Assembly (NCBI GenBank): GCA_964016885.1
Contig: OZ024741.1
Span: 11,036,001-11,100,000, forward strand
Reading direction: 5' to 3'
Source of the DNA: Eledone cirrhosa
Taxonomy: Eukaryota
Length of the DNA stretch: 64,000 nucleotides
In this document: piece after piece, positions 1 through 64,000 of the stretch
Numbering within the stretch: position 1 is the stretch's first letter
Layout of the letters: every line of letters begins with the position of its first letter
Made by a program: the position numbers and the translations under genes
The notes under the pieces: generated by a model
The model's input: only the letters and a program-made list of their open reading frames with translations
What the model was told of the DNA's origin: nothing
Database searches by the model: none

Positions 1-410
1 GTTTACTGTAGATATATTGTACTTTACACTGTTTACTGTAGATATATTGTACTTTACACTGTTTACTGTAGATATATTGTACTTTACACTGTTTACTGTA
101 GATATATTGTACTTTACACTGTTTACAGTAGATATATTATACTTCACACTGTTTACTGTAGATATATTTTTCTTTACACTGTTTACTGTAGATATATTGT
201 ACTTCACACTGTTTACTATAGATATATCGTTCTTTACACTGTTTACTGTAGATATATTATACTTTACACTGTTTACTGTAGATATATTGTACTTTACACT
301 GTTTACTGTAGATATATTGTACTTCACACTGTTTACTGTAGATATATTGTACTTTACACTGTTTACTGTAGATATATTTTACTTTACACTGTTTACTGTA
401 GATATGTTAT
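1..410. repeat. 30-bp minisatellite (GTTTACTGTAGATATATTGTACTTTACACT), ~13.5 copies, truncated by window start
   Basis: Exact 30-nt periodicity seen directly; explains ORF 17..481. Confidence 0.97.
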
Positions 411-580
411 GTTTATATTTTATATTAAGTATATCTTGTTGTACATCTCCTTATCAACACTTCTTCCATGCTCACTGTTAGGTCCTATCATTATTATAAT
501 AGTTAAATCATGTTGTGTTAATCTCAATTTGAAATGGTTATTCTCACTTTGAAGTAGGAAGATTTACCCTCCCTTCAATT

Positions 581-703
581 CACTTCCACTCCACCACCAC
601 CACCACCACCACCACCACCGACAACACCACCACCACTAACACCACCACCACCACCACCACAACCATCACCACTACCATCACCACCACCACCACCACCACG
701 AAT

Positions 704-749
<46 letters not shown>

Positions 750-750
750 G
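581..750. repeat. (CAC)n followed by (CAA)n microsatellite
   Basis: Seen directly. Confidence 0.95.
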
Positions 751-1482
751 CATGCTAAGTTCCATTCCAGCTCATTCTACACTTACTCCCTTTTCACTCC
801 ACCGTAACCCCACCTTAACCCCAACTCCACCACTATTACCACCAGACTCTACTCCAGTCCATTTCAATTCTACCTCAACTCTGCCTCCACTCTCCTACAT
901 CACCCCTACTTCACCTCCACCCTATCACACACAGCTCAATATGACACTCTACCACTTATATATCTGTCTCCACCCTATATAGTATGTAGCACTGGATGAG
1001 GGGGGGGGTGAAAGGTGATGGTATGGAGCAGGTGTGAGGATCATGTGACCTTAGACAGAACCCTCATGGGTTTTAATCATCAATGTTCCAGTTATTTGAT
1101 CAACGGGACAGCCAGCTCATGAAATTGATATTGAAGTGGCTGAATATACCACAGCCAGACACTTTGTATGACAAGGATGGCCCTTTGAAATATAGGCACA
1201 GTCTATATGGTGGGCCTCCTTCAAACAGTTTCTATCTATCCAATTTTAGTCACATGGAATGGGTCAACCCGAGTGTACGGGACATAACACTTGCCGAATA
1301 TGCTGAACACACAAGACGGACCCGCTTGGCGTCGCGGTCGGGATTTTCCATATCTCTACACCCCACGTACATTACCTGTTCCAATGATTAGTACACATAT
1401 ATAGGGAAAGGACGAAGGCTTCAAAAACATCATATTTGTCCGGTCATTTGCCGTTTGAAAACGTAAACTTATTATTTAATGA

Positions 1483-1590
1483 AGCTGTCTGATGAGATCA
1501 CGACACTGGTTCTGTAAAGTAACGTGACCACTGTCGCCATTGAAATATGTATCACACCCTTATAAATAAAGGACTTTAGCATTTACAGCT
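1483..1590 (+). ncRNA. Degenerate type I hammerhead-like motif with long stem II
   Basis: CTGATGA 1489-1495; long imperfect stem II (CGACA/TGTCG, TGGT/ACCA); GAAA 1542-1545 then TATG-TA; AGCTGT/ACAGCT distal pairing; proximal stem I imperfect. Confidence 0.45.
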
Positions 1591-1610
1591 ACTTCGCATT
1601 TTCTTATTCC

Positions 1611-1700
<90 letters not shown>

Positions 1701-1704
<4 letters not shown>

Positions 1705-2015
1705 AAAAAGAGATGAAATCGAAAATGCAACTGGAGTCTTATTTTTTTAAAATATATATATATTTATTTGGTTCCTTTACCGGTTTCGCAGTTCTTCTGT
1801 TTTTCAAAAGTATGTGAGAAAAACCACAGACCCTCCATCTCAACTCTTCTTTTGAAAAGCAGAAGAACTGCGAAACCGGTAAAGGAACCAAATAAATATA
1901 TATATATTTTTAAAAATAAGACTCCAGTTGCATTTTCGATTTCATCTTTTTTTCTTTATACTTTCACTCGTGTAGGACACCTCGGTTATTTTTCATTTTG
2001 TAAAAAAAACCTCAC

Positions 2016-2021
<6 letters not shown>
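1701..2021 (+). mobile_element. Penelope-like pLTR fragment with inverted (fold-back) 5' part, inserted in (TA)n
   Basis: 1711-1810 is the reverse complement of ~1849-1950; the same sequence forms the terminus of the GIY-YIG element at 57395-59357 and recurs at 55393-55602. Confidence 0.85.
1848..1885 (+). ncRNA. Minimal hammerhead ribozyme, U3-A8 core variant
   Basis: CTT-TTGAAAA-GCAG aagaa CTGC-GAAA-CCGG-TA-AAG: stem I, stem II and palindromic stem III all intact; cleavage triplet GUA. Confidence 0.8.
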
Positions 2022-2046
<25 letters not shown>

Positions 2047-2134
2047 GTGAAAAATTGAACGGGAACAAAACAGAGAGGCAGTACGAACAAAGGTTTATTA
2101 GTTTCACGCTCTTGAGAGTGGGGTGGTGATGGGG

Positions 2135-2168
2135 AACGACGTTTCGGGCATAAGCCCTTCTTCAGGCG
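2135..2168 (-). ncRNA. Minimal hammerhead ribozyme in a pLTR-like fragment (2047-2230)
   Basis: Minus strand reads CTGAAGA-A-GGGC ttat GCCC-GAAA-CG-TC; short stem I. Confidence 0.7.
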
Positions 2169-2230
2169 AAATGTGTGTGGGAAGTGAGTTCCAAGGGTGT
2201 GTAGGGGAGTGGGGGAAAGACATTTAGAAA

Positions 2231-2277
<47 letters not shown>

Positions 2278-2401
2278 ACTCACACACATACATTTGTATT
2301 ATCATATATACACACCCGTGTAAACACAAAGAGTCATATATACTGTATGATAGTATATATTTATATGTGTGTGTGCGCGTGCGTGTAAGTGTGCACGTGT
2401 C

Positions 2402-2439
<38 letters not shown>

Positions 2440-2442
<3 letters not shown>

Positions 2443-5400
2443 CCCTCTGCCGCTCATATCGAATTTCGTTTTTCGTGAACTCGTGCGCCGATTTTTCGAT
2501 ACTCGATCTTTCTAATATATTTAGCTCTGGACATAGCTATCCACCAGTTAATTTTATTGCTCATTTTTTGTCGATTCTATTGAGTGATGAATAGCTTTTG
2601 TTTTATTTTAACATGTCTATTGAGCACTCTAATTCGATATGTGTATTTCCACATTCACTCGAATTGTTTTCGCGGATATAGGGGTCATCTCCCTTGTCTA
2701 ATGCCATGTGCGTTTTTCACCGCTAGTTGACTCCTTTGCCGCCAGGAAAAAACTCGTTGACAACGTAAACTCCGTTCCACTTATTCTAGTAGGCTTTTAT
2801 ATTTATATGTGAGCTGATAGAGTACTGTCTAAGGATTTACAGAAACCCATGAAGCTAGATTTAACACCTTTCTAGTGGGTCCGGGTATGATTTTACATTC
2901 ATTTAAATTATTGACGTATTGTTTTATTGATATTTTTTATCTGTTTGGCCCGAATCTTCCTTTATCGATTTTAAATCGTATGGTTGATTGTAGACTTGTT
3001 CTATATGTGACGGTATTTTAACGATAGTTATAGCTCTGATTCATCTGAATTATTGAGCCCTCTGCCGCTCATATCGAATTTCGTTTTTCGTGAACTCGTG
3101 CGCCGATTTTTCGATACTCGATCTTTCTAATATATTTAGCTCTGGACATAGCTATCCACCAGTTAATTTTATTGCTCATTTTTTGTCGATTCTATTGAGT
3201 GATGAATAGCTTTTGTTTTATTTTAACATGTCTATTGAGCACTCTAATTCGATATGTGTATTTCCACATTCACTCGAATTGTTTTCGCGGATATAGGGGT
3301 CATCTCCCTTGTCTAATGCCATGTGCGTTTTTCACCGCTAGTTGACTCCTTTGCCGCCAGGAAAAAACTCGTTGACAACGTAAACTCCGTTCCACTTATT
3401 CTAGTAGGCTTTTATATTTATATGTGAGCTGATAGAGTACTGTCTAAGGATTTACAGAAACCCATGAAGCTAGATTTAACACCTTTCTAGTGGGTCCGGG
3501 TATGATTTTACATTCATTTAAATTATTGACGTATTGTTTTATTGATATTTTTTATCTGTTTGGCCCGAATCTTCCTTTATCGATTTTAAATCGTATGGTT
3601 GATTGTAGACTTGTTCTATATGTGACGGTATTTTAACGATAGTTATAGCTCTGATTCATCTGAATTATTGAGCCCTCTGCCGCTCATATCGAATTTCGTT
3701 TTTCGTGAACTCGTGCGCCGATTTTTCGATACTCGATCTTTCTAATATATTTAGCTCTGGACATAGCTATCCACCAGTTAATTTTATTGCTCATTTTTTG
3801 TCGATTCTATTGAGTGATGAATAGCTTTTGTTTTATTTTAACATGTCTATTGAGCACTCTAATTCGATATGTGTATTTCCACATTCACTCGAATTGTTTT
3901 CGCGGATATAGGGGTCATCTCCCTTGTCTAATGCCATGTGCGTTTTTCACCGCTAGTTGACTCCTTTGCCGCCAGGAAAAAACTCGTTGACAACGTAAAC
4001 TCCGTTCCACTTATTCTAGTAGGCTTTTATATTTATATGTGAGCTGATAGAGTACTGTCTAAGGATTTACAGAAACCCATGAAGCTAGATTTAACACCTT
4101 TCTAGTGGGTCCGGGTATGATTTTACATTCATTTAAATTATTGACGTATTGTTTTATTGATATTTTTTATCTGTTTGGCCCGAATCTTCCTTTATCGATT
4201 TTAAATCGTATGGTTGATTGTAGACTTGTTCTATATGTGACGGTATTTTAACGATAGTTATAGCTCTGATTCATCTGAATTATTGAGCCCTCTGCCGCTC
4301 ATATCGAATTTCGTTTTTCGTGAACTCGTGCGCCGATTTTTCGATACTCGATCTTTCTAATATATTTAGCTCTGGACATAGCTATCCACCAGTTAATTTT
4401 ATTGCTCATTTTTTGTCGATTCTATTGAGTGATGAATAGCTTTTGTTTTATTTTAACATGTCTATTGAGCACTCTAATTCGATATGTGTATTTCCACATT
4501 CACTCGAATTGTTTTCGCGGATATAGGGGTCATCTCCCTTGTCTAATGCCATGTGCGTTTTTCACCGCTAGTTGACTCCTTTGCCGCCAGGAAAAAACTC
4601 GTTGACAACGTAAACTCCGTTCCACTTATTCTAGTAGGCTTTTATATTTATATGTGAGCTGATAGAGTACTGTCTAAGGATTTACAGAAACCCATGAAGC
4701 TAGATTTAACACCTTTCTAGTGGGTCCGGGTATGATTTTACATTCATTTAAATTATTGACGTATTGTTTTATTGATATTTTTTATCTGTTTGGCCCGAAT
4801 CTTCCTTTATCGATTTTAAATCGTATGGTTGATTGTAGACTTGTTCTATATGTGACGGTATTTTAACGATAGTTATAGCTCTGATTCATCTGAATTATTG
4901 AGCCCTCTGCCGCTCATATCGAATTTCGTTTTTCGTGAACTCGTGCGCCGATTTTTCGATACTCGATCTTTCTAATATATTTAGCTCTGGACATAGCTAT
5001 CCACCAGTTAATTTTATTGCTCATTTTTTGTCGATTCTATTGAGTGATGAATAGCTTTTGTTTTATTTTAACATGTCTATTGAGCACTCTAATTCGATAT
5101 GTGTATTTCCACATTCACTCGAATTGTTTTCGCGGATATAGGGGTCATCTCCCTTGTCTAATGCCATGTGCGTTTTTCACCGCTAGTTGACTCCTTTGCC
5201 GCCAGGAAAAAACTCGTTGACAACGTAAACTCCGTTCCACTTATTCTAGTAGGCTTTTATATTTATATGTGAGCTGATAGAGTACTGTCTAAGGATTTAC
5301 AGAAACCCATGAAGCTAGATTTAACACCTTTCTAGTGGGTCCGGGTATGATTTTACATTCATTTAAATTATTGACGTATTGTTTTATTGATATTTTTTAT

Positions 5401-7440
5401 CTGTTTGGCCCGAATCTTCCTTTATCGATTTTAAATCGTATGGTTGATTGTAGACTTGTTCTATATGTGACGGTATTTTAACGATAGTTATAGCTCTGAT
5501 TCATCTGAATTATTGAGCCCTCTGCCGCTCATATCGAATTTCGTTTTTCGTGAACTCGTGCGCCGATTTTTCGATACTCGATCTTTCTAATATATTTAGC
5601 TCTGGACATAGCTATCCACCAGTTAATTTTATTGCTCATTTTTTGTCGATTCTATTGAGTGATGAATAGCTTTTGTTTTATTTTAACATGTCTATTGAGC
5701 ACTCTAATTCGATATGTGTATTTCCACATTCACTCGAATTGTTTTCGCGGATATAGGGGTCATCTCCCTTGTCTAATGCCATGTGCGTTTTTCACCGCTA
5801 GTTGACTCCTTTGCCGCCAGGAAAAAACTCGTTGACAACGTAAACTCCGTTCCACTTATTCTAGTAGGCTTTTATATTTATATGTGAGCTGATAGAGTAC
5901 TGTCTAAGGATTTACAGAAACCCATGAAGCTAGATTTAACACCTTTCTAGTGGGTCCGGGTATGATTTTACATTCATTTAAATTATTGACGTATTGTTTT
6001 ATTGATATTTTTTATCTGTTTGGCCCGAATCTTCCTTTATCGATTTTAAATCGTATGGTTGATTGTAGACTTGTTCTATATGTGACGGTATTTTAACGAT
6101 AGTTATAGCTCTGATTCATCTGAATTATTGAGCCCTCTGCCGCTCATATCGAATTTCGTTTTTCGTGAACTCGTGCGCCGATTTTTCGATACTCGATCTT
6201 TCTAATATATTTAGCTCTGGACATAGCTATCCACCAGTTAATTTTATTGCTCATTTTTTGTCGATTCTATTGAGTGATGAATAGCTTTTGTTTTATTTTA
6301 ACATGTCTATTGAGCACTCTAATTCGATATGTGTATTTCCACATTCACTCGAATTGTTTTCGCGGATATAGGGGTCATCTCCCTTGTCTAATGCCATGTG
6401 CGTTTTTCACCGCTAGTTGACTCCTTTGCCGCCAGGAAAAAACTCGTTGACAACGTAAACTCCGTTCCACTTATTCTAGTAGGCTTTTATATTTATATGT
6501 GAGCTGATAGAGTACTGTCTAAGGATTTACAGAAACCCATGAAGCTAGATTTAACACCTTTCTAGTGGGTCCGGGTATGATTTTACATTCATTTAAATTA
6601 TTGACGTATTGTTTTATTGATATTTTTTATCTGTTTGGCCCGAATCTTCCTTTATCGATTTTAAATCGTATGGTTGATTGTAGACTTGTTCTATATGTGA
6701 CGGTATTTTAACGATAGTTATAGCTCTGATTCATCTGAATTATTGAGCCCTCTGCCGCTCATATCGAATTTCGTTTTTCGTGAACTCGTGCGCCGATTTT
6801 TCGATACTCGATCTTTCTAATATATTTAGCTCTGGACATAGCTATCCACCAGTTAATTTTATTGCTCATTTTTTGTCGATTCTATTGAGTGATGAATAGC
6901 TTTTGTTTTATTTTAACATGTCTATTGAGCACTCTAATTCGATATGTGTATTTCCACATTCACTCGAATTGTTTTCGCGGATATAGGGGTCATCTCCCTT
7001 GTCTAATGCCATGTGCGTTTTTCACCGCTAGTTGACTCCTTTGCCGCCAGGAAAAAACTCGTTGACAACGTAAACTCCGTTCCACTTATTCTAGTAGGCT
7101 TTTATATTTATATGTGAGCTGATAGAGTACTGTCTAAGGATTTACAGAAACCCATGAAGCTAGATTTAACACCTTTCTAGTGGGTCCGGGTATGATTTTA
7201 CATTCATTTAAATTATTGACGTATTGTTTTATTGATATTTTTTATCTGTTTGGCCCGAATCTTCCTTTATCGATTTTAAATCGTATGGTTGATTGTAGAC
7301 TTGTTCTATATGTGACGGTATTTTAACGATAGTTATAGCTCTGATTCATCTGAATTATTGAGCCCTCTGCCGCTCATATCGAATTTCGTTTTTCGTGAAC
7401 TCGTGCGCCGATTTTTCGATACTCGATCTTTCTAATATAT
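2440..7440 (+). repeat. Tandem array of a 615-bp non-coding unit, 8 full copies plus ~80 bp, flanked by (TA)n
   Basis: GAGCCCTCTGCCGCTC recurs at 2440, 3055, 3670, 4285, 4900, 5515, 6130, 6745, 7360; no differences between copies seen by eye; no ORF in track. Confidence 0.98.
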
Positions 7441-7490
7441 ATATATATATAAATGTGTTTGTGCGCGCATGCGTGTAAGTGCGCGCGTGT

Positions 7491-7533
<43 letters not shown>

Positions 7534-7912
7534 GTGTGTGTCTGTGTGTGTGTGTGTATACAATTCCTTTCTATTATCTTATTCCGTCTAACAAAAAAGG
7601 CTAAAAAGCCTCATTTTCTTTTGTGTCCCCGAGAAAGACGTAACGTAATTTTTAACAAGGAAGATATAAATATGATAATTAGTCCCCTGCTCCCCACAAA
7701 GAAGGTGTTACACATTTGATAGGCCACGTAACAGGCGTTAATTTACCGACTTAATAATGGCGGTATTGCTTGTCTTTTGTTTGATGTATTCTTCAAACTT
7801 CTCCTTTTACTCAGCTCCCTTTTAAAGTGACTGCCACACACAAGCACGCTTACCTTCATTTCATATTATCTGCTCCCTAAAGAATTAATGTTTATGTTGT
7901 CATTTCAAACAG

Positions 7913-8061
7913 ATGTCCATGGGCATCATTCATACCATCCCCCTTCTTCTTCTTCTTCTTCTTCTTCTTCTTCTTCTTCTTCTTCTTCTTCTTCTTCTTC
8001 TTCTACCAAATCTCAGCCCCCTCTACACTCAGTGTTACAGCCAGCCGCGTCAACAAAGTAA
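7913..8061 (+). other. Possible host coding exon (VHGHHSYHPP-polySer-TKSQPPLHSVLQPAASTK)
   Basis: T-rich acceptor TTTCAAACAG ending at 7912; frame open through the (TCT)n tract; ends at AA|GTAATG or TAA; no recognisable homology. Confidence 0.25.
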
Positions 8062-8112
8062 TGAACTATGAACAGGAAGGTCTGTGGGTGAGGGTGTAGG
8101 ATGGTATCTTAA

Positions 8113-8193
8113 GAGAGAGAGGGTGAGAGAGGGGGGAGGAAGAGAGTGTGTGTGTGTGTGTGAGAGAGAGAGTGTGTGTGTGTGAGAGAGAGA

Positions 8194-8238
<45 letters not shown>

Positions 8239-8258
8239 TGTGTGTGTGAGAGAGAGAG

Positions 8259-8296
<38 letters not shown>

Positions 8297-8353
8297 TGTG
8301 AGAGAGAGTGTGTGTGTGTGAGAGAGAGAGTGTGTGTGTGTGTGAGAGAGATA

Positions 8354-8394
<41 letters not shown>

Positions 8395-8413
8395 TGTGTG
8401 TGTGAGAGAGAGA

Positions 8414-8450
<37 letters not shown>

Positions 8451-8474
8451 TGTGTGTGTGTGTGAGAGAGAGAG

Positions 8475-8508
<34 letters not shown>

Positions 8509-8610
8509 TGTGTGAGAGAGAGTGTGTGTGTGTGAGAGAGAGTGTGTGTGTGTGTGTGAGAGAGATAGTGTGTGTGTGAGAGAGTGTGTGTGTGTGTGAG
8601 AGAGAGAGAG
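8113..8610. repeat. Compound (GA)n/(GT)n microsatellite
   Basis: Seen directly. Confidence 0.95.
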
Positions 8611-8844
8611 AAACTGAAGAACCTCTACGTATCTCTGTACTTTTACGACAATGATAGGAGATTGTAGTTATCTAGTTGAGGTAGGGAGAGGCCGAGATGG
8701 AAGGAGAAAGAGAGAGGAGAACCAACTCGTCTGTGGGTCGGCAGAAGATCCAGCTGAATATCAGGCACATCAACTTCCCCCCTCCTGGGGTTCTACCAGA
8801 GACTCTCTACATGGTCATCCCACCTGGAAGTCAGTCAGTCTTTC

Positions 8845-9327
8845 GTCATAGCCAAGTTGATACTCCAGATATATGTCATAGCTAAGATGATACTCAAGAT
8901 ATGTCATAGCTAAGATGATACTCAAGATATATGTCATAGCCAAGTTGATACTCAAGATATATGTCATAGCCAAGTTGATACTCCAGATATATGTCATAGC
9001 TAAGATGATACTCAAGATATATGTCATAGCTAAGATGATACTCAAGATATATGTCATAGCCAAGTTGATACTCAAGATATATGTCATAGCCAAGTTGATA
9101 CTCCAGATATATGTCATAGCTAAGATGATACTCAAGATATATGTCATAGCCAAGTTGATACTCCAGATATATGTCATAGCTAAGATGATACTCAAGATAT
9201 ATGTCATAGCCAAGTTGATACTCCAGATATATGTCATAGCTAAGATGATACTCAAGATATATGTCATAGCCAAGTTGATACTCAATTCAAGATAGATGTC
9301 ATAGTCAAGTTGATACTCAAGATAGAC
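8845..9327. repeat. 30-bp minisatellite (GTCATAGCYAAGWTGATACTCMAGATATAT), ~16 copies
   Basis: 30-nt periodicity with a few recurring variants; explains ORFs 8815..9345 and 8915..9295. Confidence 0.96.
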
Positions 9328-9559
9328 ACGACTAACGTATTCCACGGAACAGCCATCATAACAACTCTGTATTATTTCTACTCTGTAATATTAAGGGCGG
9401 TGGATTGGCAGTATCGATTGTCTATATTTATTGTGTATCGTCAGATGCGGTAGATATCGGCAGACCTATATCCTCGCTACTCCATTCATCCTATCACTGT
9501 GTCGGTTACCAGCTCTCTAGTGTGCAGAACCAGGGCACAAACCACCTCATTGTCGCAGG

Positions 9560-9745
9560 AATGAATGGAGGAAACGTTGCCCGGAGGAGAGCGAGGGAGA
9601 GGCGTTGAAATAGCCATTCCAACTCGTAGGATTCACTCATGCGAGTGACAAACTCTGCCCCGATATCAGAGAGTAAGGATGTGGTTCAGGGACCAAAACA
9701 CCAGATGTTTTCACCGCTATAGGTTCAACAACAAACCTAGGGTAT
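9560..9745 (-). mobile_element. Degenerate CRE-clade-like non-LTR retrotransposon 3' fragment (restriction-like endonuclease C-terminus)
   Basis: Minus-strand translation with frameshifts: EPIAVKTSGV...LLSDIG...EWLFQRLSLALLR(G)NVSSI, resembling the F.P.A.ET.G / LFQR.S.A..RGN signature. Confidence 0.55.
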
Positions 9746-10026
9746 CTGTTGACACAGACATAAATTATAGAGAATTACTATCACTAAAGAGGAAGGAAGA
9801 TAAGTGCAGTACATTTGGAGCAGTGAATTGGCAGTCATCAGATAGAATACTTCCAGCTTTTCGTTCCGACATAGTGTACATAGACTTACATTATCTCATG
9901 TATTCTTCCTTTCTAAAGAGAGTAGTGTGTCATCAGAGAGAGATCTGACTGCTATTTCTACTAGATTGAGCAATTACGTAAGGGTTTCTTTTGTAGTGTG
10001 TATACGTATTATATATATATATATAT

Positions 10027-10609
10027 CAGTTAATTTTATTGTTCATTTTTTGTCGATTCTATTAAATGATGAATAGCTCCTGTTTATTTTAACATGTCTA
10101 TTGAGCACTCTTATTCGATATGTGTATTTCCACATTTTCCCGAATATTTTTTTGCGGATATAGAGGTTATCTCCCTTGCTGAATTCCATGTGCGTTTTTT
10201 CAACCTGGGTTATGCCTTATCATTCGTTCGGACAAAAGCTCGTTGAGGAAATAAATTCCCGTCCGCTGGCTTCTAGAAGTCTTATATATTTTTATGTGAG
10301 CTGATAGAGGGCAGTTTAAGGATTTACAGAAACCCAAGAAGCTAGATTTACCATCTTTCTAGCGGGTCCGGGTATGCTTTTTACATTCATTTGATTTATT
10401 GATTTATTGATATTTTATCTGAGTGTCCCGAATCTTCCAGATCGCAATTTTTCGGTCGTATGGTTGATTTTAGACATGTTCTATATGTGACGGTATTTTA
10501 ACGATAGTTATAGCTCTGATTTATCTGAATTATTGAGCCCTCTGCCGCTCATTTCGAACTTTGTTTATCGTGAACTCGTGCGCCGATTTTTCGATACTCG
10601 ATTATTCTA
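10027..10609 (+). mobile_element. Diverged, circularly permuted near-monomer of the 615-bp element, flanked by (TA)n
   Basis: Collinear with the array from CAGTTAATTTTATTG across the unit junction to CTCGAT..TTCTA; many substitutions. Confidence 0.93.
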
Positions 10610-10938
10610 CTATATATATATATATATATATATATACCTCTTTCTGCATGCATGGTTGCATATTGATATGTGTGTCGGTAGAGGGGGTGGAAGGGGGAGA
10701 AGAAGATAATGAAGGAGAGAAAGAAAGAGAGAATTTACTGAGATAGATAGACAGAGAGAGACATATAAGTAGACAGATGGACAGACAGAGAGATAAACTG
10801 AGTGACAGATATAAACATACATATATATATGTGTGTGTGTGTACGTGTGTGTGAGTGTATATATATATATATATATAGCGAGAGAGGGAGTGTGTGTGTG
10901 TTAGATACATATAGATAGATAAATAGATAGATAGATAT

Positions 10939-11915
10939 ATTTCTTTATTAGCCACAGGGGCACAAAAGAAGGGGACAAATACAAAGGGGGAAGTTTACAT
11001 ACAATAAAAACGTGTAAAATGTTATCACAGATGGAATTTAAAAGTTAGTCGATTTTCCCCAATAGAGGGAGACAGTTTATATGGGTAACACAGACCCCCG
11101 AAAAAAATGTGCAACCCTCATCTCCAGGAGTACGAAGAGCTTGTACTCCTTTCCTCTCCTCCTCCTTTTCCTCAACCTACAGGCTGATATAAAGAGAAGG
11201 CCCATTCACTCGGGCCATTCTCGCCACTTTCACCCACCTTTCATAAAACTTGCTGGGGTACAGCACCTCTCTCTCCATCCTGATTCTTCTTCCAAAGTGG
11301 TATTTGAAAAAAAGAATCAGTTGTTGGCCGGAGAGAAAGGTGTCTGACCTCAGCCCTTTCAACCTTGTCCACCATACAACCTCTTTCGCCATAGCTATCA
11401 CACAAAGGAAAACCGCCTCTCCTTCGTTTTTGAAGGAGGGTGGCGGTTTGATCATGACAATGGACTCGGTGGTCAACTGGATTGGTCCCACCCGCGACAA
11501 TAGTCGTTCTACATAGCCCCACAGGTCAGTGACGCCCGGGCAGTGTATGAATGCGTGCGCGACGGTTTCTTCGTCTCGCACGCACCTCGGACAGATCTTT
11601 TTTGCAGGGTCCCTGCCCGGGCGCCCATGTCTGTATAGCTTGTCTCGAACTGGTAGAGCTCCTCGGTAGCACTGCCAGGCCAGGGACTTTTGGAAGTTGT
11701 CCATCGGTCCCGGGCGGAAGGTCCTACCGAACAGACTGGCCAGTTCATCTTCCTCCACGCCTAGAGTTTCACCGAGCGCGTCGTCGCACTTGCTGCGGAC
11801 CAACCCTCTATAGAATGACGAAGTGGAGTCTCCACTGATCGCCGGGTCCGCCTGCCAGAGGGCTGTGAGCGCCTGAGCACATTCGATGTGCCAGTCGCCC
11901 ATTTTCCTCGGTCTC
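10939..11915 (-). mobile_element. Tx1-like (L1 group) LINE, 5'-truncated copy A: zf-RVT/CCHC C-terminus and 3' UTR
   Basis: ORF 11177..11902 with WQCYRGALPVRDKL and CPRC..EETVAHAFIHC; both ends abut (GATA)n. Confidence 0.88.
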
Positions 11916-11940
11916 TAGATAGATAGATAGATAGATAGAT

Positions 11941-14212
11941 AATTTTCTTTTTATTTGCCACCAGGGCATCAAAAAGTGGGACAAGTACAATGGGGGGAGT
12001 TTACAAAAGAAGGCGTCCTCAATAAGGAGGAGGCAATAACAAGATATAAAAATAAAATACATAACAAAATAAATTTTATAACAAAATCCTCAATAGGGAG
12101 GAGGCACCTGGGGTCGCACACACCCCCGAAAAAAGTGTGCAACCCTTCTCCTCAGGAGCACAGAGAGGGGGTGCTGCCTTGATCTTTTATCTTCCTCACC
12201 TATAGTCTGATGTAGATTGAAGGCCCATTCACACGAGCCATTCTCGCCACTTTCACCCATCTTTCATAAAAACGGCTGGGGTGCAGCACCTCTCTCTCCA
12301 TCCTGATCCTTCTTCCGAAATGGTATCGGAAGAAACGGACCAGTTGTTGGCCAGAGAGAAAGGTGTCTGACCTCAGTCCTTTCAGACGCGCCACCATACA
12401 ACCTCTTTCGCCATGGCTATTACGCACAGAAACACCGCCTCTCCTTCGTTTTTGAAGAGGGGAGGCGGCTTGATCGTTACAATAGACTCGGTGGTCAACC
12501 GGATCGGTCCCACCCTTGACAGCAGTTGTTCGACATAGCCCCACAGATCGGCAATGCCCGAGCAGTGTACCAATGCGTGTGCAACGGTTTCCTCGTCGCA
12601 CACGCATCTGGGACAGATCTTTTTCGAGGGGTCCCTACCCGGGCGCCCGTGTCTGTAGAGCCTTTCTCGAACGGGCAGAGCCCTTCTGTAGCACTGCCAG
12701 GCCAGGGACCTCTGGAAGTTATCCATGGGTCCCGGGATGAATGTCCTACCGAACAGGTTGGCCAGTTCGTCTTCCTCCATGTCTAGGGCTTCTCCGAGGG
12801 CGTCGTCGCACCTGCTAACCACCAGCCCTCTATAGAATGACGAGGTGGATTCTCCACTGACAGCCGGGTCCGCCTGCCAGAGAGCCGTGAGCGCCTGGGC
12901 ACACTCGGTGTGCCAGGCGCCCAGTTTTCTCGGTCTTTGCTTGACCCAGGATTATAGCTCGGTGAGTGAGACGAGTGTGGGAAAGGCTCGCCTCACAAAC
13001 GCGGCCCACACCGATTGACCGGAGAGGAATACCTGGAGGTGCCGTAGCCTTAATGCGTGTTTACGTATCATTAACCACGGCATTCCAGCCCTCCTTTCGA
13101 AGGGTGTTGACAGCAGATGGATCTCCTCACCAAAGGAGCCCGCTTCTTCCAAAGGAATTGGAAGAGTGTGCGCTCCATTTTGGCGAGCGTTTCCCTTGCA
13201 ACAACTCCAACTTCCGCAGCAGTGGCTCTAGAATCATTACATATAGAAGGGAGGAGAGAGGGCACTCTTGTCGGATGGACCGGGCGATTTCGAACGGCTC
13301 CGAGAGGTAGCCGTTCACCTTGACCCTAGAGCAGATGCGGCTGCTGTGCATGGCATTGATCCAGCCCCTGAAAACGGGTCCGAAGCCTGCCGCCGCTAGC
13401 ACCGCATCCAGGTAACCATGGTCGACCCTATCGAACGCCTTAGATTGATCCAAATTGATCAGGGCCCCACCAAAGCCGGGTTCGTTCCCAACCCTCTCTA
13501 TGATGTATCGCATGAGGTGGAGGTTGTCGTGGATGGACCTGGACGGGATAGCACATGTCTGCGCATCTCCCACCAGGTTGCCCACGACAAGCGCCAACCT
13601 CTTTGCTAGCACCTTGGCCAAAATCTGTAACTCTGTATTTAGCAGAGTTATGGGCCTGAAATTATTTATATCGTCCCCCTTGTTCTCGTCCTTCCTCACT
13701 AGCGTGACTACGCCCTTGGTCACAGCACAGGGAATTCTCCCGTTCTGTTGCCAGTTGCAGTAGACCGCCTCGAGGAGATCGGGGAACAAGTCCGGCATAG
13801 CTAGATATAGTTCGTATGGAAGACCATCGAGACCCGGGGATTTGCGTTTGCCGCATTGGCTCAGCACGTCCTCTATCTCAGCGGCTGAAATCGGCTCCTC
13901 GCAGGACTTCGCCTCCCTGTCCGAGAGACGCGGCAGGCCGTCGAGGTATGGACCGAAGTCCACTTCCCCAACCGGCTCCTCGCCCCTTCTGAACAATCTG
14001 GCAAAGTGCTTTTGAAAAGCCTTGCACATCTGCTTAGGTTCAAGGATCACCCGTTCATCCTGGTCTCGCAAAGATCGGATAGTGGATCTACTCCCTCTTT
14101 TGGCTTCTGTCACGCGGGCCCAGCTAACAGCTTTCGTCCCCTCGTTTCCCAGAGCACGTATTTTGCTTCGGACGATGCAGCCTTCGTGTTTCGCGTCGAA
14201 GAACTGGCCCAG
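11941..14212 (-). mobile_element. Tx1-like LINE, 5'-truncated copy B with internally deleted, frameshifted RT
   Basis: RT motifs KSPGLDGLP, FRPITLLN, LDQSKAFDRV, RQECPLS in 13127..14113; YADD region missing; CCHC region 12382..12822; (GATA)n on both sides. Confidence 0.92.
13127..14113 (-). pseudogene. LINE ORF2 reverse transcriptase fragment
   Basis: Non-LTR RT motifs present up to QxCPLS, then a jump to the FQFLW...GGL region. Confidence 0.9.
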
Positions 14213-14264
14213 GATAGATAGATAGATCGTTACATATATATATATCTATATATATATGTGTGTG

Positions 14265-14315
<51 letters not shown>

Positions 14316-14373
14316 GTGTGTATATATATATATATATATAGCGAGAGAGGGAGTGTGTGTGTGTTAGATACAT

Positions 14374-14406
<33 letters not shown>

Positions 14407-14506
14407 CGGATAGGTAGATAGATCGTTACATATACATATATATATATGTGTGTGTGTGTGTGTGTATATATATATACAGAGAGAGAGAGTGTGTGTGTGT
14501 TGGTGT

Positions 14507-14570
<64 letters not shown>

Positions 14571-15175
14571 ATGCGTGTGTGTGTTAGATTGTATGAACGA
14601 CGAGCGAAACACCCGGCTGATTAACTTACAACCAACCGGAAGTGCATCCGTTTAACGCCACTAAAACCAATTACTCTTCGTATTTCAATCGTTCAAAGAG
14701 AAACTCATTAAGCGATTAACTTTCGTTATGAAACTCCTCTAGGGATCGTTTTAATTAATTACTGATTGGAGGTGAGTCAATTAAACACTTGGTAGGGGGC
14801 AGCGTTCTCTTTTGTCTTTGGTTTCCCTAGGAAAAGCTGATATTGCACGGAAATAGCGACATGTTTCATGGTAACTACTTGTGTTACGTTATATATATAC
14901 ACAGTATATATATATATGTGTGGGTGTGTGTGAGTATATATATATATAGAGAGAGAGAGAGCGAGGAGAGAGAGAGAGAGAGAGTGAGAGAGAGAGAAAG
15001 AACAAGATATATAGAGAGATAGATAGGCATACATAAATACATGTATATGTATTTATATACATACACACACACATAAATACATACATACATATATACACAC
15101 ATACATACATATATATACATACATACATATATACACACATACATACACACATACATACATATATACACAAATACA

Positions 15176-15211
<36 letters not shown>

Positions 15212-15410
15212 CATACATACATATATACACACATACATACACACATACATACATACATATATACACAAATACATACATACATACATACATACATTCACAT
15301 ATACATACATACATACATAATACATACACACATACATACATTCATTTATACATGCATACACAAATACATACATACGTACACACATACATATATACACAAA
15401 TACATACATA

Positions 15411-15735
15411 CATGGTGGCTGCCAACTCGTTTTCGAGTACGGCCACTACTTTATATCCATGTAGGAGAACCCCTACCGATACGCTGAACGAGTGTGACTT
15501 TTTAGTCCAGCCAGCGACTTGAAAACTCTGGTACAAACACTACACTTGTGACAATTATTGACACATAGTGCTGGGCCCATGGTACCATGTGACGACAAGT
15601 GCAGAGAGATCTCCAGATATAAAGCAATGCCTGTGCCGTGAAGCTTTTATAGTGAGCAAAGGCACTGCACAAAGCCAGTCCCACTCTCTTAACCAAGATG
15701 ATATTTACCAAAAAGAAGAACAATGATGTTGACAT
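15411..15735 (-). mobile_element. RTE-like LINE 3' end with C2H2-like terminus and (ATGT)n tail
   Basis: Minus strand encodes KCSVCTRVFKSLAGLKSHTRSAYR*; near-identical copy at 53998-54310 has the same 3' end. Confidence 0.7.
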
Positions 15736-16417
15736 ACATACATACATCTAATCGATACATGTTCCAAATCTCTCCTCGCTAAATTCAAATCTAACCGAAG
15801 TTAACTTTACCTTTCGTCTTTTCTGGGATCAACAAAATAAAATACCAGTCCAATGAAGGGGTGAGGGGTTTCGAAATTGTTTGAAAGTCAGACAAGATAC
15901 TTTGTGGTATTTGTTCTGACACTGTATTCTAAGTTTGAATTTCTCTGTCACCAACTTGGATGATTTGATCCCACACTTTGTGTTCTAAGTTCAAATTAAG
16001 CTATGACGTACTTGTGTGGTAAATTTAAGCCCTTGTGTAGTTTAAAACCACCATCTGATCCTTGTACGCCTTATATGTCACTCTGATGTAAGGATTCCTC
16101 GCAAGGTTTCATTTTGCAGGTACCTCTCTTCTTCTCTTCATTCCATCAGTTACTCTATCTTTTTTTCCTTTTTCTCTGTCATTTTGTGATGTGTGTGCTG
16201 TATGCGCACGAGCGTATATGTGTGCCAGACACCCGGACACACCAACACACACACACCAACACACACACACATACACACACACGCACACACTCACACGCCA
16301 GAGAATTACAAGCTGAGAAAACTAGAACAAAATCAAAATGAAGAGGCGACACAGAAGACGCAAATAGTTATTGAAAAGATTAGAGACTGATAAGGACCGA
16401 AACCCTTTCTTCAGTGG

Positions 16418-19400
16418 GGTTTCGTCTCTCAAGACCTTCTGTTGTCCAGCTCTCCTGAGAGTTTCGTCTCTGAAGACCTTCTACTGTCCAACTCTCCTGA
16501 GAGTTTCTTCTCTGAAGACCTTCTGCTGTCCAGCTCTCCTGAGAGTTTCGTCTCTGAAGACCTACTGCTGTCCAGCTCTCCTGAGAGTTTCGTCTCTCAA
16601 GACCTTCTACTGTCCAACTCTCCTGAGAGTTTCTTCTCTGAAGACCTTCTGCTGTCCAGCTCTCCTCAGAGTTTCGTCTCTGAAGACCTTCTGCTGTCCA
16701 GCTCTCCTGAGAGTTTCGTCTCTGAAGACCTTCTGTTGTCCATCTCTCCTGAGAGTTTCGTCTCACGAGACCTTCTGCTGTCCAGCTCTCCTGAGAGTTT
16801 CGTCTCTCAAGACCTTCTACTGTCCAGCTCTCCTGAGAGTTTCTTCTCTGAAGACCTTCTGCTGTCCAGCTCTCCTCAGAGTTTCTTCTCTGAAGACCTT
16901 CTGCTGTCCGGCTCTCCTGAGAGTTTCGTCTCTGAAGACCTTCTACTGTCCAGCTCTCCTCAGAGTTTCGTCTCTGAAGACCTTCTGCTGTCCAGCTCTC
17001 CTGAGAGTTTCGTCTCTGAAGACCTTCTGCTGTCCAGCTCTCCTGAGAGTTTCTTCTCTGAAGACCCACTGCTGTCCAGCTCTCCTGAGAGTTTCGTCTC
17101 TGAAGACCTACTGCTGTCCAGCTCTCCTGAGAGTTTCGTCTATCAAGACCTTCTGCTGTCCAGCTCTCCTGAGAGTTTCGTCTCTCAAGACCTTCTGCTG
17201 TCCAGCTCTCCTGAGAGTTTCGTCTCTCAAGACCTTCTACTGTCCAGCTCTCCTGAGAGTTTCTTCTCTGAAGACCTTCTGCTGTCCAGCTCTCCTCAGA
17301 GTTTCGTCTCTGAAGACCTTCTGCTGTCCAGCTCTCCTCAGAGTTTCGTCTCTGAAGACCTTCTGCTGTCCAGCTCTCCTGAGAGTTTCGTCTCTGAAGA
17401 CCTTCTACTGTCCAGCTCTCCTGAGAGTTTCGTCTCTCAAGACCTTCTGCTGTCCAGCTCTCCTGAGAGTTTCGTCTCTCAAGACCTTCTACTGTCCAGC
17501 TTTCCTGAGAGTTTCTTCTCTGAAGACCTTCTGCTGTCCAGCTCTCCTCAGAGTTTCGTCTCTGAAGACCTTCTGCTGTCCAGCTCTCCTGAGAGTTTCG
17601 TCTCTGAAGACCTTCTGCTGTCCAGCTCTCCTGAGAGTTTCGTCTCTGAAGACCTTCTACTGTCCAGCTCTCCTGAGAGTTTCTTCTCTGAAGACCTTCT
17701 GCTGTCCAGCTCTCCTCAGAGTTTCTTCTCTGAAGACCTTCTGCTGTCCAGCTCTCCTGAGAGTTTCGTCTCTGAAGACCTTCTACTGTCCAGCTCTCCT
17801 GAGAGTTTCGTCTCTGAAGACCTTCTACTGTCCAGCTCTCCTGAGAGTTTCGTCTCTGAAGACCTTCTGCTGTCCAGCTCTCCTGAGAGTTTCGTCTCTG
17901 AAGACCTTCTACTGTCCAGCTCTCCTGAGAGTTTCGTCTCTGAAGACCTTCTGCTGTCCAGCTCTCCTGAGAGTTTCGTCTCTGAAGACCTTCTGCTGTC
18001 CAGCTCTCCTGAGAGTTTCGTCTCTGAAGACCTTCTGCTGTCCAGCTCTCCTGAGAGTCTCGTCTCTGAAGACCCACTGCTGTCGAGCTCTCCTGAGAGT
18101 TTCGTCTCTGAAGACCTTCTGCTGTCCAGCTCTCCTGAGAGTTTCGTCTCTCAAGACCTTCTACTGTCCAGCTCTCCTGAGAGTCTCGTCTCTGAAGACC
18201 CACTGCTGTCCAGCTCTCCTGAGAGTTTCGTCTCTGAAGACCTACTGCTGTCCAGCTCTCCTGAGAGTTTCGTCTCTCAAGACCTTCTGCTGTCCAGCTC
18301 TCCGGAGAGTTTCGTCTCTCAGGACCTTCTGCTGTCCAGCTCCCCTGAGAGTTTCGTCTCTCAAGACCTTCTACTGTCCAGCTCTCCTGAGAGTTTCTTC
18401 TCTGAAGACCTTCTACTGTCCAGCTCTCCTCAGAGTTTCGTCTCTCAAGACCTTCTGCTGTCCAGCTCTCCGGAGAGTTTCGTCTCTCAGGACCTTCTGC
18501 TGTCCAGCTCCCCTGAGAGTTTCGTCTCTCAAGACCTTCTACTGTCCAGCTCTCCTGAGAGTTTCTTCTCTGAAGACCTTCTACTGTCCAGCTCTCCTCA
18601 GAGTTTCGTCTCTCAAGACCTTCTGCTGTCCAGCTCTCCTGAGAGTTTCGTCTCTGAAGACCTTCTGCTGTCCAGCTCTCCTGAGAGTTTCGTCTCTGAA
18701 GACCTTCTACTGTCCAGCTCTCCTGAGAGTTTCGTCTCTCAAGACCTTCTGCTGTCCAGCTCTCCTGAGAGTTTCGTCTCTCAAGACCTACTGTCCAGCT
18801 TTCCTGAGAGTTTCTTCTCTGAAGACCTTCTGCTGTCCAGCTCTCCTCAGAGTTTCGTCTCTGAAGACCTTCTGCTGTCCAGCTCTCCTCAGAGTTTCGT
18901 CTCTGAAGACCTTCTGCTGTCCAGCTCTCCTGAGAGTTTCGTCTCTGAAGACCTTCTACTGTCCAGCTCTCCTGAGAGTTTCTTCTCTGAAGACCTTCTG
19001 CTGTCCAGCTCTCCTCAGAGTTTCTTCTCTGAAGACCTTCTGCTGTCCAGCTCTCCTGAGAGTTTCGTCTCTGAAGACCTTCTACTGTCCAGCTCTCCTG
19101 AGAGTTTCGTCTCTGAAGACCTTCTACTGTCCAGCTCTCCTCAGAGTTTCGTCTCTCAAGACCTTCTGCTGTCCAGCTCTCCTCAGAGTTTCGTCTCTCA
19201 AGACCTTCTGCTGTCCAGCTCTCCTGAGAGTTTCGTCTCTGAAGACCTTCTACTGTCCAGCTCTCCTGAGAGTTTCTTCTCTGAAGACCTTCTGCTGTCC
19301 AGCTCTCCTGAGAGTTTCGTCTCTGAAGACCTTCTGCTGTCCAGCTCTCCTGAGAGTTTCGTCTCTGAAGACCTTCTGCTGTCCAGCTCTCCTGAGAGTT

Positions 19401-22400
19401 TCGTCTCTGAAGACCTTCTACTGTCCAGCTCTCCTGAGAGTTTCGTCTCTGAAGACCTTCTGCTGTCCAGCTCTCCTGAGAGTTTCGTCTCTGAAGACCT
19501 TCTGCTGTCCAGCTCTCCTGAGAGTTTCGTCTCTCAAGACCTTCTGCTGTCCAGCTCTCCTCAGAGTTTCGTCTCTCAAGACCTTCTGCTGTCCAGCTCT
19601 CCTCAGAGTTTCGTCTCTCAAGACCTTCTGCTGTCCAGCTCTCCTCAGAGTTTCGTCTCTTAAGACCTTCTGCTGTCCAGCTCTCCTCAGAGTTTCGTCT
19701 CTCAAGACCTTCTGCTGTCCAGCTCTCCTCAGAGTTTCGTCTCTCAAGACCTTCTGCTGTCCAGCTCTCCTCAGAGTTTCGTCTCTCAAGACCTTCTGCT
19801 GTCCAGCTCTCCTGAGAGTTTCGTCTCTGAAGACCTTCTACTGTCCAGCTCTCCTCAGAGTTTCGTCTCTGAAGACCTTCTGCTGTCCAGCTCTCCTGAG
19901 AGTTTCGTCTCTCAAGACCTTCTGCTGTCCAGCTCTCCTGAGAGTTTCGTCTCTGAAGACCTTCTACTGTCCAGCTCTCCTGAGAGTTTCGTCTCTGAAG
20001 ACCTTCTGCTGTCCAGCTCTCCTGAGAGTTTCGTCTCTGAAGACCTTCTGCTGTCCAGCTCTCCTGAGAGTTTCGTCTCTCAAGACCTTCTGCTGTCCAG
20101 CTCTCCTCAGAGTTTCGTCTCTCAAGACCTTCTGCTGTCCAGCTCTCCTCAGAGTTTCGTCTCTCAAGACCTTCTGCTGTCCAGCTCTCCTCAGAGTTTC
20201 GTCTCTTAAGACCTTCTGCTGTCCAGCTCTCCTCAGAGTTTCGTCTCTCAAGACCTTCTGCTGTCCAGCTCTCCTCAGATTTTCGTCTCTCAAGACCTTC
20301 TGCTGTCCAGCTCTCCTCAGAGTTTCGTCTCTCAAGACCTTCTGCTGTCCAGCTCTCCTCAGAGTTTCGTCTCTCAAGACCTTCTGCTGTCCAGCTCTCC
20401 TGAGAGTTTCGTCTCTGAAGACCTTCTACTGTCCAGCTCTCCTGAGAGTTTCTTCTCTGAAGACCTTCTGCTGTCCAGCTCTCCTGAGAGTTTCGTCTCT
20501 GAAGACCTTCTGCTGTCCAGCACTCCTGAGAGTTTCGTCTCTGAAGACCTACTGCTGTCCAGCTCTCCTGAGAGTTTCGTCTCTCTAGACCTTCTGCTGT
20601 CCAGCTCTCCTGAGAGTTTCGTCTCTCAAGACCTGCTGTCCAGCTCTCCTGAGAGTTTCTTCTCTGAAGACCTTCTGCTGTCCAGCTCTCCTCAGAGTTT
20701 CGTCTCTGAAGACCTTCTGCTGTCCAGCTCTCCTGAGAGTTTCGTCTCTGAAGACCCACTGCTGTCCAGCTCTCCTGAGAGTTTCGTCTCTGAAGACCCA
20801 CTGCTGTCCAGCTCTCCTGAGAGTTTCGTCTCTGAAGACCTACTGCTGTCCAGCTCTCCTGAGAGTTTCGTCTCTCTAGACCTTCTGCTGTCCAGCTCTC
20901 CTGAGAGTTTCGTCTCTCAAGACCTTCTACTGTCCAGCTCTCCTAAGAGTTTCTTCTCTGAAGACCTTCTGCTGTCCAGCTCTCCTCAGAGTTTCGTCTC
21001 TGAAGACCTTCTGCTGTCCAACTCTCCTGAGAGTTTCTTCTCTGAAGACCTTCTGCTGTCCAGCTCTCCTCAGAGTTTCGTCTCTGAAGACCTTCTGCTG
21101 TCCAGCTCTCCTGAGAGTTTCGTCTCTGAAGACCTTCTGCTGTCCATCTCTCCTGAGAGTTTCGTCTCTCAAAACCTTCTGCTGTCCAGCTCTCCTGAGA
21201 GTTTCGTCTCTCAAGACCTTCTACTGTCCAGCTCTCCTGAGAGTTTCATCTCTGAAGACCTTCTGCTGTCCAGCTCTCCTCAGAGTTTCTTCTCTGAAGA
21301 CCTTCTGCTGTCCAGCTCTCCTGAGAGTTTCGTCTCTGAAGACCTTCTACTGTCCAGCTCTCCTCAGAGTTTCGTCTCTGAAGACCTTCTGCTGTCCAGC
21401 TCTCCTGAGAGTTTCGTCTCTGAAGACCTTCTGCTGTCCAGCTCTCCTGAGAGATTCGTCTCTGAAGACCCACTGCTGTCCAGCTCTCCTGAGAGTTTCG
21501 TCTCTGAAGACCTACTGCTGTCCAGCTCTCCTGAGAGTTTCGTCTCTCAAGACCTTCTGCTGTCCAGCTCTCCTGAGAGTTTCGTCTCTCAAGACCTTCT
21601 GCTGTCCAGCTCTCCTGAGAGTTTCGTCTCTCAAGACCTTCTACTGTCCAGCTCTCCTGAGAGTTTCGTCTCTGAAGACCTTCTGCTGTCCAGCTCTCCT
21701 CAGAGTTTCGTCTCTGAAGACCTTCTGCTGTCCAGCTCTCCTGAGAGTTTCGTCTCTGAAGACCTTCTGCTGTCCAGCTCTCCTGAGAGTTTCGTCTCTG
21801 AAGACCTTCTACTGTCCAGCTCTCCTGAGAGTTTCGTCCCTCAAGACCTTCTGCTGTCCAGCTCTCCTGAGAGTTTCGTCTCTCAAGACCTTCTACTGTC
21901 CAGCTCTCCTGAGAGTTTCTTCTCTGAAGACCTTCTGCTGTCCAGCTCTCCTCAGAGTTTCGTCTCTGAAGACCTTCTGCTGTCCAGCTCTCCTGAGAGT
22001 TTCGTCTCTGAAGACATTCTGCTGTCCAGCTCTCCTGAGAGTTTCGTCTCTGAAGACCTTCTACTGTCCAGCTCTCCTGAGAGTTTCGTCTCTCAAGACC
22101 TTCTGCTGTCCAGCTCTCCTGAGAGTTTCGTCTCTCAAGACCTTCTACTGTCCAGCTCTCCTGAGAGTTTCTTCTCTGAAGACCTTCTGCTGTCCAGCTC
22201 TCCTGAGAGTTTCGTCTCTGAAGACATTCTACTGTCCAGCTCTCCTCAGAGTTTCGTCTCTCAAGACCTTCTGCTGTCCAGCTCTCCTGAGAGTTTCGTC
22301 TCTGAAGACCTTCTGCTGTCCAGCTCTCCTGAGAGTTTCGTCTCTGAAGACCTTCTACTGTCCAGCTCTCCTCAGAGTTTCGTCTCTCAAGACCTTCTGC

Positions 22401-25400
22401 TGTCCAGCTCTCCTCAGAGTTTCGTCTCTCAAGACCTTCTGCTGTCCAGCTCTCCTGAGAGTTTCGTCTCTGAAGACCTTCTACTGTTCAGCTCTCCTGA
22501 GAGTTTCTTCTCTGAAGACCTTCTGCTGTCCAGCTCTCCTGAGAGTTTCGTCTCTGAAGACCTTCTGCTGTCCAGCTCTCCTGAGAGTTTCGTCTCTGAA
22601 GACCCACTGCTGTCCAGCTCTCCTGAGAGTTTCGTCTCTGAAGACCTACTGCTGTCCAGCTCTCCTGAGAGTTTCGTCTCTCTAGACCTTCTGCTGTCCA
22701 GCTCTCCTGAGAGTTTCGTCTCTCAAGACCTGCTGTCCAGCTCTCCTGAGAGTTTCGTCTCTCAAGACCTTCTACTGTCCAGCTCTCCTGAGAGTTTCTT
22801 CTCTGAAGACCTTCTGCTGTCCAGCTCTCCTCAGAGTTTCGTCTCTGAAGACCTTCTGCTGTCCAGCTCTCCTGAGAGTTTCGTCTCTCAAGACCTTCTA
22901 CTGTCCAGCTCTCCTGAGAGTTTCGTCTCTGAAGACCTACTGCTGTCCAGCTCTCCTGAGAGTTTCGTCTCTCAAGACCTTCTGCTGTCCAGCTCTCCTG
23001 AGAGTTTCGTCTCTGAAGACCTTCTGCTGTCCAGCTCTCCTGAGAGTTTCGTCTCTGAAGACCTTCTACTGTCCAGCTCTCCTGAGAGTTTCTTCTCTGA
23101 AGACCTTCTGCTGTCCAGCTCTCCTGAGAGTTTCGTCTCTGAAGACCTTCTGCTGTCCAGCTCTCCTGACAGTTTCGTCTCTGAAGACCTACTGCTGTCC
23201 AGCTCTCCTGAGAGTTTCGTCTCTCAAGACCTTCTGCTGTCCAGCTCTCCTGAGAGTTTCGTCTCTCAAGACCTTCTACTGTCCAGCTCTCCTGAGAGTT
23301 TCTTCTCTGAAGACCTTCTGCTGTCCAGCTCTCCTCAGAGTTTCGTCTCTGAAGACCTTCTGCTGTCCAGCTCTCCTCAGAGTTTCGTCTCTGAAGACCT
23401 TCTGCTGTCCAGCTCTCCTGAGAGTTTCGTCTCTGAAGACCTTCTACTGTCCAGCTCTCCTGAGAGTTTCGTCTCTCAAGACCTTCTGCTGTCCAGCTCT
23501 CCTGAGAGTTTCGTCTCTCAAGACCTTCTACTGTCCAGCTTTCCTGAGAGTTTCTTCTCTGAAGACCTTCTGCTGTCCAGCACTCCTCAGAGTTTCGTCT
23601 CTGAAGACCTTCTGCTGTCCAGCTCTCCTGAGAGTTTCGTCTCTGAAGACCTTCTGCTGTCCAGCTCTCCTGAGAGTTTCGTCTCTGAAGACCTTCTACT
23701 GTCCAGCTCTCCTGAGAGTTTCTTCTCTGAAGACCTTCTGCTGTCCAGCTCTCCTCAGAGTTTCTTCTCTGAAGACCTTCTGCTGTCCAGCTCTCCTGAG
23801 AGTTTCGTCTCTGAAGACCTTCTACTGTCCAGCTCTCCTGAGAGTTTCGTCTCTGAAGACCTTCTACTGTCCAGCTCTCCTGAGAGTTTCGTCTCTGAAG
23901 ACCTTCTGCTGTCCAGCTCTCCTGAGAGTTTCGTCTCTGAAGACCTTCTACTGTCCAGCTCTCCTGAGAGTTTCGTCTCTGAAGACCTTCTGCTGTCCAG
24001 CTCTCCTGAGAGTTTCGTCTCTGAAGACCTTCTGCTGTCCAGCTCTCCTGAGAGTTTCGTCTCTGAAGACCTTCTGCTGTCCAGCTCTCCTGAGAGTCTC
24101 GTCTCTGAAGACCCACTGCTGTCGAGCTCTCCTGAGAGTTTCGTCTCTGAAGACCTTCTGCTGTCCAGCTCTCCTGAGAGTTTCGTCTCTCAAGACCTTC
24201 TACTGTCCAGCTCTCCTGAGAGTCTCGTCTCTGAAGACCCACTGCTGTCCAGCTCTCCTGAGAGTTTCGTCTCTGAAGACCTACTGCTGTCCAGCTCTCC
24301 TGAGAGTTTCGTCTCTCAAGACCTTCTGCTGTCCAGCTCTCCGGAGAGTTTCGTCTCTCAGGACCTTCTGCTGTCCAGCTCCCCTGAGAGTTTCGTCTCT
24401 CAAGACCTTCTACTGTCCAGCTCTCCTGAGAGTTTCTTCTCTGAAGACCTTCTACTGTCCAGCTCTCCTCAGAGTTTCGTCTCTCAAGACCTTCTGCTGT
24501 CCAGCTCTCCGGAGAGTTTCGTCTCTCAGGACCTTCTGCTGTCCAGCTCCCCTGAGAGTTTCGTCTCTCAAGACCTTCTACTGTCCAGCTCTCCTGAGAG
24601 TTTCTTCTCTGAAGACCTTCTACTGTCCAGCTCTCCTCAGAGTTTCGTCTCTCAAGACCTTCTGCTGTCCAGCTCTCCTGAGAGTTTCGTCTCTGAAGAC
24701 CTTCTGCTGTCCAGCTCTCCTGAGAGTTTCGTCTCTGAAGACCTTCTACTGTCCAGCTCTCCTGAGAGTTTCGTCTCTCAAGACCTTCTGCTGTCCAGCT
24801 CTCCTGAGAGTTTCGTCTCTCAAGACCTTCTACTGTCCAGCTTTCCTGAGAGTTTCTTCTCTGAAGACCTTCTGCTGTCCAGCTCTCCTCAGAGTTTCGT
24901 CTCTGAAGACCTTCTGCTGTCCAGCTCTCCTCAGAGTTTCGTCTCTGAAGACCTTCTGCTGTCCAGCTCTCCTGAGAGTTTCGTCTATGAAGACCTTCTA
25001 CTGTCCAGCTCTCCTGAGAGTTTCGTCTCTGAAGACCTTCTACTGTCCAGCTCTCCTCAGAGTTTCGTCTCTCAAGACCTTCTGCTGTCCAGCTCTCCTC
25101 AGAGTTTCGTCTCTCAAGACCTTCTGCTGTCCAGCTCTCCTGAGAGTTTCGTCTCTGAAGACCTTCTACTGTCCAGCTCTCCTGAGAGTTTCTTCTCTGA
25201 AGACCTTCTGCTGTCCAGCTCTCCTGAGAGTTTCGTCTCTGAAGACCTTCTGCTGTCCAGCTCTCCTGAGAGTTTCGTCTCTGAAGACCTTCTGCTGTCC
25301 AGCTCTCCTGAGAGTTTCGTCTCTGAAGACCTTCTACTGTCCAGCTCTCCTGAGAGTTTCGTCTCTGAAGACCTTCTGCTGTCCAGCTCTCCTGAGAGTT

Positions 25401-28400
25401 TCGTCTCTGAAGACCTTCTGCTGTCCAGCTCTCCTGAGAGTTTCGTCTCTCAAGACCTTCTGCTGTCCAGCTCTCCTCAGAGTTTCGTCTCTCAAGACCT
25501 TCTGCTGTCCAGCTCTCCTCAGAGTTTCGTCTCTCAAGACCTTCTGCTGTCCAGCTCTCCTCAGAGTTTCGTCTCTTAAGACCTTCTGCTGTCCAGCTCT
25601 CCTCAGAGTTTCGTCTCTCAAGACCTTCTGCTGTCCAGCTCTCCTCAGAGTTTCGTCTCTCAAGACCTTCTGCTGTCCAGCTCTCCTCAGAGTTTCGTCT
25701 CTCAAGACCTTCTGCTGTCCAGCTCTCCTGAGAGTTTCGTCTCTGAAGACCTTCTACTGTCCAGCTCTCCTCAGAGTTTCGTCTCTCAAGACCTTCTGCT
25801 GTCCAGCTCTCCTCAGAGTTTCGTCTCTCAAGACCTTCTGCTGTCCAGCTCTCCTGAGAGTTTCGTCTCTGAAGACCTTCTACTGTCCAGCTCTCCTGAG
25901 AGTTTCTTCTCTGAAGACCTTCTGCTGTCCAGCTCTCCTGAGAGTTTCGTCTCTGAAGACCTTCTGCTGTCCAGCTCTCCTGAGAGTTTCGTCTCTGAAG
26001 ACCTTCTACTGTCCAGCTCTCCTGAGAGTTTCGTCTCTGAAGACCTTCTACTGTCCAGCTCTCCTGAGAGTTTCGTCTCTGAAGACCTTCTGCTGTCCAG
26101 CTCTCCTGAGAGTTTCGTCTCTGAAGACCTTCTACTGTCCAGCTCTCCTGAGAGTTTCGTCTCTGAAGACCTTCTGCTGTCCAGCTCTCCTGAGAGTTTC
26201 GTCTCTGAAGACCTTCTGCTGTCCAGCTCTCCTGAGAGTTTCGTCTCTGAAGACCTTCTGCTGTCCAGCTCTCCTGAGAGTCTCGTCTCTGAAGACCCAC
26301 TGCTGTCGAGCTCTCCTGAGAGTTTCGTCTCTGAAGACCTTCTGCTGTCCAGCTCTCCTGAGAGTTTCGTCTCTCAAGACCTTCTACTGTCCAGCTCTCC
26401 TGAGAGTCTCGTCTCTGAAGACCCACTGCTGTCCAGCTCTCCTGAGAGTTTCGTCTCTGAAGACCTACTGCTGTCCAGCTCTCCTGAGAGTTTCGTCTCT
26501 CAAGACCTTCTGCTGTCCAGCTCTCCGGAGAGTTTCGTCTCTCAGGACCTTCTGCTGTCCAGCTCCCCTGAGAGTTTCGTCTCTCAAGACCTTCTACTGT
26601 CCAGCTCTCCTGAGAGTTTCTTCTCTGAAGACCTTCTACTGTCCAGCTCTCCTCAGAGTTTCGTCTCTCAAGACCTTCTGCTGTCCAGCTCTCCGGAGAG
26701 TTTCGTCTCTCAGGACCTTCTGCTGTCCAGCTCCCCTGAGAGTTTCGTCTCTCAAGACCTTCTACTGTCCAGCTCTCCTGAGAGTTTCTTCTCTGAAGAC
26801 CTTCTACTGTCCAGCTCTCCTCAGAGTTTCGTCTCTCAAGACCTTCTGCTGTCCAGCTCTCCTGAGAGTTTCGTCTCTGAAGACCTTCTGCTGTCCAGCT
26901 CTCCTGAGAGTTTCGTCTCTGAAGACCTTCTACTGTCCAGCTCTCCTGAGAGTTTCGTCTCTCAAGACCTTCTGCTGTCCAGCTCTCCTGAGAGTTTCGT
27001 CTCTCAAGACCTTCTACTGTCCAGCTTTCCTGAGAGTTTCTTCTCTGAAGACCTTCTGCTGTCCAGCTCTCCTCAGAGTTTCGTCTCTGAAGACCTTCTG
27101 CTGTCCAGCTCTCCTCAGAGTTTCGTCTCTGAAGACCTTCTGCTGTCCAGCTCTCCTGAGAGTTTCGTCTATGAAGACCTTCTACTGTCCAGCTCTCCTG
27201 AGAGTTTCGTCTCTGAAGACCTTCTACTGTCCAGCTCTCCTCAGAGTTTCGTCTCTCAAGACCTTCTGCTGTCCAGCTCTCCTCAGAGTTTCGTCTCTCA
27301 AGACCTTCTGCTGTCCAGCTCTCCTGAGAGTTTCGTCTCTGAAGACCTTCTACTGTCCAGCTCTCCTGAGAGTTTCTTCTCTGAAGACCTTCTGCTGTCC
27401 AGCTCTCCTGAGAGTTTCGTCTCTGAAGACCTTCTGCTGTCCAGCTCTCCTGAGAGTTTCGTCTCTGAAGACCTTCTGCTGTCCAGCTCTCCTGAGAGTT
27501 TCGTCTCTGAAGACCTTCTACTGTCCAGCTCTCCTGAGAGTTTCGTCTCTGAAGACCTTCTGCTGTCCAGCTCTCCTGAGAGTTTCGTCTCTGAAGACCT
27601 TCTGCTGTCCAGCTCTCCTGAGAGTTTCGTCTCTCAAGACCTTCTGCTGTCCAGCTCTCCTCAGAGTTTCGTCTCTCAAGACCTTCTGCTGTCCAGCTCT
27701 CCTCAGAGTTTCGTCTCTCAAGACCTTCTGCTGTCCAGCTCTCCTCAGAGTTTCGTCTCTTAAGACCTTCTGCTGTCCAGCTCTCCTCAGAGTTTCGTCT
27801 CTCAAGACCTTCTGCTGTCCAGCTCTCCTCAGAGTTTCGTCTCTCAAGACCTTCTGCTGTCCAGCTCTCCTCAGAGTTTCGTCTCTCAAGACCTTCTGCT
27901 GTCCAGCTCTCCTGAGAGTTTCGTCTCTGAAGACCTTCTACTGTCCAGCTCTCCTCAGAGTTTCGTCTCTCAAGACCTTCTGCTGTCCAGCTCTCCTCAG
28001 AGTTTCGTCTCTCAAGACCTTCTGCTGTCCAGCTCTCCTGAGAGTTTCGTCTCTGAAGACCTTCTACTGTCCAGCTCTCCTGAGAGTTTCTTCTCTGAAG
28101 ACCTTCTGCTGTCCAGCTCTCCTGAGAGTTTCGTCTCTGAAGACCTTCTGCTGTCCAGCACTCCTGAGAGTTTCGTCTCTGAAGACCTACTGCTGTCCAG
28201 CTCTCCTGAGAGTTTCGTCTCTCTAGACCTTCTGCTGTCCAGCTCTCCTGAGAGTTTCGTCTCTCAAGACCTGCTGTCCAGCTCTCCTGAGAGTTTCTTC
28301 TCTGAAGACCTTCTGCTGTCCAGCTCTCCTCAGAGTTTCGTCTCTGAAGACCTTCTGCTGTCCAGCTCTCCTGAGAGTTTCGTCTCTGAAGACCCACTGC

Positions 28401-31400
28401 TGTCCAGCTCTCCTGAGAGTTTCGTCTCTGAAGACCCACTGCTGTCCAGCTCTCCTGAGAGTTTCGTCTCTGAAGACCTACTGCTGTCCAGCTCTCCTGA
28501 GAGTTTCGTCTCTCTAGACCTTCTGCTGTCCAGCTCTCCTGAGAGTTTCGTCTCTCAAGACCTTCTACTGTCCAGCTCTCCTAAGAGTTTCTTCTCTGAA
28601 GACCTTCTGCTGTCCAGCTCTCCTCAGAGTTTCGTCTCTGAAGACCTTCTGCTGTCCAACTCTCCTGAGAGTTTCTTCTCTGAAGACCTTCTGCTGTCCA
28701 GCTCTCCTCAGAGTTTCGTCTCTGAAGACCTTCTGCTGTCCAGCTCTCCTGAGAGTTTCGTCTCTGAAGACCTTCTGCTGTCCATCTCTCCTGAGAGTTT
28801 CGTCTCTCAAAACCTTCTGCTGTCCAGCTCTCCTGAGAGTTTCGTCTCTCAAGACCTTCTACTGTCCAGCTCTCCTGAGAGTTTCTTCTCTGAAGACCTT
28901 CTGCTGTCCAGCTCTCCTCAGAGTTTCTTCTCTGAAGACCTTCTGCTGTCCAGCTCTCCTGAGAGTTTCGTCTCTGAAGACCTTCTACTGTCCAGCTCTC
29001 CTCAGAGTTTCGTCTCTGAAGACCTTCTGCTGTCCAGCTCTCCTGAGAGTTTCGTCTCTGAAGACCTTCTGCTGTCCAGCTCTCCTGAGAGATTCGTCTC
29101 TGAAGACCCACTGCTGTCCAGCTCTCCTGAGAGTTTCGTCTCTGAAGACCTACTGCTGTCCAGCTCTCCTGAGAGTTTCGTCTCTCAAGACCTTCTGCTG
29201 TCCAGCTCTCCTGAGAGTTTCGTCTCTCAAGACCTTCTGCTGTCCAGCTCTCCTGAGAGTTTCGTCTCTCAAGACCTTCTACTGTCCAGCTCTCCTGAGA
29301 GTTTCGTCTCTGAAGACCTTCTGCTGTCCAGCTCTCCTCAGAGTTTCGTCTCTGAAGACCTTCTGCTGTCCAGCTCTCCTGAGAGTTTCGTCTCTGAAGA
29401 CCTTCTGCTGTCCAGCTCTCCTGAGAGTTTCGTCTCTGAAGACCTTCTACTGTCCAGCTCTCCTGAGAGTTTCGTCTCTCAAGACCTTCTGCTGTCCAGC
29501 TCTCCTGAGAGTTTCGTCTCTCAAGACCTTCTACTGTCCAGCTCTCCTGAGAGTTTCTTCTCTGAAGACCTTCTGATGTCCAGCTCTCCTCAGAGTTTCG
29601 TCTCTGAAGACCTTCTGCTGTCCAGCTCTCCTGAGAGTTTCGTCTCTGAAGACCTTCTGCTGTCCAGCTCTCCTGAGAGTTTCGTCTCTGAAGACCTTCT
29701 ACTGTCCAGCTCTCCTGAGAGTTTCGTCTCTCAAGACCTTCTGCTGTCCAGCTCTCCTGAGAGTTTCGTCTCTCAAGACCTTCTACTGTCCAGCTCTCCT
29801 GAGAGTTTCTTCTCTGAAGACCTTCTGCTGTCCAGCTCTCCTGAGAGTTTCGTCTCTGAAGACATTCTACTGTCCAGCTCTCCTCAGAGTTTCGTCTCTC
29901 AAGACCTTCTGCTGTCCAGCTCTCCTGAGAGTTTCGTCTCTGAAGACCTTCTGCTGTCCAGCTCTCCTGAGAGTTTCGTCTCTGAAGACCTTCTACTGTC
30001 CAGCTCTCCTCAGAGTTTCGTCTCTCAAGACCTTCTGCTGTCCAGCTCTCCTCAGAGTTTCGTCTCTCAAGACCTTCTGCTGTCCAGCTCTCCTGAGAGT
30101 TTCGTCTCTGAAGACCTTCTACTGTTCAGCTCTCCTGAGAGTTTCTTCTCTGAAGACCTTCTGCTGTCCAGCTCTCCTGAGAGTTTCGTCTCTGAAGACC
30201 TTCTGCTGTCCAGCTCTCCTGAGAGTTTCGTCTCTGAAGACCCACTGCTGTCCAGCTCTCCTGAGAGTTTCGTCTCTGAAGACCTACTGCTGTCCAGCTC
30301 TCCTGAGAGTTTCGTCTCTCTAGACCTTCTGCTGTCCAGCTCTCCTGAGAGTTTCGTCTCTCAAGACCTGCTGTCCAGCTCTCCTGAGAGTTTCGTCTCT
30401 CAAGACCTTCTACTGTCCAGCTCTCCTGAGAGTTTCTTCTCTGAAGACCTTCTGCTGTCCAGCTCTCCTCAGAGTTTCGTCTCTGAAGACCTTCTGCTGT
30501 CCAGCTCTCCTGAGAGTTTCGTCTCTCAAGACCTTCTACTGTCCAGCTCTCCTGAGAGTTTCGTCTCTGAAAACCTACTGCTGTCCAGCTCTCCTGAGAG
30601 TTTCGTCTCTCAAGACCTTCTGCTGTCCAGCTCTCCTGAGAGTTTCGTCTCTGAAGACCTTCTGCTGTCCAGCTCTCCTGAGAGTTTCGTCTCTGAAGAC
30701 CTTCTACTGTCCAGCTCTCCTGAGAGTTTCTTCTCTGAAGACCTTCTGCTGTCCAGCTCTCCTGAGAGTTTCTTCTCTCAAGACCTTCTGCTGTCCAGCT
30801 CTCCTCAGAGTTTCGTCTCTGAAGACCTTCTGCTGTCCAGCTCTCCTGACAGTTTCGTCTCTGAAGACCTACTGCTGTCCAGCTCTCCTGAGAGTTTCGT
30901 CTCTGAAGACCTTCTACTGTCCAGCTCTCCTGAGAGTTTCGTCTCTTAAGACCTTCTGCTGTCCAGCTCTCCTGAGAGTTTCTTCTCTGAAGACCTTCTA
31001 CTGTCCAGCTCTCCTGAGAGTTTCGACTCTGAAGACCTTCTGCTGTCCACCTCTCCTGACAGTTTCGTCTCTGAAGACTTACTGCTGTCCAGCTCTCCTG
31101 AGAGTTTCGTCTCTGAAGACCTACTGTTGTCCACCTCTCCTGAGAGTTTCGTCTCTGAAGACCTTCTGCTGTCCAGCTCTCCTGAGAGTTTCGTCTCTGA
31201 AGACCTTCTGCTGTCCAACTCTCCTGAGAGTTTCGTCTCTCAAGACCTTCTGCTGTCCAGCTCTCCTGACAGTTTCGTCTCTTAAGACCTTCTGCTGTCC
31301 AGCTCTCCTGAGAGTTTCGTCTCTGAAGACCTTCTGCTGTCCAGCTCTCCTCAGAGTTTCGTCTCTGAAGACCTTCTGCTGTCCAACTCTCCTGAGAGTT

Positions 31401-34400
31401 TCGTCTCTCAAGACCTTCTGCTGTCCAGCTCTCCTGAGAGTTTTTGTCTCTGAAGACCTTCTGCTGTCCAACTCTCCTCAGAGTTTCGTCTCTCAAGACC
31501 TTCTGCTGTCCAGCTCTCCTGACAGTTTCGTCTCTGAAGACCTTCTACTGTCCAGCTCTCCTGAGAGTTTCGTCTCTGAAGACCTGCTGTCCACCTCTCC
31601 TGGGAGTTTCGTCTCTGAAGACCTTCTACTGTCCAGCTCTCCTGAGAGTTTCGTCTCTGAAGACCTTCTGCTGTCCACCTCTCCTGAGAGTTTCATCTCT
31701 GAAGACTTTCTGCTGTCCAGCTCTCCTGGGAGTTTCGTCTCTGAAGACTTTCTGCTGTCCAGCTCTCCTGGGAGTTTCGTCTCTGAAGACCCTGTACTGA
31801 CCAGCTCTCCTGGAAGTTTCGTCTCTCAAGACCTTCTGCTGTCCAGCTCTCCTGAGAGTTTCGTCTCTGAAGACCTTCTGCTGTCCAGCTCTCCTGAGAG
31901 TTTCGTCTCTGAAGACCTTCTACTGTCCAGCTCTCCTGAGAGTTTCGTCTCTCAAGACCTTCTGCTGTCCAGCTCTCCTGAGAGTTTCGTCTCTCAAGAC
32001 CTTCTACTGTCCAGCTTTCCTGAGAGTTTCTTCTCTGAAGACCTTCTGCTGTCCAGCTCTCCTCAGAGTTTCGTCTCTGAAGACCTACTGCTGTCCAGCT
32101 CTCCTGAGAGTTTCGTCTCTGAAGACCTTCTGCTGTCCAGCTCTCCTGAGAGTTTCGTCTCTGAAGACCTTCTACTGTCCAGCTCTCCTGAGAGTTTCTT
32201 CTCTGAAGACCTTCTGCTGTCCAGCTCTCCTCAGAGTTTCTTCTCTGAAGACCTTCTGCTGTCCAGCTCTCCTGAGAGTTTCGTCTCTGAAGACCTTCTA
32301 CTGTCCAGCTCTCCTGAGAGTTTCGTCTCTGAAGACCTTCTACTGTCCAGCTCTCCTCAGAGTTTCGTCTCTCAAGACCTTCTGCTGTCCAGCTCTCCTC
32401 AGAGTTTCGTCTCTCAAGACCTTCTGCTGTCCAGCTCTCCTGAGAGTTTCGTCTCTGAAGACCTTCTACTGTCCAGCTCTCCTGAGAGTTTCTTCTCTGA
32501 AGACCTTCTGCTGTCCAGCTCTCCTGAGAGTTTCGTCTCTGAAGACCTTCTGCTGTCCAGCTCTCCTGAGAGTTTCGTCTCTGAAGACCTTCTGCTGTCC
32601 AGCTCTCCTGAGAGTTTCGTCTCTGAAGACCTTCTACTGTCCAGCTCTCCTGAGAGTTTCGTCTCTGAAGACCTTCTGCTGTCCAGCTCTCCTGAGAGTT
32701 TCGTCTCTGAAGACCTTCTGCTGTCCAGCTCTCCTGAGAGTTTCGTCTCTGAAGACCTTCTGCTGTCCAGCTCTCCTGAGAGTTTCGTCTCTGAAGACCT
32801 TCTGCTGTCCAGCTCTCCTGAGAGTTTCGTCTCTGAAGACCTTCTGCTGTCCAGCTCTCCTCAGAGTTTCGTCTCTCAAGACCTTCTGCTGTCCAGCTCT
32901 CCTCAGAGTTTCGTCTCTCAAGACCTTCTGCTGTCCAGCTCTCCTCAGAGTTTCGTCTCTCAAGACCTTCTGCTGTCCAGCTCTCCTCAGAGTTTCGTCT
33001 CTCAAGACCTTCTGCTGTCCAGCTCTCCTGAGAGTTTCGTCTCTGAAGACCTTCTACTGTCCAGCTCTCCTCAGAGTTTCGTCTCTCAAGACCTTCTGCT
33101 GTCCAGCTCTCCTCAGAGTTTCGTCTCTCAAGACCTTCTGCTGTCCAGCTCTCCTGAGAGTTTCGTCTCTGAAGACCTTCTACTGTCCAGCTCTCCTGAG
33201 AGTTTCTTCTCTGAAGACCTTCTGCTGTCCAGCTCTCCTGAGAGTTTCGTCTCTGAAGACCTTCTGCTGTCCAGCTCTCCTGAGAGTTTCGTCTCTGAAG
33301 ACCTACTGCTGTCCAGCTCTCCTGAGAGTTTCGTCTCTCTAGACCTTCTGCTGTCCAGCTCTCCTGAGAGTTTCGTCTCTCAAGACCTGCTGTCCAGCTC
33401 TCCTGAGAGTTTCTTCTCTGAAGACCTTCTGCTGTCCAGCTCTCCTCAGAGTTTCGTCTCTGAAGACCTTCTGCTGTCCAGCTCTCCTGAGAGTTTCGTC
33501 TCTGAAGACCCACTGCTGTCCAGCTCTCCTGAGAGTTTCGTCTCTGAAGACCCACTGCTGTCCAGCTCTCCTGAGAGTTTCGTCTCTGAAGACCTACTGC
33601 TGTCCAGCTCTCCTGAGAGTTTCGTCTCTCTAGACCTTCTGCTGTCCAGCTCTCCTGAGAGTTTCGTCTCTCAAGACCTTCTACTGTCCAGCTCTCCTAA
33701 GAGTTTCTTCTCTGAAGACCTTCTGCTGTCCAGCTCTCCTCAGAGTTTCGTCTCTGAAGACCTTCTGCTGTCCAACTCTCCTGAGAGTTTCTTCTCTGAA
33801 GACCTTCTGCTGTCCAGCTCTCCTCAGAGTTTCGTCTCTGAAGACCTTCTGCTGTCCAGCTCTCCTGAGAGTTTCGTCTCTGAAGACCTTCTGCTGTCCA
33901 TCTCTCCTGAGAGTTTCGTCTCTCAAAACCTTCTGCTGTCCAGCTCTCCTGAGAGTTTCGTCTCTCAAGACCTTCTACTGTCCAGCTCTCCTGAGAGTTT
34001 CTTCTCTGAAGACCTTCTGCTGTCCAGCTCTCCTCAGAGTTTCTTCTCTGAAGACCTTCTGCTGTCCAGCTCTCCTGAGAGTTTCGTCTCTGAAGACCTT
34101 CTACTGTCCAGCTCTCCTCAGAGTTTCGTCTCTGAAGACCTTCTGCTGTCCAGCTCTCCTGAGAGTTTCGTCTCTGAAGACCTTCTGCTGTCCAGCTCTC
34201 CTGAGAGATTCGTCTCTGAAGACCCACTGCTGTCCAGCTCTCCTGAGAGTTTCGTCTCTGAAGACCTACTGCTGTCCAGCTCTCCTGAGAGTTTCGTCTC
34301 TCAAGACCTTCTGCTGTCCAGCTCTCCTGAGAGTTTCGTCTCTCAAGACCTTCTGCTGTCCAGCTCTCCTGAGAGTTTCGTCTCTCAAGACCTTCTACTG

Positions 34401-37400
34401 TCCAGCTCTCCTGAGAGTTTCGTCTCTGAAGACCTTCTGCTGTCCAGCTCTCCTCAGAGTTTCGTCTCTGAAGACCTTCTGCTGTCCAGCTCTCCTGAGA
34501 GTTTCGTCTCTGAAGACCTTCTGCTGTCCAGCTCTCCTGAGAGTTTCGTCTCTGAAGACCTTCTACTGTCCAGCTCTCCTGAGAGTTTCGTCTCTCAAGA
34601 CCTTCTGCTGTCCAGCTCTCCTGAGAGTTTCGTCTCTCAAGACCTTCTACTGTCCAGCTCTCCTGAGAGTTTCTTCTCTGAAGACCTTCTGCTGTCCAGC
34701 TCTCCTCAGAGTTTCGTCTCTGAAGACCTTCTGCTGTCCAGCTCTCCTGAGAGTTTCGTCTCTGAAGACCTTCTGCTGTCCAGCTCTCCTGAGAGTTTCG
34801 TCTCTGAAGACCTTCTACTGTCCAGCTCTCCTGAGAGTTTCGTCTCTCAAGACCTTCTGCTGTCCAGCTCTCCTGAGAGTTTCGTCTCTCAAGACCTTCT
34901 ACTGTCCAGCTCTCCTGAGAGTTTCTTCTCTGAAGACCTTCTGCTGTCCAGCTCTCCTCAGAGTTTCTTCTCTGAAGACCTTCTGCTGTCCAGCTCTCCT
35001 GAGAGTTTCGTCTCTGAAGACATTCTACTGTCCAGCTCTCCTCAGAGTTTCGTCTCTCAAGACCTTCTGCTGTCCAGCTCTCCTGAGAGTTTCGTCTCTG
35101 AAGACCTTCTGCTGTCCAGCTCTCCTGAGAGTTTCGTCTCTGAAGACCTTCTACTGTCCAGCTCTCCTCAGAGTTTCGTCTCTCAAGACCTTCTGCTGTC
35201 CAGCTCTCCTCAGAGTTTCGTCTCTCAAGACCTTCTGCTGTCCAGCTCTCCTGAGAGTTTCGTCTCTGAAGACCTTCTACTGTCCAGCTCTCCTGAGAGT
35301 TTCTTCTCTGAAGACCTTCTGCTGTCCAGCTCTCCTGAGAGTTTCGTCTCTGAAGACCTTCTGCTGTCCAGCTCTCCTGAGAGTTTCGTCTCTGAAGACC
35401 CACTGCTGTCCAGCTCTCCTGAGAGTTTCGTCTCTGAAGACCTACTGCTGTCCAGCTCTCCTGAGAGTTTCGTCTCTCTAGACCTTCTGCTGTACAGCTC
35501 TCCTGAGAGTTTCGTCTCTCAAGACCTGCTGTCCAGCTCTCCTGAGAGTTTCGTCTCTCAAGACCTTCTACTGTCCAGCTCTCCTGAGAGTTTCTTCTCT
35601 GAAGACCTTCTGCTGTCCAGCTCTCCTCAGAGTTTCGTCTCTGAAGACCTTCTGCTGTCCAGCTCTCCTGAGAGTTTCGTCTCTGAAGACCTTCTGCTGT
35701 CCAGCTCTCCTCAGAGTTTCGTCTCTGAAGACCTTCTACTGTCCAACTCTCCTGAGAGTTTCGTCTCTCAAGACCTTCTGCTGTCCAGCTCTCCTGAGAG
35801 TTTCGTCTCTCAAGACCTTCTACTGTCCAGCTCTCCTGAGAGTTTCGTCTCTGAAGACCTACTGCTGTCCAGCTCTCCTGAGAGTTTCGTCTCTCAAGAC
35901 CTTCTGCTGTCCAGCTCTCCTGAGAGTTTCGTCTCTGAAGACCTTCTGCTGTCCAGCTCTCCTGAGAGTTTCGTCTCTGAAGACCTTCTACTGTCCAGCT
36001 CTCCTGAGAGTTTCTTCTCTGAAGACCTTCTGCTGTCCAGCTCTCCTGAGAGTTTCTTCTCTCAAGACCTTCTGCTGTCCAGCTCTCCTCAGAGTTTCGT
36101 CTCTGAAGACCTTCTGCTGTCCAGCTCTCCTGAGAGTTTCGTCTCTGAAGACCTTCTACTGTCCAGCTCTCCTGAGAGTTTCGTCTCTTAAGACCTTCTG
36201 CTGTCCAGCTCTCCTGAGAGTTTCTTCTCTGAAGACCTTCTGCTGTCCAGCTCTCCTGAGAGTTTCTTCTCTGAAGACCTTCTGCTGTCCAGATCTCCTG
36301 AGAGTTTCGTCTCTGAAGACCTTCTACTGTCCAGCTCTCCTGAGAGTTTCGACTCTGAAGACCTTCTGCTGTCCACCTCTCCTGACAGTTTCGTCTCTGA
36401 AGACTTACTGCTGTCCAGCTCTCCTGAGAGTTTCGTCTCTGAAGACCTACTGTTGTCCACCTCTCCTGAGAGTTTCGTCTCTGAAGACCTTCTGCTGTCC
36501 AGCTCTCCTGAGAGTTTCGTCTCTGAAGACCTTCTGCTGTCCAACTCTCCTGAGAGTTTCGTCTCTCAAGACCTTCTGCTGTCCAGCTCTCCTGACAGTT
36601 TCGTCTCTTAAGACCTTCTGCTGTCCAGCTCTCCTGAGAGTTTCGTCTCTGAAGACCTTCTGCTGTCCAGCTCTCCTCAGAGTTTCGTCTCTGAAGACCT
36701 TCTGCTGTCCAACTCTCCTGAGAGTTTCGTCTCTCAAGACCTTCTGCTGTCCAGCTCTCCTGAGAGTTTTTGTCTCTGAAGACCTTCTGCTGTCCAACTC
36801 TCCTGAGAGTTTCGTCTCTCAAGACCTTCTGCTGTCCAGCTCTCCTGACAGTTTCGTCTCTGAAGACCTTCTACTGTCCAGCTCTCCTGAGAGTTTCGTC
36901 TCTGAAGACCTGCTGTCCACCTCTCCTGGGAGTTTCGTCTCTGAAGACCTTCTACTGTCCAGCTCTCCTGAGAGTTTCGTCTCTGAAGACCTTCTGCTGT
37001 CCACCTCTCCTGAGAGTTTCATCTCTGAAGACTTTCTGCTGTCCAGCTCTCCTGGGAGTTTCGTCTCTGAAGACTTTCTGCTGTCCAGCTCTCCTGGGAG
37101 TTTCGTCTCTGAAGACCTTGTACTGACCAGCTCTCCTGGAAGTTTCGTCTCTGAAGACCTTCTACTGACCAGCTCTCCTGGGAGTTTCGTCTCTGAAGAC
37201 CTACTGCTGTCCAACTCTCCTGAGAGTTTCGTCTCTGAAGACCTTCTGCTGTCCAGCTCTCCTGAGAGTTTCTTCTCTGAAGACCTACTGTTGTCCAGCT
37301 CTCCTGAGAGTTTCTTCTCTCAAGACCTTCTGCTGTCCAGCTCTCCTGAGAGTTTCGTCTCTGAAGACCTTCTGCTGTCCAACTCTCCTGAGAGTTTCTT

Positions 37401-37776
37401 CTCTCAAGACCTTCTGCTGTCCAGCTCTCCTGAGATTTACGTCTCTGAAGACCTTCTGCTGTCCAGCTCTCCTGAGTTTCTTCTCTCAAGACCTTCTTCT
37501 GTCCAGCTCTCCTGAGGGTTTCTTCTCTGAAGACATACTGTTGTCCAGCTTCTCTGAGGGTTTCTTCTCTGAAGACCTACTGTTGTCCAGCTCTCCTGAG
37601 AGTTTCCTCTCTCAAGACCTACTGCTGTTCAGCTCTCCTGAGAGTTTCTTCTCTGAAGACCTACTGTTGTCCACCTCTCCTGAGAGTTTCGTCTCTGAAG
37701 ACCTACTGTTGTCCAGCTCTCCTGAGAGTTTCTTCTCTCAAGACCTTCTACTGTCCAGCTCTCCTAGGAGTTTCTT
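16418..37776. repeat. 42-bp satellite (GAGAGTTTCGTCTCTGAAGACCTTCTGCTGTCCAGCTCTCCT), ~500 copies, with higher-order duplications
   Basis: 42-nt periodicity over ~21.4 kb; occasional 39-bp units; diverged right edge. Confidence 0.99.
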
Positions 37777-38231
37777 ATCACTATGTGATAAGGGGAAGGA
37801 GCATTGGCAATTAAACAACCATGCGGTTAATAAACTGACTGAAGATTGGATTAGTTACTTTAATAAATCTCAACAGGTTTGTGTGTTTTTATTGGCAACA
37901 TGACCCTACCTCTGTATAACAATATCTGTTTCAACACACGTTTCACATCAAGAATCCCGCAAAACAAATACAGAATGGAAGCATACATAGATACATATAT
38001 TTATATATATATAGGAAAAAGTATGACCCCGACGGCAGAGCTCAAGCCGTTTCGACGGCTATTTCTGGACTCGATGCGTTATGCTTCATCTGGTGCGTTC
38101 ATATGGTCCATCTGCTGCATTCTGGTGCGTTATGGTCCATCTGGTTCCTTATATAATTGGTGTGGGATGCTTAAAGCATCCCTAAGCGGTAGGCCGTTTG
38201 AGCACTCGATGCTCTTACAGAGCAGTGTATT

Positions 38232-38453
38232 ATATCACATAAGAAACAGAGAATCACTGGTGCGACAAATTAAAATTTATTAGACATATTACAATCGTTT
38301 CTCTGGCGACCTGTTTCGAAGAATTGAGACGTATCTGAGGATCTTGCGATATCAGAGTCAGGTTCAATCATCGAGCTGGTCGCCAGAGAAACGATTGTAA
38401 TATGTCTAATACATTTTAATTTGTCGCAACACTGATTCTCCGTTTCTTATGTG

Positions 38454-38458
<5 letters not shown>
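38232..38458. repeat. Fold-back element: ~80-bp inverted arms around a ~65-bp spacer, next to (TA)n
   Basis: ATATCACATAAGAAAC...CTCTGGCGACC mirrored by GGTCGCCAGAG...GTTTCTTATGTGATAT. Confidence 0.8.
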
Positions 38459-38512
<54 letters not shown>

Positions 38513-38514
38513 GA

Positions 38515-39158
38515 TATATTTCTTTTATTTGCCACTAGGGCATCAAAAGTGGGACAAGTACAAAGGGGGGAGTTTACACAAAAAGGCGTCCTCAATAAGG
38601 AGGAGGCAATAACAAAATATAAAAATAAAATAAGATATAACAAAAAAAAAATTTTTTAACAAAATCCTCAATAGAGAGGAGGCGCCTTGGGGGGTCGCAC
38701 ACACCCCCGAAAAAAGTGTGCAACCCTTCTCCTCAGGAGCACAGGCACAGAGAAGGGGTGCTCCCTTGGTCTTTCATCTTCCTCACCTATAGTCTGATGT
38801 AGAGTGAAGGCCCATTCACACGGGCCATTCTCGCCACTTTCACCCATCTTTCATAGAAACGGCTGGGGTGCAGCACCTCTCTCTCCATCCTGATCCTTCT
38901 TCCGAAATGATATCGGAAGAAACGGACCAGTTGTTGGCCAGAGAGAAAGGTGCCCGACCTCAGTCCTTTCAGACGCGTCCACCATACAACCTCTTTCGCC
39001 ATGGCTATTACGCACAGAAACACCGCCTCTGCTTCATCTTTGAAGGGGGGAGGCGGCTTGATCATTACAATAGACTCGGTGGTCAACCGGATCGGTCCCA
39101 CCCTTGACAGCAGTTGTTCGACATAGCCCCACAGATCGGCTACGCCCGAGCAGTGTAC
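38515..39158 (-). mobile_element. Tx1-like LINE, 5'-truncated copy C (same subfamily as copy B)
   Basis: ORF 38787..39101 and 3' UTR closely match 11941-12570; (GATA)n/(TA)n flanks. Confidence 0.9.
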
Positions 39159-39787
39159 TATATATATATAGATAGATAGTTAGATAGATAGATAAATACA
39201 TACATACATACATACATACATACATACATACATACATACATACATACATACATACATACATACATGCATATGTATGTCTGTGCTTGTGTGAACATGCATA
39301 TATGTATGTATATATATATATATATATACATGTATGTATATATGTATATATATATATATATGTATATATGTATATATATATGTATGTATGTATATATATA
39401 TATGTATGTATGTATATATATGTATATATGTATGTAAGTATATACATAGAGACATACGTAGCTGTGTAATCGTCAATTTCTTACTGAGCGTCTATCGTCC
39501 TATCGTCTTACCAGCTCAGCAACGTCACAGCTGTATGACAAGTCATAAAGTAATGTAGTGAAGTAATAATAATGATGATGTCAACGGTAAGACATGTCCC
39601 TAACCAAGAGAGGGGGTGGAGAGAGGGGGAAGAGATGTATTACCTACAGGTGTTCTACTCCTTGAATTACATCTGTACCAATAGACACTGGTGGTGGTGC
39701 TGGTGGGGTGACTTGGAGGTTTTGGTGGTGGCGGGGTGATCGGAGGTTGTGGTGGTGGCCGGGGGGGTGACGGGGTGGCTTGGGGGG

Positions 39788-40153
39788 CTAGGAGGTTGTG
39801 GTGGTGCGGGGGGCTTGTAGGTTGGGGTGGCGGGGCGGCTTGGAGGGATTTGTGGTGGCGCGGGCTGGGGGGTGGGGGGCTTGGAGGTTGTGGTGGTGGC
39901 GGGCGGCTTGGAGGTTGTGGTGGTGTTGCTGTTGATGGTAGTGTTGGTGGTGACGATGGTGGGCAGACTGGCCGTATTGTGGTGGTGGTGGTGGTGGTGG
40001 TGGTTGCCGTGAATTTGTTGGTGATGACGGCAAGCCAAATGTCACCATACCTGCCAATATCCTTGTCTGTGATTCTAGTATCTTTAAGACCCATGTACTA
40101 TGACACAAGCCTGTGAGTGTCCTCTCAGTCACCAGCTCCACGTGTTTCCTCAT
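39788..40153 (-). other. Possible host exon MRKHVELVTERTLTGLCHSTWVLKILESQTRILA, ending at donor G|GTATGG (40051) or running into a Pro/His-rich tail
   Basis: Acceptor TATCAG just upstream of 40153; only one open frame; no recognised homology. Confidence 0.3.
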
Positions 40154-40392
40154 CTGATACATAATCATAAATACCAAACTAACGCTTCTCCGGTCGATAA
40201 AGTAAGTATCCAGTCTCACAAGGCTTTATACAAATCCTTCTTCCTCGCCCCTTTCGTACATATACTCCCCGAGAAAAGATACTCTGTTTTTTATGACATA
40301 CCTCACCAATTTCTTCTCCTGTTGCTGCTGTTGCTGCCTCAAGTAGCTCTCTTTGACACTCACCATTTACAAAAGACCAAATATTATTAATT

Positions 40393-40580
40393 TGGTGGAT
40401 TGGCAGTATTGGTAGAGGGTCAGACGCCATGCTTTCCAGCATAGTTACGTCCCTTTACGGTCTGAGTTCAAATCCCGCCGAGGTTAACTTTGCCTTTCAT
40501 CTTTACGAGGTCGATAAAATAAAGTACCAGTAATGTACTGGCGAATTGATGGCCTTATGCCAAGAGTAGAAACAATTATT
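40393..40580 (+). mobile_element. tRNA-derived SINE
   Basis: A-box-like TGGCAGTATTGG, B-box GAGTTCAAATCC; body CTTTGCCTTTCATC...GTCGATAAAATAAAGTACCAG shared with other copies in the window. Confidence 0.85.
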
Positions 40581-40929
40581 AATTTACATATATTTCGATT
40601 TTATTAAGTTCAAAGCATATAAATAAATTTACAGTAGAATAACATAACAAATATGTTTTAAATATATACATAATTAACATTACAAATGCTTAGATAACAT
40701 TATAAATTGCTCGCGATTCTTTGAGAAAGATATATTCTTTTAATGTTGCAATATTAAAGAAAATGTAAAGGAAGGAGTGAACAACGGAGCCAACACCTGA
40801 GCAAAAGATAACAGGAAGGTGTAGGACATTGTCGCTGTTGCTATTACTATTTTTCTCATTCCAATTAATGGGTCCCTAAGCCATTTTCTTTTTTATCATA
40901 GACTTATAAATACATAGAAATACTTACTA

Positions 40930-41310
40930 CTCTCGGGTCCCAAATAATAGGGAGATCTGAAATAAGCGGGGTAGGGATGGAATAAACGAGGAGGACTTGG
41001 AAAGTCAGTAATTTTTAAAGGTTGCTGCCGTTGATTTAAAAAAAAAACAGAATTAGTCGTTTAGTTTGCATATTTATACCAACAACCCATCCTATTTATT
41101 TTAAAACGTATGAGATTTCTTGTAATGGTCTTTATTTGTCATGCGTAATGTTTTTTAATGTATAAAGAATTATATGGTTGCAGGTATTCTACCACTTAAA
41201 ATAATAGATTAGCAATATTGATAAGCATAGTGGGCTGGAATAAGAACGGGTAAGGGTGGAAAAATGTAAAAAATTAATAAGAGGTGGGGTGATTATTCGA
41301 GACCCGAGAG
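40930..41310. mobile_element. Tc1/mariner-type MITE
   Basis: TIRs CTCTCGGGTCCCAAATAAT / ATTATTCGAGACCCGAGAG flanked by TA on both sides. Confidence 0.8.
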
Positions 41311-41443
41311 TAAACAGAGTACAACGCACACAAACCTAGAAATAGTGCGCCTCCCTCGTCCGGGGAGTAATGCGTTCTCCATCCTGTCGGTCGAGACCCA
41401 GAAGCGGAGGGTATATTAGTTGGTAGTAGAGGATACTCGTACA

Positions 41444-44400
41444 GACGTCACTTCCACACATGTATTGAGTTAAACCTGTCAGGTTAATATCAACTATTTT
41501 TTGACGTCACTTCCACACATGTATTGAGTACAACCTGTCAGGTTACAGTAAACTATTTTGTGACGTCACTTCCACACATATATTGAGTACAAACTGTCAG
41601 GTTAATATATATACTATTTGTGACGTCACTTCCAAACATGTATTGAGTACAACCTGTCAGGTTACTATAAACTATTTTGTTACGTCACTTCCACACATGT
41701 ATTGAGTACAACCTGTCAGGTTACTATAAACTATTTTTTGACGTCACTTCCACAAATGTATTGAGTACAACCTGTCAGGTTACAGTAAACTATTTTGTGA
41801 CGTCACTTCCACACATGTATTGAGTACAACCTATCAGGTTACTATAAACTATTTTGTGACGTCAGTTCCACACATGTATTGAGTACAACCTATCAGGTTA
41901 CTATAAACTATTTTGTGACGTCACTTCGACAAATGTATTGAGTACAACCTGTCAGGTTACTATGAACTATTTGTGACGTCACTTCCACACATGTATTGAG
42001 TACAACCTGTCAGGTTAATATAAAATATTTTGTGACGTCACTTCCACACATGTATTGAGTACAACCTGTCAGGTTAATATAAACTATTTGTGACGTCACT
42101 TCCACAAATGTATTGAGTACAACCTGTCAGGTTACTATAAACTATTTTGTGACGTCACTTCCACACATGTATTGAGTACAACCTGTCATTATACTATAAA
42201 CTATTTTGTGACGTCACTTCCAAACATGTATTGAGTACAACCTGTCATTATACTATAAACTATTTTGTGACGTCACTTCCACACATGTATTGAGTACAAC
42301 TTGTCAGTTTACTATAAACTATTTTGTGACGTCACTTCCACACATGTATTGAGTACAACCTGTCAGGTTAATATAAAATATTTTGTGACGTCACTTCCAC
42401 ACATGTATTGAGTACAAGTCAGGTTAATATAAACTATTTGTGACGTCACTTCCACACATGTATTGAGTACCACCTGTCAGGTATAAACTATTTGTGACTT
42501 CACTTCCACACCTGTATTGAGTACCACATGTCAGGTTAATATAAACTATTTGTGACGTCACTTCCACACATGTATTGAGTACAACCTGTCAGGTTACTAT
42601 AAACTATTTTGTGACGTCACTTCCACAAATGTATTGAGTACAACCTGTCAGGTTACTATAAACTATTTTGTGACGTCACTTCCACACATGTATTGAGTAC
42701 AACCTCTCAGGTAACTATAAACTATTTTGTGACGTCACTTCCACAAATGTATTGAGTACAACCTGTCAGGTTACTATAAACTATTTTGTGACGTCACTTC
42801 AACACATGTATTGAGTACAACTTGTCAGGTTGCTATAAACTATTTTGTGACGTCACTTCCAGACATGTATTGAGTACAATCTGTCAGGTTACTATAAACT
42901 ATTTTGTGACGTCACTTCCACACATGTATTGAGTACAACCTGTCAGGTTACTATAAACTATTTGTGACGTTACTTCCACACATGTATTGAGTACAACCTG
43001 TCATTATACTATAAACTATTTTGTGACGTCACTTCCACACATGTATTGAGTACAATCTGTCAGGTTTCTATCAAGTATTTGTGACGTCAGTTCCACACAT
43101 GTATTGAGTACAACCTATCAGGTTACTATAAACTATTTTGTGACGTCACTTCGACAAATGTATTGAGTACAACCTGTCAGGTTACTATGAACTATTTGTG
43201 ACGTCACTTCCACACATGTATTGAGTACAACCTGTCAGGTTAATATAAAATATTTTGTGACGTCACTTCCACACATGTATTGAGTACAACCTGTCAGGTT
43301 AATATAAACTATTGGTGACGTCACTTCCACAAATGTATTGAGTACAACCTGTCAGGTTACTATAAACTATTTTGTGACGTCACTTCCACACATGTATTGA
43401 GTACAACCTGTCATTATACTATAAACTATTTTGTGACGTCACTTCCAAACATGTATTGAGTACAACCTGTCATTATACTATAAACTATTTTGTGACGTCA
43501 CTTCCACACATGTATTGAGTACAACTTGTCAGTTTACTATAAACTATTTTGTGACGTCACTTCCACACATGTATTGAGTACAACCTGTCAGGTTAATATA
43601 AAATATTTTGTGACGTCACTTCCACACATGTATTGAGTACAAGTCAGGTTAATATAAACTATTTGTGACGTCACTTCCACACATGTATTGAGTACCACCT
43701 GTCAGGTATAAACTATTTGTGACTTCACTTCCACACCTGTATTGAGTACCACATGTCAGGTTAATATAAACTATTTGTGACGTCACTTCCACACATGTAT
43801 TGAGTACAACCTGTCAGGTTACTATAAACTATTTTGTGACGTCACTTCCACAAATGTATTGAGTACAACCTGTCAGGTTACTATAAACTATTTTGTGACG
43901 TCACTTCCACACATGTATTGAGTACAACCTCTCAGGTAACTATAAACTATTTTGTGACGTCACTTCCACAAATCTATTGAGTACAACCTGTCAGGTTACT
44001 ATAAACTATTTTGTGACGTCACTTCAACACATGTATTGAGTACAACTTGTCAGGTTGCTATAAACTATTTTGTGACGTCACTTCCAGACATGTATTGAGT
44101 ACAATCTGTCAGGTTACTATAAACTATTTTGTGACGTCACTTCCACACATGTATTGAGTACAACCTGTCAGGTTACTATAAACTATTTGTGACGTTACTT
44201 CCACACATGTATTGAGTACAACCTGTCATTATACTATAAACTATTTTGTGACGTCACTTCCACACATGTATTGAGTACAATCTGTCAGGTTTCTATCAAG
44301 TATTTGTGACGTCACTTCCACACATGTATTGAGTAAAACCTGTCAGGTTAATATAAACTATTTTGTGACGTCACTTCCACACATGTATTGAGTACAACCT

Positions 44401-46851
44401 GTCAGGTTAATATAAACTATTTTGTGACGTCACTTCCACACATGTATTGAGTACAACCTGTCAGGTTACTATAAACTATTTTATGACGTCACTTCCACAC
44501 ATGTATTGAGTACAACCTGTCATTATACTATAAACTATTTTGTGACGTCACTTCCAGACATGTATTGAGTACAACCTGTCATTATACTATAAACTATTTT
44601 GTGACGTCACTTCCACACATGTATTGAGTACAACCTGTCAGGTTAATATAAACTATTTGTGACGTCACTTCCATACATGTATTGAGTACAATCTGTCAGA
44701 TTACTATAAACTATTTTGTGACGTCACTTCCACACATGTATTGAGTACAACCTGTCAGGTTAATATAAACTATTTTGTGACGTCACTTCCACACATGTAT
44801 TGAGTACAACCTGTCAGGTTAATATAAACTATTTGTGACGTGACTTCCACACATGTATTGAGTACAACCTGTCAGGTTACTATAAACAATTTTGTGACGT
44901 CACTTCCACACATGTATTGAGTACAACCTGTCAGGTTACTATAAACTATTTTGTGACGTCACTTCCACAAATGTATTGAGTACAACCTGTCAGGTTACTA
45001 TAAATTATATTGTGACGTCACTTCCATACATGTATTGAGTACAACATGTCAGGTAACTATAAACTATTTTGTGACGTCACTTCCACACATGTATTGAGTA
45101 CAACCTGTCAGGTATAAACTATATGTGACGTCACTTCCACACCTGTATTGAGTACCACCTGTCAGGTATAAACTATTTGTGACGTCATTTCCACACCTGT
45201 ATTGAGTAACACCTGTCAGGTATAAACTATATGTGACGTCACTTCCACACCTGTATTGAGTAACACCTGTCAGGTATAAACTATATGTGACGTCACTTCC
45301 ACACCTGTATTGAGTACCACCTGTCAGGTATAAACTATTTGTGACGTCACTTCCACACCTGTATTGAGTACAACCTGTCAGGTATAAACTATATGTGACG
45401 TCATTTCCACACCTGTATTGAGTACCACCTGTCAGGTATAAACTATATGTGACGTCACTTCCACACCTGTATTGAGTACCACCTGTCAGGTATAAACTAT
45501 TTGTGACGTCACTTCCACACCTGTATTGAGTACAACCTGTCAGGTATATACTATATGTGACGTCATTTCCACACCTGTATTGAGTGCCACCTGTCAGGTA
45601 TAAACTATATGTGACGTCACTTCCTCACCTGTATTGAGTACAACCTGTCAGGTATAAACTATATGTGACGTCACTTCCTCACCTGTATTGAGTACAACCT
45701 GTCAGGTATAAACTATATGTGACGTCACTTCCTCACCTGTATTGAGTACAACCTGTCAGGTATAAACTATATGTGACGTCACTTCCACACCTGTATTGAG
45801 TGCCACCTGTCAGGTATATACTATATGTGACGTCACTTCCACACCTGTATTGAGTACCACCTGTCAGGTATATACTATATGTGACGTCACTTCCTCACCT
45901 GTATTGAGTGCCACCTGTCCGGTATAAACTATATGTGACGTCACTTCCACACCTGTATTGAGTACCACCTGTCAGGTATATACTCTATGTGACGTCACTT
46001 CCACACCTGTATTGAGTGCCACCTGTCAGGTATAAACTATATGTGACGTCACTTCCACACCTGTATTGAGTACCACCTGTCAGGTATAAACTATATGTGA
46101 CGTCACTTCCACACCTGTATTGAGTGCCACCTGTCAGGTATATACTATATGTGACGTCACTTCCACACCTGTATTGAGTACCACCTGTCAGGTATATACT
46201 ATATGTGACGTCACTTCCTCACCTGTATTGAGTGCCACCTGTCCGGTATAAACTATATGTGACGTCACTTCCACACCTGTATTGAGTACCACCTGTCAGG
46301 TATATACTATATGTGACGTCACTTCCTCACCTGTATTGAGTGCCACCTGTCAGGTATAAACTATATGTGACGTCACTTCCACACCTGTATTGAGTACCAC
46401 CTGTCAGGTATATACTCTATGTGACGTCACTTCCTCACCTGTATTGAGTGCCACCTGTCAGGTATAAACTATATGTGACGTCACTTCCACACCTGTATTG
46501 AGTACCACCTGTCAGGTATATACTCTATGTGACGTCACTTCCTCACCTGTATTGAGTGCCACCTGTCAGGTATAAACTATATGTGACGTCACTTCCACAC
46601 CTGTATTGAGTACCACCTGTCAGGTATAAACTATATGTGACGTCACTTCCACACCTGTATTGAGTACCACCTGTCAGGTATATACTCTATGTGACGTCAC
46701 TTCCACACCTGTATTGAGTGCCACCTGTCAGGTATATACTCTATGTGACGTCACTTCCACACCTGTATTGAGTGCCACCTGTCAGGTATAAACTATATGT
46801 GACGTCACTTCCACACCTGTATTGAGTACCACCTGTCAGGTATAAACTATA
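41444..46851. repeat. Satellite of 58-59-bp units switching to 55-bp units near 45100, ~90-95 copies, each with GTGACGTCACTTCC
   Basis: Periodicity seen directly; 1225-bp internal duplication 41856-43080 / 43081-44305. Confidence 0.98.
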
Positions 46852-46934
46852 TATTAAGGTGAATGTATGGGAGGACAGATCAGTTAAATATCTAACATAG
46901 AATATAAGGAAATGGTATTGCTATTGTTGGGAGA

Positions 46935-47328
46935 GCGGTGAAGTGGCTGTATTGGTAGAGCGTCGGACAACATGCTTCCTAGCATACAGTTACGGCCCTT
47001 AACCTTCTGATTTCAAATCCCGTCGAGGTTAGCTCTGCCTTTCATCCTTACAAGGTCGATAAAATAAAGTACTAGTAATACACTGGGGTCGATTAGATCG
47101 ACTTTCCTCTTTTCCAAAAATTTTTTGGCCATGTACCTAAATAACAAAACATTATAGGGCGGTGGAGCGTCAGGCACCATGCTTTGAAGCATAGAGTTAT
47201 GGCCCTTTTTGAGTTCAAATCCCGTCGAGGTTAGCTTTGCTTTTCATCCTTACGGGGTCGATAAAATAAAGTACCAGTAATACACTGAGTAATTGCTGGC
47301 CTTGTGCCAATAGTAGAAACAATAATTA
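46935..47328 (+). mobile_element. Two adjacent tRNA-derived SINE copies (46935-47155, 47157-47328)
   Basis: Each has TTCAAATCCCGTCGAGGTTAGCT...GTCGATAAAATAAAGTAC, matching 40393-40580. Confidence 0.85.
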
Positions 47329-47643
47329 GGTTATAGATAAGATATTCTCCAACAAACGAGCAAAAGTAGGCAGAAAAGTAAGTAAAACAGGTAGTTCATA
47401 TGGAGTAGAGCAACGAATGTCTAATATATACCAGAGAAGGATAGGGGTCTTATACAACTAGAGAGTTATATAATATACATTGTAAGGCTACATTTGCAAA
47501 AGAATAATGTAAATTAATCCAAATAACTGTTATTTGTATTGAAGGTAACAGCTATAAAACAGCAGAATTGACAAATGGTTAGCAGTAGAAAATGGAAAAC
47601 AAGAGAGACATTTTGTAAAACTGTATGGTTCCAGTATACCATA

Positions 47644-47886
47644 TTAACTCTTTTGATACTAAACTGTCTAAAACCACCCGTCGTTTCTCAATACAAACTG
47701 TTTATTTTAAAGTGTTTATATTTATCTAAAACCTATCGTACTTTTATGTAAGGTTTGTTAAGTTATGCTTCAAATACCAGTTGAATTTTGAGAACTTTCT
47801 TATATTACTATATCCCACAAAAATCTTGATTATATTAAAATCATAGTTAGTGTCTTGCATTAGAAATATAGTAAGAAAAAAGTTAA
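47644..47886. mobile_element. Degenerate TTAA-flanked non-autonomous DNA element; related copy at ~47992-48230
   Basis: TTAACTCTTT...AAAGTTAA ends; second copy begins TAACCCTTT and is roughly collinear. Confidence 0.45.
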
Positions 47887-48344
47887 AGTGAAAGGAAGAA
47901 AATCTCGATTTGTTCAATATCTTGAACAGAGTAGAATTAGATAAAACCGCCGTAACCTTGGCCGAGAAGGGCAGAACTGAAAACTGAAATGTAACCCTTT
48001 AGTTACAAACCCGGCCAAAACCGGGTCTGATACTATGAAATAACGTCACCCATTTTTAAGGTTTCCAATTTCAATTAAAATCTTCCAAAATAATTTTATA
48101 TAAGAACATTACATTAAGTTACTATCTTAGTAATGAAATAATTGATAAATTTAGTAATTCCCTCAAAATTCTTCATTAATTAATTAAAATTGAGCGTATT
48201 TCATTAGGAATGTGGCCATGGAAGGGAAAAGGACTCTAGATTGTGGCAGAGTTCAAATGTATCTTCTAAAGCAAATATATCGAATAACTACAGAATATGT
48301 AGAAATTGGAAATAAATATTTACAAGAGAAATTATATATATTTG

Positions 48345-48480
48345 ACAGTACATAATTTTATCAACCTCGGAAAGATGAAAGCAGAGTTGACCTCGATGGG
48401 ATTGGAACTCAGAACTTAAAGGGATATAACTAAATAGCACAAATCATTTTCTTCGTTGGTGAAATGTTTGTGCCAATCAA
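48345..48480 (-). mobile_element. Diverged tRNA-derived SINE
   Basis: Reverse complement reads GAGTTCCAATCCCATCGAGGTCAACTCTGCTTTCATC...GTTGATAAAATT. Confidence 0.7.
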
Positions 48481-48829
48481 CTGTTAATATGAATGACATA
48501 AGACAAGTGAAATGGTGTATAGTTAATGATAAGTAGTAAATAGAAAATGACATTTACGTAAGATATTCTAGTGAGAAATGGCGTGTTCCATTACTTTCAT
48601 ATTATCACTTAATAAATATAAACGATACGGAGTTGTAGAAATGATTAGCTGTGTAATTATAAATATAAATATAAATGACATATTTGTGTTGTAATGTGAA
48701 ATTATAGGTGTTTACATTGGCAATGTAATGCAAGGTGTAAATATAGATTACAGAGATGGAAGAGTAAATAGAAAAATATCTGATGAATCGAGAGAAGTGT
48801 CGTTTAGATTGAGATAGATTAGATTTACA

Positions 48830-49310
48830 TACAGACACACACACATATATACACAGACACATATACACACACACAGACATATATATACATAGACACACAC
48901 ATATATATATACACACACACAGACACGCACATATATATATATACACACACACAGACACACACATATATATATATACACACACACACAGACACACACATAT
49001 ATATATACACACACACAGACACACACATATATATATACACACACACAGACACACATATATATATATATACACACACACACACATATATATATATACACAC
49101 ACAGACACACACATATATATATATATACAGACACATGCATATATATATACACAGACACATATACACACACACAGACATATATATACATAGACACACACAT
49201 ATATATATACACACACACAGACACACATATATATATATACACACACACAGACACACACATATATATATACACACACACAGACACACACATATATATATAC
49301 ACACACACAG

Positions 49311-49343
<33 letters not shown>

Positions 49344-49755
49344 CAGACACATGCATATATATATACACAGATACATACAGACATATACAGACACACACAC
49401 ATATATATACACACAAAGACACACATATATATATATATACACACGGACAGACATATACAGACACACACATATATATATATATATATATACACACAGACAC
49501 ATACAGATATATACACACAGACACACAGACATATACAGACACACAGACACACACATATATATACACACACAGACACACAGACATATACAGACACACAAAC
49601 TCACACACAGACACACACACACACATATACAGACACACAAACACACACACAGACACACACACACATATACAGACACACACACAACACATACTGACACATA
49701 CAGACACATAGACAGACACACAGACAGACACACAGGCTCACACACAGACACACCT
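48830..49755. repeat. Compound (CA)n/(TA)n/CAGA microsatellite with ~28-30-bp super-period
   Basis: Seen directly; explains ORFs 48605-49857. Confidence 0.95.
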
Positions 49756-50217
49756 ATGGAACTACTCACACACATATCACGTGGATGTGTGTTTATATAC
49801 CTCGTATGTGTGTGTGTGTGTGTGTGTATGTCAGTTTGTACACGCATTTCTAGTTAAATATGTATATGTATATATGTGTGTGTGTCTGTGTGTGTGTGTG
49901 TGATTGTTTGGATGTGTGCGTGTGTGTATATGCCAGTTTGTACACGCATTTCTAGTTAAATATGTAAATGTATATATATGTGTGTGTGTGTCTTTGTGTG
50001 TGTGTGTGTGTGTGTGTGTGTTTGAAAGTGTGTGTGTATGTGTGCCTGTGTGTGTGAGAGAGTGTGCCTATTTATATATGTATGTATGTAAGGTTTTCTG
50101 AACACACAAGCCGAAACTGCTTGGCACCGCAGTTGGGATTTAGCATATCTCTATACCACTCTACCATGCACTGAGTACTCCCATGATTTGTAGTTTCCCT
50201 GGTCTCAGCACCGCAGA

Positions 50218-50356
<139 letters not shown>

Positions 50357-50395
50357 TTTCCGACATCCCTTTCAAGATGCTAAGCTATATATTTA

Positions 50396-51580
<1,185 letters not shown>

Positions 51581-51745
51581 AAGAAATTGTGGTAAGGAAC
51601 CAGATGCACCATAACGCACGAGAGTACTCAATACTTAGGGTAGTAGAGTGGGAAATAGGAAAAAGTATGACCCCGACATTGGCTATTTCTGGACTGAAAT
51701 AGTCGTCGAAACAGCTTGAGCTCTATCGTCGGGGTCATACTTTTT

Positions 51746-51777
<32 letters not shown>

Positions 51778-51780
<3 letters not shown>

Positions 51781-52638
51781 CGGCGATGAATTTGTTTTGC
51801 AAGGTTTTTGATACGAAATCGTTGTCGAAACAAATATTGTTATACCCCCAGATAAACTGTAAAACTAGAAACGTAGTCTATAGCATAAGATGTACAGAGG
51901 GTACTTGCAGAGACATGACAACGACATATATAAGTGAGACAGCTCGAAGCATAGGAGAAATGATAGACCAACACTGGGGGGAATTAAAGGGACAAAAAAG
52001 AAAACGGTTCAATACTATACGAACACGCCAGACAAAAACACGACGGTAACATAGGCAATAGAAATTAAAATATATCTAAACATAGAAATGACCCAGCAGA
52101 TAGGCAAATCAGAGAAACGAGCGAAATAGAACTTAGAAAGTCAAAGTTAAACAGAATAAACAAACAATACTGACTTAAGAGAAGTATAAATAAATAAATA
52201 AATATATACACAAGTACAATAACAACAAACACATATAAACACACACTCATAAACAAAGATAGAATACAAAAACCAAAACACATACACTCAAACGCGAACA
52301 CACACCAAATATTATATACACACGCAAACGCATGCGTAGAGACGGAGACAAAATAAATAAATAAATAAATAAATAAAATAAAAATGGCGTAAACACAACA
52401 CATGAAAATAGTACCACTGATGATGTTGCAGATGTGCAACGAAAGAACTTTGTTAGACTATATATATATTTATATCAGTATTTTTTAATTGTTGGTCAAT
52501 CAATGATAAACGTTGATTGCCAAATAAATTAACTATGGAGATATAAAAGATGCAGATTCGAATACCAACCAAACAGTGAGTGTGTACTGTTATTATTTCT
52601 GGCAATATTATTACAACAATATGACCCTCCCCAAGTTT

Positions 52639-52645
<7 letters not shown>
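51778..52645 (+). mobile_element. Degenerate Penelope-like 3' fragment (GIY-YIG remnant + pLTR) with short inverted 5' tail
   Basis: INCKTRNVVYSIRCTEG...YISETARSIGE is homologous to the GIY-YIG region near 63080-63210; hammerhead at 52413-52454. Confidence 0.85.
52413..52454 (+). ncRNA. Minimal hammerhead ribozyme in pLTR
   Basis: CTGATGA-T-GTTGCA gatg TGCAAC-GAAA-GAAC-TT; stem II covaries with the 63625-63667 copy. Confidence 0.72.
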
Positions 52646-52697
<52 letters not shown>

Positions 52698-53133
52698 GTT
52701 CAAAGAACAACAAACAGTCTCGTTAGTTTTACCTTTATATTGGAAAGAGGAAAGAACCTACATATATACATACATTCATACATACACACATACATGCATA
52801 CATGCATGCATACATACATACATACATACACACATAGATACAAATAGTCTACAAATGGCTGCAATAGCTGGCACCTTCAAAATTTGCAAAAGATTCTTGC
52901 GATTCAAGGGATGACAATTTCTTTTCTTTTACAACCTTGCCACCAGGAAGGTGGTCGGTCAAAAAAATATACTCGAAATTAAGAGAAAGAGAAAACATAA
53001 ATACATACATACATACATACATACATACATACATACATACATACATACATACATACATACATGCACACATACATACATTCATACATACATACATACATAC
53101 ATACATACATACATACATACATACATACATACA

Positions 53134-53161
<28 letters not shown>

Positions 53162-53164
<3 letters not shown>

Positions 53165-53722
53165 GATATGGGACAGGGAGAAGAAAGCATGCAAAGTAGT
53201 GGAAATTAGCTGCCCAGCAGATGCCAATATAATATCAAAGATTAACGAAAAGGAGAATATTTATGTAGAACTGATGAGAAATCTGCAGATACTCCATTCT
53301 GATTACACCTTCAGATTTAGGCCTGTGATTATTGGGGCACTGGGGTATGTTAGTAACTGCCTCAATACAAATATTGAGAAGCTAGGCTTCACAGGAACAG
53401 AAATAACACAACTAGTTAGGAAATTACAAGTACAATCCATTAATAGAACATCTAAAAATATGTAAAGCATTCCAAATATTTTGCGTCTAATAACTGCATA
53501 TACACATGTACAGATACAAAGCATGTACACATGCACACATGCAACTCAAAACATACACATCCACACATACAATAAAATCCATATCTACACATGCATGCAT
53601 ACATACATATCTACCTAGTTGATGTTGTGTAAATTCCAATGAGAGAGTCTTGTGTCTATGTTAGAAACCGACTCTCTATTGGGAAAAAAATTGTGAAATT
53701 ATAAAACCAGAAGAACATATAT
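53162..53722 (+). mobile_element. R4/Dong-like non-LTR retrotransposon 3' fragment (restriction-like endonuclease), in (TACA)n
   Basis: IWDREKKACKVVEISCPAD.NI..KINEKENIY..L...PVIIGALG matches the R4-group REL C-terminus. Confidence 0.75.
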
Positions 53723-53734
53723 ACATACATAAAT

Positions 53735-54490
53735 ACATACATGATGGCTGCCCCCTCGTTATCGAGTATGGCCATTGCACGAGAAAAAAAAACATAATAA
53801 TAACAATAATAATAATAATAACAACAATAATAATAGCGACAGCAGCAACAATAATAATATACATATATATATACACAAACACGCACACACATAAACATAT
53901 CTATACACACACACACGATAGGAATTAACAGCGCTGCGATCGAATGTGGCTTTTTAGCCCAGCCAATGATCTAAAATGTCTTGCATTTATACATACATAC
54001 ATGGTGGCTGCCAACTCGTTTTCGAGTACGGCCACTACTTTATATCCATGTAGGAGAACCCCTACCGATGCGCTGAACGAGTGTGACTTTTTAGTCCAGC
54101 CAGCGACTTGAAAACTCTGGTACACTACACTTGTGACAATTAGTGACACATAGTGCTGGGCCCATGGTACCATGTGACGACAAGTGCAGAGAGATCTCTA
54201 GATATAAAGCAATGCCTGTGCCGTGAAGCTTTTATAGTGAGCAAAGGCACTGCACAAAGCCAGTCCCACTCTCTTAACTAAGATGATATTTACCAAAAAG
54301 AAGAACAAGTCAACATCATTGGATACCATCAGGGTTGCAGGTGTTATATCAGAGTTTTCCTTCTAGAATTCTGCCTTGACAAAGGCTAAGGGGTCATCTC
54401 TCCCGGTGATTTTGGATGGCCATTGACTCTTAAGAGCTCCTTTGCCCTTTGACAGGTGACTTTGGACATCCTTCAGAACTAAAAACAAAA
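53735..54490 (-). mobile_element. Two tandem RTE-like LINE 3' ends (53735-53990, 53998-54490) with (ATGT)n tails
   Basis: FRSLAGLKSHIRS and FKSLAGLKSHTRSAHR* termini; related 3' UTR ends ...GGCAGCCAYCATGTATGT. Confidence 0.7.
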
Positions 54491-54966
54491 CATACATACA
54501 TACATTCATACATATAAACATACAGTCATACATGCAAACATACATACATTCATACATACAAACATACATACACACACACATACATACATACATATATTCA
54601 TACATACAAACATACATACATTCATGCATACAAACATACATACACACATACATACATACATACATACATTCATGCATACAAACATACAAACATACATACA
54701 CACATACATACATACATACATACATACATACATACATACATACATTTATACATACATACATATAGATCAAACTACACTCCCAGTTTCATGCCTACTCGTA
54801 TTTAAGCTTTATGGTAAATACATACCAACCGATTTGGACCAAATTATGATTGAACTTGCAATTTTGAGTGCACCGGGAACGAGGGACAACCTTCGTTTCT
54901 TTATATTCTTCACACCTGAAAGGTGGTCCTGCAACTCGATATTAAAAAAATATATATAAAAATGTG

Positions 54967-55005
<39 letters not shown>

Positions 55006-55302
55006 ACACATACGATTACCAACGAAAAGGTCTTGTCTCTGGTTAGAGAAAGTTTAAATACAAAATCACGACTTACACATAAACATGCATACATGCATAC
55101 ACAGATACATACACATATATACAAACATACATACAAATATACATATATATTACATATGTGTATATATACATATATACATACTCGCCTGATAAGTAGGCGA
55201 AACTCCAGAGTAACAAGACTCACTATTTACCCCTATTAAAATGAACCCTAAAACTCTACTTCAGTATTGAGTACTCTTTTCTCTCACCCGTCAACCACAT
55301 AC

Positions 55303-55392
<90 letters not shown>

Positions 55393-55400
<8 letters not shown>

Positions 55401-55602
55401 GTGAGGTTCTTTTTACAAAATGAAAAATAACCGAGGTGTCCTACACGAGTGAAAGTATAAGAAAAAAAGATGAAATCGAAAATGCAACTGGAGTCTTATT
55501 TTTAAAAAAATATATATATTTATTTGGTTCCTTTACCGGTTTCGCAGTTTTCTGCTTTTCAAAAGTAGAGTTAAGATGGAGGGTCTGTGGTTTTTCTCAA
55601 AT
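55393..55602 (-). mobile_element. Penelope pLTR fragment with U3-A8 hammerhead (55530-55565)
   Basis: Reverse complement of 1815-2021. Confidence 0.85.
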
Positions 55603-56112
55603 CTGATATATATATATATATATATATTTCGTTTCTGAATTTGTTTAGCAAGATTCTTTATCTGAAAACGTGTGTTGAAACCGATATTGTTATACTTTGG
55701 GAGGGTCATGTTGCCAATAAGAAACACACGCACCAGTTGCTTTCACTTCAATTTATTATAATAAATTTATAAGTTTAGGAATTTATAAATTTTCGGTTGG
55801 TTGGTTGGTTCCACAACCAGATGATTGTTTATATATTGTCAAAGTTCTTTCGTCACACATTCTGTGACCTCTTCAGTGACTGGGGATTCTTTTCTTTGTT
55901 TTTGTGCCTCTCCTTTCTTCTGTCCTACGCCATCTTGTTTTTAAAATAACAAGATGGCATATAAACAATCATCTGGTTGTGGAACCAACCAACCAACCAA
56001 GCGGAAATTTATAAATTCCTAAATTTATAAATTTATTATAATAAATTGAAGTGAAAGCAACTGGTGCGTGTGTTTCTTATTGGCAACATGACCCTCCCAA
56101 AGTATAACAATA
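55603..56112. mobile_element. Fold-back pLTR fragment of the 60067-63876 Penelope family, hammerhead at 55838-55880 (minus)
   Basis: Near-identical to ~63570-63876; ~55686-55833 is inverted at ~55960-56112. Confidence 0.88.
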
Positions 56113-56118
56113 TATATT

Positions 56119-56207
<89 letters not shown>

Positions 56208-56389
56208 ATATACACGGGTGTGTATGATTGTGTATAGAAGATTATATTAATAAAAGGAATTCCAACTTTGTCTGATTTACTCGTTTTATTTACAATCCTT
56301 TAAAATTTGTAATGGTATTAGAATGAAATAGTATGGTAAAATATTAAATGTTAAGTGTTAATAGAACAAGTACTTTCATGCTTTCGCAA

Positions 56390-56453
<64 letters not shown>

Positions 56454-56648
56454 TTAAAATAACAGATTAAAGTTTAAGAAAAGAATCGCTGCTTTCACCC
56501 TTAACGGGATCTTCTGAAACTAAAAAATCTCTCTTATTTTAATAAATATTTGCTCTAGGGTTCTTATATATTTGAAATATATTTATCCTTATCGAGCCCT
56601 CTTTGGATTTTAGTCTTCACATTTATTATTATTACTATATATATACAT

Positions 56649-56700
<52 letters not shown>

Positions 56701-57068
56701 ACAAATAATATAAATTGTCCATTTTTCTACAGAATAGTTAAGTGGTTTATTTGAAGAGATAATATGCGAAAGAAAAATGAAAAAAGTAATCAGAGGTGGG
56801 AAGGAAATTTTTTAGAAAAGAGAAAGGAGGGGAAGGGAGGTTAAAAGTTTACTGCAAGGTTTCAAGTGATTAAAGAAATAATCTGAAAACGGTTCTAGAT
56901 TGCATGAAGAATGTTTTGAAATATGGTGCGAAAGAATCATTAATTTTGATATAAAAAAAAATCTTAGACAGATTTTTTATATAATTTTTTTCATTTTTCT
57001 AAGAAGAATTCTTGCATTTGATTCATGACCTATGGCTTGACAGATGAAACAGGGTTGGCACCAAACAT

Positions 57069-57151
<83 letters not shown>

Positions 57152-57346
57152 GAGAGATTTTCTCACTTGCTACAAACGCATGAAGAAACAGTTTTTTTCT
57201 GAAGGGTCTCTTGATAAGCGGTATCAACCTCACAGTGATCAAGCATTTTTATAGTGTAGAAATATGGCACATTGATCGGCGAAACTGCAGTAGGGTCTTT
57301 GAAGAAAGAATATGTATATTTTTATCTATTATTTCCTCATATTTTG

Positions 57347-57394
<48 letters not shown>

Positions 57395-57399
<5 letters not shown>

Positions 57400-59357
57400 A
57401 AAAAAGATGAAATTGAAAATGCAACTGGAGTCTTATTTTAAAAAAATATATATATATTTATTTGGTTCCTTTACCGGTTTCGCAGTTCTTCTGTTTTTCA
57501 AAAGTAGAGTTGAGATGGAGGGTTTATGGTTTTTCTCACATCTGGTTGGTCTTTGAATGTTACTTGTTTTATATGGGAAAAAGTGGCTCGAAACGCCAGG
57601 TTTTTAGAGAAGTAATTTGATTGGTTGGTGAACAAGTATAATAAATTTCGCGCCAGTTCGCGTTACAAAGTTCTTCAAACAAAGGGGGAGGTGCTCAGGT
57701 TGTTTTTTCATATATGAGTGAAATTTGGTTGGTTGATGCAGTCACGTGAATAAGCATATCAGGCTTCGCGCCAGTTTGTTTGAATTTCTTTTTACTTAAA
57801 AAAAAGTGGCTCACGAAGGCTTTTTTTTTATAAATGCAATTTGATTGGTTATAAATGAAATTAAGACTGTCACGTGAACAAGTTCATTAAATTTCGCGCC
57901 CGTATTTTGGAATTTATTTTGTAGCCTTTTAGAGAATTTTATGACAACCAAAAGATAATGGTCAAGAGAAATGGGATGGGGAGAATTGTTCTGGTTCAGT
58001 GAATATGGCTGGTTCGCTGGGTTGTCAGAATTCAGACTTTCTATTGAAATAAAGAAAGTAGAAATATGTATGTTTATTTGTGTGCTTGTGTGTGAGTGTG
58101 TGTGTGAAAGAAGATGACTCTATTAGTAGAAATGGGGGAGGGAGTTGTGTGTGTGTGTGGGAGTATGTTAAGATGACGAGAATATATATATTTTGTGTGT
58201 GTGTATGTGTGTAGGAAAATGATTCCGTTAGTAGAAATGGCAGGGGGAGTTATGTGTGCGGGGGGAGGGGGTTAATGTGTTAGAGTATTAAGGTATGTTA
58301 AGGTTTATTTAGTTCTGGTTTTTATTTTCTAAAGTAGAAGGTGTTATGTGTGTGTGTATGTATGTGTCTGTTTGGATGGTTAGCATGTTATGGTGTTGAC
58401 ATAATGTATATTAAACTATATTTAATGCTGGTATATATTTTTGAATAAACATATTTTCCTTATTTATACAGCGCAAAGGTAAAATGGGAAGACTTGGAAT
58501 TTGGGTTTCTTATTACTTGCGCATATGTCAAGATATGCACTTAGTGGTATGTCTCGTGGTTGGATCTCGTAATTGTTGGCGATGAACTGTCATTCTGTTC
58601 CTGAGTGTGAGTTTAGTTTGTCCTATATAATCTTGCATCATTTACATTTAATGGCATAAATTAGATTTTTTGATGAGCAAGTGAAGTGATTTTTTACAGT
58701 AAAATGTTGTTTGATAGAAATGTATACGTGTTGCCTTCAATGAGGTGAGTGCAGGTTCCACAATTAGAGCGACCACATTTTTTGACAGTTGGTTGTGGGT
58801 TTGTGGTAGGTAATTTGGCATTGGTGAGTAATGTTTTTAGTGATTTCGATTGTCTTTTGCTTTTGATTATTTTGTGTGTTTCAAGGGCTTTTTTCATTAT
58901 TGGGTCTTGTTTTAATAGTGGGATGTTCTTGTGAATAGTGTTGTAAGCTTCCGCATTTCTTGGGTTGTGTGTTGAGATATATGATAGAATATTGGACGTA
59001 CCTTGAATTTGTTTCTGTTTTCGTAATTCATCAATGCCTATTGCTTTAGCCCTTTCTATTCCATTATTTATTAGAGTAGAATTTCCTTTAAAGTAGAATT
59101 TCCTTTAATTCTTGAAGTCTTTTATTTCGCGTTTCATAATTGGAGACAATTGTGCAAATTCTTCTTGCTATGTTAAAAGGAATGTTCGTCTTCGTGTGCT
59201 TTGGATGGTTGGAGGTGAATAGCAGGTATTGTTTGGAATCTGTTGGTTTGCAGTGTATGTCAGTTTCAATATTTGTGTCTTTTTTTTAAGATTAAGATGT
59301 CCAGAAATGGGAGTTGATCTTGGCTGTATTCCATTGTGAATTGGATGTGGTTATTGA
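57395..59357 (-). mobile_element. 5'-truncated Penelope/Poseidon-type element: RT thumb, Cys linker, GIY-YIG, 3' UTR/pLTR with hammerhead (57468-57504)
   Basis: Minus-strand translation with frameshifts: IQFTME...LPFLDI, KPTDSKQYL, HPKHTKTNIPFNIARRIC, CGRSNCGTC, NLIYAIKC...YIGQT..LRNRMTVH, PALN. Confidence 0.9.
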
Positions 59358-59454
59358 AACCTCGTGTTTTTGTTTCCCATATTTTTTCTCATTTTTCCCG
59401 TTCCTTCCTCTCATCATTCTTTACTTTCTATCTATCTTATATTTCTAACTCATT

Positions 59455-59490
59455 CTTCTGATGAAGGACTAGTTTCCGAAATGTTCAGAC
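59455..59490 (+). ncRNA. Degenerate minimal hammerhead motif
   Basis: CTGATGA-A-GGA ctagtt TCC-GAAA-TGTTC; stems I and III imperfect. Confidence 0.5.
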
Positions 59491-59755
59491 TATATTCCTG
59501 CTATTTTAAGCGTTAAACTAATATATTTCTTCCATTTACTGTACCGTTTGTGTTGCTATTTACTTATTTCTGTTTACCGGCAAAAAAAAAAAAAAAAATT
59601 ATCCGGGAAAGACTGCCCTAACACCGGCCAGAGTTACCTCCCTTGACCTGCTGCAAAATCAAAACAAGATATTTTTGCGAGCAATGAATCTTGATGTAGA
59701 TTTAACCCCCAAAACTCTTTCCGAACTATATAAGGAACACTTGTGATTATTTATG

Positions 59756-59792
59756 CCCTTGAGAAGCCCAACTGGGCGAAACGTACGTAGGT
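59756..59792 (+). ncRNA. Minimal hammerhead ribozyme, U3-A8 core variant
   Basis: CC-TTGAGAA-GCCCA ac TGGGC-GAAA-CGTACG-TA-GG; palindromic stem III ACGTACGT. Confidence 0.7.
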
Positions 59793-60006
59793 GATATTTT
59801 AAATAAACATGTTTTAACGGTCTATTCTCCGATTTTTTACTTTCCCACGTGCTTACGCTCTGCTAACTCTCTAGCCCACTAAATATTAACACTTCGAATA
59901 TTTAATACTGCCGGCACTAGTATCGAGCACCTTTGGCATACGCTATTTGGCAAATAACTATATGTATCACCTATCCCTCCCTTTTCTCTCTTTCTCGATA
60001 CGTAAA

Positions 60007-60074
<68 letters not shown>

Positions 60075-60223
60075 ATACTTTGGGAGGGTCATGTTGCCAA
60101 TAAGAAACACACGCACCAGTTGTTTCACTTCAATTTATTATAATAAATTTATAAATTTAGGAATTTATAAATTTATAAATTTCTGGTTGGTTGGTTCCAC
60201 AACCAGATAGTTGTTTATATATT

Positions 60224-60266
60224 GTCAAAGTTCTTTCGTCACACATTCTGTGACCTCTTCAGTGAC
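60224..60266 (-). ncRNA. Hammerhead in inverted 5' pLTR
   Basis: Reverse complement of 63625-63667. Confidence 0.75.
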
Positions 60267-60393
60267 TGGGGATTCTTTTCTTTGTTTTTGTGCCTCTCCT
60301 TTGTTCTGTCCTACGCCATTTTGTTTCTGTGTGTGTGTTGTGTGCTCAGTCTGCGCATGCGCCAAATCCGGGTGTCTGTGTGTGTTTACATTC

Positions 60394-63300
60394 AAGAAGG
60401 TAAATATGATTAGTTGTCTGTCAGAAATAGAAAAATCATTTACAAAATTACGTTGGAGCCTCAAAAACAAAAACAAAAACAAAAGTAACAACATACGCAC
60501 ACACATATACAACACACATCCCAACAACAACAGACACAGAGACACAAACAACAATAACAACAACACACACACCAACAATAATAACATACTCAGAAACAAC
60601 AACAGACACGCAGACACAAACAACAATAACAACACACACAACAATAATAACACACACTGAGACAGCAACAACAACACACATCAACAACAGCACACATCAA
60701 CAACAACAACAACACACACACATTCAATGCCTCTCACCACCACCACAATCTTAACAAACACACAGACACAGAAAACAAGTAATGACAGTAGTACAGAAAT
60801 CACAGAAATAAGGGAAAGTAATAGGATTAAAAGGAGAAGGGTGACTATGGACAAAGAAAATAACAAAGACGAACACACAGACACACAAAATAGAGTAGAT
60901 AATAACAATGAGCCAGTGGAAAGAGACAGGAGTAATTATGAGAGACATAGAAACAACCATGAGGCTGTTGGTGGAAATAGAAATAGAAACAACGCAACTA
61001 ACAATAACAATAGCACTAGTACACATAAAGCAGCAGCCTGGAACTCTACTTTTTATAATCCCTCCGATAAGTCATTCGACCTGCGACGAGTCCACGCCAC
61101 GACTTTACCATTTAACAAACGCACGCAATTGCCGTCGCAGGTCGATGAACAAACAGAAGCACAATTTAGTATAGCTAGATCCGAACTTAGAAATATTATA
61201 GAACAGTATAGCAAGAAGCATAATAGAATGGAGGCCCAGCAACTGGGAGAAAAATCTGCAAATGGCTTGCGTAAGCTCATGCACCGCTCGCGTAATGGAG
61301 AGATAGCATGCTTTCCAACAGACAAGTCTGGCAGAATGTCGGTTGACAGCCTGTCAAACTACATCCAGGCAATGCAACCCCACATCACAAACACAAGAGA
61401 GGTAACACCACAGGAGCATGAGGATAGAGAAAAAGCCCTCAATGCCCATATGGTGATGTGGACGAATATAATGCAGCCCAACAAAAGGACTGCCAACAAC
61501 TTCCAGGCCTGGAAAAATGACGTGCCGGCGTTGTATGGGCTTCGAAAAGACCATAAAACGGGCAGTGACCCTGTCACGGGACCACCAACACGGCCAGTCT
61601 GTGGAGCTAACATTGCTAGTAACTACAGACTGTCCTACTTCCTCTCCCTGATCATACGCCCCATCATTGAAATGTCCCCAGATGTATGTGACAGCACGGA
61701 GGACCTCCTCAGCAGAATCAGCGAGGGTAACCGATCTAGGGACCTAACAAACTGCATAATAGGTAGTATTGATGTTGTGTCCCTGTATCCATCTATTGAC
61801 GTGGATTTTGCTGTGGAGAAATGCGTAGAAATGATCAGTGAGAGCAATGTTGAGTTCCGTGGGATTGATACCAGTGAGCTGGGACTTCTACTTAAACTTA
61901 CCTATAATAATAATTACCTAGACACATATGACCTTAGCAACCTGTGCCCTACAAGACCAGCAAGAGGCAGACCACTTACCATTACCTCAATGGCCAAGAA
62001 AACCCACACAGATAGATGGAACGGGTGGACCAGAGCCATACGGACACCCAAAAACCACAACGAACAGAAGAAAATGATTGCACATGCGGTAGGGGCCAGC
62101 ATAAAACCAACCCTTAAGGAACATATGTTCAAATTTATTGGAAAAACATATGCCCAAGAGGAAGGAGCAGCCATTGGTGTTAGCATTGCAGGCGACATAG
62201 CTAACTTATTCATGGTATGGTGGGAGAGTTGACTTAAACTTAAACTTAAAGAACAATTAGAAGACCCCTTAACCCTGATAATGTACTCCCGCTACGTTGA
62301 TGATATAAACATCGTAGTTAAGACACCGCCACTAGAGAACAGTCAGGAACTAGAGAAAAACACAATGCAAAGCATCCAGCAAATAGCTAACTCCATCCAC
62401 CAGAGTATTAAAGTTACTATAGACTACCCAAGTAAACACCCCAACCATCGATTACCTGTACTAGACACAGAGCTCTGGTTAGATACCATTAATAACAAAA
62501 AACAAATCCTCCATTCCCATTATGCCAAACCCATGACTTCCAAACATCTGATCCACCGAAACTTGGCTGTTTCGGGCCATACCAAAATCAACATACTGAT
62601 TGCGGATTTGGTACGGGTGATGAGAAACGTGTCCCGCATGTGCAACCCCAAAGAACTAGAGAGACACATACAACACTTCATCCACCATATGCAGTTCTCT
62701 GGTTACAATCAGAGAGATAAAATCAGAGTGTATAGAGGAGCCTGAACCAAATGGGAAAAAATGGTAAATAATGACACAAATGGGACCTGCCCTTTGTATA
62801 GGAGCAAATTTTGGAATAGAATAGAAAGAACTAGGAATAAGGCTAATAGAATAAACTCATGGTATGATAGCAATAAATACCAGAGTGTAATGTTCATCGA
62901 TACAACCCCTAGAGGTGAATTAGCTTACAAATTTAGAAAGGCCCTAGATAAACATAAACTCAATATTAAGATAGTAGAAAGACCAGGTACCTCCGTAAAA
63001 ACACTTATTAGCAAGACATACCCTTTTCAAAGACCCCCCTGTATAGATAAGAAATGTATAACCTGTAAAATAAGCCCCCATATTAATTGTAAAACTAGAA
63101 ATGTAGTGTATAGCATAAGATGTACTGAAGGACAATGTAGAGACAAAAATATAGTGTACATAGGTGAGACAGCTCGTAGTGTAGGGGAACGGATAAATGA
63201 ACACTGGCGAGACCTTCAAGATAGTAAAGAATCATCTGTACTCTACCAACATGCTAAAATAGAACATAAGGGTAAATTAGAGAACATAGAAATAAAAATA

Positions 63301-63423
63301 GAATCTACACACATAAAAGACGCAATGTTTAGACAAATCACAGAGACAATAAACATAAAAGAATTAAAACCAAAATTAAATAGAAAATATGAGTGGAACA
63401 GCAACATCACAACTTACAATTAA
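60394..63423 (+). pseudogene. Penelope RT-GIY-YIG polyprotein, a single frame interrupted by three TGA codons
   Basis: ORFs 60211, 60727, 62281 and 62761 share one frame; motifs TDKSG, LYGLRKDHK, RPV, SIDVVSLYPSI, QEEGAAIG, RYVDD, LPVLD, CIDKKCITC, NVVY...YIGETAR..ERINEH, KPKLN. Confidence 0.93.
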
Positions 63424-63624
63424 GGACAAAATGAAAACACACACACACATAGAACAAACAACCAACCGGTAACATGTAAATAAACAAATAAATAAACGAA
63501 TGTAAACACACACAGACACCCGGATTTGGCGCATGCGCAGACTGAGCACACAACACACACACAGAAACAAAATGGCGTAGGACAGAACAAAGGAGAGGCA
63601 CAAAAACAAAGAAAAGAATCCCCA

Positions 63625-63667
63625 GTCACTGAAGAGGTCACAGAATGTGTGACGAAAGAACTTTGAC
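63625..63667 (+). ncRNA. Minimal hammerhead ribozyme in 3' pLTR
   Basis: GTCA-CTGAAGA-G-GTCACA gaatg TGTGAC-GAAA-GAAC-TT-TGAC. Confidence 0.8.
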
Positions 63668-64000
63668 AATATATAAACAACTATCTGGTTGTGGAACCAA
63701 CCAACCAACCAGAAATTTATAAATTCCTAAATTTATAAATTTATTATAATAAATTGAAGTGAAAGCAACTGGTGCGTGTGTTTCTTATTGGCAACATGAC
63801 CCTCCCAAAGTATAACAATATCGGTTTCAACACACGATTTCAGATAAAGAATCTTGCTAAACAAATTCAGAAACGATATATATATATATATATATATATA
63901 TAGGATCGATCGAATTCCGTCAAATCGGACCGAGGAAACGATGTTTTCGTCGGTCTTTCCAATTGCTAATACTATCTATCGGTCGCAACTCCAGGCAGAA

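Follow-up and report, generated by a model that had tools for sequence, protein, structure and literature searches.

How a long head-to-tail run of identical, non-coding 615-bp units came to lie inside a (TA)n repeat is the question raised by a locus on contig OZ024741.1 of Eledone cirrhosa, which we analyzed within a window of 64,000 nucleotides (the whole stretch of DNA under analysis, to which the coordinates below refer). The preliminary description of this DNA reported about 8.1 identical copies at 2440..7440, devoid of open reading frames and bordered by (TA)n on both sides, as well as a diverged near-monomer downstream. This account stands: the periodicity is perfect over 2439-7440 (8.13 periods, with 4386/4386 positions matching at a lag of 615 vs at most 1388 at neighboring lags in the same self-comparison), the GC content is 36%, the longest stop-free stretch is 62 amino acids, and (TA)n flanks the array on either side. 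The limits hold for the periodicity but not for the fixed 3' end, which is located at 7434: the last six bases, ATATAT (7435..7440), are common to the unit, as the start of the next copy, and to the (TA)n target, and are the predicted priming microhomology. The array is a single, very young insertion of a dispersed non-coding retroelement (subfamily A, plus strand, 2439..7434) that consists of a 5'-truncated piece (2439-2514, unit positions 540-615) and eight whole units that are 100% identical (2515-7434), with the 5' part of the (TA)n target at 2405..2438. The near-monomer (10027..10609, plus strand, unit positions 31-615), also in (TA)n, is an older, independent insertion of subfamily B that shows ~84% identity to the array unit, with a different start and the same end point.

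The superfamily to which these insertions belong is dispersed on many contigs (4,947 exact genomic matches of one motif), with unit lengths of 583-652 bp. The claim that it is a dispersed non-autonomous retroelement rather than an ordinary satellite, which was originally based on the two copies in the window, extends to the genome as a whole. The 3' end is fixed and followed by (TA)n in 26/26 of the best-scoring arrays, a set of the youngest, subfamily-A insertions that is biased towards long copies, and is fixed in 92/95 scorable insertions of a motif-defined sample (106 stretches less 2 without the motif, 6 duplicates and 3 cut by the end of the stretch; L256, which starts at an assembly gap, and L263 were left out of the end counts). 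The 5' ends, by contrast, are scattered over unit positions 34-600. The arrays consist purely of head-to-tail units, are truncated at the 5' end and have no LTR-type layout, and the largest contain ~16 and 18.7 units; the flanks of 26 locus pieces share no non-microsatellite word longer than 9 bases that would qualify as a target-site duplication. Public run X2 has a single closed contig of the unit, 645 letters long, and none of the 42-bp satellite of the window, and the contigs of run X4 contain both, absence from contigs being uninformative. Among the sequencing runs listed, all of which consist of contigs, none is recorded as RNA.

Each unit carries a non-canonical, elongated type I hammerhead motif that is predicted to be self-cutting. 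In the first whole unit, the predicted ribozyme spans 2752..2886 on the plus strand, as judged from the unconstrained minimum-energy fold, conservation and pair counts, and it recurs every 615 bp in all eight copies. The prediction comprises stem I (2752-2756 with 2882-2886), the core UUGACAA (2757-2763) followed by an extra C (2764), an elongated stem II (2765..2840) that is opened by the G10.1 (2765)-C11.1 (2840) pair and includes a proximal helix of ~8 bp bearing a covarying hairpin of ~60 nt, an extra A (2841), GAAA (2842-2845), the stem III hairpin (2845-2880) and C17 (2881). The predicted cut and ligation site, GUC/C, lies at 2881..2882, that is, between unit positions 367 and 368. The form is thus defined by a U3-A8 core, one additional base on each side of stem II and a 75-nt stem II insert, with the core blocks in the ordinary type I order rather than the non-circularly permuted one. 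The subfamily B monomer has a corresponding predicted hammerhead on the plus strand, in which the core, of the U3-G8 kind, lies at 10243, GAAA at 10329 and C17 at 10368.

All 12 core positions are invariant in 16/16 representatives (vs 28/128 of the other columns) over ~35% divergence and more, a set that covers U4 G5 A6, A9, G12 A13 A14, A15.1-U16.1, H17 and G10.1-C11.1. The 3-8 pair is U-A in 11/16 representatives, the unit of the window included, U-G in 3/16 and C-A in 2/16; ribozyme activity may accordingly be low or lost in some subfamilies. In the core helices, 98.3% of the 176 cells are paired, a value that was equaled in 4/500 shuffles, and two pairs have changes on both sides; there is a mismatch at the base of stem II. 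The hammerhead fold is the unconstrained energy minimum in 8/11 representatives, the stability of the local fold is not unusual (z -1.2), and the probability of stem I reaches at least 0.66 in only 7/14 local folds, where the values for the F and C2 representatives are uninformative given their decayed cut sites.

The statement in the preliminary description that no canonical ribozyme core could be found is accurate with respect to canonical forms but does not hold for ribozyme cores in general: Rfam yielded no ribozyme family at E up to 10 for the unit or up to 5 for five other subfamily loci, only TA-repeat noise, and the unit has no evident match to the consensus of the Twister, HDV, hairpin and pistol ribozymes. 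A short-stem hammerhead descriptor with a spacer of up to 60 nt matched neither strand of 10 representatives; such descriptors miss this hammerhead because of the insert at 2765-2840. Another candidate core, CUGAUAG (~2814), was rejected given that it sits in the covarying hairpin and is not conserved as a core. The presence of a type I hammerhead motif gives the retrozyme-like interpretation stronger backing than it had when proposed.

That the unit is a structured RNA, as had been surmised, is borne out for the plus strand by covariation along its whole length, which is strand-specific and tolerates G-U pairs: 17/131 predicted pairs change on both sides. The count is 6 for the reverse strand, and 40 column shuffles gave 4.8 +/- 2.4 (maximum 11), although the events are few and related because the counts rest on one serial lineage. 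Helix 7, in the stem II region (2765..2840), accounts for four pairs with two-sided changes out of five. An all-against-all helix scan that allowed for pseudoknots produced 12 helices with at least two two-sided changes, vs 1-6 in 8 shuffles, mostly short and mutually conflicting. Two further elements of the plus strand stand out. In the fold of the whole circle, the nucleotides 3' of the cut site are predicted to be sequestered, and a conserved mimic of the 5' strand of stem I (helix 13, 2948..2953) is one of the sequences that would do so. Close to the 3' end, an almost invariant three-way junction whose helices show compensation (3011..3067) is a candidate enzyme-binding element.

The unit itself encodes neither a reverse transcriptase (RT) nor a GIY-YIG domain and hence is not an autonomous Penelope-like element (PLE). 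Its insertions have the features of the PLE type: they end at a fixed 3' point, are truncated at the 5' end, lie in (TA)n and include tandem as well as inverted copies. The genome is rich in elements that combine an RT with a C-terminal GIY-YIG domain and end in (TA)n. One such family, N1, has the same 13 bases as subfamily A at its end and in its internal continuation; N1 copies are mostly 93-98% identical to that in the window and are older than subfamily A. The Neptune-type hammerheads in this genome are also U3-A8, and those of one family have the same two extra bases. No autonomous element homologous to the unit was detected among 50 of the 150 listed GIY-YIG loci (10,597 candidates), the shared 13-base N1 end being the only similarity, or in the vicinity of 30 loci belonging to the most distant subfamilies, and the alignment of the 3' UTRs of 19 PLE loci to the unit is no better than that of shuffles. 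A 22-nt match to a Neptune family is antisense inside its open reading frame and attributable to chance (E 0.04); the region C5:60.68-60.70 Mb, considered as tandem whole N1 elements, contains no PLE open reading frame; and the five matches from a metagenome scan are all chance 19-mers.

Taken together, these observations make it very likely that the family is a retroelement of the retrozyme type, and it is highly probable that a Penelope-type enzyme writes its insertions; a circle is a reasonably probable template of the long arrays. The complete scenario, which we consider likely, is that of an elongated-hammerhead retroelement written by a Neptune-type Penelope RT/endonuclease round a circular, unit-length RNA. 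Tandem copies would be transcribed from the plus strand, and the hammerhead would cut at GUC/C (367/368) to release unit-length RNA, part of which, by analogy with the RtcB ligation of known retrozymes, might be closed into circles. The endonuclease would nick (TA)n, and the nicked end would pair with the internal AUAUAU, so that reverse transcription is always primed at the same point. With a cut, linear monomer as its template, the enzyme would run off after ~247 bases and leave short copies beginning at 368-392; a circle would let it go round until it stopped at random, which would account for the anatomy of the arrays with up to 18.7 identical units. Now and then, the second DNA strand might prime at the GAUA loop of the three-way junction (~3026, near unit position 512), where both inverted arrays (2/26) have their second end point; in these insertions, both of the back-to-back arms are multimeric.

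The most serious alternative involves the same element and enzyme without a circle, namely, read-through transcripts that are linear multimers, or template jumps that are guided by homology and repeated along a linear RNA longer than one unit. Such a route is compatible with the partial tandems that Naiad elements are described to form without canonical hammerheads (PMC8557442); furthermore, a weak ribozyme would leave multimers uncut, and about two thirds of the first-pass templates read through the cut site. The distribution of variants within the arrays points the other way. Four variants are present throughout 3, 16, 6 and 1 of the 26 arrays, respectively, and in 5 further arrays one six-change haplotype is common to every unit read; mixed-haplotype arrays number 0 among 26 plus 6. 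Array-specific variants occur in every whole unit of L034 (12/12) and L262 (2/2), and new variants of this kind must go through a monomer and then be re-multiplied. The joints at the predicted cut site are exact in 154/154 subfamily-A units read. On this evidence, a route without a circle appears unlikely. Arrays also contain scattered single-unit changes, none of which resembles an A-to-G editing scar, and L053 has one variant common to two adjacent units among five, an observation that a single circle leaves unexplained and that speaks for the route without a circle.

A second alternative accepts the family and questions the ribozyme: the hammerhead could be vestigial or have a binding role, with the 5' ends produced by RT stalling at stem III or by TA microhomology at 380, or else marking a transcription start or a splice donor. 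These ends accumulate directly 3' of the predicted cut site, with 27/85 first-pass templates stopping at 368-392 vs 35/1,023 in the other 18 windows along the unit (odds ratio 13, p 4e-16); two copies begin exactly at C368, and the range 368-369 holds three starts. An independent listing gave a softer step of only ~2.6-fold per base (14/23 ends at 368-379, 8 at 350-367 and 1 at 348, counted by eye), the peak at 380-383 coincides with a TA-like spot, and a smaller cluster at 313-315 marks the base of another helix. The non-canonical 3-8 pairs and the mismatch at the stem II base are in line with a vestigial role, as is the poor in vitro cleavage reported for minimal PLE hammerheads (PMC4209133), and the site is followed by a donor-like GTRWG. 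However, no comparable pile-up occurs at better TA-like sites (283-292) or longer helices, and all 12 catalytic positions are invariant throughout the divergence of the family. As for splicing, the three copies that begin at 368-369 do so upstream of the would-be intron start, and 0/70 whole units are spliced; a splice-based circle, with branch-like CUGAY, CAG and GTRWG around a 45-nt stretch, was accordingly dropped as a candidate and is kept as a rival only. This alternative thus seems rather improbable, and the pile-up suggests self-cleavage at GUC/C.

It is very unlikely that monomers or dimers retrotranspose and are then expanded at the DNA level by unequal crossing-over or extrachromosomal DNA circles, the route proposed for vertebrate retrozyme arrays (bioRxiv 10.64898/2026.07.22.740005). 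Older subfamilies mostly contain 1-3 units, as this route might suggest, but the short subfamilies are the older rather than the younger ones; subfamily-A units differ by ~0.2%, yet many independent loci hold 8-19 of them, and the inverted insertions are multimeric in both arms. The derivation of the arrays from a Helitron-type rolling-circle DNA transposon or an ordinary satellite would fit the head-to-tail layout, the single fixed end and the AT-rich targets but is hardly credible given that the ends lack the 5' TC and 3' CTRR termini of Helitrons and that strand-specific covariation, the hammerhead, the back-to-back inversions and the dispersal are all present. The perfect identity of the eight copies might suggest an assembly artefact duplicating one unit. 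This explanation has next to no plausibility, since such arrays, each with a haplotype and scattered single-unit changes of its own, occur at 26 loci or more on many contigs, and the head-to-tail joint is present in contigs of three public runs (one of which may be the source of this DNA).

More tentatively, the retrozyme interpretation can be extended to a long-lived lineage of 600-nt animal RNA circles with an undescribed, attenuated, self-blocking hammerhead that would fold only during transcription. The copies might then record both cut linear monomers (247-base inserts from the cut site) and closed circles; round the latter, strand displacement might carry the Penelope RT, once primed at a single internal AUAUAU site, over more than 11 kb, and the youngest subfamily might have shifted towards the circle and be expanding now. 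Surveys based on Rfam and descriptors miss hammerheads with long stem II inserts, and therefore, retrozymes may be undercounted and some "satellites" misfiled. The main-text literature covered provided no description of this element or ribozyme form; an earlier account is possible in the work of Lunse et al. 2017 on PLE hammerhead variants, which may describe a similar form.

Among known systems, the metazoan non-LTR retrozymes, as described for coral, mussel and axolotl in PMC7229834 and in the vertebrate survey of bioRxiv 10.64898/2026.07.22.740005, are similar in consisting of non-coding tandem units with one type I hammerhead each, GC below 50% and no LTR. They are likewise dispersed as monomers to multimers in PLE-rich genomes, and the life cycle proposed for them, with cutting, ligation and reverse transcription of a circle, fits the present family (PMC7229834). 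The 615-nt unit exceeds the 170-400 nt given in PMC7229834 and falls inside the 51-972 bp of bioRxiv 10.64898/2026.07.22.740005. What sets this family apart from those retrozymes is its hammerhead, whose 3-8 core pair is U-A, U-G or C-A, whose 75-nt stem II is flanked by one additional base on either side, and whose long stem III is not palindromic. The circular form is predicted to block this ribozyme, in contrast to most metazoan circles, in which the hammerhead is described as free (PMC7229834), and the 50 GIY-YIG loci show no pLTR homology, in contrast to 24/57 Xenopus families (PMC7229834; bioRxiv 10.64898/2026.07.22.740005). Plant LTR retrozymes and Avsunviroidae share the 600-nt size class and the predicted blocking of the ribozyme by a complementary part of the circle but differ in having type III rather than type I hammerheads and, in the case of the retrozymes, LTRs, a PBS, a PPT and Gypsy-type insertions instead of tandem arrays in (TA)n (PMC7229834).

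With the minimal PLE hammerheads and natural core variants, the predicted ribozyme shares the type I form, covariation to U3-A8, a single base separating positions 9 and 10.1 and the conserved G10.1-C11.1 pair, and the base of stem II is mismatched in some natural hammerheads too (PMC4209133, PMC3088659). The minimal forms have a tiny palindromic stem III and act as dimers (PMC4209133), in contrast to the stable stem III, the invariant extra A before GAAA and the large covarying stem II insert found here; the ordinary order of the core also sets it apart from the non-circularly permuted types SGC and CSG (PMC10085705). Neptune, Naiad and Hydra PLEs resemble the family in being truncated at the 5' end, in forming partial tandems and inverted 5'-truncated copies, in their (TA)n targets and in the lack of a discernible target-site duplication, as described in PMC8557442, and differ from it in that the family has no open reading frame and forms arrays of up to 19 units vs partial tandems. 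A circular RNA template has been proposed for the head-to-tail tandems of PLEs (PMC4209133, PMC7229834). Since the present family offers a 615-nt substrate in which a cut site is predicted and the priming site is fixed, and since its genomic products are of two kinds, read-around reverse transcription becomes directly testable.

The tandem array at positions 2439-7440 of the window shows a perfect 615-bp periodicity, with 4386/4386 positions matching at lag 615 compared to at most 1388 at lags 610-620, which bears out the preliminary description of head-to-tail copies without differences. As also described there, the array lacks an ORF (no stop-free stretch exceeds 62 aa; the GC content is 36%) and is flanked by (TA)n on both sides. 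With the unit numbered from 2515, so that its end is the end point common to the copies, the array consists of a 76-base 5' stub and eight whole units, the last base being 7434; the ATATAT that follows represents both the target and the first bases of the next unit. The diverged monomer at 10027-10609 (~84% identity to the unit) spans unit positions 31-615, that is, it starts at a different point and ends at the same one, as had been noticed. The two similar, non-identical stretches of ~45 bases each in the array flanks (2360-2404 and 7450-7495) are a local duplication older than the array rather than a target-site duplication. The window further contains 30-bp arrays (1-405 and 8845-9324), a 42-bp satellite (16419-37774; 509 copies that match at 94% and contain stop-free frames of more than 1,000 aa) and a 59-bp satellite (41444-46850; ~95 copies). 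Two 5'-truncated LINE copies with an RT and a zinc finger-like C-terminus, bounded by (TAGA)n, lie on the minus strand at 11177-14245; judging by their motifs, we take them to be L1/Tx1-like.

When the 3.0 Gb genome of E. cirrhosa was searched, the unit yielded 549 candidate places (27 scored) and the monomer 2,349, and a 19-base motif of the element had 4,947 exact matches compared to none for the reversed control. In all 26 best-scoring arrays of subfamily A, the sequence group of the window's array (25 fetched arrays and the window's own), the 3' end falls at the identical base and is followed by TA repeats, with the 5' ends scattered across unit positions 34-600; two of these arrays contain back-to-back inversions, the second arm ending near position 512 in both. 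The fixed 3' end was also found in 92 of the 95 scorable insertions on one contig (C1), sampled by means of motif lists. The proposal of a dispersed family with a fixed 3' end and a variable 5' end is supported. Subfamilies B-E share 65-83% identity with A (units of 598-630 bp), and F, G and H are more distant (583, 616 and 652 bp); the spread among units is ~0.2% within A and 2.5% within B, the subfamily of the monomer.

None of the 26 subfamily A arrays mixes haplotypes: the window's variant occurs in 3 and other variants in 16, 6 and 1, each in every unit. Similarly, a haplotype with six changes is common to all units read of five long arrays within the first 50 Mb of C1 (two of these arrays, read at both ends, are ~16 and 18.7 units long), single-array variants are present in 12/12 whole units of one locus and 2/2 of another, and the 32 bases around the predicted cut site show no differences in 154/154 units. 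Such uniformity is consistent with one monomer having been copied repeatedly; a single locus (L053), where a variant occurs in two adjacent units of five, speaks against this. The older subfamilies are short: of the 95 insertions in the motif-defined C1 sample, 66 end during the first pass and 24 during the second.

Structure prediction indicates that the element is a structured RNA on the plus strand. The alignment of 11 representatives has 131 predicted pairs, 17 of them with two-sided changes, a number reached by 0/500 shuffles (for related sequences, this control is lenient); the reverse strand has 6 such pairs, and 40 column shuffles gave 4.8 +/- 2.4 (maximum 11). Circular-fold z-scores on the plus strand range from -2.2 to -4.3 in four subfamilies, one of which also reaches -5.0 on the minus strand. 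The sequence RUGAUGA (C-box-like) in subfamilies A-C and CUGAUGA in D-E at unit positions 68-74 (window ~2582-2588) is located inside a long conserved hairpin; it is possibly a kink-turn and not a hammerhead core.

Neither an Rfam search nor the first hammerhead descriptor used found a ribozyme in the element. Nevertheless, the earlier statement that there is no canonical ribozyme core, correct as regards a canonical form, does not hold in the wide sense, given a predicted non-canonical type I hammerhead on the plus strand with 12/12 core positions invariant, compared to 28/128 other columns, among 16 representatives of subfamilies A-H. In the predicted fold, stem I pairs 2752-2756 with 2882-2886, the first core block UUGACAA (2757-2763) lies 85 bases before GAAA, stem II begins with G-C after one extra base per side and bears a ~60-nt hairpin, and stem III forms a long hairpin with bulges that closes on GUC at 2881. 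Unconstrained folding gives this structure as the minimum for the window's unit (z only -1.2) and for 8 of 11 representatives; 98.3% of the core-helix cells are paired, stems I and II containing two-sided changes, N7 varies as expected for a hammerhead, and among the 16 representatives the 3-8 pair is 11 times U-A, 3 times U-G and twice C-A. The same elongated hammerhead recurs in the three distant subfamilies (loci L339-L368, for example, L351, L342 and L366; 113 pattern matches), with a compensated stem I in H. The natural hammerhead variants described in PMC4209133 and PMC3088659 include U3-A8, a base following A9 and mismatches at the foot of stem II; the literature searched did not show these combined with a 75-nt stem II. 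Whole-circle predictions give stem I a probability of at most 0.02 in 14/14 units, a conserved downstream mimic being one competitor. As a stem of only 5 bp readily loses to other pairings, this suggests only weakly that the hammerhead could be blocked in a circle.

The 5' ends are in excess just 3' of the predicted cut site (unit position 367|368). Among templates reaching position 392 in the first pass in the motif-defined C1 sample, scored in 25-base windows, 27/85 stop at 368-392 compared to 35/1,023 across the remaining 18 windows (odds ratio of 13, p 4e-16), and 1/58 in the window immediately upstream. By subfamily, the excess is present in B (4/7), C (13/41), D (7/20) and E (2/10), less in A (1/7). 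The first base is exactly C368 in two copies and G369 in one. The step is softer in an independent listing of TA-joined ends, 8/23 of which overlap this sample (14/23 at 368-379, 8 at 350-367, 1 at 348), and more than 20 ends at 335-363 were listed on the whole of C1. The peak lies at positions 380-383, which are TA-like, and is thus shaped by microhomology, yet no comparable peak is seen at 283-292, where the sequence is a better TA-like site. A reverse-transcription stall at stem III would be expected to fall at a similar position and may be an alternative explanation of the excess.

A GIY-YIG search of the genome gave 10,597 candidate places; 50 loci comprise several families of Penelope-like elements (PLEs) with an RT plus GIY-YIG at the C-terminus, most ending in (TA)n, and none of the 50 shows homology to the unit. 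Long Neptune-type ORFs with both domains, stop-free over 938, 1096 and 636 aa, are present at L117, L119 and L120. The partner element is likely Neptune-type: the end of the Neptune-type family N1, and its continuation inside its own tandem, has 13 bases identical to those of subfamily A, and three Neptune-type families carry hammerheads with U3-A8, both extra bases being present in one of these families. The N1 copies are mostly 93-98% alike, and therefore N1 may be too old to be the current partner of subfamily A. An inverted, 5'-truncated 3' end of N1 lies in (TA)n at 1698-2022 of the window, with a minimal U3-A8 hammerhead with a palindromic stem III at 1852-1881; elsewhere (L363:870-1560, oriented), an H copy directly follows an N1 3' end in one TA tract.

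Collectively, we conclude that the element is most probably a non-LTR retrozyme with a predicted elongated, non-canonical type I hammerhead, mobilized in the Penelope fashion; cleavage, ligation, the circle and the enzyme are presumed. Retrozymes of this class, and the life cycle proposed for them, are already described in PMC7229834 and bioRxiv 10.64898/2026.07.22.740005. The PLE families identified here carry an upstream cysteine linker, as do Neptune and Nematis, and the end pattern of the element is the one given for PLEs, whose traits include 5' truncation, partial tandems, inverted copies and (TA)n targets (PMC8557442).

Follow-up and report, generated by a model that had tools for sequence, protein, structure and literature searches.

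A 615-nt non-coding unit in TA microsatellites of Eledone cirrhosa, a probable retrozyme-like passenger of a Penelope-like element

A 615-nt non-coding unit in the genome of Eledone cirrhosa is probably a non-autonomous, retrozyme-like passenger of a Penelope-like element (PLE) that targets (TA)n, with copying that starts at one fixed AU patch and goes round an RNA circle, and without a canonical ribozyme. The unit is found as a tandem array and as one diverged single copy, the monomer, in a window of 64,000 nucleotides (contig OZ024741.1, positions 11,036,001 to 11,100,000 of the forward strand; all coordinates below are those of the window). Our reading would follow from the comparison of these two insertions only.

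The array (2440..7440, plus strand) consists of eight head-to-tail 615-nt units and the first 81 nt of a ninth, that is 8.13 error-free turns of the unit. The 8 units, all of which were compared, are 100% identical, with 0 differences. On its left end the array adjoins a (TA)n tract (2405..2439) with 1-nt microhomology. At the right junction (7435..7452) an ATATAT patch, unit positions 76-81, merges into (AT)n; it is the longest AT run of the unit and the putative priming end. The monomer (10027..10610, plus strand) is 584 nt long and goes from unit position 106 round to about 81. It is thus one turn less 24 nt, and its right end is the same as that of the array. Identity between monomer and array unit is 85% over 574 aligned columns with 85 substitutions (83% by BLAST with gaps). 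The 24-nt segment that is missing from the monomer (unit positions 82-105; 2521..2544, plus strand) is present in the array units and has predicted pairing with the first bases of the monomer. Both insertions are bounded by (TA)n on either side, and in both of the two the ATATAT patch is the right end. Their left ends are unlike: the array begins at unit position 1 and the monomer at 106, with microhomology of 1 nt and 0 nt, respectively. A longer AT run in the monomer (10283-10289) has not been used as an end. There is no open frame in the 615-nt circle, in which all six frames have 8-18 stops per turn; a zeta-virus-type endless ORF on both strands is ruled out by these stops.

Beyond the TA tracts the flanks of the array (2353-2404 and 7453-7493) are about 80% alike. 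We rejected a target-site duplication as the source of this likeness; the sequences indicate instead an older tandem duplication into which the array was inserted. In neighbouring satellites the matches are 90-94%, unlike the identical array units. These minisatellites, at 41444-46850 (55-59 bp), 1-405 (30 bp) and 8845-9324 (30 bp), serve as a control that the assembly preserves repeat variation.

Target-primed reverse transcription leaves, as its signature, a right end that is fixed and has microhomology and a left end that varies, and on this pattern the RNA would be the plus strand. For identical sequence over more than one turn, a circular or tandem template would be needed. We infer a cycle in which plus-strand RNA, cut to monomers and closed, would occur as a 615-nt circle or as a head-to-tail multimer. 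The endonuclease of a (TA)n-targeting PLE would nick a TA microsatellite, the freed 3' end would anneal to the single AUAUAU patch of the RNA, and the reverse transcriptase (RT) of the helper would copy upstream from this patch. One such event may have ended 24 nt short of a full turn, giving the monomer, and another may have run 8 turns plus 81 nt, giving the array. The likely signals for the helper would be the conserved blocks that lie just upstream of the priming patch, among them a long rod described below.

A candidate for the helper type is present in the same window. The PLE at 60071..63877 (plus strand) has an inverted pLTR (60067-60393), an ORF for RT with a C-terminal GIY-YIG-like part, and a 3' tail. 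It looks full-length and has (TA)n on both sides, but this local copy is broken, with two stops in its ORF. What we take to be its RT and GIY-YIG-like motifs were recognised from general knowledge and from Craig et al.; Pfam searches with pieces of the ORF gave no RT or GIY-YIG match. Its linker carries a CX4CXXC motif, of the type proposed to give microsatellite bias in the available text of Craig et al. (10.1101/2021.04.23.441226). A type I hammerhead in the pLTR (63625..63667, plus strand) was used as a positive control in the ribozyme searches. Three of the four Penelope-like 3' tails in the window adjoin (AT)n directly and at the same point (63877, 55627 and 51779); between the fourth (37871-37975) and (AT)n about 25 bases intervene. 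The unit has no sequence similarity to the local pLTR (score 20 compared to a shuffled mean of 19), so that we infer the identity of the helper from target and end pattern only. A (TA)n-inserted PLE is the likely helper type.

The neighbourhood is rich in other repeats. Penelope-like elements in (TA)n with inverted pLTRs lie at 60071-63877, 55627-56110, 51779-52645, 37871-37975 and 58697-59800. Their tail is about 57 nt, type I hammerheads are found at 63629, 60234, 55848, 52417 and 59458, and the copies have two distinct (AT)n-abutting points, with and without tail. A TA-flanked foldback at 1698-1960 (arms of 68 and 54 nt at 94-97%) is either MITE-like or an inverted PLE-type end, and related copies lie near 55410-55600 and 57397-57560. 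An inverted-repeat structure between TA tracts at 50577-51345, whose arms of about 230 and 410 nt share ends, is possibly a further PLE-type inverted insertion. Tx1/L1-like LINE pieces stand in tandem on the minus strand at 10930-14245 and 38513-39158, each bounded by (TAGA)n; they have an RT match in Pfam, and their best named relative is in Argonauta hians. For two neighbouring retroelement proteins the best named matches are in Argonauta hians (67%) and Octopus vulgaris (73%). A 42-bp satellite (16419-37774; 509 copies, 21 kb, 94% matches) has, on either strand, open frames longer than 1000 codons, and its minus strand carries a CUGAGGA...GAAA word pattern.

An earlier, sequence-only reading of this DNA had reported nested long-range pairings kept in the diverged copy, and had seen in them selection on a compact rod-like or branched fold, as in viroid-like circular RNAs. 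All of these pairings fall within the first unit of the array (2440-7440). The words that it listed are present where it placed them, and the four monomer changes that it named (GTTCA, ATTTATC, TAGACATGTT and TCTAGC) are real. The nested long-range helices themselves (2559/3054, 2586/3039 and 2610/2991) are not predicted to form. Their pair probability in the partition function is 0.00 at every position, with the array unit folded as a circle and the monomer as a linear or circular molecule, and their 3' halves are taken up in a local rod at 2977-3102. A nest of 10-bp (at most one mismatch), 7-bp and 5-bp helices no more than 60 nt apart occurs in 8.0% of 6900 dinucleotide shuffles, and a long-range 10-bp helix alone in 73%. 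Note that the nest was counted with Watson-Crick pairs only, and the monomer itself therefore scored 0. According to these models the nested helices are most likely due to chance.

The two local hairpins of the sequence-only reading fared better. Its first hairpin (2630..2666, plus strand) is strong in the array unit, where AATTCGA/TCGAATT pairs with P of about 0.9 and ATGTG/CACAT (2639-2643/2650-2654) with P of 0.77. In the monomer AATTCGA/TCGAATT is weak (P about 0.19): an inner A-U pair has become A.C, a break that is missing from the list of changes given there, and the outer pair becomes U-A if a 1-nt gap is shifted. The second hairpin, GCTAGA/TCTAGT with a closing ACCC/GGGU helix (2845..2880, plus strand), is predicted in both array unit and monomer (P 0.83 and 0.99).

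That reading had also proposed to fold both strands in circular mode against shuffles. The plus strand does modestly better than its shuffles (z -2.1 for the array and -2.5 for the monomer, 40 shuffles each) and the minus strand less so (z -1.6 and -1.2, 40 shuffles each). Linear folding of the plus strand gives z -2.15 with 20 shuffles and z -3.07 with 100. Predicted fold energy is -0.22 to -0.25 kcal/mol per nt, and a local 120-nt scan has few windows with z below -2.5. The fold is predicted to be branched, with about 60% of the bases paired, and not a viroid-like rod. Nothing in this analysis demonstrates RNA-to-RNA replication as in viroids.

Whether structure has been preserved between the two copies was assessed against nulls with relocated substitutions in pair-by-pair, consensus-fold and single-sequence tests. 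Pair by pair, on a MAFFT alignment, the plus strand shows no signal: 24 breaks against 25.9 expected and 25 against 26.7, and no excess of two-sided changes (0 and 1). On the minus strand two of the measures are low (p 0.012, with 14 breaks against 21.2, and p 0.022). With consensus folds the plus strand is marginal (nulls 19/107 and 8/123) and the minus strand stronger (2/142). Both kinds of test are weakened by gap placement in variable regions, while folding of single sequences is independent of pair registers. In the latter test of the whole unit, nulls were as stable in 2/86 and 9/82 cases for the plus strand and in 25/102 and 61/108 for the minus strand. By region, plus-strand nulls were as stable in 0/300 and 9/300 cases at 2765-2842 and in 0/300 and 2/300 at 2950-3135 (two directions each), the regions having been drawn after the folds were seen and the tests numbering 24. 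For the minus strand of these two regions the counts were 52, 121, 73 and 135 of 300. The two-way plus-strand signal is absent in four of the six regions tested. On the minus strand, region 2545-2665 has one low test (3/300). The variable arm (2672-2742 versus 10154-10227) did not beat its null (247/300 and 35/300).

Two plus-strand arms stand out in these tests. The longer is a rod with a three-way junction at its tip (2977..3102), which lies inside the most conserved block and crosses the unit boundary at 3054/3055. It is predicted separately in array and monomer (z -2.2 and -3.4); when the array unit is folded whole as a circle, other pairings compete with its lower half. The other is a hairpin arm common to both copies (2779..2828), which is predicted to sequester the CUGAUAGAG box. 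If a 1-nt gap is shifted, it has one two-sided change: A2783-U2823 becomes C-G in the monomer. That the rod crosses the unit boundary and that the 24-nt segment pairs with the start of the monomer is as expected of a continuous circle. On these folding models we read the unit as having real but local plus-strand structure, and the preservation test of the arms indicates a structured ancestor rather than present selection. The general idea of the sequence-only reading, a plus-strand fold that mattered in the history of the element on a circular or tandem template, is supported in part by the two local arms and the insertion anatomy; its nested helices and the rod-like fold are given up.

The sequestered box is part of a hammerhead-like core (2814..2881, plus strand; 10301-10368 in the monomer), which is made up of CUGAUAGAG, GAAA and a 4-bp stem III-like helix ending in GUC. 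Its first box has an extra base, and proximal stem I is 1 bp. Stem II has 3 bp in the array; in the monomer it has 1 bp, and there the changed stem II bases re-pair with the upstream arm instead. In both copies the local minimum is about 16 kcal/mol lower than the hammerhead conformer, while the positive control, the PLE hammerhead at 63625-63667, has stems I and II in its minimum fold. A relaxed hammerhead pattern was found in 476/5000 shuffles. A stricter one (stem II of at least 3 and stem III of at least 4), set after the array had been seen, was found in 26/5000, and the monomer fails it. A complete type I hammerhead, which every unit of a non-LTR retrozyme should have, is lacking, given the extra base, the 1-bp stem I and the unkept stem II. 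Activity of the core is doubtful judging from the predicted folds, and we do not call it a ribozyme; it may be weak, dimer-dependent or dead. Since the defining hammerhead test failed, the element is retrozyme-like in its working and is not classed as a retrozyme.

Other ribozymes were searched for with patterns that we take to represent the known motifs. A type III hammerhead via the upstream hairpin is incomplete, with a 2-bp stem III that is found in the monomer only. A second GUA site, look-alikes of hairpin-ribozyme loops A and B, and twister, pistol and HDV words gave nothing complete, and pattern scans of the minus strand yielded no candidate. Rfam has nothing at gathering score in the window and only chance matches at E<=10 in array and monomer, which is weak evidence as Rfam also misses the PLE hammerhead tested. 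If the unit cuts itself, its cleaving motif is non-standard, and this suggests that scans which require a canonical hammerhead miss part of the class. Regarding cephalopods, the twisters that were tested were inactive, according to the available part of PMC11662667.

The 85 substitutions between array and monomer are clumped (variance 12.6 versus 3.6; none of 20000 permutations was as high). The primary sequence of the unit thus appears to be clearly constrained in blocks, although recombination between subfamilies could also cause clumping. CpG observed/expected is about 1.4 in both array unit and monomer, as compared to 0.52-0.80 in three neighbouring retroelement stretches and 0.70 in the background. 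CpG being undepleted, neither copy looks decayed in DNA. The plus strand of the unit is U-rich (41% T), and the sense strand of the candidate helper is A-rich.

No homologue of the unit was found in the collections scanned. A loose pattern of the core matched 39 viral loci and 119 metagenome loci (the latter in 3 of the 64 parts of the metagenome collection), none of which resembles the unit in BLAST. Exact conserved words of the unit gave 0 matches in the metagenome, prokaryote-genome and viral collections and 0 in phages; the plasmid collection gave 2 chance AT-rich matches. Among sequencing runs, 18 of the 24 listed, from 14 studies in all, contain part of the unit's words. Eleven runs with 8 organism labels contain half or more. 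Four runs with a small share (X15-X18), X13 and ten of the eleven high-share runs enter only through this count of words. Among the runs containing the words, none is listed as an RNA run. In four runs of the same study the share was 0.00, which is no proof of absence.

From run X1 came a single contig of 645 nt (615+30), closed upon itself; it has 1 difference (7041, at a weakly paired spot), and there are no flanks and no diverged copies. The head-to-tail joint therefore exists in unassembled data; X1 may be the window's own source, and the closed contig fits a circle or a tandem array alike. Run X12 gave a perfect piece of 231 nt (depth 3.5) and run X14 one of 144 nt (depth 2.2). Across the pieces of the unit from three runs, which belong to different studies, a single base in total departs from the window. 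The X12 and X14 pieces look like traces of one very abundant sequence, possibly from relatives, diet, infection or carry-over. Most contigs of X14 look C-to-T converted, but the cytosines of its perfect 144-nt piece are unchanged, suggesting that it was carried over from another library. In run X20 (Hi-C raw reads, of which about 2% were read) none of 12.8 million reads contained the unit, a count that, made without a control stretch, is no sign of absence.

Could the insertions have come about without a free RNA circle? A linear SINE-like or pLTR-like RNA might have been inserted once as a partial tandem (unit plus 81-nt terminal repeat) and then been expanded to 8 copies by unequal crossing-over. 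Such a recent expansion would equally yield identical units, and no working ribozyme is evident; moreover, in the available texts partial tandems are the normal PLE product (Craig et al., 10.1101/2021.04.23.441226) and local amplification is the favoured model (Li et al., 10.64898/2026.07.22.740005). Yet even the first insert requires a template longer than one turn, one that includes the 24-nt segment absent from the monomer; this segment pairs with the monomer's start, and the best-kept rod crosses the array unit boundary. We regard this course as unlikely. A role for RNA altogether is absent from the explanation by a pure DNA repeat, in which rolling-circle amplification of an extrachromosomal DNA circle or of a satellite unit was followed by capture at broken TA tracts through microhomology and the folds are incidental. 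TA tracts are prone to breakage, the right end has 6 nt of microhomology and the whole-unit covariation tests are weak, all of which would suit it. That two copies 15% apart share one end, that divergence is strongly uneven along the unit, and that the two arms are preserved specifically on the plus strand, with use of G-U pairs, speak against it, and we consider it very improbable. A Helitron was also considered. Helitrons have a 5' TC, a 3' CTRR with hairpin, a fixed 5' end and CTRR-TC joints in tandems. The array ends in CTAA but the monomer in CTAC, the units run on for at least 24 nt past this point, the left ends vary, the array has no CTRR-TC joint, and the fixed end is the wrong one.

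An RNA with a life of its own would be a different matter. In one version the unit is an endogenised viroid-like RNA, whose circle replicates RNA-to-RNA, possibly moves between hosts and enters the genome by reverse transcription only on occasion. The high CpG content and strong strand skew, the transition-rich re-pairing in the variable arm (2672-2742 versus 10154-10227), the hammerhead-like core inside a hairpin and the spread of the unit's words over runs of several organism labels are in line with it. However, that variable arm did not beat its null, the fold is branched and only moderately stable, and there is neither a minus-strand ribozyme motif nor an endless ORF. An RNA replicon is expected to vary more than 1 base across runs of different studies, and the X12 and X14 pieces are partial and shallow (depth 2-3.5), which fits trace carry-over between libraries. 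We therefore give this version, too, very little probability. The boldest reading, likewise improbable, is an animal analogue of the retroviroids: a circular RNA replicon of cephalopods that cleaves itself by a non-canonical motif, keeps an RNA life of its own, reaches other species, and enters TA microsatellites when a Penelope reverse transcriptase copies it in at a single fixed priming site. Its putative self-cleaving motif would be a hammerhead variant with the CUGAUAGA box or an unrecognised ribozyme in the three-way-junction rod.

Viroids, zeta viruses as well as betaviroid-like RNAs, as described in the available text of 10.64898/2026.09.16.752053, are like the unit in size range, in a length that is a multiple of three and in self-paired RNA. 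The unit is unlike them in its genomic DNA form, in having no full-length ORF in any frame and no ribozymes on both strands, and in not being rod-like. On this comparison a zeta virus or betaviroid identity was rejected. A viroid-like replicon fits poorly, as the fold is branched, with z of -1.2 to -3.1, rather than rod-like or highly paired on both strands. A literature search of main texts found no description of the element or of an octopod retrozyme; family lists in supplements may bear on novelty.

The passenger of a (TA)n-targeting PLE that we favour is closer to two other groups. Non-autonomous PLEs have a fixed 3' end, a variable 5' end, tandem copies and a microsatellite target, as is seen in both of our insertions, and for those with head-to-tail copies a similar cycle has been proposed in the accessible part of Craig et al. 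(10.1101/2021.04.23.441226). There, non-autonomous PLEs (compared were MRC1 of Chlamydomonas and the microsatellite-targeting Naiad/Neptune PLEs) are generally similar in their 3' part to an autonomous family, whereas the unit shows no such similarity to the one family in the window. The unit also has no inverted 5' copy and no tail extension beyond itself.

Non-LTR retrozymes are protein-free and low in GC, form head-to-tail units with monomers elsewhere and co-occur with PLEs, as far as the available texts of PMC7229834 and 10.64898/2026.07.22.740005 describe them. Here likewise a short non-coding unit of low GC is repeated head-to-tail, with a monomer elsewhere, and a PLE is present in the same genome as the broken 60071-63877 element. 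The 615-nt unit lies within the 51-972 bp range of Li et al. (10.64898/2026.07.22.740005) and exceeds the 150-450 bp that Cervera and de la Pena 2020 (PMC7229834) give for invertebrate units; in the latter paper the proposed cycle is also a primed reverse transcription of a circle. Unlike non-LTR retrozymes, the unit has no complete type I hammerhead and no visible target-site duplication, its two copies share an end at one AU patch within (TA)n, and there is no similarity to the local pLTR, while some known retrozymes and non-autonomous PLEs, according to the texts available, resemble the ends of their helpers. The return of animal retrozymes to the genome is put forward as a hypothesis in the accessible part of PMC7229834, and its mechanism is still open according to that of Li et al. 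(10.64898/2026.07.22.740005). In the unit both ends are readable to the base, one as a fixed AU-rich priming end in (TA)n and the other as a variable end, and the same end signature is seen in the (TA)n-inserted PLE of the same window. A PLE reverse transcriptase rolling round an RNA circle thereby becomes testable from genome-wide end maps.

What the first reader, a model, noticed from the sequence alone, without database searches (positions are those of the whole stretch)
2807..2898. Conserved ribozyme-like module in the 615-bp unit that fits no canonical class
Seen: this block is well conserved between array and monomer while the ~90 bp just upstream are not. It reads ATGTGAG-CTGATAGA...GAAACCC-AWGAA-GCTAGA(loop)TCTAGY-GGGTC-CGGGTATG..TTTACAT. 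GAAACCC/GGGTC is a perfect hammerhead stem III with a GUC site and CTGATAGA is CUGANGA plus one base, but stems I and II are not canonical. The AGAA/NGUC and AGAAAC/GUAU..UUAC elements also echo hairpin-ribozyme loops A and B, in a non-standard topology. Inference: candidate variant or new self-cleaving motif that would release monomers.
Basis: inference. Interest (0 to 1): 0.7.

Follow-up and report, generated by a model that had tools for sequence, protein, structure and literature searches.

The report
Retrozyme with a wobble-core hammerhead

Summary
The block is there, but it was misread. It is the 3' half of a type I hammerhead. The real 5' half lies upstream: stem I at 2752-2756 and core U3-U4-G5-A6-N7-R8-A9 at 2757-2763. 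CUGAUAGA is a decoy inside a long hairpin that caps stem II. In 168 distinct units, position 7 takes all four bases, position 8 only A or G, and the other core bases are near-invariant. A generic hammerhead descriptor hits all 8 array units and 0 of 3,000 shuffles. The block is no more conserved than the rest of the unit. The hairpin-ribozyme helices cannot form. The unit is a non-coding, (TA)n-targeted, 5'-truncated tandem element with about 2,800 copies, like animal non-LTR retrozymes. U3-A8 (this array) is a published variant. Less usual are a U3·G8 wobble in 1,048 copies, a roughly 59-nt cap on stem II and a likely pseudoknot. Cutting and RNA circles are untested, and stem I is weak in folding models. 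The scan noted U3-A8 and U3-G8 retrozymes on other DNA before.

The parts
2440..7439 (+). Tandem array: 8 identical 615-bp units plus about 80 bases, inserted in a (TA)n run; fixed 3' end at about 7439
2745..2748 (+). Predicted pseudoknot strand (GGAN) upstream of stem I
   Evidence: GGAC:GUCC in 11 of 14 clusters, GGAA:UUCC in 2 and in this array, GGAU:UUCC in 1; competes with an upstream hairpin in folding models
2752..2756 (+). Stem I, 5' strand (RCYCG), pairs with 2882-2886
   Evidence: predicted by unconstrained RNAalifold; 98.9% of cells paired, one-sided changes only
2757..2763 (+). Hammerhead core U3 U4 G5 A6 N7 R8 A9 (U3-A8 in this array)
   Evidence: tallies over 168 units; genome counts
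2764..2773 (+). Unpaired base after A9 (2764) and stem II 5' strand (5 bp, bulge, 3 bp), pairs with 2833-2840
   Evidence: pairing probability 0.90-0.97
2775..2778 (+). Predicted pseudoknot partner strand
2779..2828 (+). Long hairpin capping stem II; contains the decoy CUGAUAGA (2814-2821)
   Evidence: native halves fold better than swapped halves in 77 of 86 cluster pairs; 0 of 20,000 permutations as good
2833..2845 (+). Stem II 3' strand, unpaired A (2841), and G12 A13 A14 A15.1 (2842-2845)
   Evidence: GAAA in 166 of 168 units
2846..2880 (+). Stem III (CCC:GGG, A15.1-U16.1), extended by a 5-nt bulge and a 6-bp hairpin
2881..2886 (+). C17 (predicted cut after 2881) and stem I 3' strand (2882-2886)
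   Evidence: UC in 165 of 168 units; site inferred from hammerhead numbering
10027..10618 (+). 5'-truncated monomer of a U3·G8 subfamily, in (TA)n, with the same 3' end; carries a change at the first G of stem II

Best explanation
The block is the 3' half of a predicted type I hammerhead ribozyme spanning about 2745-2886, present in every unit of a non-coding repeat that is likely a non-LTR retrozyme mobilised by a Penelope-like element. Shown by sequence: the core and stems, about 2,800 copies, head-to-tail arrays, one fixed 3' end in (TA)n and scattered 5' ends. Inferred: read-through transcripts fold the hammerhead and are cut after C2881 into 615-nt monomers. A host ligase of the RtcB type would circularise them. 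A Penelope-like RT/GIY-YIG protein would nick (TA)n, start at a fixed internal site about 250 nt downstream of the cut, and copy round the template to give truncated monomers or long identical arrays. The U3·G8 form is probably a slow cutter, helped by a stem I-stem II pseudoknot.
For: Core pattern in 168 distinct units: U3 168, U4 166, G5 167, A6 167, A9 167, GAAA 166, UC 165; N7 is G99/C29/U25/A15; position 8 is G115/A53 and never a pyrimidine. Genome-wide, 0 copies have a pyrimidine at 8, 4 family copies lack U3, and 1,048 have U3·G8. All 11 core positions are invariant across 14 clusters, while 31 of 56 positions in 2735-2790 vary. The descriptor hits 8 of 8 array units and 0 of 3,000 shuffles, and also finds canonical C3-G8 hammerheads in the fetched GIY-YIG loci; one has the same A·A mismatch at the base of stem II. 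Unconstrained RNAalifold predicts stems I and III. 95.7% of cells pair, against 30-46% when partners are slid. The constrained fold lies 0.7 kcal/mol above the MFE for 2740-2895 and 1.9 above it in the whole-monomer context, pseudoknot energy not counted. Insertion footprint: 54 of 61 3' ends at one base, 59 of 61 followed by TA runs, 60 scattered 5' ends. Changes are fixed array-wide, for example in 25 of 25 units. The genome holds long RT + GIY-YIG ORFs. U3-A8 cores are known, including in Penelope-like elements (PMC4209133, PMC3088659).
Against: There are no cleavage or RNA data. Stem I is only 5 bp with 1-2 G·U pairs. Its predicted pairing probability is 0.16 in the short region and 0-0.12 once 40 more upstream bases are included. 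Stems I-III show no two-sided compensatory change, and the shuffle control for such pairs is unremarkable (118 of 500). In a type III hammerhead library, single and double mutants of the CUGA/G8 region had low activity apart from the G:C swap (PMC9901934), so U3·G8 may cut poorly. Rfam finds nothing. My descriptor's stem II length limit was set after I saw the motif. No autonomous partner sharing sequence was found. Array-wide fixed changes could also come from local DNA amplification.
Confidence: 0.8

Rival explanations
1. The hammerhead fold is real but nearly inactive as a cutter. The element spreads from uncut multimeric transcripts, and arrays regrow by DNA-level amplification.
For: U3·G8 in 1,048 copies; weak stem I in folding models; low activity of core mutants in PMC9901934. 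None of 60 5' ends lies at the cut site, which fits uncut multimers as well as circles.
Against: Core positions stay invariant across clusters up to about 20% diverged while N7 drifts. Position 8 alternates only between the two partners of U3.
Confidence: 0.14
2. One reading: CUGAUAGA is the core, with an inserted base and non-canonical stems I and II.
For: G2813 can pair with C2882; CUGAUAG is invariant across clusters; a relaxed arrangement of this kind occurs in only 15-136 of 3,000 shuffles.
Against: There is no stem II; the 'A9' changes in 13 of 168 units; most of the motif is paired in a covarying hairpin; a complete regular alternative uses the same GAAA and GUC.
Confidence: 0.03
3. A rearranged hairpin ribozyme, or a new class, cutting 5' of the G in GUC, perhaps by docking between two units.
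For: The four hairpin-like strands occur in order in 0 of 3,000 shuffles (pattern written after seeing the sequence). The variable bases at 2850 and 2888 match hairpin positions 7 and 39; position 7 tolerates any base (PMC8216279), and tolerance at 39 is recalled.
Against: Only 3 nt separate the loop B and loop A strands on each side, so helices 1 and 4 have no room. Helix 3 cannot pair next to loop B, and loop A has an extra G. AGAAAC and GUC are already explained as hammerhead parts.
Confidence: 0.03

Closest known systems
Metazoan non-LTR retrozymes (Cervera and de la Peña 2020, PMC7229834, parts 2-4 of 6 read; Li, Clavereau and Pollet 2026, 10.64898/2026.07.22.740005, parts 1-2 of 5 read)
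   Same: Non-coding, low-GC tandem units with one type I hammerhead each, found as monomers to long multimers beside Penelope-like elements. The 615-bp length is inside the 51-972 bp range given by Li et al.
   Different: U3 core with A8 or G8, a long stem III, about 9 bp of stem II capped by about 59 nt, and a likely pseudoknot in place of the canonical loop 1-loop 2 contact. RNA not examined here.
Penelope-like-element hammerheads, including the U3-A8 variant of Schistosoma Cercyon elements (PMC4209133, parts 1-2 of 4 read)
   Same: U3-A8 covariation, 5-bp helix I, long helix II, extra base after A9, G-C first pair of stem II.
   Different: Those are mostly minimal motifs that need dimers; this one has a full stem III. 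U3·G8 is not mentioned in the parts read.
Pseudoknotted and core-variant hammerheads (Perreault et al. 2011, PMC3088659, passages and section 8 read)
   Same: A stem I-stem II pseudoknot is common (about 40% of non-repetitive examples); natural U3-A8 cores occur.
   Different: Here the pseudoknot strand sits beside a large hairpin insert on stem II, and the wobble core is amplified to about 1,000 copies.
Hairpin ribozyme (Weinberg et al. 2021, PMC8216279, passages and section 12 part 1 read)
   Same: Short sequence echoes of loops A and B.
   Different: Helices 1, 3 and 4 are absent.
Non-circularly permuted type-SGC hammerheads (Eckert et al. 2023, PMC10085705, part 3 of 8 read)
   Same: Hammerhead blocks that standard searches miss.
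   Different: The order here is the ordinary C-G-S (type I).

Membership tests
Type I hammerhead ribozyme | Three stems around the core in order C-G-S, stem I open | tested here: met
Type I hammerhead ribozyme | Core U4 G5 A6 N7, A9, G12 A13 A14, A15.1-U16.1, H17 | tested here: met
   165-167 of 168 units at each fixed position; N7 free
Type I hammerhead ribozyme | Watson-Crick pair between positions 3 and 8 | tested here: inconclusive
   met as U3-A8 in this array and in 53 of 168 units; only a U·G wobble in 115 of 168 and 1,048 genomic copies
Type I hammerhead ribozyme | [quoted passage not shown] | tested here: inconclusive
   4-bp pseudoknot with one compensatory event, later a U·U mismatch in one cluster; competing upstream hairpin
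Type I hammerhead ribozyme | Site-specific self-cleavage after N17 | not testable with these tools
   needs an in vitro assay
Non-LTR retrozyme | Non-coding tandem units, each with a type I hammerhead, dispersed in many loci | tested here: met
   stops in all six frames of the unit
Non-LTR retrozyme | Expressed as linear and circular monomers | not testable with these tools
   needs tissue RNA
Non-LTR retrozyme | Mobilised by a Penelope-like element | tested here: inconclusive
   footprint fits (PMC11167929 internal initiation; 10.1101/2021.04.23.441226 (TA)n bias); such ORFs exist, but no partner sharing sequence among 50 loci
Hairpin ribozyme | Helices 1-4 flanking loops A and B | tested here: not met
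   only helix 2 forms; 3 nt between the loop strands
Hairpin ribozyme | G+1, G8, A22-A24, C25, A38 present | tested here: inconclusive
   bases can be assigned, but only with an extra G in loop A and 3-4 extra bases in loop B (PMC8216279)

The most novel reading that the evidence does not exclude
A natural hammerhead that works in vivo with a U3·G8 wobble, normally taken as crippling, because a pseudoknot and a large stem II domain rescue it. Position 8 would act as a switch between a slow (G) and a faster (A) cutter, flipped several times in one family, with the A form underlying most of the young perfect arrays seen. Standard C3-G8, short-stem descriptors would miss such retrozymes in animal genomes.
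Probability: 0.3. Interest if true: 0.6.

Novelty: new variant of a known kind. Interest (0 to 1): 0.4.

Why it matters
It supplies a natural series of cores (U3·G8 and U3-A8 in one background, thousands of copies) for testing how much the 3:8 pair matters and whether peripheral structure compensates. It also shows a retrozyme family that Rfam misses, and that descriptors requiring C3-G8 and a short stem II would miss. It is not a new ribozyme class.

Tried and rejected
Rfam at the gathering threshold on the window, and by E-value on 2700-2950 and four loci: no ribozyme hit. A short-stem II relative: only one internally deleted array unit. Viral contigs: 2 hits, no relative; L184 overlaps a phage gene end. 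Metagenomes: 6 hits, all lacking stems I and III. Autonomous partner: 50 GIY-YIG loci share only a 22-nt match (E 0.04) judged chance, and none of the downstream sequences I could see resembled the motif. Sequencing runs: no RNA holder listed. Four small-share runs gave short, low-depth or AT-rich pieces, none covering the ribozyme. A read-level variation profile over all genomic copies was not obtained. An HDV-like reading of the upstream crossing helices, and stem I formed with 2898-2904, were considered by eye and dropped. The first parse misassigned the 3' strands in many rows and was replaced; only its cap folds and window energies are used. Alignment A1 holds 16 of 20 cluster representatives plus 2 window copies and is one column out of register for the array-type rows, which lowers its pseudoknot and cap counts. 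Przybilski and Hammann 2007 (3:8 pair exchanges) was not held; I saw its title only. Searches for a natural U3·G8 core found none; subscription papers and figure-only supplements (Perreault Figs S6-S7, no text hits) could hold one.

Full report
Observation. The block at 2807-2898 is as described. It recurs in 8 identical 615-bp units and in an 83%-identical monomer. The genome is 3.0 Gb, and a module pattern matches 2,789 places against 0 for the reversed control. Rfam has no match. I collected 170 distinct units in 20 clusters, 14 of them with two or more members. Across 13 full-length clusters, 24 of 92 block positions vary, against 52 of 90 just upstream (p=2e-5) and 113 of 433 in the rest of the unit (p=1.0). 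The reported contrast is real, but it reflects a variable upstream region, not a specially conserved module.

What it is. The alignment shows that the upstream region holds the missing half of a hammerhead. Stem I is 2752-2756 paired with 2882-2886. The core U3 U4 G5 A6 N7 R8 A9 is at 2757-2763. After one unpaired base, stem II is 2765-2773 paired with 2833-2840. In 168 of the 170 units (2 could not be parsed) U3 is present in 168, U4 in 166, G5, A6 and A9 in 167, GAAA in 166 and UC in 165. Position 7 takes all four bases, and position 8 is G in 115 and A in 53. All 11 core positions are invariant over 14 clusters, while 31 of 56 positions in 2735-2790 vary. A descriptor allowing C3 or U3 and a long stem II hits all 8 array units and 0 of 3,000 shuffles. 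It misses the window's monomer, which has a change at the first G of stem II, and its length limit was chosen after I saw the motif. Unconstrained RNAalifold gives stems I and III but not stem II, where the alignment is out of register. For the named structure, 95.7% of cells pair against 30-46% for slid partners. Changes in stems I-III are one-sided only (G·U to A-U, U·G to C-G), and the count of two-sided pairs is not above shuffles (118 of 500).

The decoy. CUGAUAGA lies in a long hairpin capping stem II, predicted in all 20 clusters. Native halves of this hairpin fold better than swapped halves in 77 of 86 cluster pairs, and 0 of 20,000 permutations do as well; a control pairing showed no such advantage. 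Its last A is changed in 13 of 168 units. A 4-bp pseudoknot between 2745-2748 and 2775-2778 is suggested by one C-G to A-U change, with a later mismatch in one cluster. It competes with an upstream hairpin, so I give it about 60%. The hairpin-ribozyme echoes are rarer than chance by a pattern written after seeing them (0 of 3,000), but helices 1, 3 and 4 cannot form, and two of the four strands are hammerhead parts. The conserved bulge in stem III and the conserved tail after stem I remain unexplained.

The 3:8 pair. This array has U3-A8, a variant reported in Schistosoma Penelope-like elements (PMC4209133) and elsewhere, with activity shown earlier in vitro (PMC3088659). Genome-wide, 1,048 copies have U3·G8, none has a pyrimidine at 8, and 4 family copies lack U3. 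About 1,700 U3-A8 copies follow by subtraction; they were not counted directly. On an unrooted tree of 14 clusters A8 sits on three separate branches, and one array has G8 in 25 of 25 units on the A8 background. Transitions are commoner than transversions, so this is suggestive, not proof of selection. Against efficient cutting: core mutants other than the G:C swap had low activity in one library (PMC9901934, passages). Stem I has a predicted pairing probability of 0.16 in 2740-2895 and 0-0.12 with more upstream sequence. The hammerhead fold lies 0.7-4.7 kcal/mol above the MFE for this array, depending on context, and 1.9 above it in the whole monomer.

How it moves. In 62 loci examined, 54 of 61 measurable 3' ends fall on one base, 59 of 61 run into TA repeats, and 60 5' ends are scattered round the unit, none at the cut site. 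One other array does begin exactly at the cut site, which is within chance. Many insertions run through the cut site, so the template was a ligated circle or an uncut multimer. Arrays carry changes fixed in every unit, as expected from rolling round one template or from local amplification. A fixed internal start matches Penelope-like reverse transcription (PMC11167929, abstract and main text part 1), and (TA)n bias is known for Naiad and Neptune elements (10.1101/2021.04.23.441226, passages). The genome has long RT and GIY-YIG ORFs, but no partner was identified. Cleavage, ligation by RtcB (shown in vitro for other retrozymes, PMC7229834), circles and the partner are all inferred.

Verdict. 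It is likely a type I hammerhead in a non-LTR retrozyme (0.8), and not a new class. The element type, the U3-A8 core and pseudoknots are known. I found no report of a natural amplified U3·G8 core in five searches, though the most relevant paper was not held. The combination with a roughly 59-nt stem II cap makes it a new variant. Earlier scan notes describe U3-A8 retrozymes in this and another genome and a U3-G8 family in another genome. I saw them after reaching this reading, and they are not independent support. PMC6155905 and PMC3884650 were seen as passages only and used for background. Interest 0.4.

Noticed in passing
window about 2130-2165, minus strand: Minimal Penelope-type hammerhead (C3-G8 core, short stem II) in a fragment flanked by (TA)n.
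   Followed up: no
window 16378-37774: A 42-bp satellite of about 509 copies. Its minus strand has a hairpin followed by GAAAC, and its start (about 16378-16425) resembles a degenerate hammerhead; it may derive from one.
   Followed up: partly
window 11177-14245, minus strand: Broken LINE fragments with an RT domain (Pfam RVT_1), interrupted at (TAGA)n runs.
   Followed up: partly
window about 1700-1960: An inverted repeat of about 100 bp next to a (TA)n run.
   Followed up: no
rows X1-X11: Eleven runs from 7 studies and 8 organism labels hold half or more of the unit's words.
   Followed up: no
L137:4309-7122, L139:1275-4562: [quoted passage not shown] My descriptor found no canonical hammerhead close to their ends, whereas the L140/L149 family has a minimal one about 380 bases after the stop.
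   Followed up: partly
L239/L240 (G000:C1:81.70-81.75 Mb): A long, older array whose units are heterogeneous, with sub-variants interleaved. One variant cluster breaks stems I and III, showing DNA-level turnover after insertion.
   Followed up: partly
window 2950-2953: A conserved CCCG downstream can pair with the stem I 3' strand in the predicted circular fold, a possible block to re-cutting.
   Followed up: partly
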